Shown: positions 1 through 36,012 of the stretch, in pieces
Layout of the letters: every line of letters starts with the position of its first letter
How positions within the stretch are numbered: position 1 is the first letter of the stretch
Virus record (IMG/VR): IMGVR_UViG_2654587772_000001
Source of the DNA: a virus
Taxonomy: Duplodnaviria; Heunggongvirae; Uroviricota; Caudoviricetes
Strand: one strand, 5' to 3'
Length of the DNA stretch: 36,012 nt
The notes under the pieces: generated by a model
The model's database searches: none
Told to the model about the DNA's origin: nothing
Seen by the model: the letters and a program-made list of their open reading frames with translations, nothing else
Program-made: the position numbers and the translations under genes

Positions 1-318
1 ATGAAAAAGATAGCTGCTATATCATTAATTAGTGTTTTTCTTATGTCTGGGTGTGCTGTACATAATGATGAGACAAGTATCGGTAAATTTGGTCTTGCAT
101 ATAAAAGTAATATTCAGCGTAAACTCGATAACCAATACTACACCGAAGCCGAAGCTTCTTTAGCCAGGGGCAGAATTTCTGGTGCAGAAAATATAGTAAA
201 AAATGATGCAGCTCATTTCTGTGTTACTCAGGGCAAAAAAATGCAGATAGTTGACCTGAAGACAGAAGGTGCAGGATTACATGGCGTCGCTCGTCTGACA
301 TTCAAATGTGGAGAGTGA
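1..318 (+). CDS. yegR: small lipoprotein, YegR-like (host flank)
   Basis: 105-aa ORF with lipoprotein signal peptide and lipobox (LMSGC); sits left of attL, matching the yegR neighbour of the cyaR/ogrK locus in E. coli K-12 as recalled from memory. Confidence 0.5.
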   Translation: MKKIAAISLISVFLMSGCAVHNDETSIGKFGLAYKSNIQRKLDNQYYTEAEASLARGRISGAENIVKNDAAHFCVTQGKKMQIVDLKTEGAGLHGVARLTFKCGE

Positions 319-475
319 GAATATTTTTTGGTAAGCGTCAAACATGCGCGTTCTGGTTGTGCGTAGCCGGAATCTGTACGAGCACGATGCCGTTACGTGA
401 AAGGCATCGTGCTATGAAGGGGGATTCTATCGATGTGGTCAATGGAAGACGGTGACCAGGATACGGCTTATGCAT

Positions 476-502
476 AAAAAATAAGCCCGTGTAAGGGAGA
501 TT
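476..502. repeat. attL core: 27-bp direct repeat AAAAAATAAGCCCGTGTAAGGGAGATT, identical to the copy at 34480..34506
   Basis: Exact 27-bp repeat seen at both prophage ends; matches the P2 att core as remembered and equals the 3' end of cyaR. Confidence 0.8.
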
Positions 503-581
503 TAGGGTGTCACCAGTAGGGGCTTTCAACGGTACAATGCGGGTTTGAGCGGCATAAATTACCACTGAAAGCCCTTAAACG

Positions 582-1595
582 TTACTCTACTGTGGACACT
601 GTGTGGACACTCTCGGCCTCAGTACCACCTCTTAGCGGATTAAGAGAAATGGCGTCCTGAAGGTACTCTGGCGCAAAATGAGCGTAAACCATAGTTTGTT
701 CAATCCGCGTGTGACCTAGTATCCGTTGTAGCGTGATAATACTTCCTCCATTAATCATGAAATGAGTGGCAAAGCTGTGCCTTAGTGCATGTGTGGCTTG
801 CCCCATTGGCAAATCCGGTTTTATTGCTTTCATTGTTCGTCTGAAGCGAGGGTAATCAGCATCAGGGAATAAAAAACCTCGTTTGTTATCCGCGATCATT
901 TTGGCAACAGCCTCTGAGATCGGGACGGTGCGTGGTTTGTTTGTTTTCGTTTTAACAAACGTGACGCGGTTATGGATGATATTTTCTGCTTTCAAACGAG
1001 CTGCTTCTCCCCAACGTGCTCCAGTACTCAGGCAAAGAATCGCAATCTTTTTATTGTCGCCGTCAAGAGCAGCAAGCAGTAAGGCAATTTCTTCCTGCGT
1101 GAGATAGCCTGTGTCTGGTTTTTCCTCCTTAAGCTTTTTTGTCCCTCTGATAGGGTGCTCACCAAAGAATAACTCCGCTTCAATCAGGGCTGTAAACATG
1201 CCGCTAATACATGTTAAATCACGATTGATACTCGAAGGTTTAATACCCTGACTTCTTCGGGTGGCGCAGTACTGGCTGATAAGCGATTTCGTAATTTGAA
1301 ATGCGCATGGGTCATTCGTTATTTTTGTGAAGATTTCAATTTTTCCAAGATTAGATTTCCCATGCTCTTCGTGTTTACCCTTTAAATCCCACCAGATCTG
1401 TGTCAGCTCCGACAGACGTCGCTTGTCTGTTGGTTTTGATAGCCATTCTTTATTGTGGTGGTTGTACAACGTGTATTTCTCGAAAGCGACAGCTTCGCTT
1501 TTCTTATCAAACTTCCTACGGATGCGTTTTCCATTACGTCCAGTAGGGCGGATGTCCACTTCATATCGACCATCATCGAGTTTTTTGATTGCCAT
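582..1595 (-). CDS. int: tyrosine integrase (P2 Int)
   Basis: 337-aa ORF; translation matches remembered P2 Int (MAIKKLDDGRYEVDIRPTGRNGKRIRRKF...) with C-terminal R..H..R..Y catalytic region; ATG at 1595. Confidence 0.95.
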   Translation of the reverse strand: MAIKKLDDGRYEVDIRPTGRNGKRIRRKFDKKSEAVAFEKYTLYNHHNKEWLSKPTDKRRLSELTQIWWDLKGKHEEHGKSNLGKIEIFTKITNDPCAFQITKSLISQYCATRRSQGIKPSSINRDLTCISGMFTALIEAELFFGEHPIRGTKKLKEEKPDTGYLTQEEIALLLAALDGDNKKIAILCLSTGARWGEAARLKAENIIHNRVTFVKTKTNKPRTVPISEAVAKMIADNKRGFLFPDADYPRFRRTMKAIKPDLPMGQATHALRHSFATHFMINGGSIITLQRILGHTRIEQTMVYAHFAPEYLQDAISLNPLRGGTEAESVHTVSTVE

Positions 1596-1710
1596 CAGAA
1601 AACCCTCCGAGTGGTGTGTTTTTTGGCGACTACTAATCGCTTTTTTCGTGGTGGCTGAAATTTAGCCACCAATAGTAGGCACTTGTGATGAATATATTCA
1701 CGATGAATTG

Positions 1711-2010
1711 TTAACCAGTCTTTTGACCGGAGTGGGGCGACGTTGTTTCGTTTTGCCCAAAGTGTGCGAGAGCGGGCGCAATTTGCCCGGACTCAGGAGC
1801 GATCTGATTGGTCATGAACCATAAAGTGTATTTGGTGAATTGTGGGGTCTGCAGGATGTTCATCATGACATCTGTTGGAGGTGTTGAACGACCACTTTCA
1901 TAGTAACTCAGCGTGCCATACGGAACCCCTGTTAAATCAGCAAGTTGTTGTCTGCTCAAATACTCTGATTTTCGCATTAAGACTATCTTCTCGCTTATCG
2001 TGTTTGACAT
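1711..2010 (-). CDS. C: immunity repressor C
   Basis: 99-aa ORF with HTH (QQLADLTGVPYGTLSYYESG); divergent from cox; length and position as in P2. Confidence 0.9.
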   Translation of the reverse strand: MSNTISEKIVLMRKSEYLSRQQLADLTGVPYGTLSYYESGRSTPPTDVMMNILQTPQFTKYTLWFMTNQIAPESGQIAPALAHFGQNETTSPHSGQKTG

Positions 2011-2124
2011 GGTGTTTAGATCTCAATAGTATTTAGTTTAGATGTAGATTGTTTAGTGCTTGGATGTGTGCACTAAAAGGCATTATAAGGCATTAAACGC
2101 AATTCATGAGGGCTGGAGGACGAC
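2011..2124. promoter_or_regulatory. divergent early promoter/operator region (Pc/Pe) with direct TTTAGAT-type repeats
   Basis: 114-bp AT-rich intergenic region between divergent C and cox; repeated TTTAGAT / TTTAG motifs around 2024-2060; the P2 switch region is in this position. Confidence 0.5.
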
Positions 2125-2400
2125 ATGAGCAAGCAAGTAACACTCATGACTGATGCGATTCCTTATCAGGAGTTCGCAAAACTAATAGGAAAATCGACAG
2201 GAGCGGTTCGTCGGATGATCGATAAAGGAAAGCTGCCTGTAATTGATTTGACCGATCCACAATCAGCTTCAGGTCGTGCAGGTGAATATTGGGTATACCT
2301 TCCGGCATGGAATAACGGACTAAAACTGGCTTATGAAAGCCGCCCTAAAGAGATTCGTGACGGCTGGTTGATGTGGTTAGGTCTCGGTGAACCACGTTAA
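2125..2400 (+). CDS. cox: Cox (excisionase / Pc repressor)
   Basis: 91-aa ORF, RBS GGAGGA about 6 nt upstream; translation matches P2 Cox. Confidence 0.9.
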   Translation: MSKQVTLMTDAIPYQEFAKLIGKSTGAVRRMIDKGKLPVIDLTDPQSASGRAGEYWVYLPAWNNGLKLAYESRPKEIRDGWLMWLGLGEPR

Positions 2401-2410
2401 GGAGAACCGT

Positions 2411-2581
2411 ATGAATGAACCTCGTTGTATTGCTCAGTTATTGCGTAACGAAAGCCCCAGGGCGATTGACTTCACCATCACCCACGGTAAGGGGCGTAAG
2501 GGAATCATTATCCGCACCAAAAAACAGAGTCCGTTAAAAAAGGCTCTGACCTTTCTGAAAAGCCGGAGGGTATGGAAATGA
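2411..2581 (+). CDS. small early protein (P2 orf78-like)
   Basis: ATG at 2411 preceded by AAGGAG; track ORF 2387..2581 starts at a GTG; position between cox and B. Confidence 0.5.
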   Translation: MNEPRCIAQLLRNESPRAIDFTITHGKGRKGIIIRTKKQSPLKKALTFLKSRRVWK

Positions 2582-3078
2582 CAGTGATGACGCTCAATCT
2601 CGTTGAAAAACAGCCAGCAGCTATGCGCCGGATAATTGGTAAGCATCTTGCCGTTCCTCGCTGGCAGGATACATGTGATTATTATAATCAGATGATGGAG
2701 CGCGAACGGCTAACGGTTTGCTTTCATGCGCAGTTAAAACAGCGTCACGCAACGATGCGTTTTGAAGAAATGAACGACGTCGAACGTGAACGACTGGTTT
2801 GTGCAATTGATGAATTGCGTGGCGCATTCTCAAAACGCCGTCAGGTCGGCGCAAGTGAGTATGCATATATTAGTTTTTTAACAGTCAGTCAGCGTCGTAC
2901 TTTATTTATGCATGCCGGATTGACTGAAAAAGAATTCAACCAGCCATACTGGCGAATTAATGAAGAATCATGTTACTGGCGTGATGCTTTATTCCGTGCA
3001 TTACGTGAATTATTCAGTCTGTTTGAGTATGCACCGACAATTCTGACGTCGGTAAAACCAGAGCAATATCTGCATTAA
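2572..3078 (+). CDS. B: replication protein B (helicase loader-like)
   Basis: 168-aa ORF (166 aa if started at ATG 2578) matching remembered P2 B; RBS GGAGGG upstream. Confidence 0.85.
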   Translation: MEMTVMTLNLVEKQPAAMRRIIGKHLAVPRWQDTCDYYNQMMERERLTVCFHAQLKQRHATMRFEEMNDVERERLVCAIDELRGAFSKRRQVGASEYAYISFLTVSQRRTLFMHAGLTEKEFNQPYWRINEESCYWRDALFRALRELFSLFEYAPTILTSVKPEQYLH

Positions 3079-3365
3079 ATAATTAACCAGAGTTTTTAAC
3101 GCACTTAATCGTGCGGGGCTTCTTTTTGCCTGGAGAAAGTCATGCATACAGTTTCTGAAAATCAGTGCGGTAAATACGCATTACTGCTGCAACAGGCCTG
3201 AACCGAAGCACAGGCCGACGCTGCGACGCGCTTTTCTTCTCATCTTGACGCCATGATTCGCCACATCACAAAGGCGGAGTTATCCCGCGTGGAGATAGTT
3301 GAGCTGCTCAGTCAGGAGTCGGAAAAATTTCACAATATCGGATTGTCTCGCGGGGAGGTGCTTTG

Positions 3366-3668
3366 ATGTCCTGTTCTCGTTCGGTTGTATTACTGAATAA
3401 CGCCTTAAAAATCGCCGTTATGAAAAATGGTGATTTGTCTCTTATTCAACTTGGTCTTGATAAAGAAAAACGCGAAATAACTGAGTCTGTTATCGCGATT
3501 TATCAGAACGAATTAAATCTCCTGTCTGATGTGGTCAATTTACTTGTTAAACGCGCTGTATTTCACAAGAAAATCTCCTCCGTGGATGAACTGACAAAAT
3601 TAACGACAGAAATTGCCAGCTATTGCGCTGATGAATTTAAAAAACTTAACGACAAAAGGAGCTGGTAA
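3366..3668 (+). CDS. hypothetical early protein (P2 orf81-like)
   Basis: 100-aa ORF from first ATG (the track start at 3363 is TTG); RBS GGGGAGG about 7 nt upstream; stop overlaps next start. Confidence 0.55.
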   Translation: MSCSRSVVLLNNALKIAVMKNGDLSLIQLGLDKEKREITESVIAIYQNELNLLSDVVNLLVKRAVFHKKISSVDELTKLTTEIASYCADEFKKLNDKRSW

Positions 3669-3892
3669 TGCCGGACAACGTAGATTTTATTCAGGAACAA
3701 CAGGCTGAATTACTGGAGCGTCAGATTAACGCGGCAAGGGTAAAACATTGCGGTGCTTCTGCGCTGGTTTGCGAAGAGTGTGACGCGCCAATACCTGCTG
3801 CCCGTCGTGCGGCTTATCCGTCAGCCACGCGTTGTGTTTCCTGTCAGTCAGTCTTTGAAGCAAAAAACAAACATTACCGGAGAACGGCATGA
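3668..3892 (+). CDS. TraR/DksA-family C4 zinc-finger protein (P2 orf82-like)
   Basis: 74-aa ORF with CxxC...CxxC (CEECDAP...CVSCQ); translationally coupled to its neighbours. Confidence 0.7.
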   Translation: MPDNVDFIQEQQAELLERQINAARVKHCGASALVCEECDAPIPAARRAAYPSATRCVSCQSVFEAKNKHYRRTA

Positions 3893-4164
3893 GTATTCGT
3901 ATTGAAATTGGCGAACGTTATGTCGTTACCAGTGACAGCTTTCAGTTTATTCTCCACGAGAAAAAGAGAGCGGAAAGCGGTAAAAACGCCGGTCAGGAAT
4001 GGCTGGCGGTGGTTGGTTATTACCCGAAATTAAGCCAGCTCGTTTCCGGCCTGATGCATCACGATATTCTGACCGGAAGCGCAAAATCTTTTGCTGATTT
4101 AAACGCGCAGGTTGAGCAACTCAGCAGGCGTTGTTCAGAGGCTTTTGGCTCACATGGACGTTAA
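3889..4164 (+). CDS. hypothetical early protein (P2 orf83-like)
   Basis: 91-aa ORF, ATGA overlap with the upstream gene; position immediately before A. Confidence 0.6.
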   Translation: MSIRIEIGERYVVTSDSFQFILHEKKRAESGKNAGQEWLAVVGYYPKLSQLVSGLMHHDILTGSAKSFADLNAQVEQLSRRCSEAFGSHGR

Positions 4165-6427
4165 AGCCTCCGGGCGTTTTGTCCCTCCGTCAGCATTTGC
4201 CGCAGGCACCGGTAAGACGTTTACCGGTGCTTATGCATGGAACGCGCCACGCGAGGCCGTCGGGCGCGAAAGACCCCTTACACGTGACGAGATGCGTCAG
4301 GTGCAAGGTGTTTTATCCACGATTAACCGCCTGCCTTACTTTTTGCGTTCGCTGTTTACTTCACGCTATGACTACATCCGGCGCAATAAAAGCCCGGTGC
4401 ACGGGTTTTATTTCCTCACATCCACTTTTCAGCGTCGTTTATGGCCGCGCATTGAGCGCGTGAATCAGCGCCATGAAATGAACACCGACGCGTCGTTGCT
4501 GTTTCTGGCAGAGCGTGACCACTATGCGCGCCTGCCTGGAATGAATGACAAGGAGCTGAAAAAGTTTGCCGCCCGTATCTCATCGCAGCTTTTCATGATG
4601 TATGAGGAACTCTGCGATGCATGGGGTGATGCGCATGGTGAAAAAGAATCGCTGTTTACGGATGAGGCGCAGGCTCACCTCTATGGTCATGTTGCTGGCG
4701 CTGCACGTGCTTTCAATATTTCCCCGCTCTACTGGAAAAAATACCGTAAAGGACAGATGACCACGAGGCAGGCATATTCTGCCATTGCCCGTCTGTTTAA
4801 CGATGAGTGGTGGATTAGTCAGCTTAAAGGCCAGCGTATGCGCTGGCATGAGGCGTTACTGATTGCTGTCGGGGAGGTCAATAAAGACCGTTCTCCTTAT
4901 GCCAGTAAACATGCCATTCGTGATGTGCGTGCGCGCCGCCAGGCAAATCTGGAATTTCTTAAATCGTGTGACCTTGAAAACAGGGAAACCGGCGAGCGCA
5001 TCGACCTTATCAGTAAGGTGATGGGCAGTATTTCTAATCCTGAAATTCGCCGGATGGAGCTGATGAACACCATTGCCGGTATTGAGCGTTACGCCGCCGC
5101 AGAGGGTGATGTGGGGATGTTTATCACGCTGACCGCGCCGTCAAAGTATCACCCGACACGTCAGGTCGGAAAAGGCGAAAGTAAAACCGTTCAGCTTAAT
5201 CACGGCTGGAACGATGAGGCATTTAATCCAAAGGATGCGCAGCGTTATCTCTGCCGTATCTGGAGCCTGATGCGCACGGCATTCAAGGATAATGATTTAC
5301 AGGTCTACGGTTTGCGAGTCGTCGAGCCACACCACGACGGAACGCCGCACTGGCATATGATGCTTTTTTGTCATCCACGCCAGCGTAACCAGATTATCGA
5401 AATCATGCGTCGCTATGCGCTCAAAGAGGATGGCGACGAAAGAGGAGCCGCGCGAAACCGTTTTCAGGCAAAACACCTTAACCGGGGCGGTGCTGCGGGA
5501 TATATCGCGAAATACATTTCAAAAAACATCGACGGCTATGCACTGGATGGTCAGCTCGATAACGACACCGGCAGGCCGCTGAAAGACACTGCAGCGGCTG
5601 TTACCGCATGGGCGTCAACGTGGCGCATTCCGCAATTTAAAACAGTTGGCCTGCCGACAATGGGGGCTTACCGTGAACTACGCAAATTGCCTCGCGGCGT
5701 CAGCATTGCTGATGAGTTTGACGAGCGCGTCGAGGCTGCACGCGCCGCCGCAGACAGTGGTGATTTTGCGTTGTATATCAGCGCGCAGGGTGGGGCAAAT
5801 GTCCCGCGCGATTGTCAGACTGTCAGGGTCGCCCGTAGCCCGTCGGATGACGTTAACGAGTATGAGGAAGAAGTCGAGAGAGTGGTCGGCATTTACGCGC
5901 CGCATCTCGGCGCGCGTCATATTCATATCACCAGAACGACGGACTGGCGCATTGTGCCGAAAGTTCCGGTCGTGGAGCCTTTGACTTTAAAAAGCGGCAT
6001 CGCCGCGCCTCGGAGTCCTGTCAATAACTGTGGAAAACTCACCGGTGGTGATACTTCGTTACCGGCTCCCACACCTTCTGAGCACGCCGCAGCAGTGCTT
6101 AATCTGGTAGATGACGGTGTTATCGAATGGAATGACCAGGAGGTCGTGAGGGCGCTCAGAGGTGCATTAAAACACGGTCTGAGAAGACCAAACCGTCAGC
6201 AAAGAAACGGAAGCCCGTTAAAACCGCATGAAATAGCGCCATCGGCCAGACTGACCCGGTCGGAACGAATGCAAATTACCCGTATCCGCGTTGACCTTGC
6301 TCAGAACGGTATCAGGCCGCAGCGATGGGAGCTTGAGGCGCTGGCGCGTGGTGCAATTGTGAACTATGGCGCAAAAGAATTTCATTACCATGTTCAGAAG
6401 GCGTGGGAAGCATTTTCGAGGTGGTAA
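4154..6427 (+). CDS. A: replication initiation endonuclease A (rolling-circle initiator)
   Basis: Track ORF 4112..6427 starts at TTG; first ATG is 4154 (MDVKASGRFVPP...), about 757 aa; long match to remembered P2 gpA including the HxH metal motif (PHWHMMLF) and the YxxK active-site region (AGYIAKYISK). Confidence 0.9.
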   Translation: MDVKASGRFVPPSAFAAGTGKTFTGAYAWNAPREAVGRERPLTRDEMRQVQGVLSTINRLPYFLRSLFTSRYDYIRRNKSPVHGFYFLTSTFQRRLWPRIERVNQRHEMNTDASLLFLAERDHYARLPGMNDKELKKFAARISSQLFMMYEELCDAWGDAHGEKESLFTDEAQAHLYGHVAGAARAFNISPLYWKKYRKGQMTTRQAYSAIARLFNDEWWISQLKGQRMRWHEALLIAVGEVNKDRSPYASKHAIRDVRARRQANLEFLKSCDLENRETGERIDLISKVMGSISNPEIRRMELMNTIAGIERYAAAEGDVGMFITLTAPSKYHPTRQVGKGESKTVQLNHGWNDEAFNPKDAQRYLCRIWSLMRTAFKDNDLQVYGLRVVEPHHDGTPHWHMMLFCHPRQRNQIIEIMRRYALKEDGDERGAARNRFQAKHLNRGGAAGYIAKYISKNIDGYALDGQLDNDTGRPLKDTAAAVTAWASTWRIPQFKTVGLPTMGAYRELRKLPRGVSIADEFDERVEAARAAADSGDFALYISAQGGANVPRDCQTVRVARSPSDDVNEYEEEVERVVGIYAPHLGARHIHITRTTDWRIVPKVPVVEPLTLKSGIAAPRSPVNNCGKLTGGDTSLPAPTPSEHAAAVLNLVDDGVIEWNDQEVVRALRGALKHGLRRPNRQQRNGSPLKPHEIAPSARLTRSERMQITRIRVDLAQNGIRPQRWELEALARGAIVNYGAKEFHYHVQKAWEAFSRW

Positions 6428-6537
6428 TCTAAATATGAAAAATCTGCACACCGAAACACTCTTGTAGGTTGATAATTTGCAAACTAGGTGGATTTACTCT
6501 TTGATGTGTAAGAAGTTATACTACAAAAAATTGATTT

Positions 6538-7458
6538 ATGGGCTTGGCGATGTATAACGATCCTTATAGTGACCCAAAAGCGTGGGAATCATATTTCAAA
6601 AATATTGTTTGGCTACATTATAAGCCTGCTAACTGTTGTGACTTGCCAGATGAGCATGGAGGCGACTTTGGGCTGGAGTGTTACACTCTGAGTGGTCATG
6701 TTTTTCAGTGTTACTTGCCTGAGCAGTCGAGTGATATTGATAAGCTTTATAAAGCGCAACAAAAAAAGATTTATACTGATATAAAAAAGTTTTCTCAGGA
6801 TAACATTAAAGAATTAGAGGAGCTTTTTGGCACATTAAAAATTAGCCGCTGGATATTAGCTACACCATATAATAAATCGGCGAAATTAAGTCAATATTGC
6901 ACAAAAAAATCATTAAAAGTAAGAGAGTTAGGGATTTCTTACGTTGCTGATGATTTTCAAATAGTAGTGCAAACAGATCGAAATTATATAGAAGAAGCGT
7001 TCTTTCTTCGCAAAAATAACTATCAATTAAGCTTTAATATAAATGATGCGACGGCTGAGAATGCTGCTAACTTTATTAGTGAAAATACATCTTTTTTAGA
7101 TAAGCTAAATTTAAAATTACCTAAGATAAATGATGATGTATCTAGGCAGGGTTTATATAGAGAGTTTTTAATACAAAAATATCTTGATTATCAAAACTTG
7201 CTGGATGCTTTGAAGAGAGACTGGGTTGATATCTATGAAATTATCTATAACTGTGTTCAACATAGAGAACGTAATTTGGTAGGTCTCTTTCTTCTTACTT
7301 CATCAGATGCGAAACCATCAGATATAATGAAAGATGAAATCGCTTTGTTAAAGAAATGTATTGAAGAGGAAGTTAGTACGCTTAAACAGGCTGACTTGGA
7401 TAAGATAACATGGGGAGTTATTTCTGATTGGCTTATAAGATGCCCTTTAGATTTTTAG
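6538..7458 (+). CDS. hypothetical protein, gene 1 of the AT-rich cargo operon (candidate effector component)
   Basis: 306-aa ORF in AT-rich DNA at the tin/old position; no motif recognised by eye apart from a Cys/His-rich N-terminal patch (CCDLPDEHGGDFGLECYTLSGHVFQCY); weak RBS. Confidence 0.6.
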   Translation: MGLAMYNDPYSDPKAWESYFKNIVWLHYKPANCCDLPDEHGGDFGLECYTLSGHVFQCYLPEQSSDIDKLYKAQQKKIYTDIKKFSQDNIKELEELFGTLKISRWILATPYNKSAKLSQYCTKKSLKVRELGISYVADDFQIVVQTDRNYIEEAFFLRKNNYQLSFNINDATAENAANFISENTSFLDKLNLKLPKINDDVSRQGLYREFLIQKYLDYQNLLDALKRDWVDIYEIIYNCVQHRERNLVGLFLLTSSDAKPSDIMKDEIALLKKCIEEEVSTLKQADLDKITWGVISDWLIRCPLDF

Positions 7459-7459
7459 A

Positions 7460-7936
7460 ATGGAAAAGCAAATGCATATAACGATAGATGAAATAATAGG
7501 AAGGCCGTTTACGTTTAATAAACGACCTGAACATTTGCCATGTGATATGAGACCATTGTGGCGTTGCAGTTTGTTGCTGATAATATTCCTTGTCACAGGG
7601 AGAGCTGGTTGCTGTTCTTTAAAAAAACTTCATTTAATTAATTGGATGTTAAAGTCAGAGAATAATGAAGCAATGTTTGAATTCTGGCTTTTAAACAAAG
7701 AAGGTTTAAAGCCTGAAGTAAGATTGGATCCAACTTTAGATAGAGCAATACAGCTATTATTAGCAGAGGATTTTATTTTGAGAAATGAACGAGCGTTCAA
7801 AATAAATGAAAAGGGGCTTAAGGTCGCTGAGAAATTGCTTTCTCTTGATGTGTTCAAAGAAGAAAGGTTGGTGCTAAATAAACATAAGGCTGGACTGTCC
7901 GAAACTAACATTAATAAAATATTTCAGGTGGGTTAA
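7460..7936 (+). CDS. hypothetical small protein, gene 2 of the cargo operon (candidate middle/adaptor component)
   Basis: 158-aa ORF; its ATG lies 1 nt after the gene 1 stop and its stop 1 nt before the gene 3 ATG, indicating translational coupling. Confidence 0.55.
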   Translation: MEKQMHITIDEIIGRPFTFNKRPEHLPCDMRPLWRCSLLLIIFLVTGRAGCCSLKKLHLINWMLKSENNEAMFEFWLLNKEGLKPEVRLDPTLDRAIQLLLAEDFILRNERAFKINEKGLKVAEKLLSLDVFKEERLVLNKHKAGLSETNINKIFQVG

Positions 7937-7937
7937 T

Positions 7938-9959
7938 ATGTCGTTGGAAATTATTTCATTGGAGTTAGTAGCAAATACTTCGGATGGGCGTTATGGTGTT
8001 AGTATACCTTTTTCAAATGGCTTGTTTTTATTAAGAGTTGAGAATTCTCATGGTAAATCAACTTGCATGAATGGGATTGCATATGCACTTGGGATGGAAA
8101 AGGCATTAGGTGTCGGTTCTGGAAAAATCCCATTCCCTCCATCTTTGACTAGAGCACTAACGACAAAAGATAATGTTGAAGTTAGTGTAATATCATCTTA
8201 TGTTTTGCTAAAAATAAAGAATCATAAGGGAATAGAAGCATCTTTGAAAAGGAATATTATCGGTCACGATAATAATAATGTTATTTATATAGATGAGAAG
8301 AATAATGTAAAAAGTAAGAGTGGTACTTATTTTTTACATAGAGAGGGCGATACTGAAAGGGAACGTGGTTTCTATAAGTGGTTAGCTGATTTTATAGGTT
8401 GGAGTTTGCCAAATGTTCCAAACCATAATGGGAAGGACACTATTCTTTATCCATCCGTACTTTTCCCTGCATGGTATGTTGAGCAAAAAAAAGGATGGTC
8501 GTCAATTATGGCGACTGTACCAACACAATTTGGAATTAAAGAGCCAAAGAAAAGAGCTCTAGAATTTTTAATGTCTCTTGATGTTAATGATAATATTTTA
8601 TTGCGTAGTTCGTTAAGAAATGAACTTGATATTATTTATCATGATTGGAAGTTAATTAAACACAATGCAGAAGTTATTGCTTCTAAATTGTCGTCAGTTG
8701 TCACAGGGATTCCTGAACAACCAGTGGCAAAATTTGATCATTATAAGATAGATTTGATTATTAAAAATGGTAGCGTCGTTAGATCTATTGTTGATGTTCG
8801 TAATGAACTGGAAAAAGAGTTGCAAGAAATTAAGTTTGACACTCTTGGTGAGCAAGAAGAACAAACTTTACAATTATCAGTGGTTAAGTTATTAGGTCAA
8901 AAAAATGATGAAATTAACTCTCTGGAATTAAAGATTAAAGAGATTTGTGAGCATAGAAGTTATATTCAATATCAAATTCAGGCGACCAAAAACAGATTGT
9001 ATAATCTGTTGGAAGATAAAAGGAAGTATGAAGATTTAAAGAAAATATCATCTTCGGATGCGTATAAGTCAACAGATTTAATGTCAAATATTTGTCCGAC
9101 TTGTGGTGCAAGTTATAATGATAATTTGCTAAGTTTTTCATCGCAAGAAAATCTGATGACATATGAAGATAGTTTGAACTTTATTAAAGAGCAAGTAAAA
9201 GCATTTGAGTTTGTTCTGTCGGATAGTGAAAAGCAATTAAAGCTTAAAGATGTTGAGAGGAGTGATTTAGAGGGGGAAATAGCCAAGATTAGAGTTGATA
9301 TTAATGCATTAAGGGAGTCAAAATATCCCTCAATGGTTGTTCAGGAGGAGTTTCTGAGACGTAAAATAAACATTGAGAATAAAATTAATGCCATTAACGA
9401 TGGCATTAAAAGTATATTGGACATTAGACTGGAGTTGGATTCATTACACCGTAGATATAAAAAGCTTATCGCGAAAAGAAAAGGGTTGCCAGATAATTTC
9501 TTGTCGCGTAATGATGCCGATAAGTTAAAATTTCTTAATAAAGAAGTCGTTGCACGATTAGAAAAATATAATTTTACAAGTTTTGATTCTAAACTTGTGT
9601 CAATATCAGAAGATAATTACTTACCTACTAGGGAAGGATATGATATAGGTTTTGACACATCAGCTAGTGATGGAATAAGAATCATTTGGGGTTATTTAAT
9701 AAGTTTATTTGTTGTTGGTTCTAAATTTCAAACAAATCACCCTGGATTGATTGTGTTTGATGAGCCTCGTCAACAAGAAGCAAATAAAGTAAGTTTTGCC
9801 GAGTTACTTAAAGATGCTGCAGAAACAACAAAAGGACAAGGGCAGATCATTTTTGCTACATCAGAAGATGAAAATGTCTTAAAAGAGGCATTAGAAGGGT
9901 ATGACTATACAATGATATCCTTTGATAAGAACAATGGGAAATTGTTGAGGAAATTATAA
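7938..9959 (+). CDS. SMC/Rad50-like ABC ATPase with coiled coil and CxxC hook (LmuB/DdmC-like), gene 3 of the cargo operon
   Basis: 673 aa; Walker A VENSHGKST (aa 34-42); long E/K/L-rich heptad-like region aa 280-540; CPTC at aa 386-389 (nt 9093..9104) mid coiled coil; signature-like SASDG and Walker B GLIVFDEP (aa 603-610); SD AGGTGG upstream. Confidence 0.75.
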   Translation: MSLEIISLELVANTSDGRYGVSIPFSNGLFLLRVENSHGKSTCMNGIAYALGMEKALGVGSGKIPFPPSLTRALTTKDNVEVSVISSYVLLKIKNHKGIEASLKRNIIGHDNNNVIYIDEKNNVKSKSGTYFLHREGDTERERGFYKWLADFIGWSLPNVPNHNGKDTILYPSVLFPAWYVEQKKGWSSIMATVPTQFGIKEPKKRALEFLMSLDVNDNILLRSSLRNELDIIYHDWKLIKHNAEVIASKLSSVVTGIPEQPVAKFDHYKIDLIIKNGSVVRSIVDVRNELEKELQEIKFDTLGEQEEQTLQLSVVKLLGQKNDEINSLELKIKEICEHRSYIQYQIQATKNRLYNLLEDKRKYEDLKKISSSDAYKSTDLMSNICPTCGASYNDNLLSFSSQENLMTYEDSLNFIKEQVKAFEFVLSDSEKQLKLKDVERSDLEGEIAKIRVDINALRESKYPSMVVQEEFLRRKINIENKINAINDGIKSILDIRLELDSLHRRYKKLIAKRKGLPDNFLSRNDADKLKFLNKEVVARLEKYNFTSFDSKLVSISEDNYLPTREGYDIGFDTSASDGIRIIWGYLISLFVVGSKFQTNHPGLIVFDEPRQQEANKVSFAELLKDAAETTKGQGQIIFATSEDENVLKEALEGYDYTMISFDKNNGKLLRKL

Positions 9960-10082
9960 ACTTTTATGTTGCTGCATTAGAATGCATGATTATTGTTTAT
10001 CTGTTAAGAGTGCTCCGTGCCAGTGTCGGCGCGGAGAAATCATGTCATGCACCTGCATTAAAACCGACCCATGAAGCGGGCG

Positions 10083-10101
10083 GGCGAGGCGGGGAAAGCA
10101 C
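10083..10101. other. cos site (19-nt cohesive end GGCGAGGCGGGGAAAGCAC)
   Basis: Sequence matches the P2 cohesive-end sequence as remembered; located in the GC-rich intergenic region upstream of Q, as in P2. Confidence 0.45.
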
Positions 10102-10243
10102 TGCGCGCTGGCGGTGGTGCTGATTTTATTTTTTCAGCGTCTGAGCGCGTTGTGATGGCGTTTAGATTGTTCGCCGGGGCGTTGGTGTGTATGCGGGCTG
10201 TTTTGTGCGGTGGTGAGCGTGTGAGGGCGTGATGGCGGGGTGT

Positions 10244-10265
10244 AAAAAAGCCGCCTACAGGCGGC
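10244..10265 (-). terminator. rho-independent terminator downstream of Q (minus strand)
   Basis: GC hairpin GCCGCC-TACA-GGCGGC followed, on the minus strand, by a run of six T. Confidence 0.5.
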
Positions 10266-10270
10266 GATGT

Positions 10271-11305
10271 TCAGCCGTTGTCAGTGTCCAGTGAGTAGTT
10301 TTTAAAGCGGATGACCTCCTGACCGAGCCAGCCGTTTATCTCGCGGATCCTGTCCTGTAACGGGATAAGCTCATTGCGGACAAAGACCTTTGCCACTTTC
10401 TCTATATCACCCAGCGATCCGACGTTCTCCGGCTTGCCACCCATCAACTGAAAGGGGATGCGGTGCGCGTCCAGCAGGTCAGCGGCGCTGGCTTTTTTGA
10501 TATTAAAAAAATCGTCCTTCGTCGCCACTTCACTGAGGGGGATAATTTTAATGCCGTCGGCTTTCCCCTGTGGGGCATAGAGAAACAGATTTTTAAAGTT
10601 ATTGCGGCCTTTCGACTTAACCATGTTTTCGCGTAGCATTTCGATATCGTTGCGATCCTGCACGGCATCAGTGACGTACATGATGTATCCGGCATGTGCG
10701 CCATTTTCGTAATACTTGCGGCGGAACAGCGTGGCCGACTCATTCAGCCAGGCAGAATTAAGGGCGCTGAGATATTCCGGCAGACCGTACAGCTCCTGAT
10801 TAATATCCGGCTCCAGCAGGTGAAACACGGAGCCGGGCGCGAAGGCTGTCGGCTCGTTGAAGGACGGCACCCACCAGTAAACATCCTCTTCCACACCACG
10901 GCGGGTATATTTTGCCGGTGAGGTTTCCAGTCTGATGACCTTACCGGTGGTACTGTAACGCTTTTCCAGAAACGCATTGCCGAACACCAGAAAATCCAGC
11001 ACAAAGCGGCTGAAATCCTGCTGGGAAAGCCACGGATGCGGAATAAACGTTGAAGCCAGAATATTGCGTTTGACGTAAATCGGTGAGCTGTGATGCACGG
11101 CAGTACGCAGGCTTTTTGCCAGACCGGTAAAGCTGACCGGCGGCTCATACCATCTGCCGTTACTGATACATTCGACGTAATCCAGAATGTCACGGCGGTC
11201 GAGCACCGGAACCGGCTCACCAAAGGTGAATGCCTCCATTTTCGGGGCGCTGGCGGCCATTGTTTTTACCGCAGGTTGCGGTGTTTTCCCTTTTTTCTTG
11301 CTCAT
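10271..11305 (-). CDS. Q: portal protein Q
   Basis: 344-aa ORF matching P2 gpQ in length and sequence; ATGA overlap with the P stop. Confidence 0.95.
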   Translation of the reverse strand: MSKKKGKTPQPAVKTMAASAPKMEAFTFGEPVPVLDRRDILDYVECISNGRWYEPPVSFTGLAKSLRTAVHHSSPIYVKRNILASTFIPHPWLSQQDFSRFVLDFLVFGNAFLEKRYSTTGKVIRLETSPAKYTRRGVEEDVYWWVPSFNEPTAFAPGSVFHLLEPDINQELYGLPEYLSALNSAWLNESATLFRRKYYENGAHAGYIMYVTDAVQDRNDIEMLRENMVKSKGRNNFKNLFLYAPQGKADGIKIIPLSEVATKDDFFNIKKASAADLLDAHRIPFQLMGGKPENVGSLGDIEKVAKVFVRNELIPLQDRIREINGWLGQEVIRFKNYSLDTDNG

Positions 11306-13077
11306 CAGTAAAACTCCAGAATGGTGGATGTCAGCGGGGTGCTGATACCGGCGGTGAGTGGCTCATTTAACAGGGCATGCATGGTCGCCCAGGCGAGGTC
11401 GGCGTGGCTGGCTTCCTCGCTGCGGCTGGCCTCATAGGTGGCGCTGCGTCCGCTGCTGGTCATGGTCTTGCGGATAGCCATAAACGAGCTGGTGATGTCG
11501 GTGGCGCTGATGTCATATTCCAGACAGCCACGGCGGATAACGTCTTTTGCCTTGAGCACCATTGCGGTTTTCATTTCTGGCGTGTAGCGGATATCGCGCG
11601 CGGCGGGATAGAACGAGCGCACGAGCTGGAACACGCCGACACCGAGGCCGGTGGCATCAATTCCGATGTATTCGACGTTGTATTTTTCGGTGAGTTTGCG
11701 GATGGATTCCGCCTGGGTGGCAAAGTCCATGCCTTTCCACTGGTGACGCTCAAGTATTCTGAATTTGCCACCGGCCACCACCGGCGGTGCCAGTACCACG
11801 CATCCGGCGCTGTCGCCACGGTGTGACGGGTCGTAACCAATCCATACCGGGCGGGAGCCGAACGGATTGGCGGCAAACGGCGCATAGTCTTCCCATTCTT
11901 CCAGCGTGTCGACCATGCAGCGTTGCAGCTCCCCGAACGGGAACACCGATGCCTTGTCGTCAACAAATTCACACATGAACAGGTTTTTAAAATCGTCGGC
12001 GCTGTTTTCGCGTTTGAGCTGCTCAATGTCGAACAACGTGCAGCCGCCTTTCAGGGCGTCCTCAATGGTGACAATCTGCCGCCACTGACCGTCCGCACAG
12101 AGAAGCCCACCGGCAAGGGCGTTATGACTGACGTCGATTTCCACGCGTTCAGCGGCGCTGGCGCGTCCCCGGTTGAACAGTTCACCCGACCAGAACGGGT
12201 AGGCGTCGTGCGCCAGCGTGGACGGGGTGGAGAAATAGGTCGAGCGCAGGTGACTCTGTGAGGCCATACCTGATGCCACCTTACGCAGTACCTGAAAATT
12301 CGGGATCCAGAAAATCTCGTCGACGTACAGGTCGCCGTTATGGCTCTGTGCGGTGTTGGAGTTGGTGCCGAGAAAAATCAGTTTTGCGCCGTTATTGCCA
12401 AGAACAATCGGGTCACCGGTCAGGTCAACGTCAACCAGACGGGCAAAGGCGATGATGTATTCACGGAATACATACGCCTGCGTTTTACTGGCCGACAGAA
12501 AAATCTGGTTATGGCCGGTTTTCAGGGCGCGCAGCAGCGCCTCGCGGGAAAAATAAAACGTCGCGCCAATCTGGCGGGATTTCAGGATATCGCGGATGCG
12601 GTGCTCAAGCCCGGCGCGATACCAGTGCAACTGATAGTCGAAAGACTGCTCAAAGAAAATCTGCTCCAGCTTTTCGATGGCTTCGTCGCTGAAAAAATTC
12701 TTTTTCGGTTTGCGACGTCCGCCTTTGTTGCGGTTAGCGACGTTCGGATTAAGGTCTGCCTCGTTGCCGGTCTGACTGTAACGGTTGACCCGTGCCAGTC
12801 GTTCAATCTGGCGTCCGAGCAGGTCAATTTCCTTGAAGTCACCACCGGTTTTCTGCGGTTTGATGATGAGCTGGGTCAGTCGCGCTTCCAGACTCATTTC
12901 GACACGGCTGATGGGGGCAACGCTGTCCCAGCCGTCGCGCTGTTTCCAGCTCTGCACCGTCGGGCGTTTCATCTGCAACATGGCGGCAATCTGCGGCACG
13001 GAAAACCCCTGCCAGTACAGCAGCGCCGCCTGACGACGCGGGTCGTGTAAAAGAGTGGTGTCTGTGGTGATGGTCAT
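11305..13077 (-). CDS. P: terminase large (ATPase) subunit P
   Basis: Track ORF extends to 13107; first ATG at 13077 gives 590 aa, the P2 gpP length; start reads MTITTDTTLL. Confidence 0.95.
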   Translation of the reverse strand: MTITTDTTLLHDPRRQAALLYWQGFSVPQIAAMLQMKRPTVQSWKQRDGWDSVAPISRVEMSLEARLTQLIIKPQKTGGDFKEIDLLGRQIERLARVNRYSQTGNEADLNPNVANRNKGGRRKPKKNFFSDEAIEKLEQIFFEQSFDYQLHWYRAGLEHRIRDILKSRQIGATFYFSREALLRALKTGHNQIFLSASKTQAYVFREYIIAFARLVDVDLTGDPIVLGNNGAKLIFLGTNSNTAQSHNGDLYVDEIFWIPNFQVLRKVASGMASQSHLRSTYFSTPSTLAHDAYPFWSGELFNRGRASAAERVEIDVSHNALAGGLLCADGQWRQIVTIEDALKGGCTLFDIEQLKRENSADDFKNLFMCEFVDDKASVFPFGELQRCMVDTLEEWEDYAPFAANPFGSRPVWIGYDPSHRGDSAGCVVLAPPVVAGGKFRILERHQWKGMDFATQAESIRKLTEKYNVEYIGIDATGLGVGVFQLVRSFYPAARDIRYTPEMKTAMVLKAKDVIRRGCLEYDISATDITSSFMAIRKTMTSSGRSATYEASRSEEASHADLAWATMHALLNEPLTAGISTPLTSTILEFY

Positions 13078-13145
13078 GAATACCTCGCCGTGATGAATAC
13101 ACGGCAAGGCTACTGAGTCGCGCCCTGCGATTCGCTAAGGTGCTG

Positions 13146-13172
13146 TTGTGTCAGTGATAAGCCATCCGGGAC
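13146..13172 (+). promoter_or_regulatory. late-promoter upstream element (candidate Ogr-dependent PO activator site) TTGTGTCAGTGATAAGCCATCCGGGAC
   Basis: 27-nt motif about 80 nt upstream of the O start codon; a 21/27-identical copy occurs upstream of FI (27684..27710); P2 late promoters carry a conserved activator site near -55. Confidence 0.45.
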
Positions 13173-13250
13173 TGATGGCGGAGGATGCGCATCGTCGGGA
13201 AACTGATGCCGACATGTGACTCCTCTAATCACTATTCAGGACTCCTGACA

Positions 13251-13865
13251 ATGGCAAAAAAAGTCTCAAAATTCTTTCGTATCGGCGTTGAGGGTGACAC
13301 CTGTGACGGGCGTGTCATCAGTGCGCAGGATATTCAGGAAATGGCTGAAACCTTTGACCCGCGTGTCTACGGTTGCCGCATTAACCTGGAACATCTGCGC
13401 GGCATCCTGCCTGACGGTATTTTTAAACGTTATGGCGATGTGGTCGAACTGAAGGCCGAAAAGATTGATGACGATTCGGCGCTGAAAGGCAAATGGGCGC
13501 TGTTTGCGAAAATCACCCCGACCGATGACCTTATCGCGATGAACAAGGCCGCGCAGAAGGTCTATACCTCAATGGAAATTCAGCCGAACTTTGCCAACAC
13601 CGGCAAATGTTATCTGGTGGGGCTGGCCGTCACCGATGACCCGGCAAGCCTCGGCACGGAATACCTGGAATTCTGCCGCACGGCAAAACACAACCCTCTG
13701 AACCGCTTCAAATTAAGCCCTGAAAACCTGATTTCAGTGGCAACGCCCGTTGAGCTGGAATTTGAAGACCTGCCTGAAACCGTGTTCACCGCCCTGACCG
13801 AAAAGGTGAAATCCATTTTTGGCCGCAAACAGGCCAGCGATGACGCCCTGATGACGAACTGCTGA
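13251..13865 (+). CDS. O: capsid scaffolding protein/protease O (shorter than canonical)
   Basis: First ATG 13251 (MAKKVSKFFRIGVEGDTCDGR...) gives 204 aa; track ORF starts upstream without a plausible start; N-terminus matches P2 gpO. Confidence 0.85.
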   Translation: MAKKVSKFFRIGVEGDTCDGRVISAQDIQEMAETFDPRVYGCRINLEHLRGILPDGIFKRYGDVVELKAEKIDDDSALKGKWALFAKITPTDDLIAMNKAAQKVYTSMEIQPNFANTGKCYLVGLAVTDDPASLGTEYLEFCRTAKHNPLNRFKLSPENLISVATPVELEFEDLPETVFTALTEKVKSIFGRKQASDDALMTNC

Positions 13866-13923
13866 CCGGCGTCAGTCAGTCCGGGAAAACCTTCACGATT
13901 AACTCTTAATTTCAGGAAAAACT

Positions 13924-14997
13924 ATGCGCCAGGAAACCCGCTTTAAATTTAATGCTTACCTGTCCCGTGTTGCCGAACTGAACGGCATCGACGCCGGTGA
14001 TGTGTCGAAAAAATTCACCGTTGAACCGTCGGTCACCCAGACCCTGATGAACACCATGCAGGAGTCCTCTGACTTTCTGACCCGCATCAACATTGTGCCG
14101 GTCAGCGAAATGAAAGGGGAAAAAATTGGCATCGGTGTCACCGGCTCCATCGCCAGCACCACCGACACCGCCGGTGGCACCGAGCGTCAGCCGAAGGACT
14201 TCTCGAAGTTGGCGTCAAACAAGTACGAATGCGACCAGATTAACTTCGATTTTTATATCCGCTACAAAACGCTGGACCTGTGGGCGCGTTATCAGGATTT
14301 CCAGCTCCGTGTCCGTAACGCCATTATCAAACGCCAGTCCCTTGATTTCATCATGGCCGGTTTTAACGGCGTGAGGCGTGCCGAAACCTCTGACCGCAGC
14401 AGTAACCCGATGCTGCAGGATGTGGCGGTCGGCTGGCTGCAGAAATACCGCAATGAAGCCCCGGCGCGCGTGATGAGCAAGGTTACTGACGAGGAAGGTC
14501 ACACGACCTCTGAGGTCATCCGCGTGGGTAAGGGCGGTGATTATGCCAGCCTTGATGCACTGGTGATGGATGCGACCAACAACCTGATTGAGCCGTGGTA
14601 TCAGGAAGACCCTGACCTTGTGGTGATTGTGGGACGTCAGCTACTGGCGGACAAGTATTTTCCCATCGTCAACAAGGAGCAGGACAACAGCGAAATGCTG
14701 GCCGCTGACGTCATCATCAGCCAGAAACGCATCGGCAACCTGCCAGCGGTACGCGTCCCGTACTTCCCGGCGGATGCGATGCTCATCACGAAGCTGGAAA
14801 ACCTGTCCATCTACTACATGGATGACAGCCATCGCCGCGTGATTGAGGAAAACCCGAAACTCGACCGCGTGGAGAACTACGAGTCAATGAACATTGATTA
14901 CGTGGTGGAGGACTACGCCGCCGGTTGTCTGGTGGAAAAAATTAAGGTCGGTGATTTCTCCACACCGGCTAAAGCGACCGCAGAGCCGGGAGCGTAA
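13924..14997 (+). CDS. N: major capsid protein N
   Basis: 357-aa ORF matching P2 gpN in length and sequence. Confidence 0.95.
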   Translation: MRQETRFKFNAYLSRVAELNGIDAGDVSKKFTVEPSVTQTLMNTMQESSDFLTRINIVPVSEMKGEKIGIGVTGSIASTTDTAGGTERQPKDFSKLASNKYECDQINFDFYIRYKTLDLWARYQDFQLRVRNAIIKRQSLDFIMAGFNGVRRAETSDRSSNPMLQDVAVGWLQKYRNEAPARVMSKVTDEEGHTTSEVIRVGKGGDYASLDALVMDATNNLIEPWYQEDPDLVVIVGRQLLADKYFPIVNKEQDNSEMLAADVIISQKRIGNLPAVRVPYFPADAMLITKLENLSIYYMDDSHRRVIEENPKLDRVENYESMNIDYVVEDYAAGCLVEKIKVGDFSTPAKATAEPGA

Positions 14998-15000
14998 CCG

Positions 15001-15744
15001 ATGACGAGTCCCGCACAGCGCCACATGATGCGGGTCTCGGCAGCGATGGCCGCGCAGCGGGAAGCCGCCCCGCTGCGACATGCAACTGTCTATGAGCAGA
15101 TGCTGGTCAAGCTGGCCGCAGACCAGCGCACACTGAAAGCGATTTATTCAAAAGAGCTGAAGGCCGCGAAAAAACGCGAACTGCTGCCGTTCTGGTTGCC
15201 GTGGGTGAACGGCGTGCTGGAGCAGGGCAAAGGTGCACCGGATGACATTCTGATGACGGTCATGCTGTGGCGTCTGGATACCGGCGATATTGCCGGTGCG
15301 CTGGAGATTGCCCGTTATGCCCTGAAGTACGGTCTGACCATGCCGGGTAAACACCGCCGCACCCCGCCGTACATGTTCACCGAGGAGGTGGCGCTCGCGG
15401 CCATGCGCGCCCACGCGGCCGGTGAGTCTGTGGATACCCGCCTGCTGACGGAGACCCTTGAACTGACTGCCGCTGCTGACATGCCTGATGAAGTGCGCGC
15501 AAAGCTGCACAAAATCACCGGTCTGTTTCTGCGTGACGGTGGTGATGCCGCCGGTGCGCTGGCTCACCTGCAACGTGCGACACAGCTCGACTGTCAGGCA
15601 GGCGTCAAAAAAGAGATTGAACGACTGGAGCGGGAGCTGAAACCGAAGCCGGAGCCGCAACCCAAAGCGGCCACCCGTGCCACGCGTAAGACCCGGAGCG
15701 TGACACCGGCAAAACGTGGACGCCCGAAAAAGAAAGCCAGTTAA
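15001..15744 (+). CDS. M: terminase small (endonuclease) subunit M
   Basis: 247-aa ORF; P2 gpM length and position; basic C-terminal tail. Confidence 0.9.
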   Translation: MTSPAQRHMMRVSAAMAAQREAAPLRHATVYEQMLVKLAADQRTLKAIYSKELKAAKKRELLPFWLPWVNGVLEQGKGAPDDILMTVMLWRLDTGDIAGALEIARYALKYGLTMPGKHRRTPPYMFTEEVALAAMRAHAAGESVDTRLLTETLELTAAADMPDEVRAKLHKITGLFLRDGGDAAGALAHLQRATQLDCQAGVKKEIERLERELKPKPEPQPKAATRATRKTRSVTPAKRGRPKKKAS

Positions 15745-15843
15745 CAACCGAATGCGCCCCGCGCCAGGGCGGCACGCCGGTCAGTGAGGGTGAATCACCT
15801 GACACTGCACCGGCGTCCACCGCCCGACTTTTCAGAGGTAGTC

Positions 15844-16353
15844 ATGATGACGCTGATTATTCCGCGAAAGGAGGCTCCCGTGTCCGGTGAGGGTACGGTG
15901 GTCATCCCGCAACCGGCAGGCGACGAGCCGGTGATTAAAAACACGTTCTTTTTTCCCGATATCGACCCGAAGCGCGTCCGGGAACGTATGCGCCTTGAGC
16001 AGACCGTCGCCCCCGCCCGTCTGCGTGAGGCCATCAAGTCAGGCATGGCGGAAACAAATGCGGAGCTGTACGAGTACCGCGAACAGAAAATTGCCGCCGG
16101 TTTTACGCGTCTGGCGGACGTTCCGGCGGACGACATCGACGGTGAAAGTATCAAAGTTTTTTACTACGAGCGCGCCGTGTGTGCGATGGCGACCGCGTCG
16201 CTTTATGAGCGTTACCGCGGCGTGGATGCCAGTGCGAAAGGAGACAAGAAGGCCGACAGCATTGACAGCACCATTGATGAGCTGTGGCGGGATATGCGCT
16301 GGGCAGTGGCGCGCATCCAGGACAAGCCGCGCTGCATCGTGAGTCAAATCTGA
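15844..16353 (+). CDS. L: capsid completion protein L
   Basis: Track ORF starts at GTG 15784; ATG 15844 with GAGG RBS gives 169 aa (MMTLIIPRKE...), the P2 gpL length. Confidence 0.85.
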   Translation: MMTLIIPRKEAPVSGEGTVVIPQPAGDEPVIKNTFFFPDIDPKRVRERMRLEQTVAPARLREAIKSGMAETNAELYEYREQKIAAGFTRLADVPADDIDGESIKVFYYERAVCAMATASLYERYRGVDASAKGDKKADSIDSTIDELWRDMRWAVARIQDKPRCIVSQI

Positions 16354-16556
16354 TGAAGACCTTTGCGCTACAGGGCGACACGCTCGACGCCATTTGTGTC
16401 CGGTATTACGGGCGCACTGAGGGCGTGGTTGAGACCGTGCTCGCCGCAAATCCGGGACTGGCTGAACTGGGTGCGGTGCTGCCACACGGCACCGCCGTCG
16501 AACTGCCCGACGTTCAGACCGCGCCCGTGGCTGAAACTGTCAATCTGTGGGAGTAA
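16353..16556 (+). CDS. X: tail protein X (LysM-like)
   Basis: 67 aa from ATG 16353 (MKTFALQGDTLDAICVRYYG...), ATGA overlap with the L stop; track ORF 16284..16556 starts earlier. Confidence 0.8.
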   Translation: MKTFALQGDTLDAICVRYYGRTEGVVETVLAANPGLAELGAVLPHGTAVELPDVQTAPVAETVNLWE

Positions 16557-16559
16557 CGC

Positions 16560-16841
16560 ATGACAGCAGAAGAAAAAAGCGTCCTGTCGCTTTTCATGAT
16601 TGGGGTGCTGATTGTTGTCGGCAAGGTGCTTGCCGGTGGTGAACCCATCACCCCGCGTCTGTTTATCGGGCGCATGTTGCTCGGTGGTTTTGTCTCGATG
16701 GTTGCCGGTGTTGTTCTGGTGCAGTTTCCTGACCTGTCACTGCCTGCGGTGTGCGGCATCGGCTCCATGCTGGGTATTGCCGGTTATCAGGTGATTGAGA
16801 TTGCCATTCAGCGCCGCTTTAAGGGCAGGGGGAAACCGTAA
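16560..16841 (+). CDS. Y: holin Y
   Basis: 93-aa ORF with hydrophobic membrane segments and a charged C-terminus; first gene of the lysis cassette. Confidence 0.85.
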   Translation: MTAEEKSVLSLFMIGVLIVVGKVLAGGEPITPRLFIGRMLLGGFVSMVAGVVLVQFPDLSLPAVCGIGSMLGIAGYQVIEIAIQRRFKGRGKP

Positions 16842-17338
16842 TGCCGGTAATTAACACGCATCAGAATATCGCCGCCTTTCTCGACATGCTGGCCGTGTCC
16901 GAAGGGACGGCGAACCATCCGCTGACGAAAAACCGGGGCTATGACGTGATAGTCACCGGACTGGACGGGAAGCCGGAAATCTTCACCGACTACAGTGACC
17001 ACCCGTTCGCACATGGCCGACCGGCGAAGGTGTTTAACCGTCGCGGTGAAAAATCCACGGCCTCCGGTCGCTATCAGCAGCTTTACCTGTTCTGGCCGCA
17101 CTACCGCAAACAGCTTGCCCTGCCGGATTTCAGTCCGTTGTCACAGGACAGACTCGCCATTCAGTTGATCCGCGAACGCGGTGCACTGGATGACATCCGG
17201 GCGGGACGCATTGAGCGCGCCATTTCACGCTGTCGCAATATCTGGGCGTCCCTGCCGGGTGCCGGTTACGGTCAGCGTGAGCATTCACTGGAAAAACTGG
17301 TCACCGTCTGGCGTACCGCCGGCGGCGTACCGGCTTAA
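16841..17338 (+). CDS. K: endolysin K (lysozyme-like)
   Basis: 165-aa ORF; position and length as P2 gpK. Confidence 0.9.
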   Translation: MPVINTHQNIAAFLDMLAVSEGTANHPLTKNRGYDVIVTGLDGKPEIFTDYSDHPFAHGRPAKVFNRRGEKSTASGRYQQLYLFWPHYRKQLALPDFSPLSQDRLAIQLIRERGALDDIRAGRIERAISRCRNIWASLPGAGYGQREHSLEKLVTVWRTAGGVPA

Positions 17339-17352
17339 ACGGAGTAAACACC

Positions 17353-17778
17353 ATGAAGAAATTATCCCTTTCACTGATGCTGAACGTGTCGCTGGCGCTG
17401 ATGCTGGCACTGTCCCTGATTTACCCGAAGAGCGTGGCCGTCAGTTTTGTCGCTGTCTGGGCGATTCTGGCGACGGTTATCTGTGTGGTTGCCGGTGGTG
17501 TCGGCGTGTATGCCACGGAGTATGTGCTGGAACGCTACGGGCGGGAGCTACCGCCGGAATCGCTGGCCGTGAAGATTGTCGCATCGCTGTTTTTGCAGCC
17601 GGTGCCGTGGCGCAGACGGGCAGTGGCTCTGGTGGTGATGGTGACGACGTTTATCTCGCTGGTCGCTGCCGGGTGGATTTTTACCGCGCTGATTTATCTC
17701 GTGGCGTCGCTGTTCTTCCGGCTGATACGTACGGCCTGCCGTCAGCGTTTTGAGGGGCGGGAACCATGTCAAAGCTGA
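17353..17778 (+). CDS. lysA: lysis accessory membrane protein LysA
   Basis: 141-aa ORF with multiple hydrophobic helices. Confidence 0.8.
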   Translation: MKKLSLSLMLNVSLALMLALSLIYPKSVAVSFVAVWAILATVICVVAGGVGVYATEYVLERYGRELPPESLAVKIVASLFLQPVPWRRRAVALVVMVTTFISLVAAGWIFTALIYLVASLFFRLIRTACRQRFEGREPCQS

Positions 17779-18191
17779 TGACTGTGCTGGTCGTGTTGTT
17801 ATCGCTGGCGGTGGCCGGTCTGTTTCTGGTGAAACATAAAAATGCCAGCCTGCGCGCCTCGCTGGACAGGGCGAACAACGTCGCCAGTGAACAGCAGACG
17901 ACCATCACCATGCTGAAAAACCAGCTTCATGTTGCACTCACCAGGGCAGACAAAAACGAGCTGGCGCAGGTGGCACTGCGTCAGGAACTGGAGAACGCCG
18001 CGAAGCGTGAAGCACAGCGCGAGAAAACCATCACGAGGTTACTTAATGAAAACGAGGATTTTCGCCGCTGGTATGGCGCTGAGCTGCCTGATGCTGTGCG
18101 CCGGTTGCACCAGCGTCCCGCCTGCACCGATGCCAGTGATTGTCCACAACGCCTGCCCGAAAGTGAGTCTTTGCCCGATGCCGGGCAGTGA
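17766..18191 (+). CDS. lysB: LysB (Rz-like spanin, inner-membrane component)
   Basis: 141-aa ORF with N-terminal TM and coiled-coil region. Confidence 0.8.
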   Translation: MSKLMTVLVVLLSLAVAGLFLVKHKNASLRASLDRANNVASEQQTTITMLKNQLHVALTRADKNELAQVALRQELENAAKREAQREKTITRLLNENEDFRRWYGAELPDAVRRLHQRPACTDASDCPQRLPESESLPDAGQ

Positions 18192-18336
18192 CCCGGAGAC
18201 GAACGGCGATTTAAGTGCCGATATCCGGCAGCTTGAGAACGCGCTGGCACGCTGTGCCAGCCAGGTAAAAATGATTAAACACTGTCAGGACGAAAACGAT
18301 GCTCAAACCCGACAGCCTGCGCAGGGCGCTGACTGA
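18046..18336 (+). CDS. lysC: LysC (Rz1-like outer-membrane lipoprotein spanin), starts inside lysB in another frame
   Basis: 96-aa ORF from ATG 18046 (MKTRIFAAGMALSCLMLCAGCTS...) with lipobox LCAGC; extends past lysB as in P2. Confidence 0.7.
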   Translation: MKTRIFAAGMALSCLMLCAGCTSVPPAPMPVIVHNACPKVSLCPMPGSDPETNGDLSADIRQLENALARCASQVKMIKHCQDENDAQTRQPAQGAD

Positions 18337-18766
18337 TGACGTCACGGTGCTGAAAACTAACCCCGATATGCTGCGGATATTCGTGGATAACGGGAGTATT
18401 GCCTCCACGCTGGCGGAGTCGTTGTCATTCGAAAAGCGTTACACGCTCAATGTCATTGTGACCGACTTTACCGGTGATTTTGACCTGCTCATCGTGCCGG
18501 TGCTGGCGTGGCTGCGGGAAAATCAGCCCGACATCATGACCACCGACGAAGGCCAGAAAAAGGGCTTCACGTTTTATGCAGACATCAACAATGACAGCAG
18601 CTTTGATATCAGCATCAGCCTGATGCTGACCGAGCGCACGCTGGTCAGTGAGGTGGACGGCGCACTGCATGTGAAGAATATCCCGGAACCCACGCCGCCG
18701 GAGCCGGTCACCCGCCCGATGGAGCTTTATATCAATGGTGAACTGGTGAGCAAGTGGGATGAATGA
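18299..18766 (+). CDS. R: tail completion protein R
   Basis: 155-aa ORF; P2 gpR length and position. Confidence 0.85.
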   Translation: MLKPDSLRRALTDDVTVLKTNPDMLRIFVDNGSIASTLAESLSFEKRYTLNVIVTDFTGDFDLLIVPVLAWLRENQPDIMTTDEGQKKGFTFYADINNDSSFDISISLMLTERTLVSEVDGALHVKNIPEPTPPEPVTRPMELYINGELVSKWDE

Positions 18767-19220
18767 GTTTAAGCGTTTTGAAGACCGGCTGACCGGACTG
18801 ATTGAGTCGCTGTCACCGTCAGGGCGTCGTCGACTGGCGGTAGATATTGCGAAGAAGCTGCGCCAGCGCCAGCAGCAGCGAATTAAATTACAAAAAGCCC
18901 CGGATGGTACGCCGTATGTACCGAGAAAAAACCAACCAGTACGAAATAAGAAAGGCCGGATAAAGCGGGAAATGTTTATGAAATTACGCACTAACCGGTT
19001 TATGAAAGCAACCGGTAGCGAGAGTGCCGCGGTGGTGGAGTTTGCCAGCGGAGTGCAACGAATTGCGCGAGTGCATCAGTATGGTTTAAAAGATAGACCC
19101 AATCCCGACGTTAAACCTATTAAGTATGATGAACGTAAACTACTTGGTTTTTCACATAATGATATTGACTTTATAGAATCAACGATCATTAATTGTCTTC
19201 TGGAAAAATCCAGAGAATAG
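18759..19220 (+). CDS. S: tail completion protein S (3' end divergent and AT-rich)
   Basis: 153-aa ORF; N-terminus matches P2 gpS; the last roughly 45 codons are AT-rich. Confidence 0.8.
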   Translation: MNEFKRFEDRLTGLIESLSPSGRRRLAVDIAKKLRQRQQQRIKLQKAPDGTPYVPRKNQPVRNKKGRIKREMFMKLRTNRFMKATGSESAAVVEFASGVQRIARVHQYGLKDRPNPDVKPIKYDERKLLGFSHNDIDFIESTIINCLLEKSRE

Positions 19221-19235
19221 GAAGGTAAAGTACAA

Positions 19236-19775
19236 GTGACATGTAAAAAGAATGAAGGTGATGTTGTAAAGAAAATTGAACTGGTGCTGAAAACAATCGC
19301 GCGGACGGATTCTTATTTAAATTCAGCCAATACTAAATCAACGATATTACTAAGCTTAGCTTCAGCTGTAATTGTTGCTATTATAGCAAATTTTGACAAA
19401 GTTATATGTCTGGTAGATGTGGATAGTGATAGGATTTTTCTCTCTCTTTTATTGATTGTAATAGTTGGGTTATTGGTGATCTCTTTGTTATTTTCTCTAA
19501 AAGGTGTTACTCCAAATATCTCTAAGAGTGATAAGGAGAATACTTTTTCATTTGTTGATATATCAAGTTATTATAGTAGTCTTGATTGCTATTCTAGTAG
19601 TTTTAAGTCAGTGAGTGATCTGGAGTTGTTGGAGCAGTTAATTGCATTGAATTATACTCTTTCCAGAGCATTAACTAGCAAATATGAGATGCAAATCATA
19701 GCCATTGACTTTATAAAAATGGCTGTTTATGTGCTTTGTTTTTTAATATATGTGGTTGCTTTATCTAATTGGTGA
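19236..19775 (+). CDS. small membrane protein with 3 predicted TM helices (candidate membrane effector, SLATT/PycTM-like)
   Basis: 179-aa ORF from GTG 19236 (no in-frame ATG until near the end); SD AGGAAGG upstream; hydrophobic stretches STILLSLASAVIVAIIANF, IFLSLLLIVIVGLLVISLLFSL, MAVYVLCFLIYVVALS; AT-rich. Confidence 0.55.
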   Translation: MTCKKNEGDVVKKIELVLKTIARTDSYLNSANTKSTILLSLASAVIVAIIANFDKVICLVDVDSDRIFLSLLLIVIVGLLVISLLFSLKGVTPNISKSDKENTFSFVDISSYYSSLDCYSSSFKSVSDLELLEQLIALNYTLSRALTSKYEMQIIAIDFIKMAVYVLCFLIYVVALSNW

Positions 19776-19785
19776 AGGTTTTTGT

Positions 19786-21138
19786 ATGTCCATAAAGAGT
19801 ATTTATTTAGTATTAGATGAAAGGCTGGAAGAGATAATTTCAAAATCAAAATCGCAATCAGTCCATGATGCTATATTTGAATCAGTGGATAATACACAGT
19901 TGGCCACGGAGAGCTTAAGTAAATCTTCTGGTTTCGTAAGAAGTTCTATTTCATTGAAAAAAGATGTAGGTGGAGCTGATGTTCAAAGTTATCAGGTGAA
20001 AGATATTGTTAGAAATAAATTTGGCAAGCACGGTCCACTCATGACAAGTTTTGGATGTCATCCGGACTTTAATAAAATGGATGATGGTGAGGTGAGAAAT
20101 GGTTATTCCATTACCATGTTTATGGATATAATCGGCTCAACTAAACTTGGGGTTGTTTTTCCACCAGAAATAGTATTTAGAATCAAAAATGATATTATAA
20201 GATGTGCGATCGAAACAGTGAATGCATTTGATGGTCACGTCCATAGAATTATGGGTGATGCAGTAATGGCATTTTTCCGAAGTAATGACCGATATAAAAA
20301 CAATAAGATCGCAGACAGTGCAATTGATGCAATAAACTGTGCCGTTGTTTTGATTGAAATGTTCAAGGGGGTTGTTATACCTAAATTGAGTGATTTGGGA
20401 GTTGACGAAAACTTAGGAATAAGAATTGGTCTTGACTATGGCCCTCACGAGGAAGTGGTGTGGTCAAAATATGGCTATATGGAAAGTCATGAAGTGACTG
20501 CGACATCTTTTTTTGTTGATGTTGCGGCAAAACTTCAGCAAAAAGCTCCTAAAAACTCAATTATGATAGGTGCAAGTTTTGTAGAGTTATTAGGCCTTGA
20601 TGATGTTCAATTAAAACATAAAATTAACAGAAACAATGGCGTAGAACACAAGGAATTGTATTTAACCCCAAATTATAAAGATGCTTCAGGCAAACCAATA
20701 AATTACAGACAATATGTATTTGATAACGAACGTTATTGTAATTTGCTGCCTATAAATGATGAGGGGGGTAAACTCATTGTAAAAGCAACGCTTAAGAAGA
20801 GTGAAAATGATGTGTCTGATGATGAGTATATTTGTTGTTCTCGAATGATAAAAAAGGGTATGGGTATCTCATTTAAAGGGTACTATTACTCACAAGAACA
20901 GTACTCTAATCCCAGGTTCAAATTTCGTGTCGAAAATACAGGTCCTGATGCAGGTAATGTTGATAATAAGGGTAATCATGAGTCATATGAGGTAGCAAGG
21001 TACACTGGCGAGCGTTATTTTGCTAAGCATTGGGAAGATTGTCATTACAAAGGACTGCATTATATGTTTGTATCTTTTTGGAATGGGGATCAATTAATAG
21101 AAAGGGAGAGGTGTTTTTCAGTTTTTATTAACGATTAA
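19786..21138 (+). CDS. class III nucleotidyl cyclase-domain protein (candidate PycC-like cyclase)
   Basis: 450 aa from ATG 19786 (SD GAAGG 8 nt upstream; track start 19750 overlaps the upstream gene); motifs SITMFMDIIGSTKL (aa 108-121), HRIMGDAVMAFF (153-164), GIRIGLDYGP (211-220), SFFVDVAAKL (241-250) resembling the FxDIxGFT / IGDxxMA / GIHxGxV / VNxAARL blocks of adenylyl/guanylyl-type cyclases. Confidence 0.7.
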   Translation: MSIKSIYLVLDERLEEIISKSKSQSVHDAIFESVDNTQLATESLSKSSGFVRSSISLKKDVGGADVQSYQVKDIVRNKFGKHGPLMTSFGCHPDFNKMDDGEVRNGYSITMFMDIIGSTKLGVVFPPEIVFRIKNDIIRCAIETVNAFDGHVHRIMGDAVMAFFRSNDRYKNNKIADSAIDAINCAVVLIEMFKGVVIPKLSDLGVDENLGIRIGLDYGPHEEVVWSKYGYMESHEVTATSFFVDVAAKLQQKAPKNSIMIGASFVELLGLDDVQLKHKINRNNGVEHKELYLTPNYKDASGKPINYRQYVFDNERYCNLLPINDEGGKLIVKATLKKSENDVSDDEYICCSRMIKKGMGISFKGYYYSQEQYSNPRFKFRVENTGPDAGNVDNKGNHESYEVARYTGERYFAKHWEDCHYKGLHYMFVSFWNGDQLIERERCFSVFIND

Positions 21139-21238
21139 ATTGTGATTTATTTGAGGGGGGGAATGTAGTCTGTTGTATCATACCTCACCAAAGCATCAAA
21201 ATTTGCCGCTAGTGTAAACTAGCGGCATCCTTCCCGTT

Positions 21239-21874
21239 ATGAACACTCTCGCAAATATTCAGGAACTCGCGCGCGCACTGCGCAACATGATTCGCACCGG
21301 CATTATCATCGAAACCGACCTTAACGCCGGTCGCTGCCGTGTGCAGACCGGCGGCATGTGCACCGACTGGCTTCAGTGGCTGACCTGTCGTGCCGGGCGT
21401 TCGCGCACATGGTGGGCACCTTCCGTGGGGGAGCAGGTGCTGATTCTGGCCGTGGGCGGTGAACTTGACACGGCGTTTGTTCTGCCGGGGATTTATTCCG
21501 GCGATAACCCCGCGCCGTCTGCGTCGGCGGATGCCCTGCATATCCGTTTCCCTGACGGGGCGGTGATTGAGTATGAACCCGAAACCAGTGCACTCACGGT
21601 AAGCGGAATTAAAACGGCCAGCGTGACGGCTTCTGATTCTGTTACTGCCACGGTGCCGGTGGTCACGGTGAAAGCATCAACCCGCGTCACCCTGGACACA
21701 CCGGAGGTGGTCTGCACCAACAGGCTGATTACCGGCACGCTGGAAGTGCAGAAGGGCGGGACGATGCGCGGCAACATTGAACACACCGGCGGTGAACTCT
21801 CATCAAACGGTAAGGTACTGCATACCCATAAACACCCCGGCGACAGCGGCGGCACAACCGGGAGTCCTCTATGA
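21239..21874 (+). CDS. V: baseplate spike protein V
   Basis: 211-aa ORF; P2 gpV length and sequence. Confidence 0.9.
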   Translation: MNTLANIQELARALRNMIRTGIIIETDLNAGRCRVQTGGMCTDWLQWLTCRAGRSRTWWAPSVGEQVLILAVGGELDTAFVLPGIYSGDNPAPSASADALHIRFPDGAVIEYEPETSALTVSGIKTASVTASDSVTATVPVVTVKASTRVTLDTPEVVCTNRLITGTLEVQKGGTMRGNIEHTGGELSSNGKVLHTHKHPGDSGGTTGSPL

Positions 21875-22218
21875 CAGCGCGTTATCTCGGAATGAATCGC
21901 AGTGATGGCCTGACTGTCACTGACCTTGAGCATATCAGCCAGAGTATCGGCGATATCCTGCGCACACCGGTCGGCTCACGGGTGATGCGTCGTGATTACG
22001 GCTCGTTGCTGGAGTCAATGATTGACCAGCCGCAGACCCCGGCGCTTGAGTTGCAGATTAAGGTCGCCTGTTACATGGCGGTGCTGAAATGGGAACCCCG
22101 CGTCACCCTGTCATCCGTCACCACTGAGCGCAGTTTTGACGGGCGAATGACGGTCACGTTAACCGGCCAGCACAACGACACCGGCCAGCCACTTTCGTTA
22201 ACCATCCCTGTGAGTTGA
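21871..22218 (+). CDS. W: baseplate wedge protein W (gp25-like)
   Basis: 115-aa ORF overlapping the V stop; P2 gpW length. Confidence 0.9.
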   Translation: MTARYLGMNRSDGLTVTDLEHISQSIGDILRTPVGSRVMRRDYGSLLESMIDQPQTPALELQIKVACYMAVLKWEPRVTLSSVTTERSFDGRMTVTLTGQHNDTGQPLSLTIPVS

Positions 22219-22222
22219 AACC

Positions 22223-23131
22223 ATGCCGATTATCGACCTGAACCAGCTACCCGCACCGGATGTGGTCGAGGAGCTGGACTTTGAAACCATTCTTGCCGAA
22301 CGCAAGGCGACACTGATTTCCCTTTACCCGGAAGACCAGCAGGAGGCGGTCGCCCGTACCCTGACGCTGGAATCCGAGCCTCTCGTCAAACTGCTGGAGG
22401 AAAATGCTTATCGTGAGCTTATCTGGCGTCAGCGTGTGAATGAGGCCGCACGGGCGGTGATGCTGGCCTGTGCCGCCGGTAATGACCTTGATGTGATTGG
22501 TGCCAATTACAACACCACGCGCCTGATTATCACCCCGGCAGATGATTCGACTATCCCGCCGACACCGGCAGTGATGGAGTCTGACACCGATTATCGTCTG
22601 CGTATTCAGCAGGCGTTTGAAGGTTTAAGCGTCGCCGGGTCGGTGGGGGCCTATCAGTATCATGGTCGAAGTGCCGACGGGCGTGTCGCGGATATCTCTG
22701 TCACCAGTCCTTCTCCGGCCTGCGTCACCATCTCTGTGCTGTCACGTGAAAATAACGGTGTCGCATCCGAAGACCTGCTGGCGGTGGTGCGTAACGCCCT
22801 TAATGGCGAGGACGTCAGGCCGGTGGCCGACCGCGTGACCGTGCAGTCTGCCGCCATCGTTGAATACCAGATAAACGCCACGCTTTACCTTTACCCTGGT
22901 CCCGAAAGCGAACCCATCCGCGCCGCCGCCGTGAAAAAACTGGAAGCGTACGTCACGGCACAGCACCGGCTGGGGCGCGACATCCGTCTGTCTGCCATTT
23001 ATGCCGCTTTGCATGTGGAAGGCGTGCAGCGTGTCGAACTGGCTGCACCGCTGGCCGATATCGTGCTTAACAGCACGCAGGCGTCTTTCTGCACCGAATA
23101 CCGCGTCGTGACCGGAGGCTCGGATGAGTGA
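22223..23131 (+). CDS. J: baseplate protein J
   Basis: 302-aa ORF; P2 gpJ length. Confidence 0.9.
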   Translation: MPIIDLNQLPAPDVVEELDFETILAERKATLISLYPEDQQEAVARTLTLESEPLVKLLEENAYRELIWRQRVNEAARAVMLACAAGNDLDVIGANYNTTRLIITPADDSTIPPTPAVMESDTDYRLRIQQAFEGLSVAGSVGAYQYHGRSADGRVADISVTSPSPACVTISVLSRENNGVASEDLLAVVRNALNGEDVRPVADRVTVQSAAIVEYQINATLYLYPGPESEPIRAAAVKKLEAYVTAQHRLGRDIRLSAIYAALHVEGVQRVELAAPLADIVLNSTQASFCTEYRVVTGGSDE

Positions 23132-23735
23132 TTCGCGCCTGCTGCCGACCGGCTCATCACCGCTTGAAGTCGCCGCCGCAAAAGCCTGTGCGGAAATTGA
23201 AAAAACGCCGGTCAGTATTCGTGAACTGTGGAACCCGGATACCTGCCAGGCAAATCTGCTGCCGTGGCTGGCGTGGTCATTTTCGGTTGACCGCTGGGAT
23301 GATAAGTGGCCGGAAGCGACAAAACGCGCTGTTATCCGCGATGCGTATTTCATTCACTGTCATAAAGGCACTATAGGTGCAATCCGGCGTGTGGTGGAGC
23401 CGCTCGGCTATCTGATTGAGGTGAGGGAGTGGTGGCAGCTCAACGAGGAGCCGGGGACGTTCCGTATCGTTGTTGGCGTGCTTGAGCAGGGTATTACCGA
23501 AGAAATGTATCAGGAGCTGGAGCGCCTCGTTGCTGATGCAAAACCGGCGAGCCGCCATCTGACGGGACTGGCTATCAGTTTAAGTACAACCGGCAACATT
23601 TTTGCCGGTGCGGGATGCTATCACGGCGACGCCCTGACGGTTTATCCCTACACCCCGGAGGCCATTATTGTCGGAGGGGATTATTTCCCGGCCTCGGCCA
23701 TTCATTTAATTGATAACCTGAGAGTAAACGCATGA
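23124..23735 (+). CDS. I: baseplate protein I
   Basis: 203-aa ORF overlapping the J stop; P2 gpI-like sequence. Confidence 0.85.
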   Translation: MSDSRLLPTGSSPLEVAAAKACAEIEKTPVSIRELWNPDTCQANLLPWLAWSFSVDRWDDKWPEATKRAVIRDAYFIHCHKGTIGAIRRVVEPLGYLIEVREWWQLNEEPGTFRIVVGVLEQGITEEMYQELERLVADAKPASRHLTGLAISLSTTGNIFAGAGCYHGDALTVYPYTPEAIIVGGDYFPASAIHLIDNLRVNA

Positions 23736-25057
23736 CAGTGAAATACTACGCCATTCTGACTAATCAGGGCGCAGCACGGCTGGCTAACGCGACGATGCTC
23801 GGCAGTAAGCTGAATCTGACGCAAATGGCCGTTGGTGATGCGAATGGTGTCTTGCCGACACCAGACCCGGCACAGACAAAACTGATTAACCAGAAACGCA
23901 TCGCGCCGCTGAATCTTCTGAGTGTTGACCCGAACAACCAGAGCCAGATTATTGCGGAGCAAATCATCCCTGAGAACGAGGGCGGATTCTGGATCCGTGA
24001 GATTGGGCTTTATGATGATGAAGGCGTACTCATTGCGGTGGCGAACTGCCCGGAAACGTACAAACCGCAGTTGCAGGAAGGCAGTGGTCGTACCCAGACT
24101 ATCCGCATGATTCTGGTTGTCACGAATACCGAAGCTATCACGCTGAAAATCGACCCGTCGGTGGTACTGGCGACCCGTAAATACGTGGATGATGAAGTCC
24201 TGGAATTAAAGCTGTATGTGGATGACCAGATGAGAAACCACATTGCCGCACAGGATCCTCATACCCAGTATGCGCAGAAACATAATCCGACATTTACCGG
24301 AGAACCAAAAGCGCCGACGCCTGCCGCAGGAAATAACACCACGCGGATTGCGACCACTGAGTTTGTTCAGGCCGCTATTACCGCTCTGATTAACGGTGCG
24401 CCAGCCACACTGGACACACTGAAAGAAATTGCCGCGGCCATTAACAATGACCCGAAATTCAGCACCACCATTAACAATGCGCTGTCAGGTAAGCAGCCAC
24501 TGGATGAGACGCTGACTCATTTGAGTGGAAAGGATGTAGCTGGTCTTCTCGCATACCTTGGTTTGGGAGAAGGTTCTGCGTTGCCTGTTGGCATACCAGT
24601 TCCTTGGCCTTCAGCTACGCCGCCAACAGGCTGGCTGAAATGCAACGGGGCTGCTTTTTCGGCTGAAGAATACCCGGAACTGGCAAAGGCTTACCCGACA
24701 AATAAATTGCCTGATTTACGTGGTGAGTTTATTCGTGGCTGGGATGACGGGCGGGGGATTGATACAGGTCGCTCTATTTTAAGTATTCAGGGGTATGCAA
24801 CGGAGGATCATGCTCATGGATTACCGTCAAGATCCACGATTGTGACTGATGCAACGATTAATTTCTATTTTGATGAAAGCTGGGTAAATAGTGGCACTGA
24901 CATTATCAAAAGAGGAAACACAAACGATGCTGGATTACCAGCACCGGATTATGGAACCTTTAAAACATATAAACAATCAGTGGCTGGTTTAGGTGCCGCA
25001 GCCTCAGAAACGCGTCCGCGTAATATTGCATTTAACTATATCGTGAGGGCAGCCTGA
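23732..25057 (+). CDS. H: tail fibre protein H (constant N-terminal part plus currently expressed variable C-terminus)
   Basis: 441-aa ORF; N-terminus MTVKYYAILTNQGAARLANA as in P2 gpH; C-terminal tail-collar/receptor-binding-like region; crossover site inside the gene. Confidence 0.85.
   Translation: MTVKYYAILTNQGAARLANATMLGSKLNLTQMAVGDANGVLPTPDPAQTKLINQKRIAPLNLLSVDPNNQSQIIAEQIIPENEGGFWIREIGLYDDEGVLIAVANCPETYKPQLQEGSGRTQTIRMILVVTNTEAITLKIDPSVVLATRKYVDDEVLELKLYVDDQMRNHIAAQDPHTQYAQKHNPTFTGEPKAPTPAAGNNTTRIATTEFVQAAITALINGAPATLDTLKEIAAAINNDPKFSTTINNALSGKQPLDETLTHLSGKDVAGLLAYLGLGEGSALPVGIPVPWPSATPPTGWLKCNGAAFSAEEYPELAKAYPTNKLPDLRGEFIRGWDDGRGIDTGRSILSIQGYATEDHAHGLPSRSTIVTDATINFYFDESWVNSGTDIIKRGNTNDAGLPAPDYGTFKTYKQSVAGLGAAASETRPRNIAFNYIVRAA
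24548..24573. repeat. invertase crossover site (hix/gix-like), left copy inside H
   Basis: The reverse complement TTCTCCCAAACCAAGGTATGCGA matches TTCTCTCAAACCAACGTTTTATGG at 26455..26480 (14/15 over the conserved core stretch); resembles hix/gix sites. Confidence 0.45.
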
Positions 25058-25659
25058 TGCATAAAGCAATATTAAATAGTGAGCTCATTGCAACAAAGGC
25101 AGGGGATGTTACCGTTTATAACTATGATGGTGAAACACGGGAATATATTTCCACTTCAAATGAATATCTTGCCGTTGGTGTCGGCATTCCGGCATGTTCC
25201 TGTTTAGATGCCCCTGGCACACATAAGGCTGGTTATGCAATCTGCCGTTCTGCAGATTTTAACTCATGGGAATATGTGCCAGACCATCGCGGTGAAACGG
25301 TCTATAGCACCGAAACAGGAGAATCAAAAGAAATCACCGCTCCGGGTGATTACCCTGAAAATACAACCACTATCGCCCCATTAACGCCATATGATAAATG
25401 GGATGGTGAGAAATGGGTGACGGATACCGAGGCACAGCATAGCGCCGCAGTAGATGCAGCAGAAGCACAGCGCCAGTCGCTGATTGATACTGCAATGGCT
25501 TCCATCAGTCTGATTCAACTGAAATTGCAGGCCGGACGTAAACTGACGCAGGCAGAAACAACCCGGCTTAACGCTGTGCTGGATTACATTGACGCGGTGA
25601 CGGCAACAGATACCAGCACCGCGCCGGATGTCATCTGGCCTGAACTGCCGGAGGCGTAG
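25057..25659 (+). CDS. G: tail fibre assembly chaperone (G / Tfa)
   Basis: 200-aa ORF with start overlapping the H stop; Tfa-like sequence with conserved C-terminal region (RLNAVLDYIDAVTATDTSTAPDVIWPELP). Confidence 0.8.
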   Translation: MHKAILNSELIATKAGDVTVYNYDGETREYISTSNEYLAVGVGIPACSCLDAPGTHKAGYAICRSADFNSWEYVPDHRGETVYSTETGESKEITAPGDYPENTTTIAPLTPYDKWDGEKWVTDTEAQHSAAVDAAEAQRQSLIDTAMASISLIQLKLQAGRKLTQAETTRLNAVLDYIDAVTATDTSTAPDVIWPELPEA

Positions 25660-26083
25660 GCCATTCAATATCTGGTGCACTGGAGGTATCAACCAGCTCC
25701 AGTGCATCCAGATAATCCAGCCACAAATTATATTGCGCCAGTTCCTCACCTTTCAGACGACCAATAGCGGCTTTACCGGGCCATTGCTTACTGTTCATGT
25801 ATTCGTTGGCCTGGTTAATTAGTAGCTGTCTTTCTGATTCAGTAATTTCAATAAGCTCTTCATGCGTGGGTGGAGGAATATCTGCCCACGCAGGCAGCCC
25901 ATCATCTCCGGCAATACGGATTTTTCCTTGTGGCGGTTCAGCCATAAACTCACTGATAATATTTTGATTTACTTCCTTAGCGTCTGATAAATCCCATCCC
26001 TCTGATTTATATTTATCAATCATATCCACAGGGAAAAAAGCATTATGCCTTGCGCTATAAACATATTCGTTCATATAAATCAC
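25631..26083 (-). CDS. alternative tail fibre assembly chaperone (inverted orientation)
   Basis: 150-aa ORF convergent with G, with related C-terminus (YNLWLDYLDALELVDTSSAPDIEWPTPP). Confidence 0.7.
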   Translation of the reverse strand: MIYMNEYVYSARHNAFFPVDMIDKYKSEGWDLSDAKEVNQNIISEFMAEPPQGKIRIAGDDGLPAWADIPPPTHEELIEITESERQLLINQANEYMNSKQWPGKAAIGRLKGEELAQYNLWLDYLDALELVDTSSAPDIEWPTPPAVQAR

Positions 26084-26094
26084 CCTGAATAAAA

Positions 26095-26463
26095 TTACTC
26101 ACCAACAGCCCACCAACTGTAATTCATCGATACCGTGTCGCTGGTTGATGACGTTCTGTAAGCAGAATTAAAGCCGGTTAACGTTGGGCCTTCTGCAGTC
26201 ATCACGAACCCTCGCCCAGCGCCTAAAGGCGCACCGCCATCACCAGAATGAGTAAGCATGGCGCAGTCCGCTTTTTTGGGGAAAGGGATGCTGAATGTAA
26301 TTCTCATTGTTTGCGTCGATAATGTCGGCGTAACCGCACCACGACCATATTGCAGGATTTTCCCGTTGGGTAATTTCATCCATCCATCACCACTGGCAAA
26401 AGAGGCCATGTCCGGTATCTGATTTTCCCCTGTCCCCACATCCCGTTTTGCCGCTTCTCTCAA
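26095..26463 (-). CDS. alternative tail fibre C-terminal segment (promoter-less and start-less; would fuse to H after inversion)
   Basis: Open frame on the minus strand running to the crossover site at about 26466 with no credible own start; Gly/Thr/Ser-rich fibre-tip-like sequence. Confidence 0.6.
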   Translation of the reverse strand: MREAAKRDVGTGENQIPDMASFASGDGWMKLPNGKILQYGRGAVTPTLSTQTMRITFSIPFPKKADCAMLTHSGDGGAPLGAGRGFVMTAEGPTLTGFNSAYRTSSTSDTVSMNYSWWAVGE

Positions 26464-26480
26464 ACCAACGTTTTATGGAA
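26455..26480. repeat. invertase crossover site (hix/gix-like), right copy
   Basis: TTCTCTCAAACCAACGTTTTATGGAA; inverted-repeat partner of 24548..24573. Confidence 0.45.
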
Positions 26481-26570
26481 TCGGTTAAATATGATGTTGA
26501 AAGAAGGGAGTGTCCTAGTATTGATTGTTAGATAAAAATGGAAAGTGCTGATTGTAACGGTATATTTTAA

Positions 26571-26598
26571 GATGGTAACACCAAATGGTGCTACCATC
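26571..26598. terminator. candidate bidirectional rho-independent terminator
   Basis: Hairpin GATGGTAACACC-AAAT-GGTGCTACCATC followed by TTTATT on the + strand and by an A/T-rich tract on the - strand; lies just downstream of the minus-strand 105-aa gene. Confidence 0.4.
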
Positions 26599-26606
26599 TT
26601 TATTAG

Positions 26607-26924
26607 TTATCTGTTCCTTCTGAGGATTCCGCTACTCCCTTGTGTTGTAGGGTTTAATTTTTTCCAATAATGATAACCTTGTGATGTAATCCTTAGAGAG
26701 GCAGTATCTACACTCCATCCATCAATACTTTCAGGAGAACCATCGAAGATTACCTTTCCTGTAAGATACCCATCGTCATGCAGAAAGGCGATATATCCAT
26801 AAACTTCTTTTAAATCACCAATTTCATTGACTAGGCGTTCCCACGCTTGAACAGTGATTCTCTCTGGATAGGCTTCGACAAAATATTTCAGTGTGGTAGT
26901 TTTTTTATTGGTATCGATGTTCAT
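26607..26924 (-). CDS. hypothetical protein (AT-rich moron between the invertible segment and the invertase)
   Basis: 105-aa ORF with ATG at 26924 and a good SD (AAGGAAA) upstream on the minus strand; AT-rich; no recognisable motif. Confidence 0.5.
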   Translation of the reverse strand: MNIDTNKKTTTLKYFVEAYPERITVQAWERLVNEIGDLKEVYGYIAFLHDDGYLTGKVIFDGSPESIDGWSVDTASLRITSQGYHYWKKLNPTTQGSSGILRRNR

Positions 26925-27122
26925 CAGATTTTCCTTTTATTGAGGTCAACCTATCTTACCATACTTATTTGTTTCACATGGGAATGCTAAGTGGGCTATG
27001 TATCCACTATCAGTAAATATTCTTATCCAGCAAGATTACTGTAACTGAGAGCTCCATAGCCTTGTCCGCTTGTACATATATAGATAATTCTGTGTCATTA
27101 TTCTGTTTTTATAGGGATTTTT

Positions 27123-27716
27123 ATGCGTATAGGTTATGTTCGTGTATCAACAAATGACCAGAACACGGAATTGCAGCGTAACGCGCTCGAGTGCGCAGGA
27201 TGTGAGCTGATTTTTGAGGATAAAATCAGCGGCACGAAGTCCGACCGACCGGGGCTGAAAAAACTGCTCAGAACATTATCAGCAGGTGACACTCTGGTAG
27301 TCTGGAAGCTGGACAGGCTGGGGCGTAGTATGCGGCATCTGGTCATTCTGGTTGAGGAACTGCGCGAACGCGGCATTAATTTTCGCAGCCTGACAGATGC
27401 TATTGATACCAGCACGCCGATGGGGCGTTTTTTCTTTCATGTGATGGGTGCCCTGGCTGAAATGGAACGAGAACTCATTGTCGAACGGACTCGGGCCGGG
27501 CTGGAAGCGGCCAGAGCCAAAGGTCGTATTGGTGGCAGACGTCCTAAACTCACCACGAGTGAGTGGGAGCAGGTCGGGCGTTTGCTGGCTGCAGGGGAGT
27601 CACGTCAACGCGTGGCACTGATTTTTGATATTGGCCTGTCCACGCTCTATAAAAAATTTCCCTCATCAGCGATAAAGAATAAATTGTGTCATCCCTTAGC
27701 CAACCGGGACAAATAG
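27123..27716 (+). CDS. serine DNA invertase (Hin/Gin/Pin/Cin family)
   Basis: 197-aa ORF; N-terminal resolvase catalytic domain with GYVRVST-DQ (Ser nucleophile), LVVWKLDRLGRS, and a C-terminal HTH; closely resembles Hin/Gin. Confidence 0.9.
   Translation: MRIGYVRVSTNDQNTELQRNALECAGCELIFEDKISGTKSDRPGLKKLLRTLSAGDTLVVWKLDRLGRSMRHLVILVEELRERGINFRSLTDAIDTSTPMGRFFFHVMGALAEMERELIVERTRAGLEAARAKGRIGGRRPKLTTSEWEQVGRLLAAGESRQRVALIFDIGLSTLYKKFPSSAIKNKLCHPLANRDK
27684..27710 (+). promoter_or_regulatory. late-promoter upstream element (candidate PF) TTGTGTCATCCCTTAGCCAACCGGGAC
   Basis: 21/27 identical to the element upstream of O (13146..13172); ends about 66 nt before the FI start; lies inside the 3' end of the invertase gene. 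Confidence 0.45.
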
Positions 27717-27775
27717 CCTGACATCTCCGGCACAACTGAAAATATCACTCACCCATTAACCACGGAGTTAAACGG

Positions 27776-28966
27776 ATGAGTGACTATCATCACGGCGTGC
27801 AGGTGCTGGAGATTAACGACGGCACCCGCGTCATTTCCACCGTATCCACTGCCATTGTCGGCATGGTCTGCACGGCCAGCGATGCGGATGCGGAAACCTT
27901 CCCCCTCAATAAACCTGTGCTGATTACCAATGTGCAGAGCGCAATTGCAAAGGCCGGTAAAAAAGGCACGCTGGCGGCATCGTTGCAGGCCATCGCCGAC
28001 CAGTCAAAACCGGTCACCGTTGTCGTGCGTGTGGAAGACGGCACCGGCGACGACGAGGAAACGAAACTCGCGCAGACTGTTTCCAATATCATCGGCACCA
28101 CCGACGAAAACGGTCAGTACACCGGACTGAAAGCCCTGCTGGCGGCGGAGTCTGTTACCGGTGTTAAACCGCGTATTCTCGGCGTGCCGGGACTGGACAC
28201 CAAAGAGGTGGCTGTTGCACTGGCATCAGTCTGTCAGAAGCTGCGCGCTTTCGGATATATCAGCGCATGGGGCTGTAAGACCATTTCCGAGGTGAAAGCC
28301 TACCGCCAGAATTTCAGCCAGCGTGAGCTGATGGTCATCTGGCCGGATTTCCTCGCATGGGATACGGTCACCAGTACCACCGCCACCGCGTATGCCACCG
28401 CCCGTGCGCTGGGTCTGCGCGCTAAAATCGACCAGGAGCAGGGCTGGCATAAAACGCTGTCCAACGTCGGGGTGAACGGTGTTACCGGCATCAGCGCCTC
28501 TGTATTCTGGGATTTGCAGGAGTCCGGCACCGATGCTGACCTGCTTAATGAGTCAGGCGTCACTACGCTGATTCGCCGCGACGGTTTCCGCTTCTGGGGT
28601 AACCGTACCTGCTCTGATGACCCGCTGTTCCTCTTTGAAAACTACACCCGCACCGCGCAGGTGCTGGCCGACACGATGGCTGAGGCGCACATGTGGGCGG
28701 TGGACAAGCCCATCACCGCAACGCTGATTCGCGACATCGTTGACGGCATCAATGCCAAATTCCGTGAGCTGAAAACAAACGGCTATATCGTGGATGCGAC
28801 CTGCTGGTTCAGCGAAGAATCCAACGATGCGGAAACCCTCAAGGCCGGAAAACTGTATATCGACTACGACTATACCCCGGTGCCTCCTCTTGAAAACCTG
28901 ACCCTGCGCCAGCGTATCACCGATAAATACCTGGCAAATCTGGTCACCTCGGTTAACAGCAATTAA
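27776..28966 (+). CDS. FI: tail sheath protein FI
   Basis: 396-aa ORF; P2 gpFI length and sequence. Confidence 0.95.
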   Translation: MSDYHHGVQVLEINDGTRVISTVSTAIVGMVCTASDADAETFPLNKPVLITNVQSAIAKAGKKGTLAASLQAIADQSKPVTVVVRVEDGTGDDEETKLAQTVSNIIGTTDENGQYTGLKALLAAESVTGVKPRILGVPGLDTKEVAVALASVCQKLRAFGYISAWGCKTISEVKAYRQNFSQRELMVIWPDFLAWDTVTSTTATAYATARALGLRAKIDQEQGWHKTLSNVGVNGVTGISASVFWDLQESGTDADLLNESGVTTLIRRDGFRFWGNRTCSDDPLFLFENYTRTAQVLADTMAEAHMWAVDKPITATLIRDIVDGINAKFRELKTNGYIVDATCWFSEESNDAETLKAGKLYIDYDYTPVPPLENLTLRQRITDKYLANLVTSVNSN

Positions 28967-28978
28967 GGAGCCTGACCG

Positions 28979-29497
28979 ATGGCAATGCCGCGCAAACTCA
29001 AGTTAATGAACGTCTTTCTGAACGGCTACAGCTATCAGGGCGTTGCAAAGTCCGTCACGCTGCCCAAACTGACCCGTAAGCTCGAAAACTATCGCGGTGC
29101 GGGGATGAACGGCAGCGCACCGGTAGACCTCGGCCTTGATGACGATGCGCTGTCAATGGAGTGGTCGCTCGGGGGCTTCCCGGATTCGGTTATCTGGGAG
29201 CTTTACGCCGCAACCGGTGTGGATGCCGTACCGATTCGTTTTGCAGGCTCTTACCAGCGTGACGATACCGGCGAAACGGTGGCCGTCGAGGTGGTCATGC
29301 GTGGACGTCAGAAAGAAATCGACACCGGCGAGGGTAAACAGGGAGAAGACACCGAGTCGAAAATCTCCGTGGTCTGCACCTATTTCCGGCTGACGATGGA
29401 CGGTAAGGAGCTGGTCGAAATTGACACCATCAACATGATTGAGAAGGTGAACGGCGTCGACCGGCTGGAGCAACACCGCCGCAATATCGGCCTGTGA
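28979..29497 (+). CDS. FII: tail tube protein FII
   Basis: 172-aa ORF; P2 gpFII length. Confidence 0.95.
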   Translation: MAMPRKLKLMNVFLNGYSYQGVAKSVTLPKLTRKLENYRGAGMNGSAPVDLGLDDDALSMEWSLGGFPDSVIWELYAATGVDAVPIRFAGSYQRDDTGETVAVEVVMRGRQKEIDTGEGKQGEDTESKISVVCTYFRLTMDGKELVEIDTINMIEKVNGVDRLEQHRRNIGL

Positions 29498-29553
29498 TTT
29501 TCATCCGGTCAGCCTGGCTGACCGGTTAACCCCGATTCATAAGTGAGAAAACC

Positions 29554-29829
29554 ATGAACAAAGAAAATGTGATTACCCTGGACAATCCGGTTAAACGTGG
29601 TGAGCAGGTTATCGAACAGGTCACGCTGATGAAACCCAATGCCGGGACGCTGCGCGGTGTCAGTCTGGCAGCGGTCGCAAACTCTGAAGTCGATGCACTG
29701 ATTAAGGTGCTGCCGCGCATGACTGCACCGATGCTGACCGAGCAGGAAGTCGCCGCACTGGAACTGCCTGACCTTGTGGCGCTGGCCGGTAAGGTGGTCG
29801 GTTTTTTGTCGCCGAACTCGGTGCAGTGA
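29554..29829 (+). CDS. E: tail assembly chaperone E
   Basis: 91-aa ORF upstream of the tape measure gene; P2 gpE length. Confidence 0.85.
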   Translation: MNKENVITLDNPVKRGEQVIEQVTLMKPNAGTLRGVSLAAVANSEVDALIKVLPRMTAPMLTEQEVAALELPDLVALAGKVVGFLSPNSVQ

Positions 29830-29981
29830 CGTTTCCGAAAAATCTCTCGGTCGATGACCTGATGGCGGATGTGGCAGTGATATTTCACTGGCCGCCATCA
29901 GAACTGTATCCCATGAGCCTGACCGAACTCATCACATGGCGCGAAAAGGCGCTCCGGCGAAGCGGAAACACGAATGAGTAA
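29554..29981 (+). CDS. E': tail assembly chaperone E+E' (predicted -1 programmed frameshift product, about 142 aa)
   Basis: Slippery T TTT TTG at 29802..29808 near the end of E; the -1 frame is open to TAA at 29979..29981, giving 85+57 codons, about the P2 E+E' length; overlaps the T start. Confidence 0.6.
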
Positions 29982-32421
29982 CAATGTAAAATTACAGGTA
30001 TTGCTCAGGGCTGTTGACCAGGCATCCCGCCCGTTTAAATCCATCCGCACAGCGAGCAGGTCGCTGTCGGGCGATATCCGGGAAACACAAAAATCACTGC
30101 GCGAGCTGAACGGTCACGCATCCCGTATTGAGGGATTTCGCAAGACCAGTGCACAGCTCGCCGTGACTGGTCATGCACTTGAAAAGGCTCGGCAGGAGGC
30201 CGAAGCCCTTGCCACACAGTTTAAAAACACCGAACGTCCGACCCGTGCTCAGGCGAAAGTGCTGGAATCCGCAAAGCGTGCGGCGGAGGACTTACAGGCG
30301 AAATATAACCGCCTGACGGATTCCGTTAAACGCCAGCAGCGGGAACTGGCCGCTGTGGGAATTAATACCCGCAATCTTGCACATGATGAGCAGGGACTGA
30401 AAAACCGTATCAGTGAAACCACCGCACAGCTTAACCGTCAGCGTGACGCGCTGGCGCGTGTCAGTGCGCAACAGGCAAAACTTAACGCAGTAAAACAGCG
30501 TTATCAGGCCGGAAAGGAACTGGCCGGAAATATGGCCTCAGTGGGCGCTGCCGGTGTGGGGATTGCGGCGGCGGGAACGATGGCCGGTGTTAAGCTGCTG
30601 ATGCCCGGTTATGAGTTTGCGCAGAAAAACTCAGAATTGCAGGCTGTGCTGGGAGTGGCAAAAGACTCCGCCGAAATGACCGCACTCCGCAAGCAGGCGC
30701 GCCAGCTCGGCGACAATACCGCAGCCTCGGCAGATGATGCAGCCGGTGCACAGATAATCATCGCGAAAGCGGGTGGGGATGTTGATGCCATTCAGGCGGC
30801 AACGCCGGTCACGCTGAATATGGCGCTGGCGAACCGCCGCACGATGGAAGAAAACGCCGCCCTGCTGATGGGGATGAAATCCGCCTTTCAGCTTTCAAAC
30901 GATAAGGTCGCTCATATCGGGGATGTTCTCTCCATGACGATGAACAAAACCGCCGCCGATTTTGACGGCATGAGCGATGCGCTGACCTATGCCGCACCTG
31001 TGGCAAAAAATGCCGGTGTCAGCATTGAAGAAACCGCCGCAATGGTCGGGGCGCTGCATGATGCAAAAATCACAGGCTCAATGGCGGGGACGGGAAGCCG
31101 TGCCGTGTTAAGCCGCCTGCAGGCACCGACGGGAAAAGCATGGGATGCACTCAAAGAGCTTGGAGTGAAAACCTCAGACAGCAAGGGAAACACCCGGCCA
31201 ATATTTACCATTCTGAAAGAAATGCAGGCCAGTTTTGAGAAAAACCGGCTCGGTACTGCCCAGCAGGCTGAATACATGAAAACTATTTTCGGGGAGGAGG
31301 CCAGCTCAGCCGCCGCCGTGCTGATGACTGCCGCCTCAACCGGAAAGCTGGACAAACTGACCGCTGCGTTTAAAGCCTCAGACGGGAAGACCGCCGAGCT
31401 GGTAAATATCATGCAGGACAACCTAGGCGGTGACTTTAAGGAGTTTCAGTCTGCTTATGAGGCGGTGGGGACTGACCTGTTTGACCAGCAGGAAGGCGCA
31501 CTGCGTAATCTCACGCAGACGGCCACAAAGTATGTGTTAAAACTCGACGGCTGGATCCAGAAAAACAAATCACTGGCGTCAACCATCGGACTTATTGTCG
31601 GTGGCGCACTGGCGCTTATTGGCATCATCGGTGCAATTGGTCTTGTAGCCTGGTCGGTTATCACCGGCATCAATGCCATCATCGCGGCAGCAGGCGCAAT
31701 GGGGGCAATCTTCACGACGGTTGGCAGTGCTGTTATGACGGCCATCGGGGCGATTAGCTGGCCGGTTGTGGCCGTGGTGGCCGCCATTGTCGCCGGGGCG
31801 TTGCTTATCCGTAAATACTGGGAGCCTGTCAGCGCATTCTTTGGCGGTGTGGTGGAAGGGCTGAAAGCGGCATTTGCGCCGGTGGGGGAACTGTTCACGC
31901 CACTTAAACCGGTTTTTGACTGGCTGGGTGAAAAGTTACAGGCCGCGTGGCAGTGGTTTAAAAACCTGATTGCCCCGGTTAAAGCCACCCAGGACACCCT
32001 GAACCGTTGCCGTGACACGGGGGTCATGTTCGGGCAGGCACTGGCTGACGCGCTGATGCTGCCGCTTAATGCGTTCAACAAACTGCGCAGCGGTATTGAC
32101 TGGGTACTGGAAAAACTCGGTGTTATCAACAAAGAGTCAGACACACTTGACCAGACCGCCGTCAGAACTCATGCCGCCACGTATGGCACCGGTGGTTATA
32201 TTCCGGCGACCAGCTCTTATGCAGGTTATCAGGCTTATCAGCCGGTTACGGCACCGGCTGGCCGCTCTTATGTGGACCAGAGTAAAAACGAATATCACAT
32301 CAGCCTGACGGGTGGTACTGCGCCGGGGACACAGCTTGACCGCCAGTTACAGGATGCGCTCGAAAAATACGAGCGGGATAAACGTGCGCGCGCCCGTGCC
32401 AGCATGATGCATGACGGTTAA
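29974..32421 (+). CDS. T: tail tape measure protein T
   Basis: 815-aa ORF; coiled-coil N-terminal half and Gly/Ala-rich hydrophobic segment; P2 gpT length. Confidence 0.9.
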   Translation: MSNNVKLQVLLRAVDQASRPFKSIRTASRSLSGDIRETQKSLRELNGHASRIEGFRKTSAQLAVTGHALEKARQEAEALATQFKNTERPTRAQAKVLESAKRAAEDLQAKYNRLTDSVKRQQRELAAVGINTRNLAHDEQGLKNRISETTAQLNRQRDALARVSAQQAKLNAVKQRYQAGKELAGNMASVGAAGVGIAAAGTMAGVKLLMPGYEFAQKNSELQAVLGVAKDSAEMTALRKQARQLGDNTAASADDAAGAQIIIAKAGGDVDAIQAATPVTLNMALANRRTMEENAALLMGMKSAFQLSNDKVAHIGDVLSMTMNKTAADFDGMSDALTYAAPVAKNAGVSIEETAAMVGALHDAKITGSMAGTGSRAVLSRLQAPTGKAWDALKELGVKTSDSKGNTRPIFTILKEMQASFEKNRLGTAQQAEYMKTIFGEEASSAAAVLMTAASTGKLDKLTAAFKASDGKTAELVNIMQDNLGGDFKEFQSAYEAVGTDLFDQQEGALRNLTQTATKYVLKLDGWIQKNKSLASTIGLIVGGALALIGIIGAIGLVAWSVITGINAIIAAAGAMGAIFTTVGSAVMTAIGAISWPVVAVVAAIVAGALLIRKYWEPVSAFFGGVVEGLKAAFAPVGELFTPLKPVFDWLGEKLQAAWQWFKNLIAPVKATQDTLNRCRDTGVMFGQALADALMLPLNAFNKLRSGIDWVLEKLGVINKESDTLDQTAVRTHAATYGTGGYIPATSSYAGYQAYQPVTAPAGRSYVDQSKNEYHISLTGGTAPGTQLDRQLQDALEKYERDKRARARASMMHDG

Positions 32422-32435
32422 GGAGGTGACGAAAA

Positions 32436-32915
32436 ATGATGCTCGCGTTAGGTATGTTTGTTTTTATGCGCCAGACGCTGCCACACCAGACCATGCAGCG
32501 TGAATCAGATTATCGCTGGCCATCAAATTCCCGTATCGGCAAACGGGATGCCTTTCAATTTCTCGGTGTGGGTGAGGAAAACATCACGCTTGCCGGTGTG
32601 CTTTATCCCGAACTGACCGGCGGAAAGCTGACGATGACCACGCTCAGGCTGATGGCAGAGGAAGGCCGGGCGTGGCCGTTGCTGGATGGCACAGGCATGA
32701 TTTACGGCATGTATGTCATCAGCAGGGTGAGTGAAACAGGGAGTATTTTCTTTGCAGACGGCACACCCCGGAAAATTGATTTTACGCTGTCACTCACCCG
32801 CGTGGATGAATCACTGGCCGCGCTTTATGGCGATATCGGTAAACAGGCGGAGTCGCTCATCGGTAAGGCCGGTAGTCTGGCGACCAGATTCACGGGGATG
32901 ACGGGGGCGGAATAA
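32436..32915 (+). CDS. U: tail protein U
   Basis: 159-aa ORF; P2 gpU length. Confidence 0.9.
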   Translation: MMLALGMFVFMRQTLPHQTMQRESDYRWPSNSRIGKRDAFQFLGVGEENITLAGVLYPELTGGKLTMTTLRLMAEEGRAWPLLDGTGMIYGMYVISRVSETGSIFFADGTPRKIDFTLSLTRVDESLAALYGDIGKQAESLIGKAGSLATRFTGMTGAE

Positions 32916-34078
32916 TGCTGGATGCGCTGACATTTGATGCAGGCAGTACGCTGACGCCGGATTACATGCTGATGCTCGACAGCAGGGATATTACCGGCAA
33001 TATCAGCGACCGTCTGATGAGCATGACCCTGACGGATAACCGGGGCTTTGAGGCTGATCAGCTTGATATTGAACTGAACGATGCCGACGGGCAGGTCGAA
33101 CTGCCGGTTCGTGGCGCTGTCCTGACGGTGTATATCGGCTGGAAAGGTTTTGCCCTGGTATGCAAAGGGAAATTCACCGTTGATGAGGTAGAACACCGGG
33201 GCGCGCCGGATGTGGTCACCATCCGGGCCCGGAGTGCAGATTTTCGTGGCACGCTCAATTCCCGCCGTGAAGGCTCCTGGCATGACACCACGCTCGGTGC
33301 GATTGTTGAGGCGATAGCCTCCCGTAACAGGCTGGAAGCCAGTGTCGCTCCGTCACTGGCCGGAATTAAAATCCCGCACATCGACCAGTCGCAGGAGTCT
33401 GATGCAAAATTCCTGACCCGCCTTGCTGAACGCAACGGCGGTGAGGTGTCGGTAAAAATGGGAAAACTGTTGTTTCTCAAAGCGGGGCAGGGGGTGACGG
33501 CCAGCGGTAAAAAAATCCCGCAGGTCACCATAACCCGCAGCGACGGCGACCGCCATCATTTTGCGATTGCTGACCGTGGAGCCTATACCGGTGTAACGGC
33601 AAAGTGGTTACACACCAAAGACCCGAAGCCGCAAAAGCAGAAGGTAAAACTGAAACGCAAAAAGAAAGAGAAACACCTGCGCGCACTGGAGCACCCGAAA
33701 GCGAAACCAGTCACGCAGAAGAAAGCGCCAAAAGTACCGGAAGCGCGCGAAGGTGAATACATGGCCGGTGAGGCTGACAACGTTTTTGCACTGACCACGG
33801 TATATGCCACGAAAGCACAGGCCATGCGCGCCGCTCAGGCGAAGTGGGATAAACTGCAACGGGGCGTTGCGGAGTTCTCCATCAGCCTGGCTACCGGTCG
33901 GGCAGATATTTACACGGAAACACCGGTTAAAGTGTCAGGCTTTAAGCGCGTCATAGACGAGCAGGACTGGACAATCACTAAGGTGACACATTTTCTGAAT
34001 AATAGCGGCTTCACGACATCCCTAGAGCTTGAGGTCAGGCTTTCTGATGTGGAGTACGAAACAGAAGATGATGAGTGA
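32915..34078 (+). CDS. D: tail protein D (late control gene D)
   Basis: 387-aa ORF; P2 gpD length and position; overlaps the U stop. Confidence 0.9.
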   Translation: MLDALTFDAGSTLTPDYMLMLDSRDITGNISDRLMSMTLTDNRGFEADQLDIELNDADGQVELPVRGAVLTVYIGWKGFALVCKGKFTVDEVEHRGAPDVVTIRARSADFRGTLNSRREGSWHDTTLGAIVEAIASRNRLEASVAPSLAGIKIPHIDQSQESDAKFLTRLAERNGGEVSVKMGKLLFLKAGQGVTASGKKIPQVTITRSDGDRHHFAIADRGAYTGVTAKWLHTKDPKPQKQKVKLKRKKKEKHLRALEHPKAKPVTQKKAPKVPEAREGEYMAGEADNVFALTTVYATKAQAMRAAQAKWDKLQRGVAEFSISLATGRADIYTETPVKVSGFKRVIDEQDWTITKVTHFLNNSGFTTSLELEVRLSDVEYETEDDE

Positions 34079-34159
34079 TGTTTTTATTTTATCTATTTGT
34101 TTTATAGGGATAAATTAACTAAAATGGCACCATCAACAAAACCGGAAGAGGTGCTCGCG

Positions 34160-34378
34160 ATGTTTCATTGTCCTTTATGCCAGCATGCCGCACATGCGCG
34201 TACAAGTCGCTATATCACTGACACGACAAAAGAGCGTTATCACCAGTGTCAGAACGTGAATTGCAGCGCCACGTTCATCACTTATGAGTCGGTACAGCGA
34301 TACATCGTGAAGCCGGGAGAAGTCCACGCCGTAAGACCGCACCCGTTGCCGTCAGGGCAGCAAATTATGTGGATGTAA
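34160..34378 (+). CDS. ogr: late transcription activator Ogr (C4 zinc finger)
   Basis: 72 aa from ATG 34160 (MFHCPLCQHAAHARTSRYITDTTKERYHQCQNVNCSATF...); CxxC...CxxxxC zinc motif; track ORF starts upstream. Confidence 0.9.
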   Translation: MFHCPLCQHAAHARTSRYITDTTKERYHQCQNVNCSATFITYESVQRYIVKPGEVHAVRPHPLPSGQQIMWM

Positions 34379-34388
34379 TTACAAACAG

Positions 34389-34416
34389 AAAGCCCCTCAG
34401 TTGAGGGGCTTTTTTG
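34389..34416 (+). terminator. rho-independent terminator downstream of ogr
   Basis: Hairpin AGCCCCTC-AGTT-GAGGGGCT followed by TTTTTT. Confidence 0.7.
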
Positions 34417-34479
34417 TCGATGTGGTCAATATGTGGACGTGACCAGAAATAAATCCTTTTATTTCAATTTGTTGTGCGT

Positions 34480-34506
34480 AAAAAATAAGCCCGTGTAAGG
34501 GAGATT
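34480..34506. repeat. attR core (27-bp direct repeat), also the 3' end of cyaR
   Basis: Identical to 476..502. Confidence 0.8.
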
Positions 34507-34566
34507 ACACAGGCTAAGGAGGTGGTTCCTGGTACAGCTAGCATTTTATGGGTTATGTTTTTCAGC
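34480..34566 (-). ncRNA. cyaR: CRP-dependent sRNA CyaR (RyeE)
   Basis: Reverse complement reads GCTGAAAAACATAACCCATAAAATGCTAGCTGTACCAGGAACCACCTCCTTAGCCTGTGTAATCTCCCTTACACGGGCTTATTTTTT (87 nt), matching the remembered E. coli CyaR, with a terminal hairpin and U-tail. Confidence 0.85.
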
Positions 34567-34596
34567 GAAACGGATGATAACCTTAATAAATGCAGC

Positions 34597-34618
34597 TGTA
34601 TGTGATCGGTTTCTAAGA
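34597..34618 (-). promoter_or_regulatory. candidate CRP-binding site of the cyaR promoter
   Basis: TGTGA-N6-TCTAA (TGTGATCGGTTTCTAA at 34601..34616) centred about 42 bp upstream of the CyaR 5' end, with a TATCAT -10-like hexamer in between; CyaR is known to be CRP-cAMP activated. Confidence 0.45.
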
Positions 34619-34650
34619 ATTTTCCATCCGGGAAAAATAATCGAAATTAA

Positions 34651-36012
34651 TCACTTACCGTGGGGGTTACGCGTGGTTTCCCCGGAGAAATTACGCATCA
34701 GCAGCGCGTAATTTAGCTCAAGATCCTGCGGCACCGGGATCCACACAGTATAACCATCGCCTGGTGCGACCGGCATAGCTTCACCTTTGGCGTTTTCCAT
34801 ATGCTCAAGGGTAAAGTTAATGTTGCCTTGCGGCGTCATCAGCTCAAGGCTGTCGCCAACGGAGAATTTATTTTTCACCGCTACCGCCGCGAGGTCGCCC
34901 TTGCGCTCACCGGTAAACTCACCAACAAACTGCTGGCGGTCAGAAACTGAATAACCGTATTCGTAGTTCTGATAATCGTCGTGAGTATGACGACGCAGGA
35001 AACCTTCGGTATAGCCACGATGCGCCAGACCTTCCAGAGTTTCCAGCAGGCTGGTATCGAATGGTTTTCCCGCAGCTGCGTCATCGATAGCTTTACGGTA
35101 AACCTGCGCGGTGCGTGCGCAATAGTAGAAAGATTTGGTACGGCCTTCGATTTTCAGCGAATGCACTCCCATTTTGGTCAGGCGTTCTACATGGGCGATG
35201 GCGCGCAGATCTTTCGAGTTCATGATGTAAGTGCCGTGCTCATCTTCAAACGCGGTCATATACTCGCCCGGACGCTGGGCCTCTTCGATCATAAACACTT
35301 TGTCGGTTGGTGCGCCGATACCCAGCGTCGGCTCAACATTTTGCACCGGAATCGGCTCGTACTTGTGTACGATGTTGCCAACGTCATCTTCTTTCCCTTC
35401 CTGGACGTTGTACTCCCAGCGGCAGGCGTTGGTGCAGGTGCCCTGGTTCGGGTCGCGCTTGTTGATATAGCCAGAGAGCAGGCAGCGACCGGAGTAGGCC
35501 ATGCACAGAGCGCCGTGAACGAAGATTTCGATCTCCATATTTGGCACCTGATTGCGGATCTCTTCAATCTCTTCCAGCGACAGCTCGCGAGAGAGGATCA
35601 CGCGGGTCAGGCCCATTTGCTGCCAGAATTTCACCGTCGCCCAGTTCACGGCGTTAGCCTGTACCGAGAGATGGATCGGCATTTCAGGGAAGTGCTCACG
35701 CACCAGCATAATCAGCCCTGGATCGGACATAATCAGCGCATCCGGCCCCATTTCCACCACCGGTTTCAGGTCACGGATAAAGGTTTTCAGCTTGGCGTTG
35801 TGCGGTGCAATGTTGACCACTACATAAAACTTTTTCCCCAGCGCGTGGGCTTCATTGATGCCGAGCTGAAGATTTTCGTGGTTGAATTCGTTGTTGCGCA
35901 CACGCAGGGAGTAACGCGGCTGGCCCGCATAAACAGCATCTGCGCCATAAGCGAAAGCGTAACGCATATTTTTCAGCGTTCCCGCCGGGGAAAGGAGTTC
36001 CGGTTTAAACAT
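34651..36012 (-). CDS. yegQ: U32-family peptidase-like protein YegQ/RlhA (23S rRNA hydroxylation factor), host flank
   Basis: 453-aa ORF (MFKPELLSPAGTLKNMRYAFAYGADAVYAGQPRYSL...) matching the remembered E. coli YegQ; start codon at the window edge. Confidence 0.85.
   Translation of the reverse strand: MFKPELLSPAGTLKNMRYAFAYGADAVYAGQPRYSLRVRNNEFNHENLQLGINEAHALGKKFYVVVNIAPHNAKLKTFIRDLKPVVEMGPDALIMSDPGLIMLVREHFPEMPIHLSVQANAVNWATVKFWQQMGLTRVILSRELSLEEIEEIRNQVPNMEIEIFVHGALCMAYSGRCLLSGYINKRDPNQGTCTNACRWEYNVQEGKEDDVGNIVHKYEPIPVQNVEPTLGIGAPTDKVFMIEEAQRPGEYMTAFEDEHGTYIMNSKDLRAIAHVERLTKMGVHSLKIEGRTKSFYYCARTAQVYRKAIDDAAAGKPFDTSLLETLEGLAHRGYTEGFLRRHTHDDYQNYEYGYSVSDRQQFVGEFTGERKGDLAAVAVKNKFSVGDSLELMTPQGNINFTLEHMENAKGEAMPVAPGDGYTVWIPVPQDLELNYALLMRNFSGETTRNPHGK

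What the first reader, a model, noticed from the sequence alone, without database searches (positions are those of the whole stretch)
19786..21138. Cyclase-like protein has non-canonical residues and large unassigned N- and C-terminal regions
The two metal-binding Asp positions appear present (D114 in FMDIIGST, D158 in IMGDAVMA), but the block that normally reads VNxAARLE is VDVAAKLQ here, so the usual Asn/Arg are replaced. That could alter base specificity (for example pyrimidines) or indicate a non-catalytic sensor. About 100 aa before and about 170 aa after the cyclase fold (including CC at aa 350-351 and several His/Tyr/Trp-rich stretches) have no feature I can assign.
Basis: seen in the sequence. 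Interest (0 to 1): 0.6.

Follow-up and report, generated by a model that had tools for sequence, protein, structure and literature searches.

The report
Prophage-borne Pycsar pyrimidine cyclase defence cassette
The odd-looking cyclase is the signal-making enzyme (PycC) of a known two-gene anti-phage system called Pycsar, carried as cargo by a P2-like prophage of E. coli; its unusual residues and extra regions are standard features of that enzyme family, so the finding is real but ordinary.

Summary
The interpretation needs correcting. ORF 19786-21138 is a PycC cyclase and the gene 10 nt upstream (19236-19775) is its PycTM membrane effector, together a Pycsar anti-phage system. Both match PADLOC models over nearly full length (E 1.5e-128 and 8.5e-29).

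The Asn->Asp245 and Arg->Lys249 changes are in register and invariant in 91 homologues down to 40% identity. They also occur in a near-copy of EcPycC, the E. coli enzyme reported to make cCMP. They are a clade signature, not decay.

Both "unassigned" regions are known PycC elements:
- N-terminus: hallmark helix plus a disordered linker, also unresolved in the EaPycC crystal 8JSF.
- C-terminus: clade-E beta-hairpins plus an Ig-like AGS-C domain; top fold hit is 9ARD, the EcPycC AGS-C (TM 0.70).

The 34% GC cassette fills the gpS/gpV cargo slot of a P2-like prophage of E. coli ST2747, where P2 carries orf30. This protein is not EcPycC itself (~42% identity in the cyclase domain, ~16% in AGS-C) and is untested.

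Verdict: new member of a known kind, low interest. In passing, a Lamassu system sits at 6550-9959, annotated only as hypothetical proteins.

The parts
19236..19775 (+). pycTM: 179-aa Pycsar membrane effector (GTG start; three hydrophobic segments at about aa 32-63, 56-95 and 152-179)
   Evidence: Pfam PF18967 PycTM E 3.1e-6, above the gathering cutoff. PADLOC PycTM PDLC02364 E 8.5e-29. RefSeq name 'Pycsar system effector family protein'. Hydropathy scan.
   Evidence: PADLOC PycC PDLC00764 E 1.5e-128 over model positions 12-448 of 449. Best PDB sequence and fold hit is 8JSF, the EaPycC cytidylate cyclase. 475 homologues, nearly all with PF00211 + PF18134.
19792..19890 (+). aa 3-35: N-terminal alpha-helix, the PycC hallmark helix
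   Evidence: AF2 model has helices 3-6 and 8-35. The family profile aligns to EaPycC from residue 6-7 onward. The N-terminal helix is described as a PycC hallmark in PMC11224242.
19870..19980 (+). aa 29-65: disordered, poorly conserved, length-variable linker
   Evidence: pLDDT below 50 for 29-65. Mean column conservation 0.25; the aa 26-70 segment that contains it is 18-51 residues long in homologues. Residues 22-66 are missing from the EaPycC crystal.
20083..20610 (+). aa 100-275: class III nucleotide cyclase core, containing F112, D114, R154, M156, D158, T238, D245 and K249
   Evidence: Pfam PF00211 covers 111-273. Foldseek hits to 8JSF and to CyaC, CyaB and guanylyl cyclases. Invariant positions listed.
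20515..20538 (+). aa 244-251 VDVAAKLQ: variant of the VNxAARLE/Q block (Asn->D245, Arg->K249)
   Evidence: Gap-free alignment to CyaC VNIAARLQ. V244, D245, A247, A248, K249, L250, Q251 and Q252 are invariant in 91 homologues. The EcPycC-like copy reads VDMTAKLQQ.
20611..20748 (+). aa 276-321: beta-hairpin extension after the core, matching the 'Y-shaped' beta10-13 element of clade E EaPycC
   Evidence: Model strands 279-283, 286-290 and 308-312. Alignment to EaPycC extends to query residue 322. Element described.
20773..21132 (+). aa 330-449: Ig-like AGS-C domain (conserved C351, N384, G386, A389, H398, G423, H425)
   Evidence: Pfam PF18134 E 6.9e-6, 26.5 bits against a 26.7-bit cutoff; precomputed PF18134 in almost all homologues. 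Family profile hits 9ARD at E 1.6e-8. Domain-only model pLDDT 93.5. Top Foldseek hit is 9ARD, the EcPycC AGS-C domain, E 3.3e-6, TM 0.70/0.68.
19221..21202 (.). Low-GC cargo insertion in the gpS/gpV intergenic slot of the P2-like prophage
   Evidence: GC is 0.343 against 0.551 and 0.586 in the flanks. Phage Wphi has 66 bp between S and V. P2 has the non-essential orf30 there. Homology to Wphi resumes at 21203.
21204..21227 (.). Conserved GC-rich hairpin between the cassette and gpV. By position relative to gpS and gpV it corresponds to the putative O-operon terminator annotated in P2, though no sequence alignment to P2 was made. The cassette therefore lies inside the late O transcription unit.
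   Evidence: Hairpin detected. Also present after PycC in L002 and between S and V in Wphi. P2 annotation 'putative rho-independent terminator for O operon' lies immediately after S.
18759..19220 (+). gpS (tail completion / virion morphogenesis), the left flank of the slot
   Evidence: RefSeq annotation. Homologue L002 has Phage_tail_S immediately upstream of PycTM.
21239..21874 (+). gpV (baseplate assembly protein), the right flank of the slot
   Evidence: RefSeq annotation. About 95% DNA identity to Wphi V.

Best explanation
The ORF is the PycC cyclase of a two-gene Pycsar abortive-infection system (pycTM then pycC). The system is carried as a low-GC moron in the gpS/gpV cargo slot of a P2-like prophage of E. 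coli ST2747.

Proposed mechanism:
- In a lysogen, infection by another phage activates PycC (trigger unknown).
- The homodimeric class III cyclase core uses D114 and D158 to bind two divalent metals. It cyclises a pyrimidine NTP to a 3',5'-cyclic pyrimidine monophosphate, most probably CTP to cCMP.
- The cyclic nucleotide activates the three-segment membrane protein PycTM, which damages the membrane and kills or arrests the cell before the invading phage completes its cycle.

D245 and K249, at the canonical Asn and Arg positions, are the fixed signature of this AGS-C-bearing PycC lineage and are compatible with catalysis. The N-terminal ~100 aa is the PycC hallmark helix, a disordered linker and a conserved GxHPxF pre-core segment. 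The C-terminal ~170 aa is the clade-E beta-hairpin element plus an Ig-like AGS-C domain, presumed to tune phage sensing.

Shown here: family membership, architecture, residue mapping and conservation, conserved gene pairing, and the insertion site. Inferred: the product (cCMP), the defence phenotype, the effector action and the role of AGS-C.
For: - Family: PADLOC PycC E 1.5e-128 over nearly the whole model, and PycTM E 8.5e-29. Pfam Guanylate_cyc, AGS_C and PycTM.
- Nearest solved structures: EaPycC 8JSF, a clade E cCMP synthase (phmmer E 1.5e-25, profile E 1.5e-46 covering residues 7-305, Foldseek E 1.7e-19), and 9ARD, the EcPycC AGS-C domain (profile E 1.6e-8; Foldseek E 3.3e-6, TM 0.70).
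- Residue mapping: F112, D114, R154, M156 and D158 correspond to EaPycC F100, D102, R142, Q144 and D146.
- Conservation: F112, D114, H153-D158, T238, V244, D245 and A247-Q252 are invariant in 91 homologues of 40-67% identity.
- Active relatives: a frameshifted copy 96% identical to the 9ARD EcPycC sequence reads FVDI, HRLMGD and VDMTAKLQQ and is 41-43% identical to the window protein in the cyclase domain. EcPycC is reported to make cCMP in vitro and in infected cells, and only clade E PycCs make cCMP (PMC11224242). E. coli E831 Pycsar defends against T5 and P1.
- Conserved pairing: the PycTM-then-PycC order recurs in a 67%-identical copy at the same post-gpS slot, and in a 43%-identical P. 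aeruginosa copy outside any P2 context.
- Cargo nature: GC 0.34 against 0.55-0.59 in the flanks. Wphi has 66 bp at this junction and P2 has orf30. Only 5 of 5426 complete E. coli genomes carry the cassette, each time between gpS and gpV.
Against: - Nothing was tested biochemically or genetically for this protein; it is only ~42% identical (cyclase domain) to EcPycC and 27% to EaPycC.
- One of the three EaPycC specificity residues differs (Q144 to M156). The cCMP call therefore rests on the EcPycC-like copy also having Met there, and that copy is a 96% proxy, not the deposited E831 sequence.
- The founding paper (Tal et al. 2021) could not be read here, so no formal clade assignment on its tree was made.
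- The Pfam AGS_C score for this sequence alone falls 0.2 bits below the gathering cutoff.
- No convincing dedicated promoter was found. The one 10/12 match, at 19151-19179, is not conserved in L002, and the number of promoter-like sites is no higher than in shuffles. Expression in the lysogen is therefore unproven.
- RefSeq marks two genes of the prophage as pseudogenes.
Confidence: 0.88

Rival explanations
1. It is a Pycsar cyclase, but it makes cUMP or another cyclic nucleotide and not cCMP. In this reading the invariant Met156 (Gln in EaPycC) and the D245/K249 pair re-tune substrate choice.
For: Q144 is required for cCMP synthesis in EaPycC and is Met here in all 91 homologues. Other PycC clades make cUMP. 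A cGMP-making 'Pucsar' offshoot of the family is reported in a 2026 preprint abstract.
Against: The EcPycC-like copy also reads HRLMGD and VDMTAKLQQ, and EcPycC is reported as a cCMP synthase. F112 and R154 match the EaPycC CTP-binding residues. The cUMP-making PycCs BcPycC (7R65) and AnPycC (8JSZ) are far more distant (E 0.15 and 0.13).
Confidence: 0.08
2. It is a catalytically dead cyclase-fold protein that acts only as a sensor or scaffold, because the transition-state Asn and Arg are lost.
For: The canonical Asn and Arg of class III cyclases are replaced.
Against: Both metal-binding Asp, the substrate-contacting F and R, and the entire D/K block are invariant across 91 homologues. Lys is a conservative replacement for Arg, and the active EaPycC also has Lys there and Ser in place of Asn. 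The EcPycC-like copy carries the same D/K pair. A dedicated cNMP-responsive effector family gene remains paired with the cyclase in distant homologues.
Confidence: 0.03
3. It is a housekeeping or phage-regulatory adenylate/guanylate cyclase, as the generic RefSeq name suggests, unrelated to defence.
For: RefSeq product name 'adenylate/guanylate cyclase domain-containing protein'. Pfam PF00211 hit.
Against: The best matches by a wide margin are PycC models and structures. The canonical purine-specifying Lys position is Arg154. The adjacent gene belongs to the PycTM family. The cassette is sporadic cargo present in 5 of 5426 genomes.
Confidence: 0.01

Closest known systems
EcPycC / EcPycTM, the Pycsar system of E. 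coli E831 (Tal et al. 2021, Cell 184:5728; AGS-C domain structure PDB 9ARD)
   Same: Both are two-gene Pycsar systems with a TM effector. Both cyclases combine a class III core with a C-terminal Ig-like AGS-C domain. The motif signature is the same (FxDI, HR[IL]MGD, VD..AKLQQ) in the 96% proxy copy. The AGS-C folds superpose at TM 0.70. The host species is the same.
   Different: Only 41-43% identity in the cyclase domain and about 16% in the AGS-C structural alignment. tblastn finds no AGS-C HSP between the two at E<=1. EcPycC-type DNA is absent from 5426 complete E. coli genomes, whereas the window type is present in 5, always in a P2-like prophage. In the related proxy copy on L005 the neighbours are GmrSD and a resolvase, not phage tail genes. 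The window protein is untested.
EaPycC, clade E cytidylate cyclase of Elizabethkingia anophelis (PDB 8JSF; Hou et al. 2024, PMC11224242)
   Same: Homologous from residue ~7 to ~305. Shared features: N-terminal helix, a disordered linker (22-66 there, 29-65 here), metal-binding Asp pair, F and R specificity residues, Lys at the canonical Arg position, and a post-core beta-hairpin element.
   Different: 27% identity. EaPycC is 342 aa and lacks the AGS-C domain. It has Gln144 where this protein has Met156, and Ser where this protein has Asp245.
Canonical class III adenylyl/guanylyl cyclases (e.g. Spirulina CyaC 1WC0/1WC1, P. aeruginosa CyaB 3R5G)
   Same: Same catalytic fold (Foldseek E ~1e-11, target-normalised TM ~0.8). 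Same two metal-binding Asp.
   Different: Asn is replaced by Asp245 and Arg by Lys249. The purine-specifying Lys position is Arg154. There are additional N-terminal and C-terminal PycC-specific elements. The protein is paired with a membrane death effector.
Type I CBASS CD-NTases fused to AGS-C (Richmond-Buccola et al., bioRxiv 10.1101/2023.05.21.541620)
   Same: They carry the same C-terminal Ig-like AGS-C domain: PADLOC oligonucleotide-cyclase models match residues 328-442. They share the nucleotide-signal plus effector abortive-infection logic, and AGS-C correlates with phage-family specificity.
   Different: The catalytic domain is an unrelated Pol-beta-like CD-NTase fold that makes cyclic oligonucleotides, not a class III cyclase making cyclic mononucleotides.
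P2 orf30 and the P2 tin/old hotspot cargo (Rousset et al. 2022, PMC9122126)
   Same: Non-essential, AT-rich cargo in fixed intergenic slots of P2-like phages. P2 orf30 occupies the same S/V junction.
   Different: Rousset et al. surveyed the gpA/gpQ hotspot, not the S/V junction, and mention Pycsar only in passing. orf30 is a single gene on the opposite strand.

Membership tests
Pycsar system (PycC + effector) | Cyclase with a class III nucleotide cyclase fold and both metal-binding Asp residues | tested here: met
   Pfam PF00211 above the cutoff. Foldseek to 8JSF and class III cyclases. D114 and D158 align to EaPycC D102 and D146 and are invariant.
Pycsar system (PycC + effector) | Sequence membership in curated PycC models, as opposed to generic cyclases | tested here: met
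   PADLOC PDLC00764 E 1.5e-128, model positions 12-448 of 449, plus 12 further PycC models at lower scores. No NCBIfam model exists for it.
Pycsar system (PycC + effector) | Adjacent effector gene with TM or TIR output (PycTM/PycTIR), conserved as a pair | tested here: met
   PF18967 PycTM and PADLOC PycTM for the gene 10 nt upstream. The same pair and order occur in L002, L003 and L004.
Pycsar system (PycC + effector) | N-terminal alpha-helix hallmark of PycC enzymes | tested here: met
   Model helix 8-35. Profile alignment to EaPycC starts at residue 6-7. Hallmark described in PMC11224242.
Pycsar system (PycC + effector) | Synthesis of cCMP or cUMP from CTP or UTP | not testable with these tools
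   Inferred only, from F112/R154 matching EaPycC F100/R142 and from Met156 being shared with the EcPycC-like copy.
Pycsar system (PycC + effector) | Confers abortive-infection phage resistance | not testable with these tools
   Shown for E. coli E831 Pycsar against T5 and P1, not for this variant.
Clade E (cCMP-making) PycC | CTP-specificity triad F100/R142/Q144 of EaPycC | tested here: inconclusive
   F112 and R154 are conserved. Q144 is replaced by the invariant M156. The EcPycC-like copy also has Met, so Gln is probably not a clade-wide requirement.
Clade E (cCMP-making) PycC | Placement within clade E on the Tal et al. 2021 PycC tree | not tested
   Tal et al. 2021 and its 967-sequence set were not available. 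Similarity ranking favours the clade E enzymes EaPycC and EcPycC-like over clade B 7R65 and clade D 8JSZ.
AGS-C domain (PF18134) | Ig-like beta-sandwich at the C-terminus of a nucleotide cyclase, homologous to known AGS-C | tested here: met
   Pfam E 6.9e-6, 0.2 bits under the gathering cutoff. Family profile against 9ARD E 1.6e-8. Domain model pLDDT 93.5, with 9ARD as top Foldseek hit at TM 0.70. PADLOC CBASS cyclase models match 328-442.
Canonical class III adenylyl/guanylyl cyclase | Transition-state Asn and Arg in the VNxAARLE/Q block | tested here: not met
   D245 and K249 occupy these positions.
Canonical class III adenylyl/guanylyl cyclase | Purine-specifying Lys (adenine) or Glu (guanine) four residues before the second metal Asp | tested here: not met
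   Arg154 aligns to the CyaC Lys in KFVGD. This Arg is the EaPycC R142 equivalent needed for cCMP synthesis.
P2-like prophage moron / cargo slot | Compositionally foreign, non-essential insertion at a fixed intergenic site that is empty or differently filled in relatives | tested here: met
   GC 0.343 against 0.55-0.59. Wphi is empty there and P2 has orf30. 5 of 5426 genomes carry the cassette.

The most novel reading that the evidence does not exclude
This P2-borne PycC could be a functionally distinct sensor variant of Pycsar. Its AGS-C domain is only ~16% identical to that of the characterised EcPycC, against ~42% for the catalytic domain. It also has a long, fast-evolving disordered linker between the N-terminal helix and the core. 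If AGS-C or the linker is the infection-sensing element, this lineage would recognise a different phage cue from EcPycC. One possibility is a cleavable activation loop sensed by phage prohead proteases, by analogy with CBASS CD-NTases (PMC12991175). The lineage would then offer a natural pair for mapping how Pycsar is triggered, which is still unknown. It is also more frequent than the EcPycC type among complete E. coli genomes (5 of 5426 against none detected).
Probability: 0.15. Interest if true: 0.5.

Novelty: new member of a known kind. Interest (0 to 1): 0.15.

Why it matters
The practical value is mainly in annotation and in choosing what to test.
- The cyclase is still labelled generically in RefSeq, although the pair is a recognisable Pycsar system.
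- The Asp/Lys replacement of the canonical Asn/Arg is a fixed signature of the AGS-C-bearing PycC lineage. It should not be read as inactivation.
- In the complete E. coli genomes searched, the Pycsar variant detected is this P2 prophage-borne one and not the laboratory model EcPycC. The two differ most in the putative sensor domain.
- Comparing the two could help identify what triggers Pycsar, an open question. That is a modest opportunity and not a surprise.

Tried and rejected
1. Reading Tal et al. 2021 (PMC9070634 and its DOI) and the published CBASS screen paper failed because neither is held. Clade assignment and EcPycC details therefore rest on secondary sources and PDB titles.
2. I searched supplements of three papers and the literature for an EcPycC/E831 accession or sequence and found nothing usable.
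3. I first suspected the window protein might be EcPycC itself. This was rejected: the 9ARD title names EcPycC, and its sequence is only distantly related to the window AGS-C.
4. A search with the 9ARD sequence returned only fragments. The full-length parent had to be pieced together from a frameshifted contig copy, and no copy exists in complete E. coli genomes.
5. Dedicated promoter: the scan gave 12 sites against 8.6 +/- 2.8 in shuffles. The best-placed site (19151-19179) is not conserved in L002. I did not adopt it.
6. Protease-sensed linker hypothesis: [IL]xE density in the aa 26-70 segment containing the linker is 1.76 per 100 aa against 1.20 elsewhere, and there is no conserved motif. 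I kept it only as an unexcluded speculation.
7. A Cys-Cys or His-rich metal site in the C-terminus: only C351, H398 (80 of 91) and H425 are conserved, and C351 aligns to Val in EcPycC.
8. NCBIfam has no model for either protein.
Full report
**1. What is in the sequence**

ORF 19786-21138 (+) encodes 450 aa. The window is 100% identical to the chromosome of E. coli ST2747 (NZ_CP007394). There the ORF is WP_025210649.1, 'adenylate/guanylate cyclase domain-containing protein', and the gene 10 nt upstream (19236-19775, 179 aa) is annotated 'Pycsar system effector family protein'.

**2. Family assignment**

PADLOC places the ORF in PycC (PDLC00764, E 1.5e-128, model positions 12-448 of 449) and the upstream gene in PycTM (E 8.5e-29). 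Pfam finds three domains:
- Guanylate_cyc at residues 111-273.
- AGS_C at residues 330-448 (E 6.9e-6; 26.5 bits against a 26.7-bit cutoff).
- PycTM in the neighbouring gene.

The nearest solved protein is 8JSF (E 1.5e-25; with the family profile E 1.5e-46 over residues 7-305). 8JSF is EaPycC, a clade E PycC shown to make cCMP. Its metal ligands are D102 and D146, and F100, R142 and Q144 are required for activity (PMC11224242).

An AlphaFold2 model built on 91 homologues is confident (pLDDT 85.5, pTM 0.86). Its best Foldseek hit is 8JSF (E 1.7e-19), followed by ordinary class III cyclases.

**3. The 'non-canonical' residues**

Alignments to Spirulina CyaC put VDVAAKLQ opposite VNIAARLQ without gaps.

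These substitutions are not signs of decay. In 91 homologues of 40-67% identity, F112, D114, H153-R-I-M-G-D158, T238, V244, D245 and A247-A-K-L-Q-Q252 are all invariant. EaPycC, an active enzyme, has Ser and Lys at the two positions.

In established class III cyclase mechanism, these two residues orient the ribose and stabilise the transition state. They do not select the base. The base-contacting positions map as follows:
- F112 corresponds to EaPycC F100.
- R154 corresponds to EaPycC R142, and also aligns to the purine-specifying Lys of CyaC in KFVGD.
- M156 corresponds to EaPycC Q144.

**4. Relation to the laboratory model EcPycC**

The family profile also hit PDB 9ARD (E 1.6e-8) over the C-terminal domain. 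Its PDB title is 'Structure of Pycsar EcPycC cyclase immunoglobulin-like AGS-C domain'. EcPycC is the E. coli E831 enzyme reported to make cCMP, and its system defends against T5 and P1.

Searching with the 9ARD sequence recovered a 96%-identical, frameshifted gene copy on a metagenomic contig, L005. Its cyclase part reads FVDIRKSS, HRLMGDALMAF and VDMTAKLQQ, and is 41-43% identical to the window protein.

It follows that the D/K signature and the Met at the Q144 position are shared with what is very probably the cCMP-making EcPycC. This rests on the inference that the L005 copy represents EcPycC outside the crystallised domain. It also follows that the window protein is not EcPycC but a diverged relative. 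EcPycC-type DNA is absent from 5426 complete E. coli genomes, whereas the window type is in 5.

**5. The 'unassigned' regions**

N-terminus:
- The model has a helix at 8-35 and a disordered stretch at 29-65 (pLDDT below 50).
- It then has a conserved pre-core segment with invariant K81, G90, H92, P93 and F95.
- EaPycC has the same layout. Its N-terminal helix is described as a PycC hallmark, and residues 22-66 are missing from the crystal.
- The linker is the least conserved part of the protein (mean 0.25). The aa 26-70 segment that contains it varies from 18 to 51 residues among homologues.

C-terminus:
- Residues 276-321 form beta-hairpins. These correspond to the 'Y-shaped' beta10-13 element of EaPycC.
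- Residues 330-449 form a beta-sandwich. A domain-only model (pLDDT 93.5) has 9ARD as its top PDB hit (E 3.3e-6, TM 0.70/0.68, 16% identity).
- AGS-C fusions on PycC and on type I CBASS CD-NTases are already described. They are Ig-like, and they correlate with which phage families are restricted, but their function is unproven.
- Of the CC pair only C351 is invariant, and it aligns to Val in EcPycC.

**6. Genomic context**

The window is a P2-like prophage inserted between yegR and yegQ. The cassette has 34.3% GC against 55-59% in the flanks. It lies between gpS (tail completion) and gpV (baseplate).

- Phage Wphi has only 66 bp at this junction.
- P2 has the non-essential orf30 there, between the O-operon terminator and the pV activator site.
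- Homology to Wphi resumes at 21203, at a conserved hairpin (21204-21227). By its position relative to gpS and gpV, the hairpin corresponds to P2's annotated O-operon terminator.
- Only 15 nt separate the gpS stop from the pycTM start. The cassette therefore sits inside the late O transcription unit.
- A promoter-like site at 19151-19179 is not conserved in the 67%-identical cassette L002, and the number of promoter-like sites is at chance level.
- The PycTM-then-PycC pair recurs after gpR/gpS in L002, and in a non-P2 context near an integrase in P. aeruginosa at 43% identity. The pair is thus the mobile functional unit.

**7. Mechanism and confidence**

The best explanation (confidence 0.88) is a Pycsar abortive-infection module. 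PycC is activated on infection by an unknown cue. It then makes a cyclic pyrimidine monophosphate, most probably cCMP. That signal activates PycTM, which compromises the membrane.

- Shown here: membership, architecture, conserved catalytic apparatus, conserved pairing and cargo status.
- Inferred: the product, the phenotype and the sensor role of AGS-C.

Rival explanations:
- A different nucleotide product: 0.08.
- A dead enzyme: 0.03.
- A housekeeping cyclase: 0.01.

**8. Novelty**

This particular lineage is uncharacterised, and it diverges from EcPycC most strongly in the putative sensor domain. I rate it a new member of a known kind with low interest (0.15).

The most novel reading not excluded is that the AGS-C domain or the linker gives this lineage a different trigger. 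One version of this is protease-sensed activation, as reported for CBASS (PMC12991175). My only test of that idea, [IL]xE density in the aa 26-70 segment containing the linker, showed no meaningful enrichment.

Noticed in passing
window 6550-9959 (+): A second low-GC island (GC 0.32-0.33) lies between P2 gpA (replication endonuclease) and gpQ (portal), which is the tin/old hotspot. Its three genes are annotated 'hypothetical protein' in RefSeq but match PADLOC LmuA (E 9.4e-30), LmuC (E 2.3e-23) and LmuB (E 1.1e-98). This is a Lamassu defence system, so the prophage carries two defence cassettes.
   Followed up: partly
window ~13250-13860 and ~3140-3370 (L001 14152-14760 and 4043-4267): RefSeq marks the capsid scaffolding gene (gpO homologue) as incomplete, missing its C-terminus, and a DUF2732 gene as having an internal stop. 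The prophage may be defective while still carrying intact defence cargo.
   Followed up: no
window ~25050-27720: The tail-fibre region contains oppositely oriented tail-fibre assembly genes, a gp53-like fragment and a 'recombinase family protein' gene. This is the layout of an invertible host-range segment.
   Followed up: no
L005 1-1148 (Logan ERR10498409 contig): The only near-copy of the EcPycC gene found (96% identical to the 9ARD sequence) is broken into three reading frames. It sits next to a resolvase and a GmrSD-family gene. No EcPycC-type DNA was found in 5426 complete E. coli genomes, so the laboratory model Pycsar was not detected in any complete E. coli genome searched.
   Followed up: partly
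window 20749-21135 (PycC aa 322-450): After 9ARD, the next-best structural neighbours of the AGS-C model are lipid-binding Ig-like beta-sandwiches: RhoGDI, PDE6-delta and the Der p 2 / ML domain (Foldseek E 5e-4 to 1e-2, TM 0.45-0.6). This weakly hints that AGS-C might hold a hydrophobic ligand pocket. It may equally reflect generic Ig-fold similarity.
   Followed up: no
window 18917-19220 (3' part of gpS): Homology to phage Wphi stops at 18916, within gpS and well before the cassette. By contrast, the 67%-identical cassette in L002 is collinear from gpS through the terminator hairpin. The divergent gpS 3' end may travel with the Pycsar cargo.
   Followed up: partly
window 20053-20070 (PycC aa 90-95): A GxHPxF motif (G90, H92, P93, F95) just before the Pfam cyclase domain is invariant in 91 homologues. 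It is also present in EaPycC (GAHPSF) and in the EcPycC-like copy (GTHPEL, partly). I found no description of its role in the papers read.
   Followed up: no

Follow-up and report, generated by a model that had tools for sequence, protein, structure and literature searches.

The window, i.e. the whole stretch of 36,012 bp that was analyzed, contains a tail-fibre gene (H) followed by two tip and chaperone cassettes, a 633-bp insertion, and a gene for a DNA invertase. The constant N-terminus of the fibre is encoded outside a segment that is bounded by two crossover sites, one site lies within the fibre ORF, and the invertase gene is situated just outside the segment. The following features were assigned:

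23732–24559, plus strand: constant part (Hc) of the tail-fibre gene H; the constant DNA reaches as far as the core TT (24558–24559)
24546–24571, plus strand: left crossover site L (pix/gix-like), TTCTCGCATACC TT GGTTTGGGAGAA, within the H reading frame
24560–26466, no strand: invertible segment, 1,907 bp separating the two core dinucleotides
24560–25057, plus strand: variable tip Hv of the StfE type, joined to Hc in the window; Pfam Collar at residues 287–334
25057–25659, plus strand: chaperone G (TfaE type) of Hv; Caudo_TAP, E 3.5e-33; named tfaE by PGAP
25631–26074, minus strand: alternative chaperone, 147 aa, with the PGAP start; Caudo_TAP, E 2e-31; phrog_188
26095–26466, minus strand: alternative tip Hv'; Pfam Gp53-like_C, E 7.5e-13; without its own start codon or promoter
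26455–26480, minus strand: right crossover site R, on the minus strand TTCCATAAAACG TT GGTTTGAGAGAA
26569–26600, no strand: hairpin (inverted repeat) with a 15-bp stem, just outside the segment
26607–26924, minus strand: rare orphan ORF of 105 aa within the 633-bp insertion; predicted winged-helix fold
27123–27716, plus strand: serine DNA invertase of the Pin/Gin/Cin/Hin group, 197 aa; Resolvase and HTH_7 domains
27141–27208, plus strand: candidate Fis-enhancer stretch, homologous to the annotated (putative) enhancer of P7 cin; 55 of 68 positions (81%) identical

The H ORF (23732–25057, plus strand) encodes a protein of 441 aa, and residues 1–278 are common to both orientation states of the segment. 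Hc includes the N-terminal Pfam domain Phage_tail_fib (residues 1–150, E 1.5e-62), and its residues 1–269 have 98.9% amino acid identity to H of the phage pro483. Downstream of Hc, the two tip and chaperone cassettes are convergent, with the two Caudo_TAP genes on opposite strands, and the alternative chaperone gene and G share 29 bp at their 3' ends. The two tips are from different families, one being of the Collar/StfE type and the other gp53-like. An in silico exchange at the central TT resulted in an in-frame H' of 399 aa, in which Hv' makes up residues 279–399, and placed the alternative chaperone gene 20 nt past H'. The matches to pro483 and to the Citrobacter phage Omnitron start at position 24558 and stop at 26471–26483. 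A preliminary description had located the 3' part of H and G on the plus strand and an alternative chaperone and a start-less fibre C-terminus on the minus strand, had regarded the Hv variant as the expressed one, and had made the switch dependent on an in-frame fusion after inversion. All these ORFs were recovered with the domain identities claimed, the fusion is in frame, and Hv is indeed the variant expressed in the window, with the tip now given as 24560–25057. The alternative chaperone, which had been placed at 25631–26083, is a Caudo_TAP protein as proposed, and a longer ORF starting from a GTG at 26083 is possible, but the true start is probably the ATG at 26074, matching the PGAP annotation.

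Both crossover sites are of the hix/gix type, 26 bp in length, and inverted relative to each other, and both have TT as the core. They are identical at 19 of 26 positions, and at 14 of 15 positions when only the core and the inner arm are compared. The pair was revealed by direct reading. A seed-based generic repeat finder did not report the L/R inverted repeat because the identical run consists only of 8 and 6 bases flanking one mismatch. The 14-mer TTGGTTTGRGAGAA is present at L and R only (0.49 matches expected with at most 2 mismatches), and this chance test is weak alone, as two matches were obtained in 8 of 100 shuffles when 2 mismatches were allowed. A two-arm half-site scan that included positive controls was used instead (pattern TTCTCNNAAACC, cut-off at least 16 of 20 specified positions). 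In the 36 kb, the scan yielded 2 sites only, L and R, versus 0.01 expected from first-order Markov resampling. Among the controls, the scan of Mu and P7 recovered nothing but the annotated gix and cix sites; in e14 and pro483, in whose records the sites are unannotated, one site pair each was found at the expected positions. Partial matches from other E. coli genomes end exactly at both edges of R. Thus, the inverted repeat that had been described as bracketing the segment is present. The position proposed for the right site (26455–26480) was exact, whereas the left site, placed at 24548–24573, was off by 2 nt and extends from 24546 to 24571. A multi-site, shufflon-like system, as in one P2-like prophage of EPEC, was considered and rejected, since just two sites in the window reach at least 15 of 20 positions.

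The gene at 27123–27716 had been attributed to the Hin/Gin family of invertases, and its Resolvase and HTH_7 domains bear this out. The protein matches the phrog_125 DNA invertases (E 2e-100) and, in the PDB, the Gin structure 3uj3 (E 3.7e-93) and γδ resolvase (E 7.5e-32). Its identity is 86% to PinE of e14 and 76% to Gin of Mu, and at the DNA level the gene is 95.5% identical to that of the isolated phage pro483. The catalytic S9 is conserved in the motif YVRVS9T. According to McLean et al. (2013; PMC3798978), residues unique to Fis/enhancer-dependent invertases are the basic residues of helix B (Hin 47/48/51) and Q151/R154/L155 of Hin in helix 1 of the DNA-binding domain. The invertase of the window retains K46/K47/R50 and Q150/R153/L154 (Gin numbering, which is Hin minus 1). 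A second invertase-like locus is present on the chromosome of E. coli ST2747.

The 5' part of the invertase gene was compared with the enhancer of P7, which is annotated at nt 19–86 of cin. Two candidate Fis 15-mers are found in the homologous stretch (27144–27158 and 27193–27207); one is identical to that of P7, and the other agrees at 14 of 15 positions. The best two Fis-like 15-mers, with G and C at the ends, are 49 nt apart, compared to the canonical 48, and a Fis consensus scan did not find a clean pair with a 48-bp spacing. The conservation of the stretch is not independent evidence because it encodes the most conserved part of the invertase. As judged from the similarity to P7, the stretch 27141–27208 may act as a recombinational enhancer. 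In the window, the candidate enhancer is 673 bp away from the site, versus about 86 bp in Mu (from gixR), e14, and pro483 and about 480 bp in P7. Scanning for σ70 promoters yielded nothing above chance upstream of the invertase gene or of the 105-aa ORF.

The only unusual feature of the module is the 633-bp insertion (26481–27113), which separates site R from the invertase gene. This insertion with its 105-aa ORF was not mentioned in the preliminary description. It took the place of the native upstream region of the invertase gene, and the 105-aa gene and the invertase gene are arranged back to back. The 105-aa protein might control transcription of the invertase gene or bind near site R, and fibre switching would then be conditionally regulated instead of purely stochastic, but we regard this as quite improbable. 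As a component of the switch itself the ORF was rejected, because its relatives in Citrobacter adjoin fibre modules that have no invertase. The hairpin at 26569–26600 has a predicted RNA folding energy of −17.7 kcal/mol on the plus strand and −22.5 kcal/mol on the minus strand, and P2 has an annotated terminator of the V operon at the equivalent place. Transcription of the V-to-G late operon probably ends at this hairpin whichever way the segment is turned, as does that of the 105-aa ORF from the opposite strand.

The orientation of the segment was compared between two assemblies of E. coli ST2747, CP007393 and CP007394, which contain one orientation each. The prophage is integrated between yegQ and yegR in this strain. 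The ST2747 genomes comprise a parent (CP007392) and two derivatives from three in vitro platings, and both compared assemblies were generated early with PacBio HGAP, at about 28-fold coverage and with optical-map scaffolding (PMC3983296). CP007394 matches the window without any difference over 10,400 bp. CP007393 equals the window with 24560–26466 reverse-complemented, again with 0 mismatches in 10,400 bp. Over all 36,012 bp, the two assemblies differ only by the inversion and by one A6/A7 homopolymer indel. The crossover is confined to 8 bp (24558–24565), which include the central dinucleotide. This shows that the inversion took place exactly at sites L and R within one strain lineage. CP007393 is from the same lab lineage and is identical to the in silico inverted sequence, and therefore the switch flipped recently in ST2747. 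The preliminary description had expected the inverted orientation to be visible in sequencing reads; in their place, the sister assembly carries exactly this arrangement.

Both orientations were also found outside of this lineage. Among genomes with the same 633-bp insertion, site R is arranged as in the window in 8 and inverted in 5, and closely related poultry isolates within this group differ solely in the orientation. For the left junction, a wider genome set contained 518 cases as in the window and 94 inverted cases. In the deposited sequence of the isolated phage pro483, the expressed position is occupied by the 399-aa H' and the short chaperone.

Taken together, the P2-like prophage very probably carries, as an accessory module, a host-range switch that has two states, is active, and is of the same type as Mu G, P1 C, and e14 P. 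The Mu G / P1 C-type reading had been put forward before, and the architecture, the invertase group, and the in-frame fusion all uphold it. In the proposed mechanism, the 26-bp site would divide H into the constant residues 1–278 and an exchangeable tip. Dimers of the invertase would bind the two inverted sites and, by analogy with Hin, Gin, and Cin, would assemble at an enhancer that is occupied by Fis and lies in the 5' part of this enzyme's gene, so that inversion would depend on Fis, the enhancer, and, as in that group, negative supercoiling. The enzyme would then cut both sites at the central TT, rotate one half-tetramer by 180 degrees, and religate the ends, and the 1,907 bp would be flipped. 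In the window orientation, the late operon would contain Hc-Hv (StfE type) and G (TfaE type), and in the inverted orientation Hc-Hv' (gp53-like; the 399-aa H') and then the 147-aa chaperone of this tip. Lacking a start codon and a promoter, the cassette left unjoined to Hc would be silent. A population of lysogens would thereby give rise to two kinds of virions that differ in their receptor-binding tips, and the host range may change with the orientation.

The adjacent invertase would be the catalyst of the observed event. Its ORF is intact and all catalytic and Fis-contact residues are kept, the isolated phage pro483 has nearly the same gene, and in the relatives examined an invertase gene adjoins such segments. 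However, the adjacent enzyme need not have acted, because ST2747 has a second match to the invertase gene on its chromosome. Of 5,426 E. coli genomes, 4,713 contain relatives of this gene (median 2 per genome), and the insertion displaced the native upstream region of the adjacent gene, for which no clear promoter was found. There is also a precedent, as PinQ of the prophage Qin inverts the P segment of another prophage, e14 (PMC12529663). The switch could thus be real, but a different Pin-family enzyme encoded by the host, in e14, Qin, or some other prophage, could have catalyzed the observed inversion in trans, and the adjacent gene could be dispensable or inactive. We consider catalysis in trans to be rather unlikely.

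A role in defence instead of prophage host range was also considered. In this case the module would have been co-opted by the host, and a fibre-derived protein with the StfE-type tip, made in one orientation, would block the receptors of other phages, as reported for e14 StfE2 against T2. The tip expressed in the window (H residues 277–441) is 98.2% identical to the variable part of e14 StfE, and the same prophage contains a Pycsar defence system. Furthermore, a StfP-StfE fusion was reported in the PinQ study to block the adsorption of T2 (PMC12529663). Against this, the prophage seems complete by annotation (terminase, portal, capsid, tail, lysis, integrase), and the constant part is P2-type H, not e14 StfP. 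In addition, H is part of the late operon, which requires Ogr and is not expressed in P2 lysogens. A switch co-opted for defence therefore has very little probability in our view. Least credible of all is an origin of the orientation difference in misassembly or in homologous recombination between the repeats by RecA, as opposed to site-specific inversion. Homopolymer errors are present in the two assemblies of the type and coverage given above, but the repeats have just 14–15 contiguous identical bases in common. Long reads would not be confused by so short a run, and recombination by RecA usually needs a longer one. The breakpoints lie within 8 bp that include the core TT of a canonical site of 26 bp, and both states recur in independent natural isolates and in pro483.

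Switches of this kind, i.e. the Mu G, P1 C, and e14 P segments, have been known since the 1980s, and the P segment with PinE in e14, a cryptic prophage of E. coli K-12, was reportedly described by Plasterk and van de Putte in 1985. The sites of e14 are nearly the same as those of the window (CTCTCGAAAACC TT GGTTTGGGAGAA and TTTTCATAAACG TT GGTTTGGGAGAA). The half of the segment with the StfE tip and TfaE (stfE-tfaE) is 94.6% identical in DNA, G is 97.5% identical to TfaE, and the 29-bp overlap of two convergent chaperone genes is found in both systems. However, e14 is a defective lambdoid element, whereas the module of the window resides in a P2-like prophage that appears complete and has a P2-type Hc. 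Further differences are the second cassette, which in the window has a gp53-like tip and a chaperone with 54% identity to TfaP, and the insertion between site R and the invertase gene.

Mu shares with the window the logic of Sc/Sv/U versus S'v/U', the location of the invertase gene outside the segment by the right site, and 26-bp sites with the same half-site consensus. The G segment differs in its size of about 3 kb and its core dinucleotide TC, and a tblastn comparison of the Mu tips with the tips of the window gave no match. The architecture of P1/P7 is also the same, and the central TT is annotated there as the crossover point. Part of Hc resembles P7 S (61–84% over 31–82 aa). However, the C segment is about 4 kb long, cin lies on the opposite side relative to the fibre gene, and the invertase DNA is only about 70% identical.

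The invertible fibre loci of P2-like phages (the EPEC E2348/69 prophages, pro483, and Fels-2) belong to the same phage family and likewise lie between G and FI. Site L has an identical counterpart in pro483, but that phage is without the 633-bp insertion, and the identity of its other tip amounts to about 57% only. Three repeats and four variants are found at one EPEC locus, in contrast to the two sites of the window. For the P2-like prophages of EPEC E2348/69, the coexistence of variants was revealed by sequencing, with PCR confirmation quoted for e14 only (Goldberg et al. 2014; PMC4272514). As fibre inversion in P2-like prophages had thus already been shown experimentally, the present finding, a switch of a known kind, is correct but ordinary, and it leaves the understanding of the mechanism unchanged. 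The gene order of canonical P2 is H, G, fun(Z), FI, with fun(Z) at the position of the module and no invertase gene, and P2 H keeps a single relic gix-like site. This order confirms that canonical P2 is without the switch, and the module is therefore accessory, as had been stated.

The locus offers a clean natural case of a Pin-family fibre switch that flipped within a few lab passages of a clinical E. coli lineage. Prophages of the P2 type that carry such a module would release mixed virions, which bears on the prediction of host ranges and on the engineering of phages and tailocins. In comparative genomics, isogenic differences of this type should be read as programmed inversions and not as mutations tied to the selected phenotype, here nitrofurantoin resistance. 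The annotation is affected as well: in CP007393, PGAP breaks the in-frame H' of the flipped state into a "pseudogene" and a fragment, and both orientations should be considered at such loci.

The surroundings of the fibre segment corresponded to the P2 late region (V-W-J-I-H-G ... FI-FII). The window spans the P2-like element in full, ogr to int, and by annotation the prophage sits between yegQ and yegR (window 1-1362 and 35696-36012). A Pycsar anti-phage system (an adenylate/guanylate cyclase-domain protein and a Pycsar effector, about 19360-21140) is inserted directly upstream of the baseplate gene V and represents a second accessory cargo locus of the prophage. The features of the fibre locus are as follows.

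Features of the fibre locus and its crossover sites
23732-25057: H, tail-fibre gene, 441 aa, P2-type N-terminal fibre domain, Collar domain beyond site L
24546-24571, plus strand: site L, left crossover site, TTCTCGCATACC TT GGTTTGGGAGAA
25057-25659: G, Caudo_TAP chaperone of the expressed tip
25631-26074, strand opposite to H: second Caudo_TAP gene, ORF extendable to 26083
26095-26466, strand opposite to H: gp53-like fibre C-terminus, entering site R, no start codon of its own
26480-26455, minus strand: site R, right crossover site, TTCCATAAAACG TT GGTTTGAGAGAA
27123-27716: invertase, 197 aa, Resolvase and HTH_7

The alternative, start-less fibre C-terminus and the second chaperone on the opposite strand, which the preliminary description had proposed, were thus both present. 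Exchange at the central TT in silico fused H residues 1-278 to the gp53-like tip, and the in-frame fusion that had been expected was obtained as a 399-aa fibre (H'), with the second chaperone beginning 20 nt after it.

Both orientations were found in E. coli ST2747. The left junction as it stands in the window matched NZ_CP007394.1 at 100%, and the in-silico inverted left junction matched NZ_CP007393.1 at 100%. In a 10,400-bp comparison, CP007394 showed 0 mismatches to the window, and CP007393 showed 0 mismatches once the window had been inverted in silico. Every difference between the two assemblies in this comparison falls in 24566-26460, and the crossover is thereby narrowed to 24558-24565, an interval that reads TTGGTTTG and includes the core TT. 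The only other difference in 36,012 bases was the length of a homopolymer (A6/A7, about 14936-14942), for which an error in the long-read consensus is the probable cause. The CP007393 annotation lists the capsid gene as frameshifted. According to the genome announcement (PMC3983296), one of the three ST2747 genomes comes from a stool isolate and the other two from nitrofurantoin-resistant derivatives of it that three stepwise platings yielded. They represent one laboratory lineage, and therefore the segment inverted, or both forms coexisted, within that lineage. In the flipped state of NZ_CP007393.1, PGAP splits the intact, in-frame H' (4373-5572 of the CP007393 stretch compared) into a pseudogene ("phage tail protein, missing C-terminus") and a gp53-like fragment, an artefact that arises when the rarer orientation is annotated.

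A 633-bp insertion between site R and the invertase (26481-27113), the one unusual feature of the locus, marks 23 complete genomes. Among those with a right-junction match at a coverage of at least 80%, site R had the arrangement of the window in 8 genomes and the inverted one in 5, including poultry isolates with the prophage at an identical chromosomal coordinate and in opposite orientations. Partial matches ended precisely at both edges of the 26-bp site R. The isolated phage pro483 was deposited in the H' state. In E. coli TUM11352, the inverted left junction (constant part of H plus gp53-like tip) is present with 99% identity on an 88-kb plasmid (NZ_CP134387.1, 20455-20853), possibly a phage-plasmid, and the other left junction on the chromosome with 96.5%.

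The bracketing inverted repeat claimed in the preliminary description was absent from the output of a seed-based repeat finder for the window. Direct reading of both places revealed two 26-bp hix/gix-type sites with no long perfect repeat; the claimed right coordinates were exact, while the left ones were 2 nt out of register. Each site consists of two 12-bp half-sites (consensus TTCTCNNAAACC) that form an imperfect palindrome about the central TT, and the two sites are identical at 19 of 26 positions. The 14-mer TTGGTTTGRGAGAA occurs in the 36 kb solely in sites L and R. A scan for two half-sites, with a cut-off of at least 15 of 20 specified positions, was the better test. It returned only sites L and R in the window and only the annotated boundaries of the G and C segments in Mu and P7, the annotated P7 crossover dinucleotide falling on scan positions 13-14. 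In e14 and pro483, the records of which leave the sites unannotated, one pair each was found at the expected places. At 16 of 20 positions or more, 0.01 sites were expected from first-order Markov resampling of the window versus 2 observed.

The adjacent gene product shared 86% identity with PinE of e14 and 76% with Gin of Mu, and the crystal structure of Gin was a far better match than resolvases; together with Resolvase and HTH_7, this confirmed the proposed Hin/Gin family. Ser9 is conserved, and the residues singled out as unique to Fis/enhancer-dependent invertases (McLean et al., PMC3798978) are retained. In the P7 record, the cin enhancer is placed at nt 19-86 of the gene. The homologous stretch of the window, 27141-27208, shares 81% identity with it and holds two Fis-like 15-mers, one equal to that of P7 and the other differing at 1 base. 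Because the scan spaced the 15-mers at 49 instead of 48 nt and 27141-27208 doubles as coding sequence for the conserved catalytic motif, we go no further than to infer that it would act as a recombinational enhancer. It is 673 bp away from site R. The corresponding distance in P7 is about 480 bp, and Mu, e14, and pro483 all have about 86 bp.

The ST2747 chromosome carries a second invertase-like locus, and Pin-family enzymes can act on one another's sites (PMC12529663), so that the observed inversion might have been catalysed by a Pin-family enzyme other than that of the adjacent gene. The adjacent gene is for this reason regarded as the probable catalyst. A host-side role, as for e14 StfE2 blocking T2, is conceivable, but H sits in the late operon, and P2 lysogens keep that operon silent. 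It is very unlikely that the orientation difference arose as an assembly artefact or through RecA-mediated inversion, as the site identity is just 14-15 bp and the breakpoints lie at the core.

The expressed half of the segment is in essence the stfE-tfaE cassette of e14 (DNA 94.6%, TfaE 97.5%, StfE tip 98.2%). A different module makes up the silent half. In canonical P2, the order is H, G, a terminator, fun(Z) on the minus strand, and FI, without an invertase; therefore, the switch module is accessory, as had been proposed, and occupies the fun(Z) position. P2 backbone homology restarts at about 27697, within the last invertase codons, at the pF activator site. These codons (about 27690-27716), by which the protein extends beyond the C-termini of PinE and Gin, run into a stretch with homology to the activator-binding site of the P2 late promoter pF, and the stop codon falls within the promoter region of the FI operon in the backbone. 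The canonical P2 H gene contains a single gix-like site, TTATCGAATATC TC GGTTTACAGGAA (2358-2383 of the P2 stretch compared), the right half of which is identical to Mu gix; it looks like what remains of a lost switch. Prophages of Citrobacter (three loci, 6937-6962) also retain a lone site in the fibre gene. Fibre-segment inversion in P2-like prophages has been shown experimentally in EPEC E2348/69 (PMC4272514), and 4,713 out of 5,426 complete E. coli genomes carry invertase relatives; therefore, the switch is a further example of a well-known type, already demonstrated in such prophages.

The 633-bp insertion, which is lacking in pro483, contains a 105-aa ORF with a predicted winged-helix fold, for which family searches gave no assignment. 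It is rare (5 clusters in 5.8 billion proteins; 14 profile matches in 1.84 billion representatives). Its Citrobacter relatives lie at the end of fibre modules with a lone crossover-like site and no invertase; therefore, it is the ends of fibre modules, and not the switch, that the ORF accompanies, and we reject it as a component of the switch. A 95-aa metagenomic protein (P0008), probably an assembly or recombination artefact, fuses invertase residues 8-61, at a common "WK", with the central part of a protein related to this ORF and connects the two families in another sample.

Follow-up and report, generated by a model that had tools for sequence, protein, structure and literature searches.

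The window analysed here is the whole stretch of 36,012 nucleotides of the virus record IMGVR_UViG_2654587772_000001 (IMG/VR; Caudoviricetes). The 801 bases around the minus-strand open reading frame (ORF) of 105 codons that is the subject of this work are 100% identical to E. coli ST2747 NZ_CP007394.1, and the surrounding region is a P2-like prophage in the RefSeq annotation. The RefSeq gene order comprises the baseplate genes V-W-J-I, the tail fibre gene H, two opposed tail-fibre assembly genes, an alternative fibre C-terminus, a 'hypothetical protein' that corresponds to the 105-aa ORF, a 'recombinase family protein' and the sheath gene FI, followed downstream by the tube gene FII and by E, T, U, and D. 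The locus of the ORF is the Z/fun hotspot of P2, i.e., the site between the tail-fibre/assembly genes and FI, and the ORF lies antisense to the late operons. The frequent occurrence of DNA invertases together with mixed cargo at this hotspot has been documented (bioRxiv 10.1101/2024.10.15.618418), and the hotspot is also described in PMC13586616, while the other P2 hotspot, old/tin, was analysed by Rousset et al. (PMC9122126). In the prophage studied here, the old/tin hotspot is occupied by a Lamassu system (LmuA/LmuC/LmuB), and a complete Pycsar pair (PycTM and PycC) is present between S and V. The coordinates of all features are given in Table 1.

Table 1. Features of the locus and of the other cargo sites of the prophage, with positions counted from the first letter of the window.
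Feature	Position	Strand	Basis or remarks
Lamassu system LmuA/LmuC/LmuB	6538-9959		old/tin hotspot
PycTM	19236-19775		Pycsar pair, between S and V
PycC	19750-21138		Pycsar pair, between S and V
Left crossover site, TTCTCGCATACCTTGGTTTGGGAGAA	24546-24571	+	inside tail-fibre gene H
Right crossover site, gix/cix-like, 26 bp, TTCTCTCAAACCAACGTTTTATGGAA	26455-26480	+	comparison with insert-free loci
AT-rich block, 631 bp	26474..27104	no strand	36.5% GC; limits from insert-free loci
Stem-loop, 14 bp	26569..26600	-	6 nt past the stop codon; inverted-repeat search and RNA folding
Mobile core, 400 bp (candidate promoter and ORF)	26599..26998	-	blastn against Citrobacter L003 and L004, 81% nucleotide identity
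105-aa gene, WP_025210643.1	26607..26924	-	ATG start; predicted stand-alone winged helix with disordered basic C-terminal tail GILRRNR
Divergent intergenic region, 198 bp	26925..27122	no strand	34% GC; from the ORF to the invertase gene
Shine-Dalgarno sequence AAGGAAA	26936..26930	-	6-12 nt before the ATG; read from the sequence
Candidate extended -10 promoter TGgTAAGAT	26961..26953	-	29-37 nt before the ATG; conservation
Serine DNA invertase gene (Pin/Gin/Cin type)	27123-27716	+	divergent from the 105-aa ORF

The original prediction had placed an AT-rich moron of 640 bp, at 26484-27122, between the invertible segment and the invertase gene, with a minus-strand gene preceded by the Shine-Dalgarno sequence AAGGAAA and by a further AT-rich stretch upstream. 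All of these elements were found in the arrangement described: the right crossover site and the invertase gene lie on either side, the ORF starts with ATG behind the Shine-Dalgarno sequence, and upstream of it lies the divergent intergenic region with 34% GC. The limits proved right to within about 10-18 nt and the length was borne out as 631 bp. The limits of the block were set against loci which possess the invertase gene and lack the block, namely the e14-type locus L002 and the P2-like loci L022, L023, and L024. Homology to these loci ends at position 26473 and restarts at 27105-27114, about 10-18 nt short of the invertase ATG; since it stops at 26473, the block starts inside the outer half of the right crossover site. 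The inner half-sites of the two crossover sites match at 11 of 12 positions. In the insert-free loci, about 53 bp of spacer lie between the crossover site and the invertase ATG; here, the 631 bp of the block take the place of this spacer. The block has 36.5% GC, whereas its flanks of 2 kb have 47-55% and the window as a whole has 49.9%. Windows of 200 nt range from 34.5 to 41% GC between 26500 and 27100 and from 52 to 58% on either side. This deviation from the surrounding phage DNA marks the composition of the block as foreign.

The length of the ORF by itself is weak evidence for a gene, since shuffling the block 5000 times produced ORFs this long in 54 cases (about 1%). The ORF (318 bp) was intact in all copies inspected, and alignment of the upstream regions of homologous loci revealed that AAAGGAG is kept at the position of the Shine-Dalgarno sequence. 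Comparison with a 76%-identical Citrobacter copy yielded 27.8 synonymous and 31.2 non-synonymous differences (59 substitutions), corresponding to a dS of 0.60, a dN of 0.14 and a dN/dS of 0.20-0.23, and this low ratio indicates that the ORF is under purifying selection. That it might be a chance reading frame or a decaying hitch-hiker devoid of function would be in line with the shuffling result and with the rarity of the family, which is found in 23 of 5426 E. coli genomes and has 14 representatives among 1.8 billion proteins. This explanation is highly improbable given a dN/dS of about 0.2 over 59 substitutions, the intactness of the inspected copies, a confident predicted fold, and homologues down to about 25% identity in Pantoea, Cronobacter, Lonsdalea, and Kosakonia. 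Thus, selection, homologues and predicted fold taken together identify the 105-aa ORF as a genuine, conserved gene.

With respect to signals for its expression, the alignment of the upstream regions of four lineages (E. coli, two from Citrobacter, and L011) showed conservation of the Shine-Dalgarno sequence and of an extended -10 element, TGnTAAaAT, which is regarded as a candidate promoter; a scan for -35/-10 consensus sequences did not call it. On the other side of the gene, the original prediction had assigned to it a hairpin terminator of its own (26571..26598). A strong hairpin is indeed present directly behind the stop codon: the stem of the minus-strand RNA folds with -22.5 kcal/mol (z = -5.6), and none of 200 shuffles folded as well. 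However, what follows the stem is AAAAUAUACC and no U-tract, and the terminator scan passed the hairpin over, so that the notion of an own terminator is only partly upheld. The stem is perfect on the gene strand by virtue of a G.U pair, whereas the plus strand has an A.C mismatch at this place, which fits a structure selected in the transcript of the ORF. The hairpin is kept only among the E. coli copies, and L011 carries a canonical terminator of a GC stem plus T-run instead. In P2, the corresponding position, 8 nt away from where fun(Z) ends with its stop codon, is annotated as a 'putative rho-independent terminator for V operon', and this makes a bidirectional role in the separation of operons plausible. 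By analogy, the stem-loop is likely a transcript-end element or a bidirectional terminator. An Rfam scan of 26000-27800 yielded sub-threshold noise only.

The nucleotide homology of the block to the unrelated Citrobacter prophages L003 and L004 covers the ORF, 8 nt past its stop codon and 74 nt upstream of its ATG, and nothing else; the flanks of this core in the Citrobacter prophages differ from those in E. coli. Because these 400 bp are shared, the unit that moves appears to consist of the candidate promoter and the gene, while the 3' end is kept or supplied by each locus. The presence of the block in E. coli is patchy: of 5426 complete genomes, about 546 contain the junction of invertase and FI (coverage of at least 80%), and only 23 contain the block. 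The original prediction had named absence or disruption of the ORF in closely related prophages, together with a lack of transcription in lysogens, as a refutation. Absence is the rule, as most loci with the junction lack the block, but disruption was not observed in the inspected copies, and the absence does not speak against a function since it is expected of a moron. The reading as a moron is thus supported by the patchy presence, the foreign GC content, the orientation opposite to the late genes, the fun(Z) locus and the mobile core with its conserved candidate promoter.

The contexts of the relatives are in accordance with this reading. Members of the close subfamily (at least 60% identity) are always located directly behind a tail-fibre assembly gene, in convergent orientation, in at least five backbones. 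They include copies at the ends of Citrobacter P2-like prophages beside DinI and S24-peptidase cargo, a copy in another Citrobacter prophage beside host cytochrome bc1 genes, a copy in a P2-like sheath/TAP locus without an invertase gene, and copies in the IMG/VR contigs L028 and L029. The L029 homologue, which is 64% identical, is divergent to a decayed invertase gene whose start codon has changed to ATA and which retains only a resolvase domain of 139 aa. Members of the distant subfamily, in contrast, occur in lambdoid prophages, where they lie antisense at the junction of lysis cassette and terminase genes in at least five other backbones; two distant homologues (L030 and L031) adjoin genes with an Acb2/Tad1 hairpin domain, and one occurrence is on a conjugative plasmid. 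No conserved partner gene was found across the loci of the relatives. These positions are classical operon-end sites of morons. A role of the protein as tail-fibre chaperone or structural component was rejected, as the gene is on the opposite strand and the distant homologues are located elsewhere.

Database searches revealed a small, acidic and uncharacterised family. Among 5.8 billion clustered proteins, five close clusters with 60-99% identity to the 105-aa protein were found, and an exhaustive profile search of 1.84 billion representatives gave 14 at E <= 1e-3, of which about ten are credible small proteins; a further profile search added proteins from Pantoea, Cronobacter, Lonsdalea, and Kosakonia with 23-33% identity. 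tblastn of three family members found no match in 50,697 sequenced phage records and one match among plasmids, the Kosakonia conjugative plasmid, and a scan of GTDB species-representative genomes gave no confirmed relative. The window protein itself had no match at E <= 10 in Pfam, NCBIfam or PADLOC. In particular, none of the families of the PADLOC-DB v2 defence models matched it at E <= 10, and the same models readily picked up Lamassu and Pycsar elsewhere in the window. Matches of the window protein to PHROGs were sub-threshold (E of about 0.1-0.2), PHROG 3983, a family of unknown function, being matched at E 0.18; all 16 of the aligned family members matched this PHROG at E <= 1, the best at 8.8e-11. 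This is in line with the original prediction, which had listed the function as unknown. Weak matches to the Pfam family YjcQ (PF09639) were obtained for 3 of 13 members at E <= 10; they are collinear and score 12.7-16 bits as compared to a gathering threshold of 23.3, and the YjcQ HMM did not match the window protein itself. A weak, collinear match was also obtained with the DUF2513 (PF10711) HMM (13.4 bits). Querying PDB sequences, either by the 105-aa protein alone or by the profile of its family, returned noise only, e.g., antibody chains, and in the literature on YjcQ, DUF2513 and the WP accessions nothing functional was found.

An AlphaFold2 model built from an alignment of 16 sequences reached a pLDDT of 79 and a pTM of 0.68, as compared to a pLDDT of 50 when only six close sequences were used. 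The modelled elements are helices at residues 5-17, 25-35, and 38-50, a wing formed by a beta-hairpin (58-60 and 70-72), a further helix at 81-90 and a disordered tail at 95-105. A Foldseek comparison, proposed in the original prediction as a way to check the protein, recognised winged helices of the PadR, F-93 and YjcQ types in the PDB and in BFVD, and the best viral matches included BFVD entries named 'YjcQ protein', with TM scores of 0.62-0.63. The predicted model of the 105-aa protein hence has the YjcQ-type winged-helix fold; it is a stand-alone winged helix whose nearest neighbours are YjcQ/DUF2513 and MarR/PadR. Family members are acidic to neutral, their pI ranging from 4.5 to 6.7 and their net charge from 0 to -12. 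The most conserved stretch, KEVYGYIAFLHDDGYL, comprises helix 3 and the turn after it and is aromatic/acidic, not basic, and many members end in a motif of glycine, two hydrophobic residues and two arginines behind a flexible linker. Neither a signal peptide nor a lipobox nor a transmembrane segment was detected in the 105-aa protein, which has a hydrophilic N-terminus and a maximum Kyte-Doolittle mean hydropathy over 19 residues of 0.51. From the acidity of the family, the aromatic/acidic helix 3, the C-terminal motif and the lack of a hydrophobic segment, we infer that the protein would be a cytoplasmic, non-enzymatic binder, and binding of a protein appears somewhat more likely than sequence-specific binding of DNA.

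These properties bear directly on the possibility of a receptor-directed superinfection exclusion which is tied to the adjacent tail-fibre module in the manner of Cor or Llp. Such a role would be suggested by the finding that the close subfamily is always situated directly behind tail-fibre or tail-fibre-assembly genes. However, the position behind the fibre genes is simply an operon end where insertions are tolerated, the distant homologues are found at lysis-terminase junctions, and, since the 105-aa protein has neither an export signal nor a transmembrane segment (its hydropathy maximum being as low as 0.51), a receptor block of the Cor/Llp type is excluded; we consider receptor-directed exclusion by this protein very far from probable.

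The proximity of the invertase gene raises the question of a regulatory role, in which the winged helix would bind DNA at the divergent invertase promoter and/or at its own promoter and thereby tune tail-fibre switching. The top structural matches are the DNA-binding domains of MarR, PadR, and CggR, and ORF and invertase share the divergent region of 198 bp, which must now supply the upstream signals of the invertase gene because the block has displaced its native upstream region. Moreover, the L029 homologue is likewise divergent to an invertase gene, though a decayed one, and an imperfect palindrome, TTCCCATGTGAA, just upstream of the -10 element is kept in the Citrobacter L003 copy. On the other hand, no convincing operator repeats were found in 26925-27122, where the sole repeat is a direct repeat of 10 nt, ATwATTCTGT, occurring twice at 27084-27106. 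In the acidic domain, the third helix, KEVYGYIAFLHDD, is almost devoid of basic or polar residues for reading DNA, although overall acidity is weak evidence against DNA binding. Furthermore, of the roughly 546 loci with the invertase only 23 have the gene, and most homologues have no invertase gene nearby. Considering both sides, a regulator of this kind is rather improbable. The same distribution, with the gene missing from most invertase loci and an invertase missing near most homologues, led to the rejection, as unlikely, of the assumption that the protein is a dedicated part of the inversion system. The orientation of the invertible segment varies among carriers, and two near-identical soil isolates have the two assembly genes swapped. 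In this pair the invertase is annotated as frameshifted, so that the flipping need not be due to the invertase in cis; a trans-acting invertase may be behind it.

A further explanation is that the protein is an anti-defence factor, which neutralises an immune protein of the host by direct binding. A small, acidic protein without an enzymatic domain and with a possible docking tail would suit such a role, and the genes with the Acb2/Tad1 hairpin domain that adjoin the L030 and L031 homologues belong to known sponges acting against CBASS and Thoeris. By contrast, the gene runs counter to the phage genes around it, the Acb2-like ones among them, its candidate promoter looks constitutive, and similarity to known anti-defence families is absent; such genes are, in addition, rare in P2-like phages (PMC13586616). 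Hence, anti-defence by direct binding is unlikely as the explanation for this gene.

Taken together, we propose that the gene and its candidate promoter form a self-contained prophage moron in the P2 Z/fun hotspot whose likeliest pay-off is lysogenic conversion or phage exclusion, a reading to which we give an even chance. The minus-strand orientation, as had been predicted, is opposite to that of the late operon. Following this, a sigma-70 promoter belonging to the gene itself would drive a transcription that runs antisense to the late operons and does not depend on their activation by Ogr, so that the product would be made in the lysogen. The transcript would end at the stem-loop just before the crossover site. 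AT-rich islands are often silenced by H-NS in E. coli, and expression of the gene may therefore be low. The protein would act stoichiometrically in the cytoplasm. Its target, bound jointly by the C-terminal tail and by the winged-helix body, whose third helix is aromatic/acidic, would probably be a protein and less probably a nucleic acid, and would belong either to the host or to an incoming phage. The benefit to the lysogen would then resemble that of P2 Fun(Z) in role, not in sequence. More tentatively, and with clearly less confidence than in the moron as such, the acidic YjcQ-like family as a whole, with its C-terminal tail, might represent a new class of single-gene prophage factors, cytoplasmic protein binders that act in superinfection exclusion or disarm a defence or host protein, and that travel as a 400-bp cassette of promoter and gene between operon-end hotspots (behind the tail-fibre genes or at the lysis-terminase junction) of unrelated enterobacterial prophages. 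If this were true, it would provide the first function for the YjcQ/DUF2513 fold. The hotspots of P2-like phages have been productive in yielding new anti-phage systems, and the two other cargo sites of this prophage, occupied by Lamassu and Pycsar, are used for defence. This is circumstantial as regards the 105-aa gene, but it makes the uncharacterised cargo at the third site a reasonable, if modest, candidate for a new factor of benefit to the lysogen. Should the gene have a phenotype, this would be the first function assigned within a small winged-helix family, distantly similar to YjcQ/DUF2513, whose genes turn up repeatedly in enterobacterial prophages at moron sites, and very small, non-enzymatic cargo genes of Z/fun would be shown to be functional; lack of a phenotype would leave one more hypothetical moron.

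Comparison with known systems places the gene and its product as follows. YjcQ (PF09639; PDB 2hgc) and DUF2513 (PF10711) are, like the protein studied here, stand-alone winged helices of about 80-100 aa with the same order of elements; they are small prophage proteins likewise without an assigned function, and the enterobacterial 105-aa family differs by an additional basic C-terminal tail. YjcQ proteins are mostly from Firmicutes and their phages, whereas the 105-aa family is enterobacterial. With MarR and PadR regulators the fold alone is in common: the 105-aa protein lacks the N- and C-terminal dimerisation helices of MarR, its domain is acidic with an aromatic/acidic third helix, and it has no match to a Pfam helix-turn-helix family. 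Cor of phi80, N15, and HK022 and Llp of T5 are comparable as cargo directly beside a tail-fibre or receptor-binding module, but they are exported lipoproteins or outer-membrane proteins, in contrast to the 105-aa protein with no export signal. Classical morons, a concept of Hendrix and Juhala, are units of promoter, gene and terminator between late genes of lambdoid and P2-like phages. The locus resembles them in its presence or absence between collinear prophages, its deviant base composition, its operon-end site, and its own promoter-like candidate element and 3' hairpin, and departs from them in that the hairpin has no U-tract. The closest counterpart in position is fun(Z) of P2, a non-essential minus-strand lysogenic-conversion gene which encodes 528 aa and blocks T5, whereas the 105-aa protein is not known to exclude T5. 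Both genes lie at the same locus, behind the tail-fibre module and before the sheath gene FI, in the same orientation opposite to the late operons, and both are non-essential cargo with a stem-loop that directly follows the stop codon and faces the late operon coming in. Homology of the family profile to Fun(Z) was rejected (hhalign probability 0.1%, E 0.56), and the two loci differ in that a 105-aa winged helix takes the place of the 528-aa Fun(Z) and is accompanied by a DNA invertase gene.

In the IMG/VR contig L029, which carries a homologue 64% identical to the 105-aa protein, the start codon of the adjoining invertase gene has changed from ATG to ATA and just a 139-aa resolvase-domain ORF is left, and therefore this invertase looks to be in decay. 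Two E. coli carriers of the window block, MEI1A-0323 (L033) and MEI2O1-23 (L034), have near-identical chromosomes between which the tail-fibre segment is inverted, even though the neighbouring invertase bears the annotation 'frameshifted; internal stop' in each. This points either to another Pin-family invertase acting in trans or to a problem of sequencing or annotation. In a library of 1.84 billion proteins, the 95-aa protein P0008 is a chimera: the N-terminus of the invertase (MSTNDQNTALQRNALESAGCELIF...GDTLVAWK) continues in frame into the C-terminal two-thirds of a protein that is homologous to the 105-aa one and of L029 type, with a W-K common to both partners as the fusion point. As the genes encoding the invertase and the homologue are divergent neighbours, this fusion requires an inversion, or P0008 is an assembly artefact.

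Homology to invertase-less P2-like prophages picks up again while still within the 3' part of the invertase gene, at approximately 27684-27696 (region approximately 27684-27776), and the gap between the stop codon of the invertase and the ATG of the sheath gene FI is just 60 bp. With the annotated P2 genome as a guide, the last part of the invertase ORF probably overlaps pF, a promoter that depends on Ogr, together with its activator site. Upstream of the 105-aa gene and of the invertase, respectively, the imperfect palindrome TTCCCATGTGAA, retained in the Citrobacter prophage locus L003, and a direct repeat are possible operator-like elements, albeit both may be due to chance.

Distant homologues of the 105-aa gene in two IMG/VR prophage contigs (L030 and L031) are divergent from genes with an Acb2/Tad1 hairpin domain, which are located in the lysis-terminase accessory region. 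Elsewhere in the window, PADLOC matched the Lamassu defence genes LmuA (306 aa, E value 1e-29), LmuC (158 aa, 2.5e-23) and LmuB (673 aa, 1e-98), which occupy the old/tin hotspot of P2 and lie upstream of the portal gene. The tail-completion gene S and the baseplate gene V flank a Pycsar pair of PycTM effector (179 aa, 8.5e-29) and PycC cyclase (462 aa, 1.6e-128), the latter named in RefSeq merely 'adenylate/guanylate cyclase domain-containing protein'.

Coordinates of features in the window and in related contigs
Feature	Sequence	Position	Strand	Remark
Imperfect palindrome	Window	26973-26984	-	Just upstream of candidate -10 of the 105-aa gene
10-nt direct repeat, ATwATTCTGT x2	Window	27084-27106	+	Just upstream of invertase RBS
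Lamassu system, three genes	Window	6538-9959	+	
Pycsar pair, complete	Window	19236-21138	+	
Invertase gene, apparently in decay	L029	2481-2917	-	
Acb2/Tad1 hairpin domain gene	L030	4624-4998	-	Pfam PF24729, E 4e-10
Acb2/Tad1 hairpin domain gene	L031	4619-4939	-	Pfam PF24729, E 4e-18

In the 105-aa protein (residues 98-105) and its homologues, a disordered linker is followed at the very C-terminal end by a recurring G-hydrophobic-hydrophobic-R-R motif, in the forms GILRRNR, GLIRRERRY, GWIRR and NIRRR, one subfamily being without it. This motif looks like a short docking peptide and may bear a loose similarity to FLRKQ, the core of the C-terminal peptide of FtsZ.

Follow-up and report, generated by a model that had tools for sequence, protein, structure and literature searches.

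The stretch of DNA considered in this study (the window, 36,012 nucleotides, from IMG/VR virus record IMGVR_UViG_2654587772_000001) begins and ends in bacterial genes. At the left lies yegR (1..318, + strand), assigned from the RefSeq annotation of the identical region of E. coli ST2747 and found as the same neighbour in K-12. At the right lies yegQ/trhP (34651..36012, - strand), assigned from RefSeq annotation. Between them, at 476..34506, is a whole P2-type (Peduovirus) prophage of 34,031 bp, counting the att core at each of its ends, recognized by its identity to P2 and by its gene order. The window was compared to the genome of E. coli ST2747 (NZ_CP007394.1) and proved to be 100% identical over both stretches searched, 34380..34700 and 330..760.

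Adjoining the right end of the prophage, and next to yegQ/trhP as it is in K-12, is cyaR (ryeE), an intact 87-nt gene for an Hfq-dependent sRNA at 34480..34566 on the - strand. The assignment rests on two comparisons. In an Rfam scan of the whole window, the CyaR_RyeE model (RF00112) matched at 34483..34568 (- strand) with 100.7 bits, as against a gathering threshold of 47; the model was covered over its full length (1-85 of 85), and this was the sole match in the window above gathering score. The reverse complement of 34480..34566 was also aligned to cyaR of K-12 MG1655 (NC_000913.3, 2167114..2167200), the check that had been proposed for the original identification of the gene, and the two agree at 87 of 87 positions. 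The identity with MG1655 extends through a further 99 nt upstream of +1, which bears out the expectation that an intact cyaR with its promoter would be found at attR, here the junction proximal to ogr. The gene is absent from the RefSeq annotation of ST2747, where it should be listed as intact.

The promoter region contains the CRP-like site TGTGATCGGTTTCTAA (TGTGA-N6-TCTAA) at 34601..34616, corresponding to positions -35 to -50 of cyaR. Its computed centre, -42.5, agrees with the original prediction of a CRP-like site at about -42. The half-site pattern was dropped as evidence that could stand by itself, its frequency being no higher than in shuffled sequence: TGTGA-N6-TCACA, allowing up to 2 mismatches, matches the window 21 times, compared to 16 ± 4.5 times in shuffles, which is not above chance. 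The site is credible because its sequence is identical to that of the K-12 cyaR promoter, the CRP dependence of which is said to have been established in 2008 by Johansen and by Papenfort and in 2009 by De Lay and Gottesman. From the site at -42.5 and the identity of the promoter to that of K-12, one would predict that the gene is transcribed in dependence on cAMP-CRP and that its product represses targets of the ompX type with the help of Hfq.

CyaR ends in an intrinsic terminator at 34488..34515 (- strand), found both by folding and by a scan for terminators. It consists of an 11-bp stem, with arms AGCCUGUGUAA and UUACACGGGCU, a 6-nt loop (UCUCCC), and the U-rich tail UAUUUUUU, the Hfq-binding 3' end. 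Part of this structure coincides with a direct repeat. The 27-mer AAAAAATAAGCCCGTGTAAGGGAGATT occurs exactly twice in the window, at 476..502 and at 34480..34506, with 0 mismatches between the copies, and no chance matches to it arose in 100 shuffles that preserved dinucleotide composition. An independent search for repeats returned the same pair, imperfectly extended to 35 nt (468..502 and 34472..34506, 94% identical).

The copy at 34480..34506, the core of attR, maps to nt 61-87 of the 87-nt CyaR in the sense of the RNA, and is therefore the last 27 nt of CyaR, as had been proposed from the sequence. The further proposal that the core amounts to the terminator hairpin plus the U-tract must be narrowed. 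By the exact repeat and the fold, the core includes the 6-nt loop, the 11-nt 3' arm, and the tail, but of the 5' arm no more than its last 2 nt; the rest of that arm, 9 nt at 34507..34515, is chromosomal and lies outside the core. The copy at 476..502, the core of attL, is an orphan of the last 27 nt of cyaR at the junction proximal to int, thus the duplicated 3' fragment that was anticipated there. It does not form the terminator hairpin when folded, giving a stem of 3 bp at most, since those 9 nt of the 5' arm are bacterial and do not come with the core. The possibility that the fragment terminates transcription of int, or supplies another CyaR-like 3' end, was considered and rejected, in view of the 3-bp stem and the lack of a second CyaR in the Rfam scan.

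The element bracketed by these repeats resembles P2 throughout its backbone, the shared portions of which are about 97% identical to P2 and related Peduovirus genomes. Its genes run, as in P2, from left to right: int, C, cox, replication, portal/terminase, head, lysis, tail, D, and ogr. The gene for the tyrosine integrase, int (582..1595, - strand), encodes a protein identical to P2 Int at 335 of 337 positions, with the Pfam domains Int_N and Phage_integrase. It is followed by the gene for the helix-turn-helix immunity repressor C (1711..2010, - strand), assigned by RefSeq annotation and by its position, that of P2 gene C, and by cox (2125..2400, + strand), annotated by RefSeq as a "regulatory phage cox family protein" and assigned from the P2 map as the excision directionality factor and repressor of Pc. 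At the other end lies ogr, the gene for the activator of late genes (34160..34378, + strand; Pfam Ogr_Delta, 1.1e-21; RefSeq ogrK), which is convergent with cyaR. The intrinsic terminator of ogr and the late F operon follows at 34389..34412, corresponding to 24265..24288 in the P2 annotation, with a fold z of -4.8. The scan for terminators found the reverse face of this element (34412..34389, - strand) to be terminator-like as well.

The two ends of the prophage, when joined with a single copy of the core, give a sequence of 403 nt that matches P2 24176..24578 without gaps at 98.5% identity. The features annotated in this part of the P2 record are the ogr/F terminator, Int P arm, IHF site, attP core, Cox sites, and P' arm, and the annotated core (AF063097, 24356..24382) is identical to the 27-mer of the window. 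Projected onto the window, the Int P arm and IHF site of the former attP (P2 24293..24320 and 24324..24357) fall at 34417..34481, and the Cox-binding region and Int P' arm (P2 24399..24472 and 24470..24496) fall at 519..616. The view that a prophage had integrated into the 3' end of cyaR is thus upheld by a P2-type element delimited by a 27-bp repeat that is itself the P2 attP core. For purposes of annotation, the boundaries of the prophage are exactly 476 and 34506.

The state of the site in other genomes was assessed by searching 5,426 complete E. coli genomes with sequences spanning the junctions and with a reconstructed empty site. The junction of attL (bacterial flank, core, and end of int) is present in 810 of them, about 15%. 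In genomes lacking it, the alignment stops at position 173 of the query, equivalent to 502 in the window, the last base of the core. The junction of attR, with a P2-type right end beside cyaR, is present in 1,200 of the 5,426, and in the remainder the alignment begins at query positions 93-101, equivalent to 34472-34480 in the window; the few extra bases at this breakpoint are attributable to the imperfect 8-nt extension of the repeat. The empty site, reconstructed as yegR-core-cyaR-yegQ, is contiguous in 4,562 of the 5,426 genomes, a count that includes short remnants of the type found in K-12, because pieces less than about 750 bp apart were merged. The cyaR side was found in 5,423 of the 5,426 genomes, whether the site is occupied or not. 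The arrangement in which cyaR adjoins a P2-type right end characterizes 15-22% of E. coli genomes, K-12 included.

The exact 27-mer was also sought among the species representatives of all bacteria in GTDB. It appears only in records of Escherichia, Shigella, Kluyvera (about 12 species), and Enterobacter hormaechei, and none of the representatives of Salmonella, Klebsiella, or Citrobacter contains it. The exact target of P2 is therefore limited to a few genera, although CyaR is widespread. In 16 of 17 loci tested from other records, an Rfam match to CyaR has the 27-mer as its 3' end. The one exception is a second copy of the 27-mer in a contig of Escherichia ruysiae, consistent with an attL. 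The 27-mer may be taken as a reliable marker of P2-type insertion, which has occurred in roughly one in six complete E. coli genomes.

These results lead to the main conclusion, to which I assign a probability of about 0.97, that an E. coli prophage of the P2 type (Peduovirus) lies in the window, its tyrosine integrase having inserted it at the usual attachment site of P2, the 3' end of cyaR. The anatomy of the sequence, its identity to P2 attP and Int and to K-12 cyaR, and the occupied and empty states of the site across the population are matters of direct observation, and the structural reading may be regarded as confirmed, no contradicting evidence having been found. One might suppose instead that the 27-bp repeat is a coincidence or the scar of some recombination, and that a phage-like chromosomal island came to adjoin cyaR without integration. 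This is scarcely credible. Besides the failure of the shuffled sequences to produce a single match, the 27-mer falls within the coordinates of cyaR as given both by Rfam and by K-12, it is the annotated core of P2 attP, and both of the breakpoints seen in the population lie at the edges of the core. The idea is refuted by these considerations together with the ungapped match to attP and the identity of the gene to that of K-12.

The sequence of events by which integration at this site would leave cyaR whole can be drawn from what is established for P2 and for recombination of the lambda type. In P2 attP, the 27-bp core has the same sequence as nt 61-87 of cyaR, and strand exchange by Int, helped by IHF, would take place inside the core that attP and the 3' end of cyaR have in common. 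As the two recombining cores are identical, each junction would be left with a full one. At attR, the chromosomal part of cyaR (the CRP-dependent promoter, the seed, and those 9 nt of the terminator's 5' arm that lie outside the core) is joined to a core of the same sequence, so that the 87-nt gene, its terminator, and its Hfq-binding tail are unchanged. The sole change is in the DNA following the U-tract, from ATGCATAAGCC to ACGCACAACAA. At attL, the exchange would leave behind, downstream of int, the 27-nt fragment unable to form the hairpin. The expectation that integration preserves cyaR is borne out insofar as the gene is base-for-base identical to that of K-12. Normal expression of CyaR would be expected in the lysogen by the same established knowledge of recombination, and the host would keep a working regulator that forms part of the cAMP-CRP regulon.

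Preservation of the sequence need not mean preservation of the output. The original prediction raised the possibility that phage promoters might alter the level of CyaR in lysogens, a speculation that seems to me possible but unlikely. The amount of CyaR might change through convergent transcription from the phage, with transcription of ogr and the late F operon colliding with that of cyaR or running antisense to it, or else through a change in termination or in the fate of transcripts that read through. The geometry lends itself to the first mechanism, ogr and cyaR being convergent with ends about 100 bp apart. Ogr and the late F operon, however, provide the only phage transcription converging on cyaR, and the annotated terminator of that transcription intervenes, 68 bp before the 3' end of cyaR. 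The late promoters of P2, which depend on Ogr and on replication, are silent in lysogens, and a scan for promoters found no promoter-like site within 34050..34700. The second mechanism draws on the difference between lysogen and empty site in the sequence immediately after the U-tract, and on a report that the CyaR terminator is leaky, a plasmid double-terminator assay having given 41% read-through in a strain deleted for hfq (PMC9765468); a change in the DNA downstream could therefore alter the fate of read-through transcripts. In the lysogen, the reverse face of the ogr terminator (34412..34389) would confront such RNA with a second terminator-like hairpin, which the empty site does not offer; there, by folding, read-through RNA would meet a hairpin without a U-tract. 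Against this, the hairpin and U-tract of the CyaR terminator itself are unchanged, with a fold that is identical in the contexts of the lysogen and the empty site. The same arrangement is carried by the 15-22% of E. coli genomes noted above, and CyaR was characterized in K-12, where the right end of PR-X, a cryptic prophage, already adjoins cyaR. It is the intervening ogr/F terminator, the lack of a promoter-like site, and the presence of the same arrangement in K-12 that make altered levels of CyaR unlikely.

A different question is whether the element remains mobile or is, like PR-X of K-12, a decayed remnant no longer able to excise and propagate. One argument for decay is gene O, encoding the capsid scaffold/protease (13251..13865, + strand). 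Relative to P2 the gene has suffered an in-frame deletion of 240 bp (80 codons), with its junction near 13840 and two short sequences that resemble each other, TGATGCCC and TGACGCCC, on either side. The match to the Pfam profile Phage_GPO goes no farther than position 195 of 268, and RefSeq flags the gene as a pseudogene. A gene of the early operon encoding an orf80-like DUF2732 protein (about 3142..3366, + strand) is likewise a pseudogene according to RefSeq, by virtue of an internal stop. On the other side, the element has kept its full length of 34 kb, with two exact att cores and with int, C, cox, and ogr undamaged, and all other structural genes are annotated as intact. Moreover, the ability to excise is a question separate from that of assembling heads. 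Because of the deletion in gene O, head assembly may be defective, and present-day excision or production of virions is not assured; on balance I would put the odds that the element has become immobile at a little short of even.

The prophage also carries genes at positions where P2 has others. Three genes of a Lamassu system lie at 6538..9959 (+ strand), in the position of P2 tin/old, and encode LmuA (306 aa), LmuC (158 aa), and LmuB (673 aa), with PADLOC E-values of 1e-29, 2.5e-23, and 1e-98, respectively. None of the three has a match in Pfam, and RefSeq calls all of them hypothetical proteins. A Pycsar system lies at 19236..21138 (+ strand), between the tail genes S and V, in the position of P2 orf30. 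It consists of the effector PycTM (179 aa) and the cyclase PycC (about 450 aa), with PADLOC E-values of 8.5e-29 and 1.6e-128. The positions of tin/old and orf30 are known hotspots for defence genes (PMC13586616).

Farther along, the gene for a serine invertase (27123..27716; Resolvase, E = 4e-52) lies near opposed ORFs for a tail-fibre tip and fibre assembly (25631..26463, - strand). A search for repeats with a short seed found a crossover-like inverted pair, ACCTTGGTTTGGGAGAAG and CTTCTCTCAAACCAACGT, at 24555..24572 and 26454..26471; with a longer seed, no convincing long inverted repeats appeared around the invertase. The arrangement seen at 24555..27716 probably reflects an invertible host-range segment within gene H, replacing P2 fun(Z). 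Between the invertible segment and the invertase is an ORF of 105 aa (26607..26924, - strand) for which no match was found in Pfam, PHROGs, or PADLOC.

The bacterial side of attL holds a feature that bears on the history of the site. At 415..475, within the bacterial flank, is a degraded copy of a P2-type right end, recognized by the search for repeats and by local alignment and comprising what is left of the ogr terminator together with the Int P-arm site TCGATGTGGTCAAT. A family of direct repeats (D1) pairs 415..459 with 34402..34446 at 71% identity, and local alignment of 415..475 with the P-arm region of the phage gives a score of 33, as compared to 15.1 ± 2.3 in shuffles, with a maximum of 25. 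The arm-type repeat TCGATGTGGTCAAT lies 46 bp from the core. The same 14-mer is found, exact, in an unoccupied E. coli site (L004, 1681..1694) and, as a second copy, beside yegR in K-12 MG1655 (L001, 4365..4378). There is, then, a relic P2-type right end beside the core, and since it is present in unoccupied sites and in K-12, the "empty" cyaR site has the look of an ancient attR scar. The fuller reading, in which the empty site of Escherichia is such a P2-type scar and its relic arm, if still bound by Int, could contribute to the preference of P2 for cyaR or permit reactions of Int and Cox at "empty" sites, strikes me as quite improbable, and any function of the relic arm is speculation.

Among the closest known systems is phage P2 itself at locI, its preferred site in E. 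coli C, reportedly described by Barreiro and Haggard-Ljungquist in 1992. The cyaR site is probably locI, given the sequence identity found here. The prophage in the window shares with P2 an identical 27-bp core, an Int that is 99% identical, attP arms, IHF site, and Cox sites that are 98.5% identical, and the order attL-int-C-cox...D-ogr-attR. It differs from P2 in that Lamassu replaces tin/old, Pycsar replaces orf30, the invertase and invertible fibre segment stand in place of fun(Z), and gene O has lost 80 codons.

K-12 MG1655 provides a second point of comparison in PR-X (ogrK-yegZ, or "ogr-D'"), which in the RefSeq record overlaps the last 18 nt of cyaR. PR-X has the same site and the same orientation as the prophage considered here, and its P2-type right end (P arm, ogr terminator, and ogr) abuts the same core at the cyaR end. 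It differs in being a remnant of about 0.6 kb, while the element in the window is full length and retains both cores. The left junction of PR-X (L001, 4300..4340) consists of about 19 nt of the core and one extra A, fused to a fragment of gene D (yegZ). The deletion thus runs from inside the attL core, sparing roughly the first 19 nt, into gene D, and this structure shows that a full prophage once occupied the site and was reduced to PR-X by a deletion starting inside attL.

The use of cyaR/ryeE by P2-type phages has been published before, and the finding is in that sense correct but ordinary, since the classic P2 insertion site in E. coli is already documented. In a paper on the genome of E. 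coli W (Archer et al. 2011; PMC3032704), a table lists "cyaR RNA" as an insertion site occupied by Wphi2 (P2) in W, by ogr-D' in K-12, and by P2*B in strain B, and Bobay, Rocha and Touchon describe ryeE in E. coli as [quoted passage not shown] (PMC3603311). By that published table, Wphi2 of E. coli W and P2*B of E. coli B may be likened to the present element as P2-type prophages at cyaR, in other strains (PMC3032704).

More broadly, the site belongs with those of phage 186 (tRNA-Ile), Fels-2 and SopE-phi (ssrA), and the ryeA/ryeB hot spot of Salmonella, where attB overlaps the 3' end of a gene for a structured RNA (PMC3448106, PMC3603311). At sites of this type the target gene survives because the phage brings with it an identical replacement (PMC3448106, PMC3603311). 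The prophage at cyaR is a textbook example of this strategy, by which a temperate phage inserts into the gene for a structured RNA at its 3' end and brings along the replacement. Unlike those insertions in genes for tRNA, tmRNA, and other sRNAs, the target here is the terminator of an Hfq-dependent sRNA, and the duplication extends no farther than the loop and the 3' half of the stem, as opposed to the whole stem-loop.
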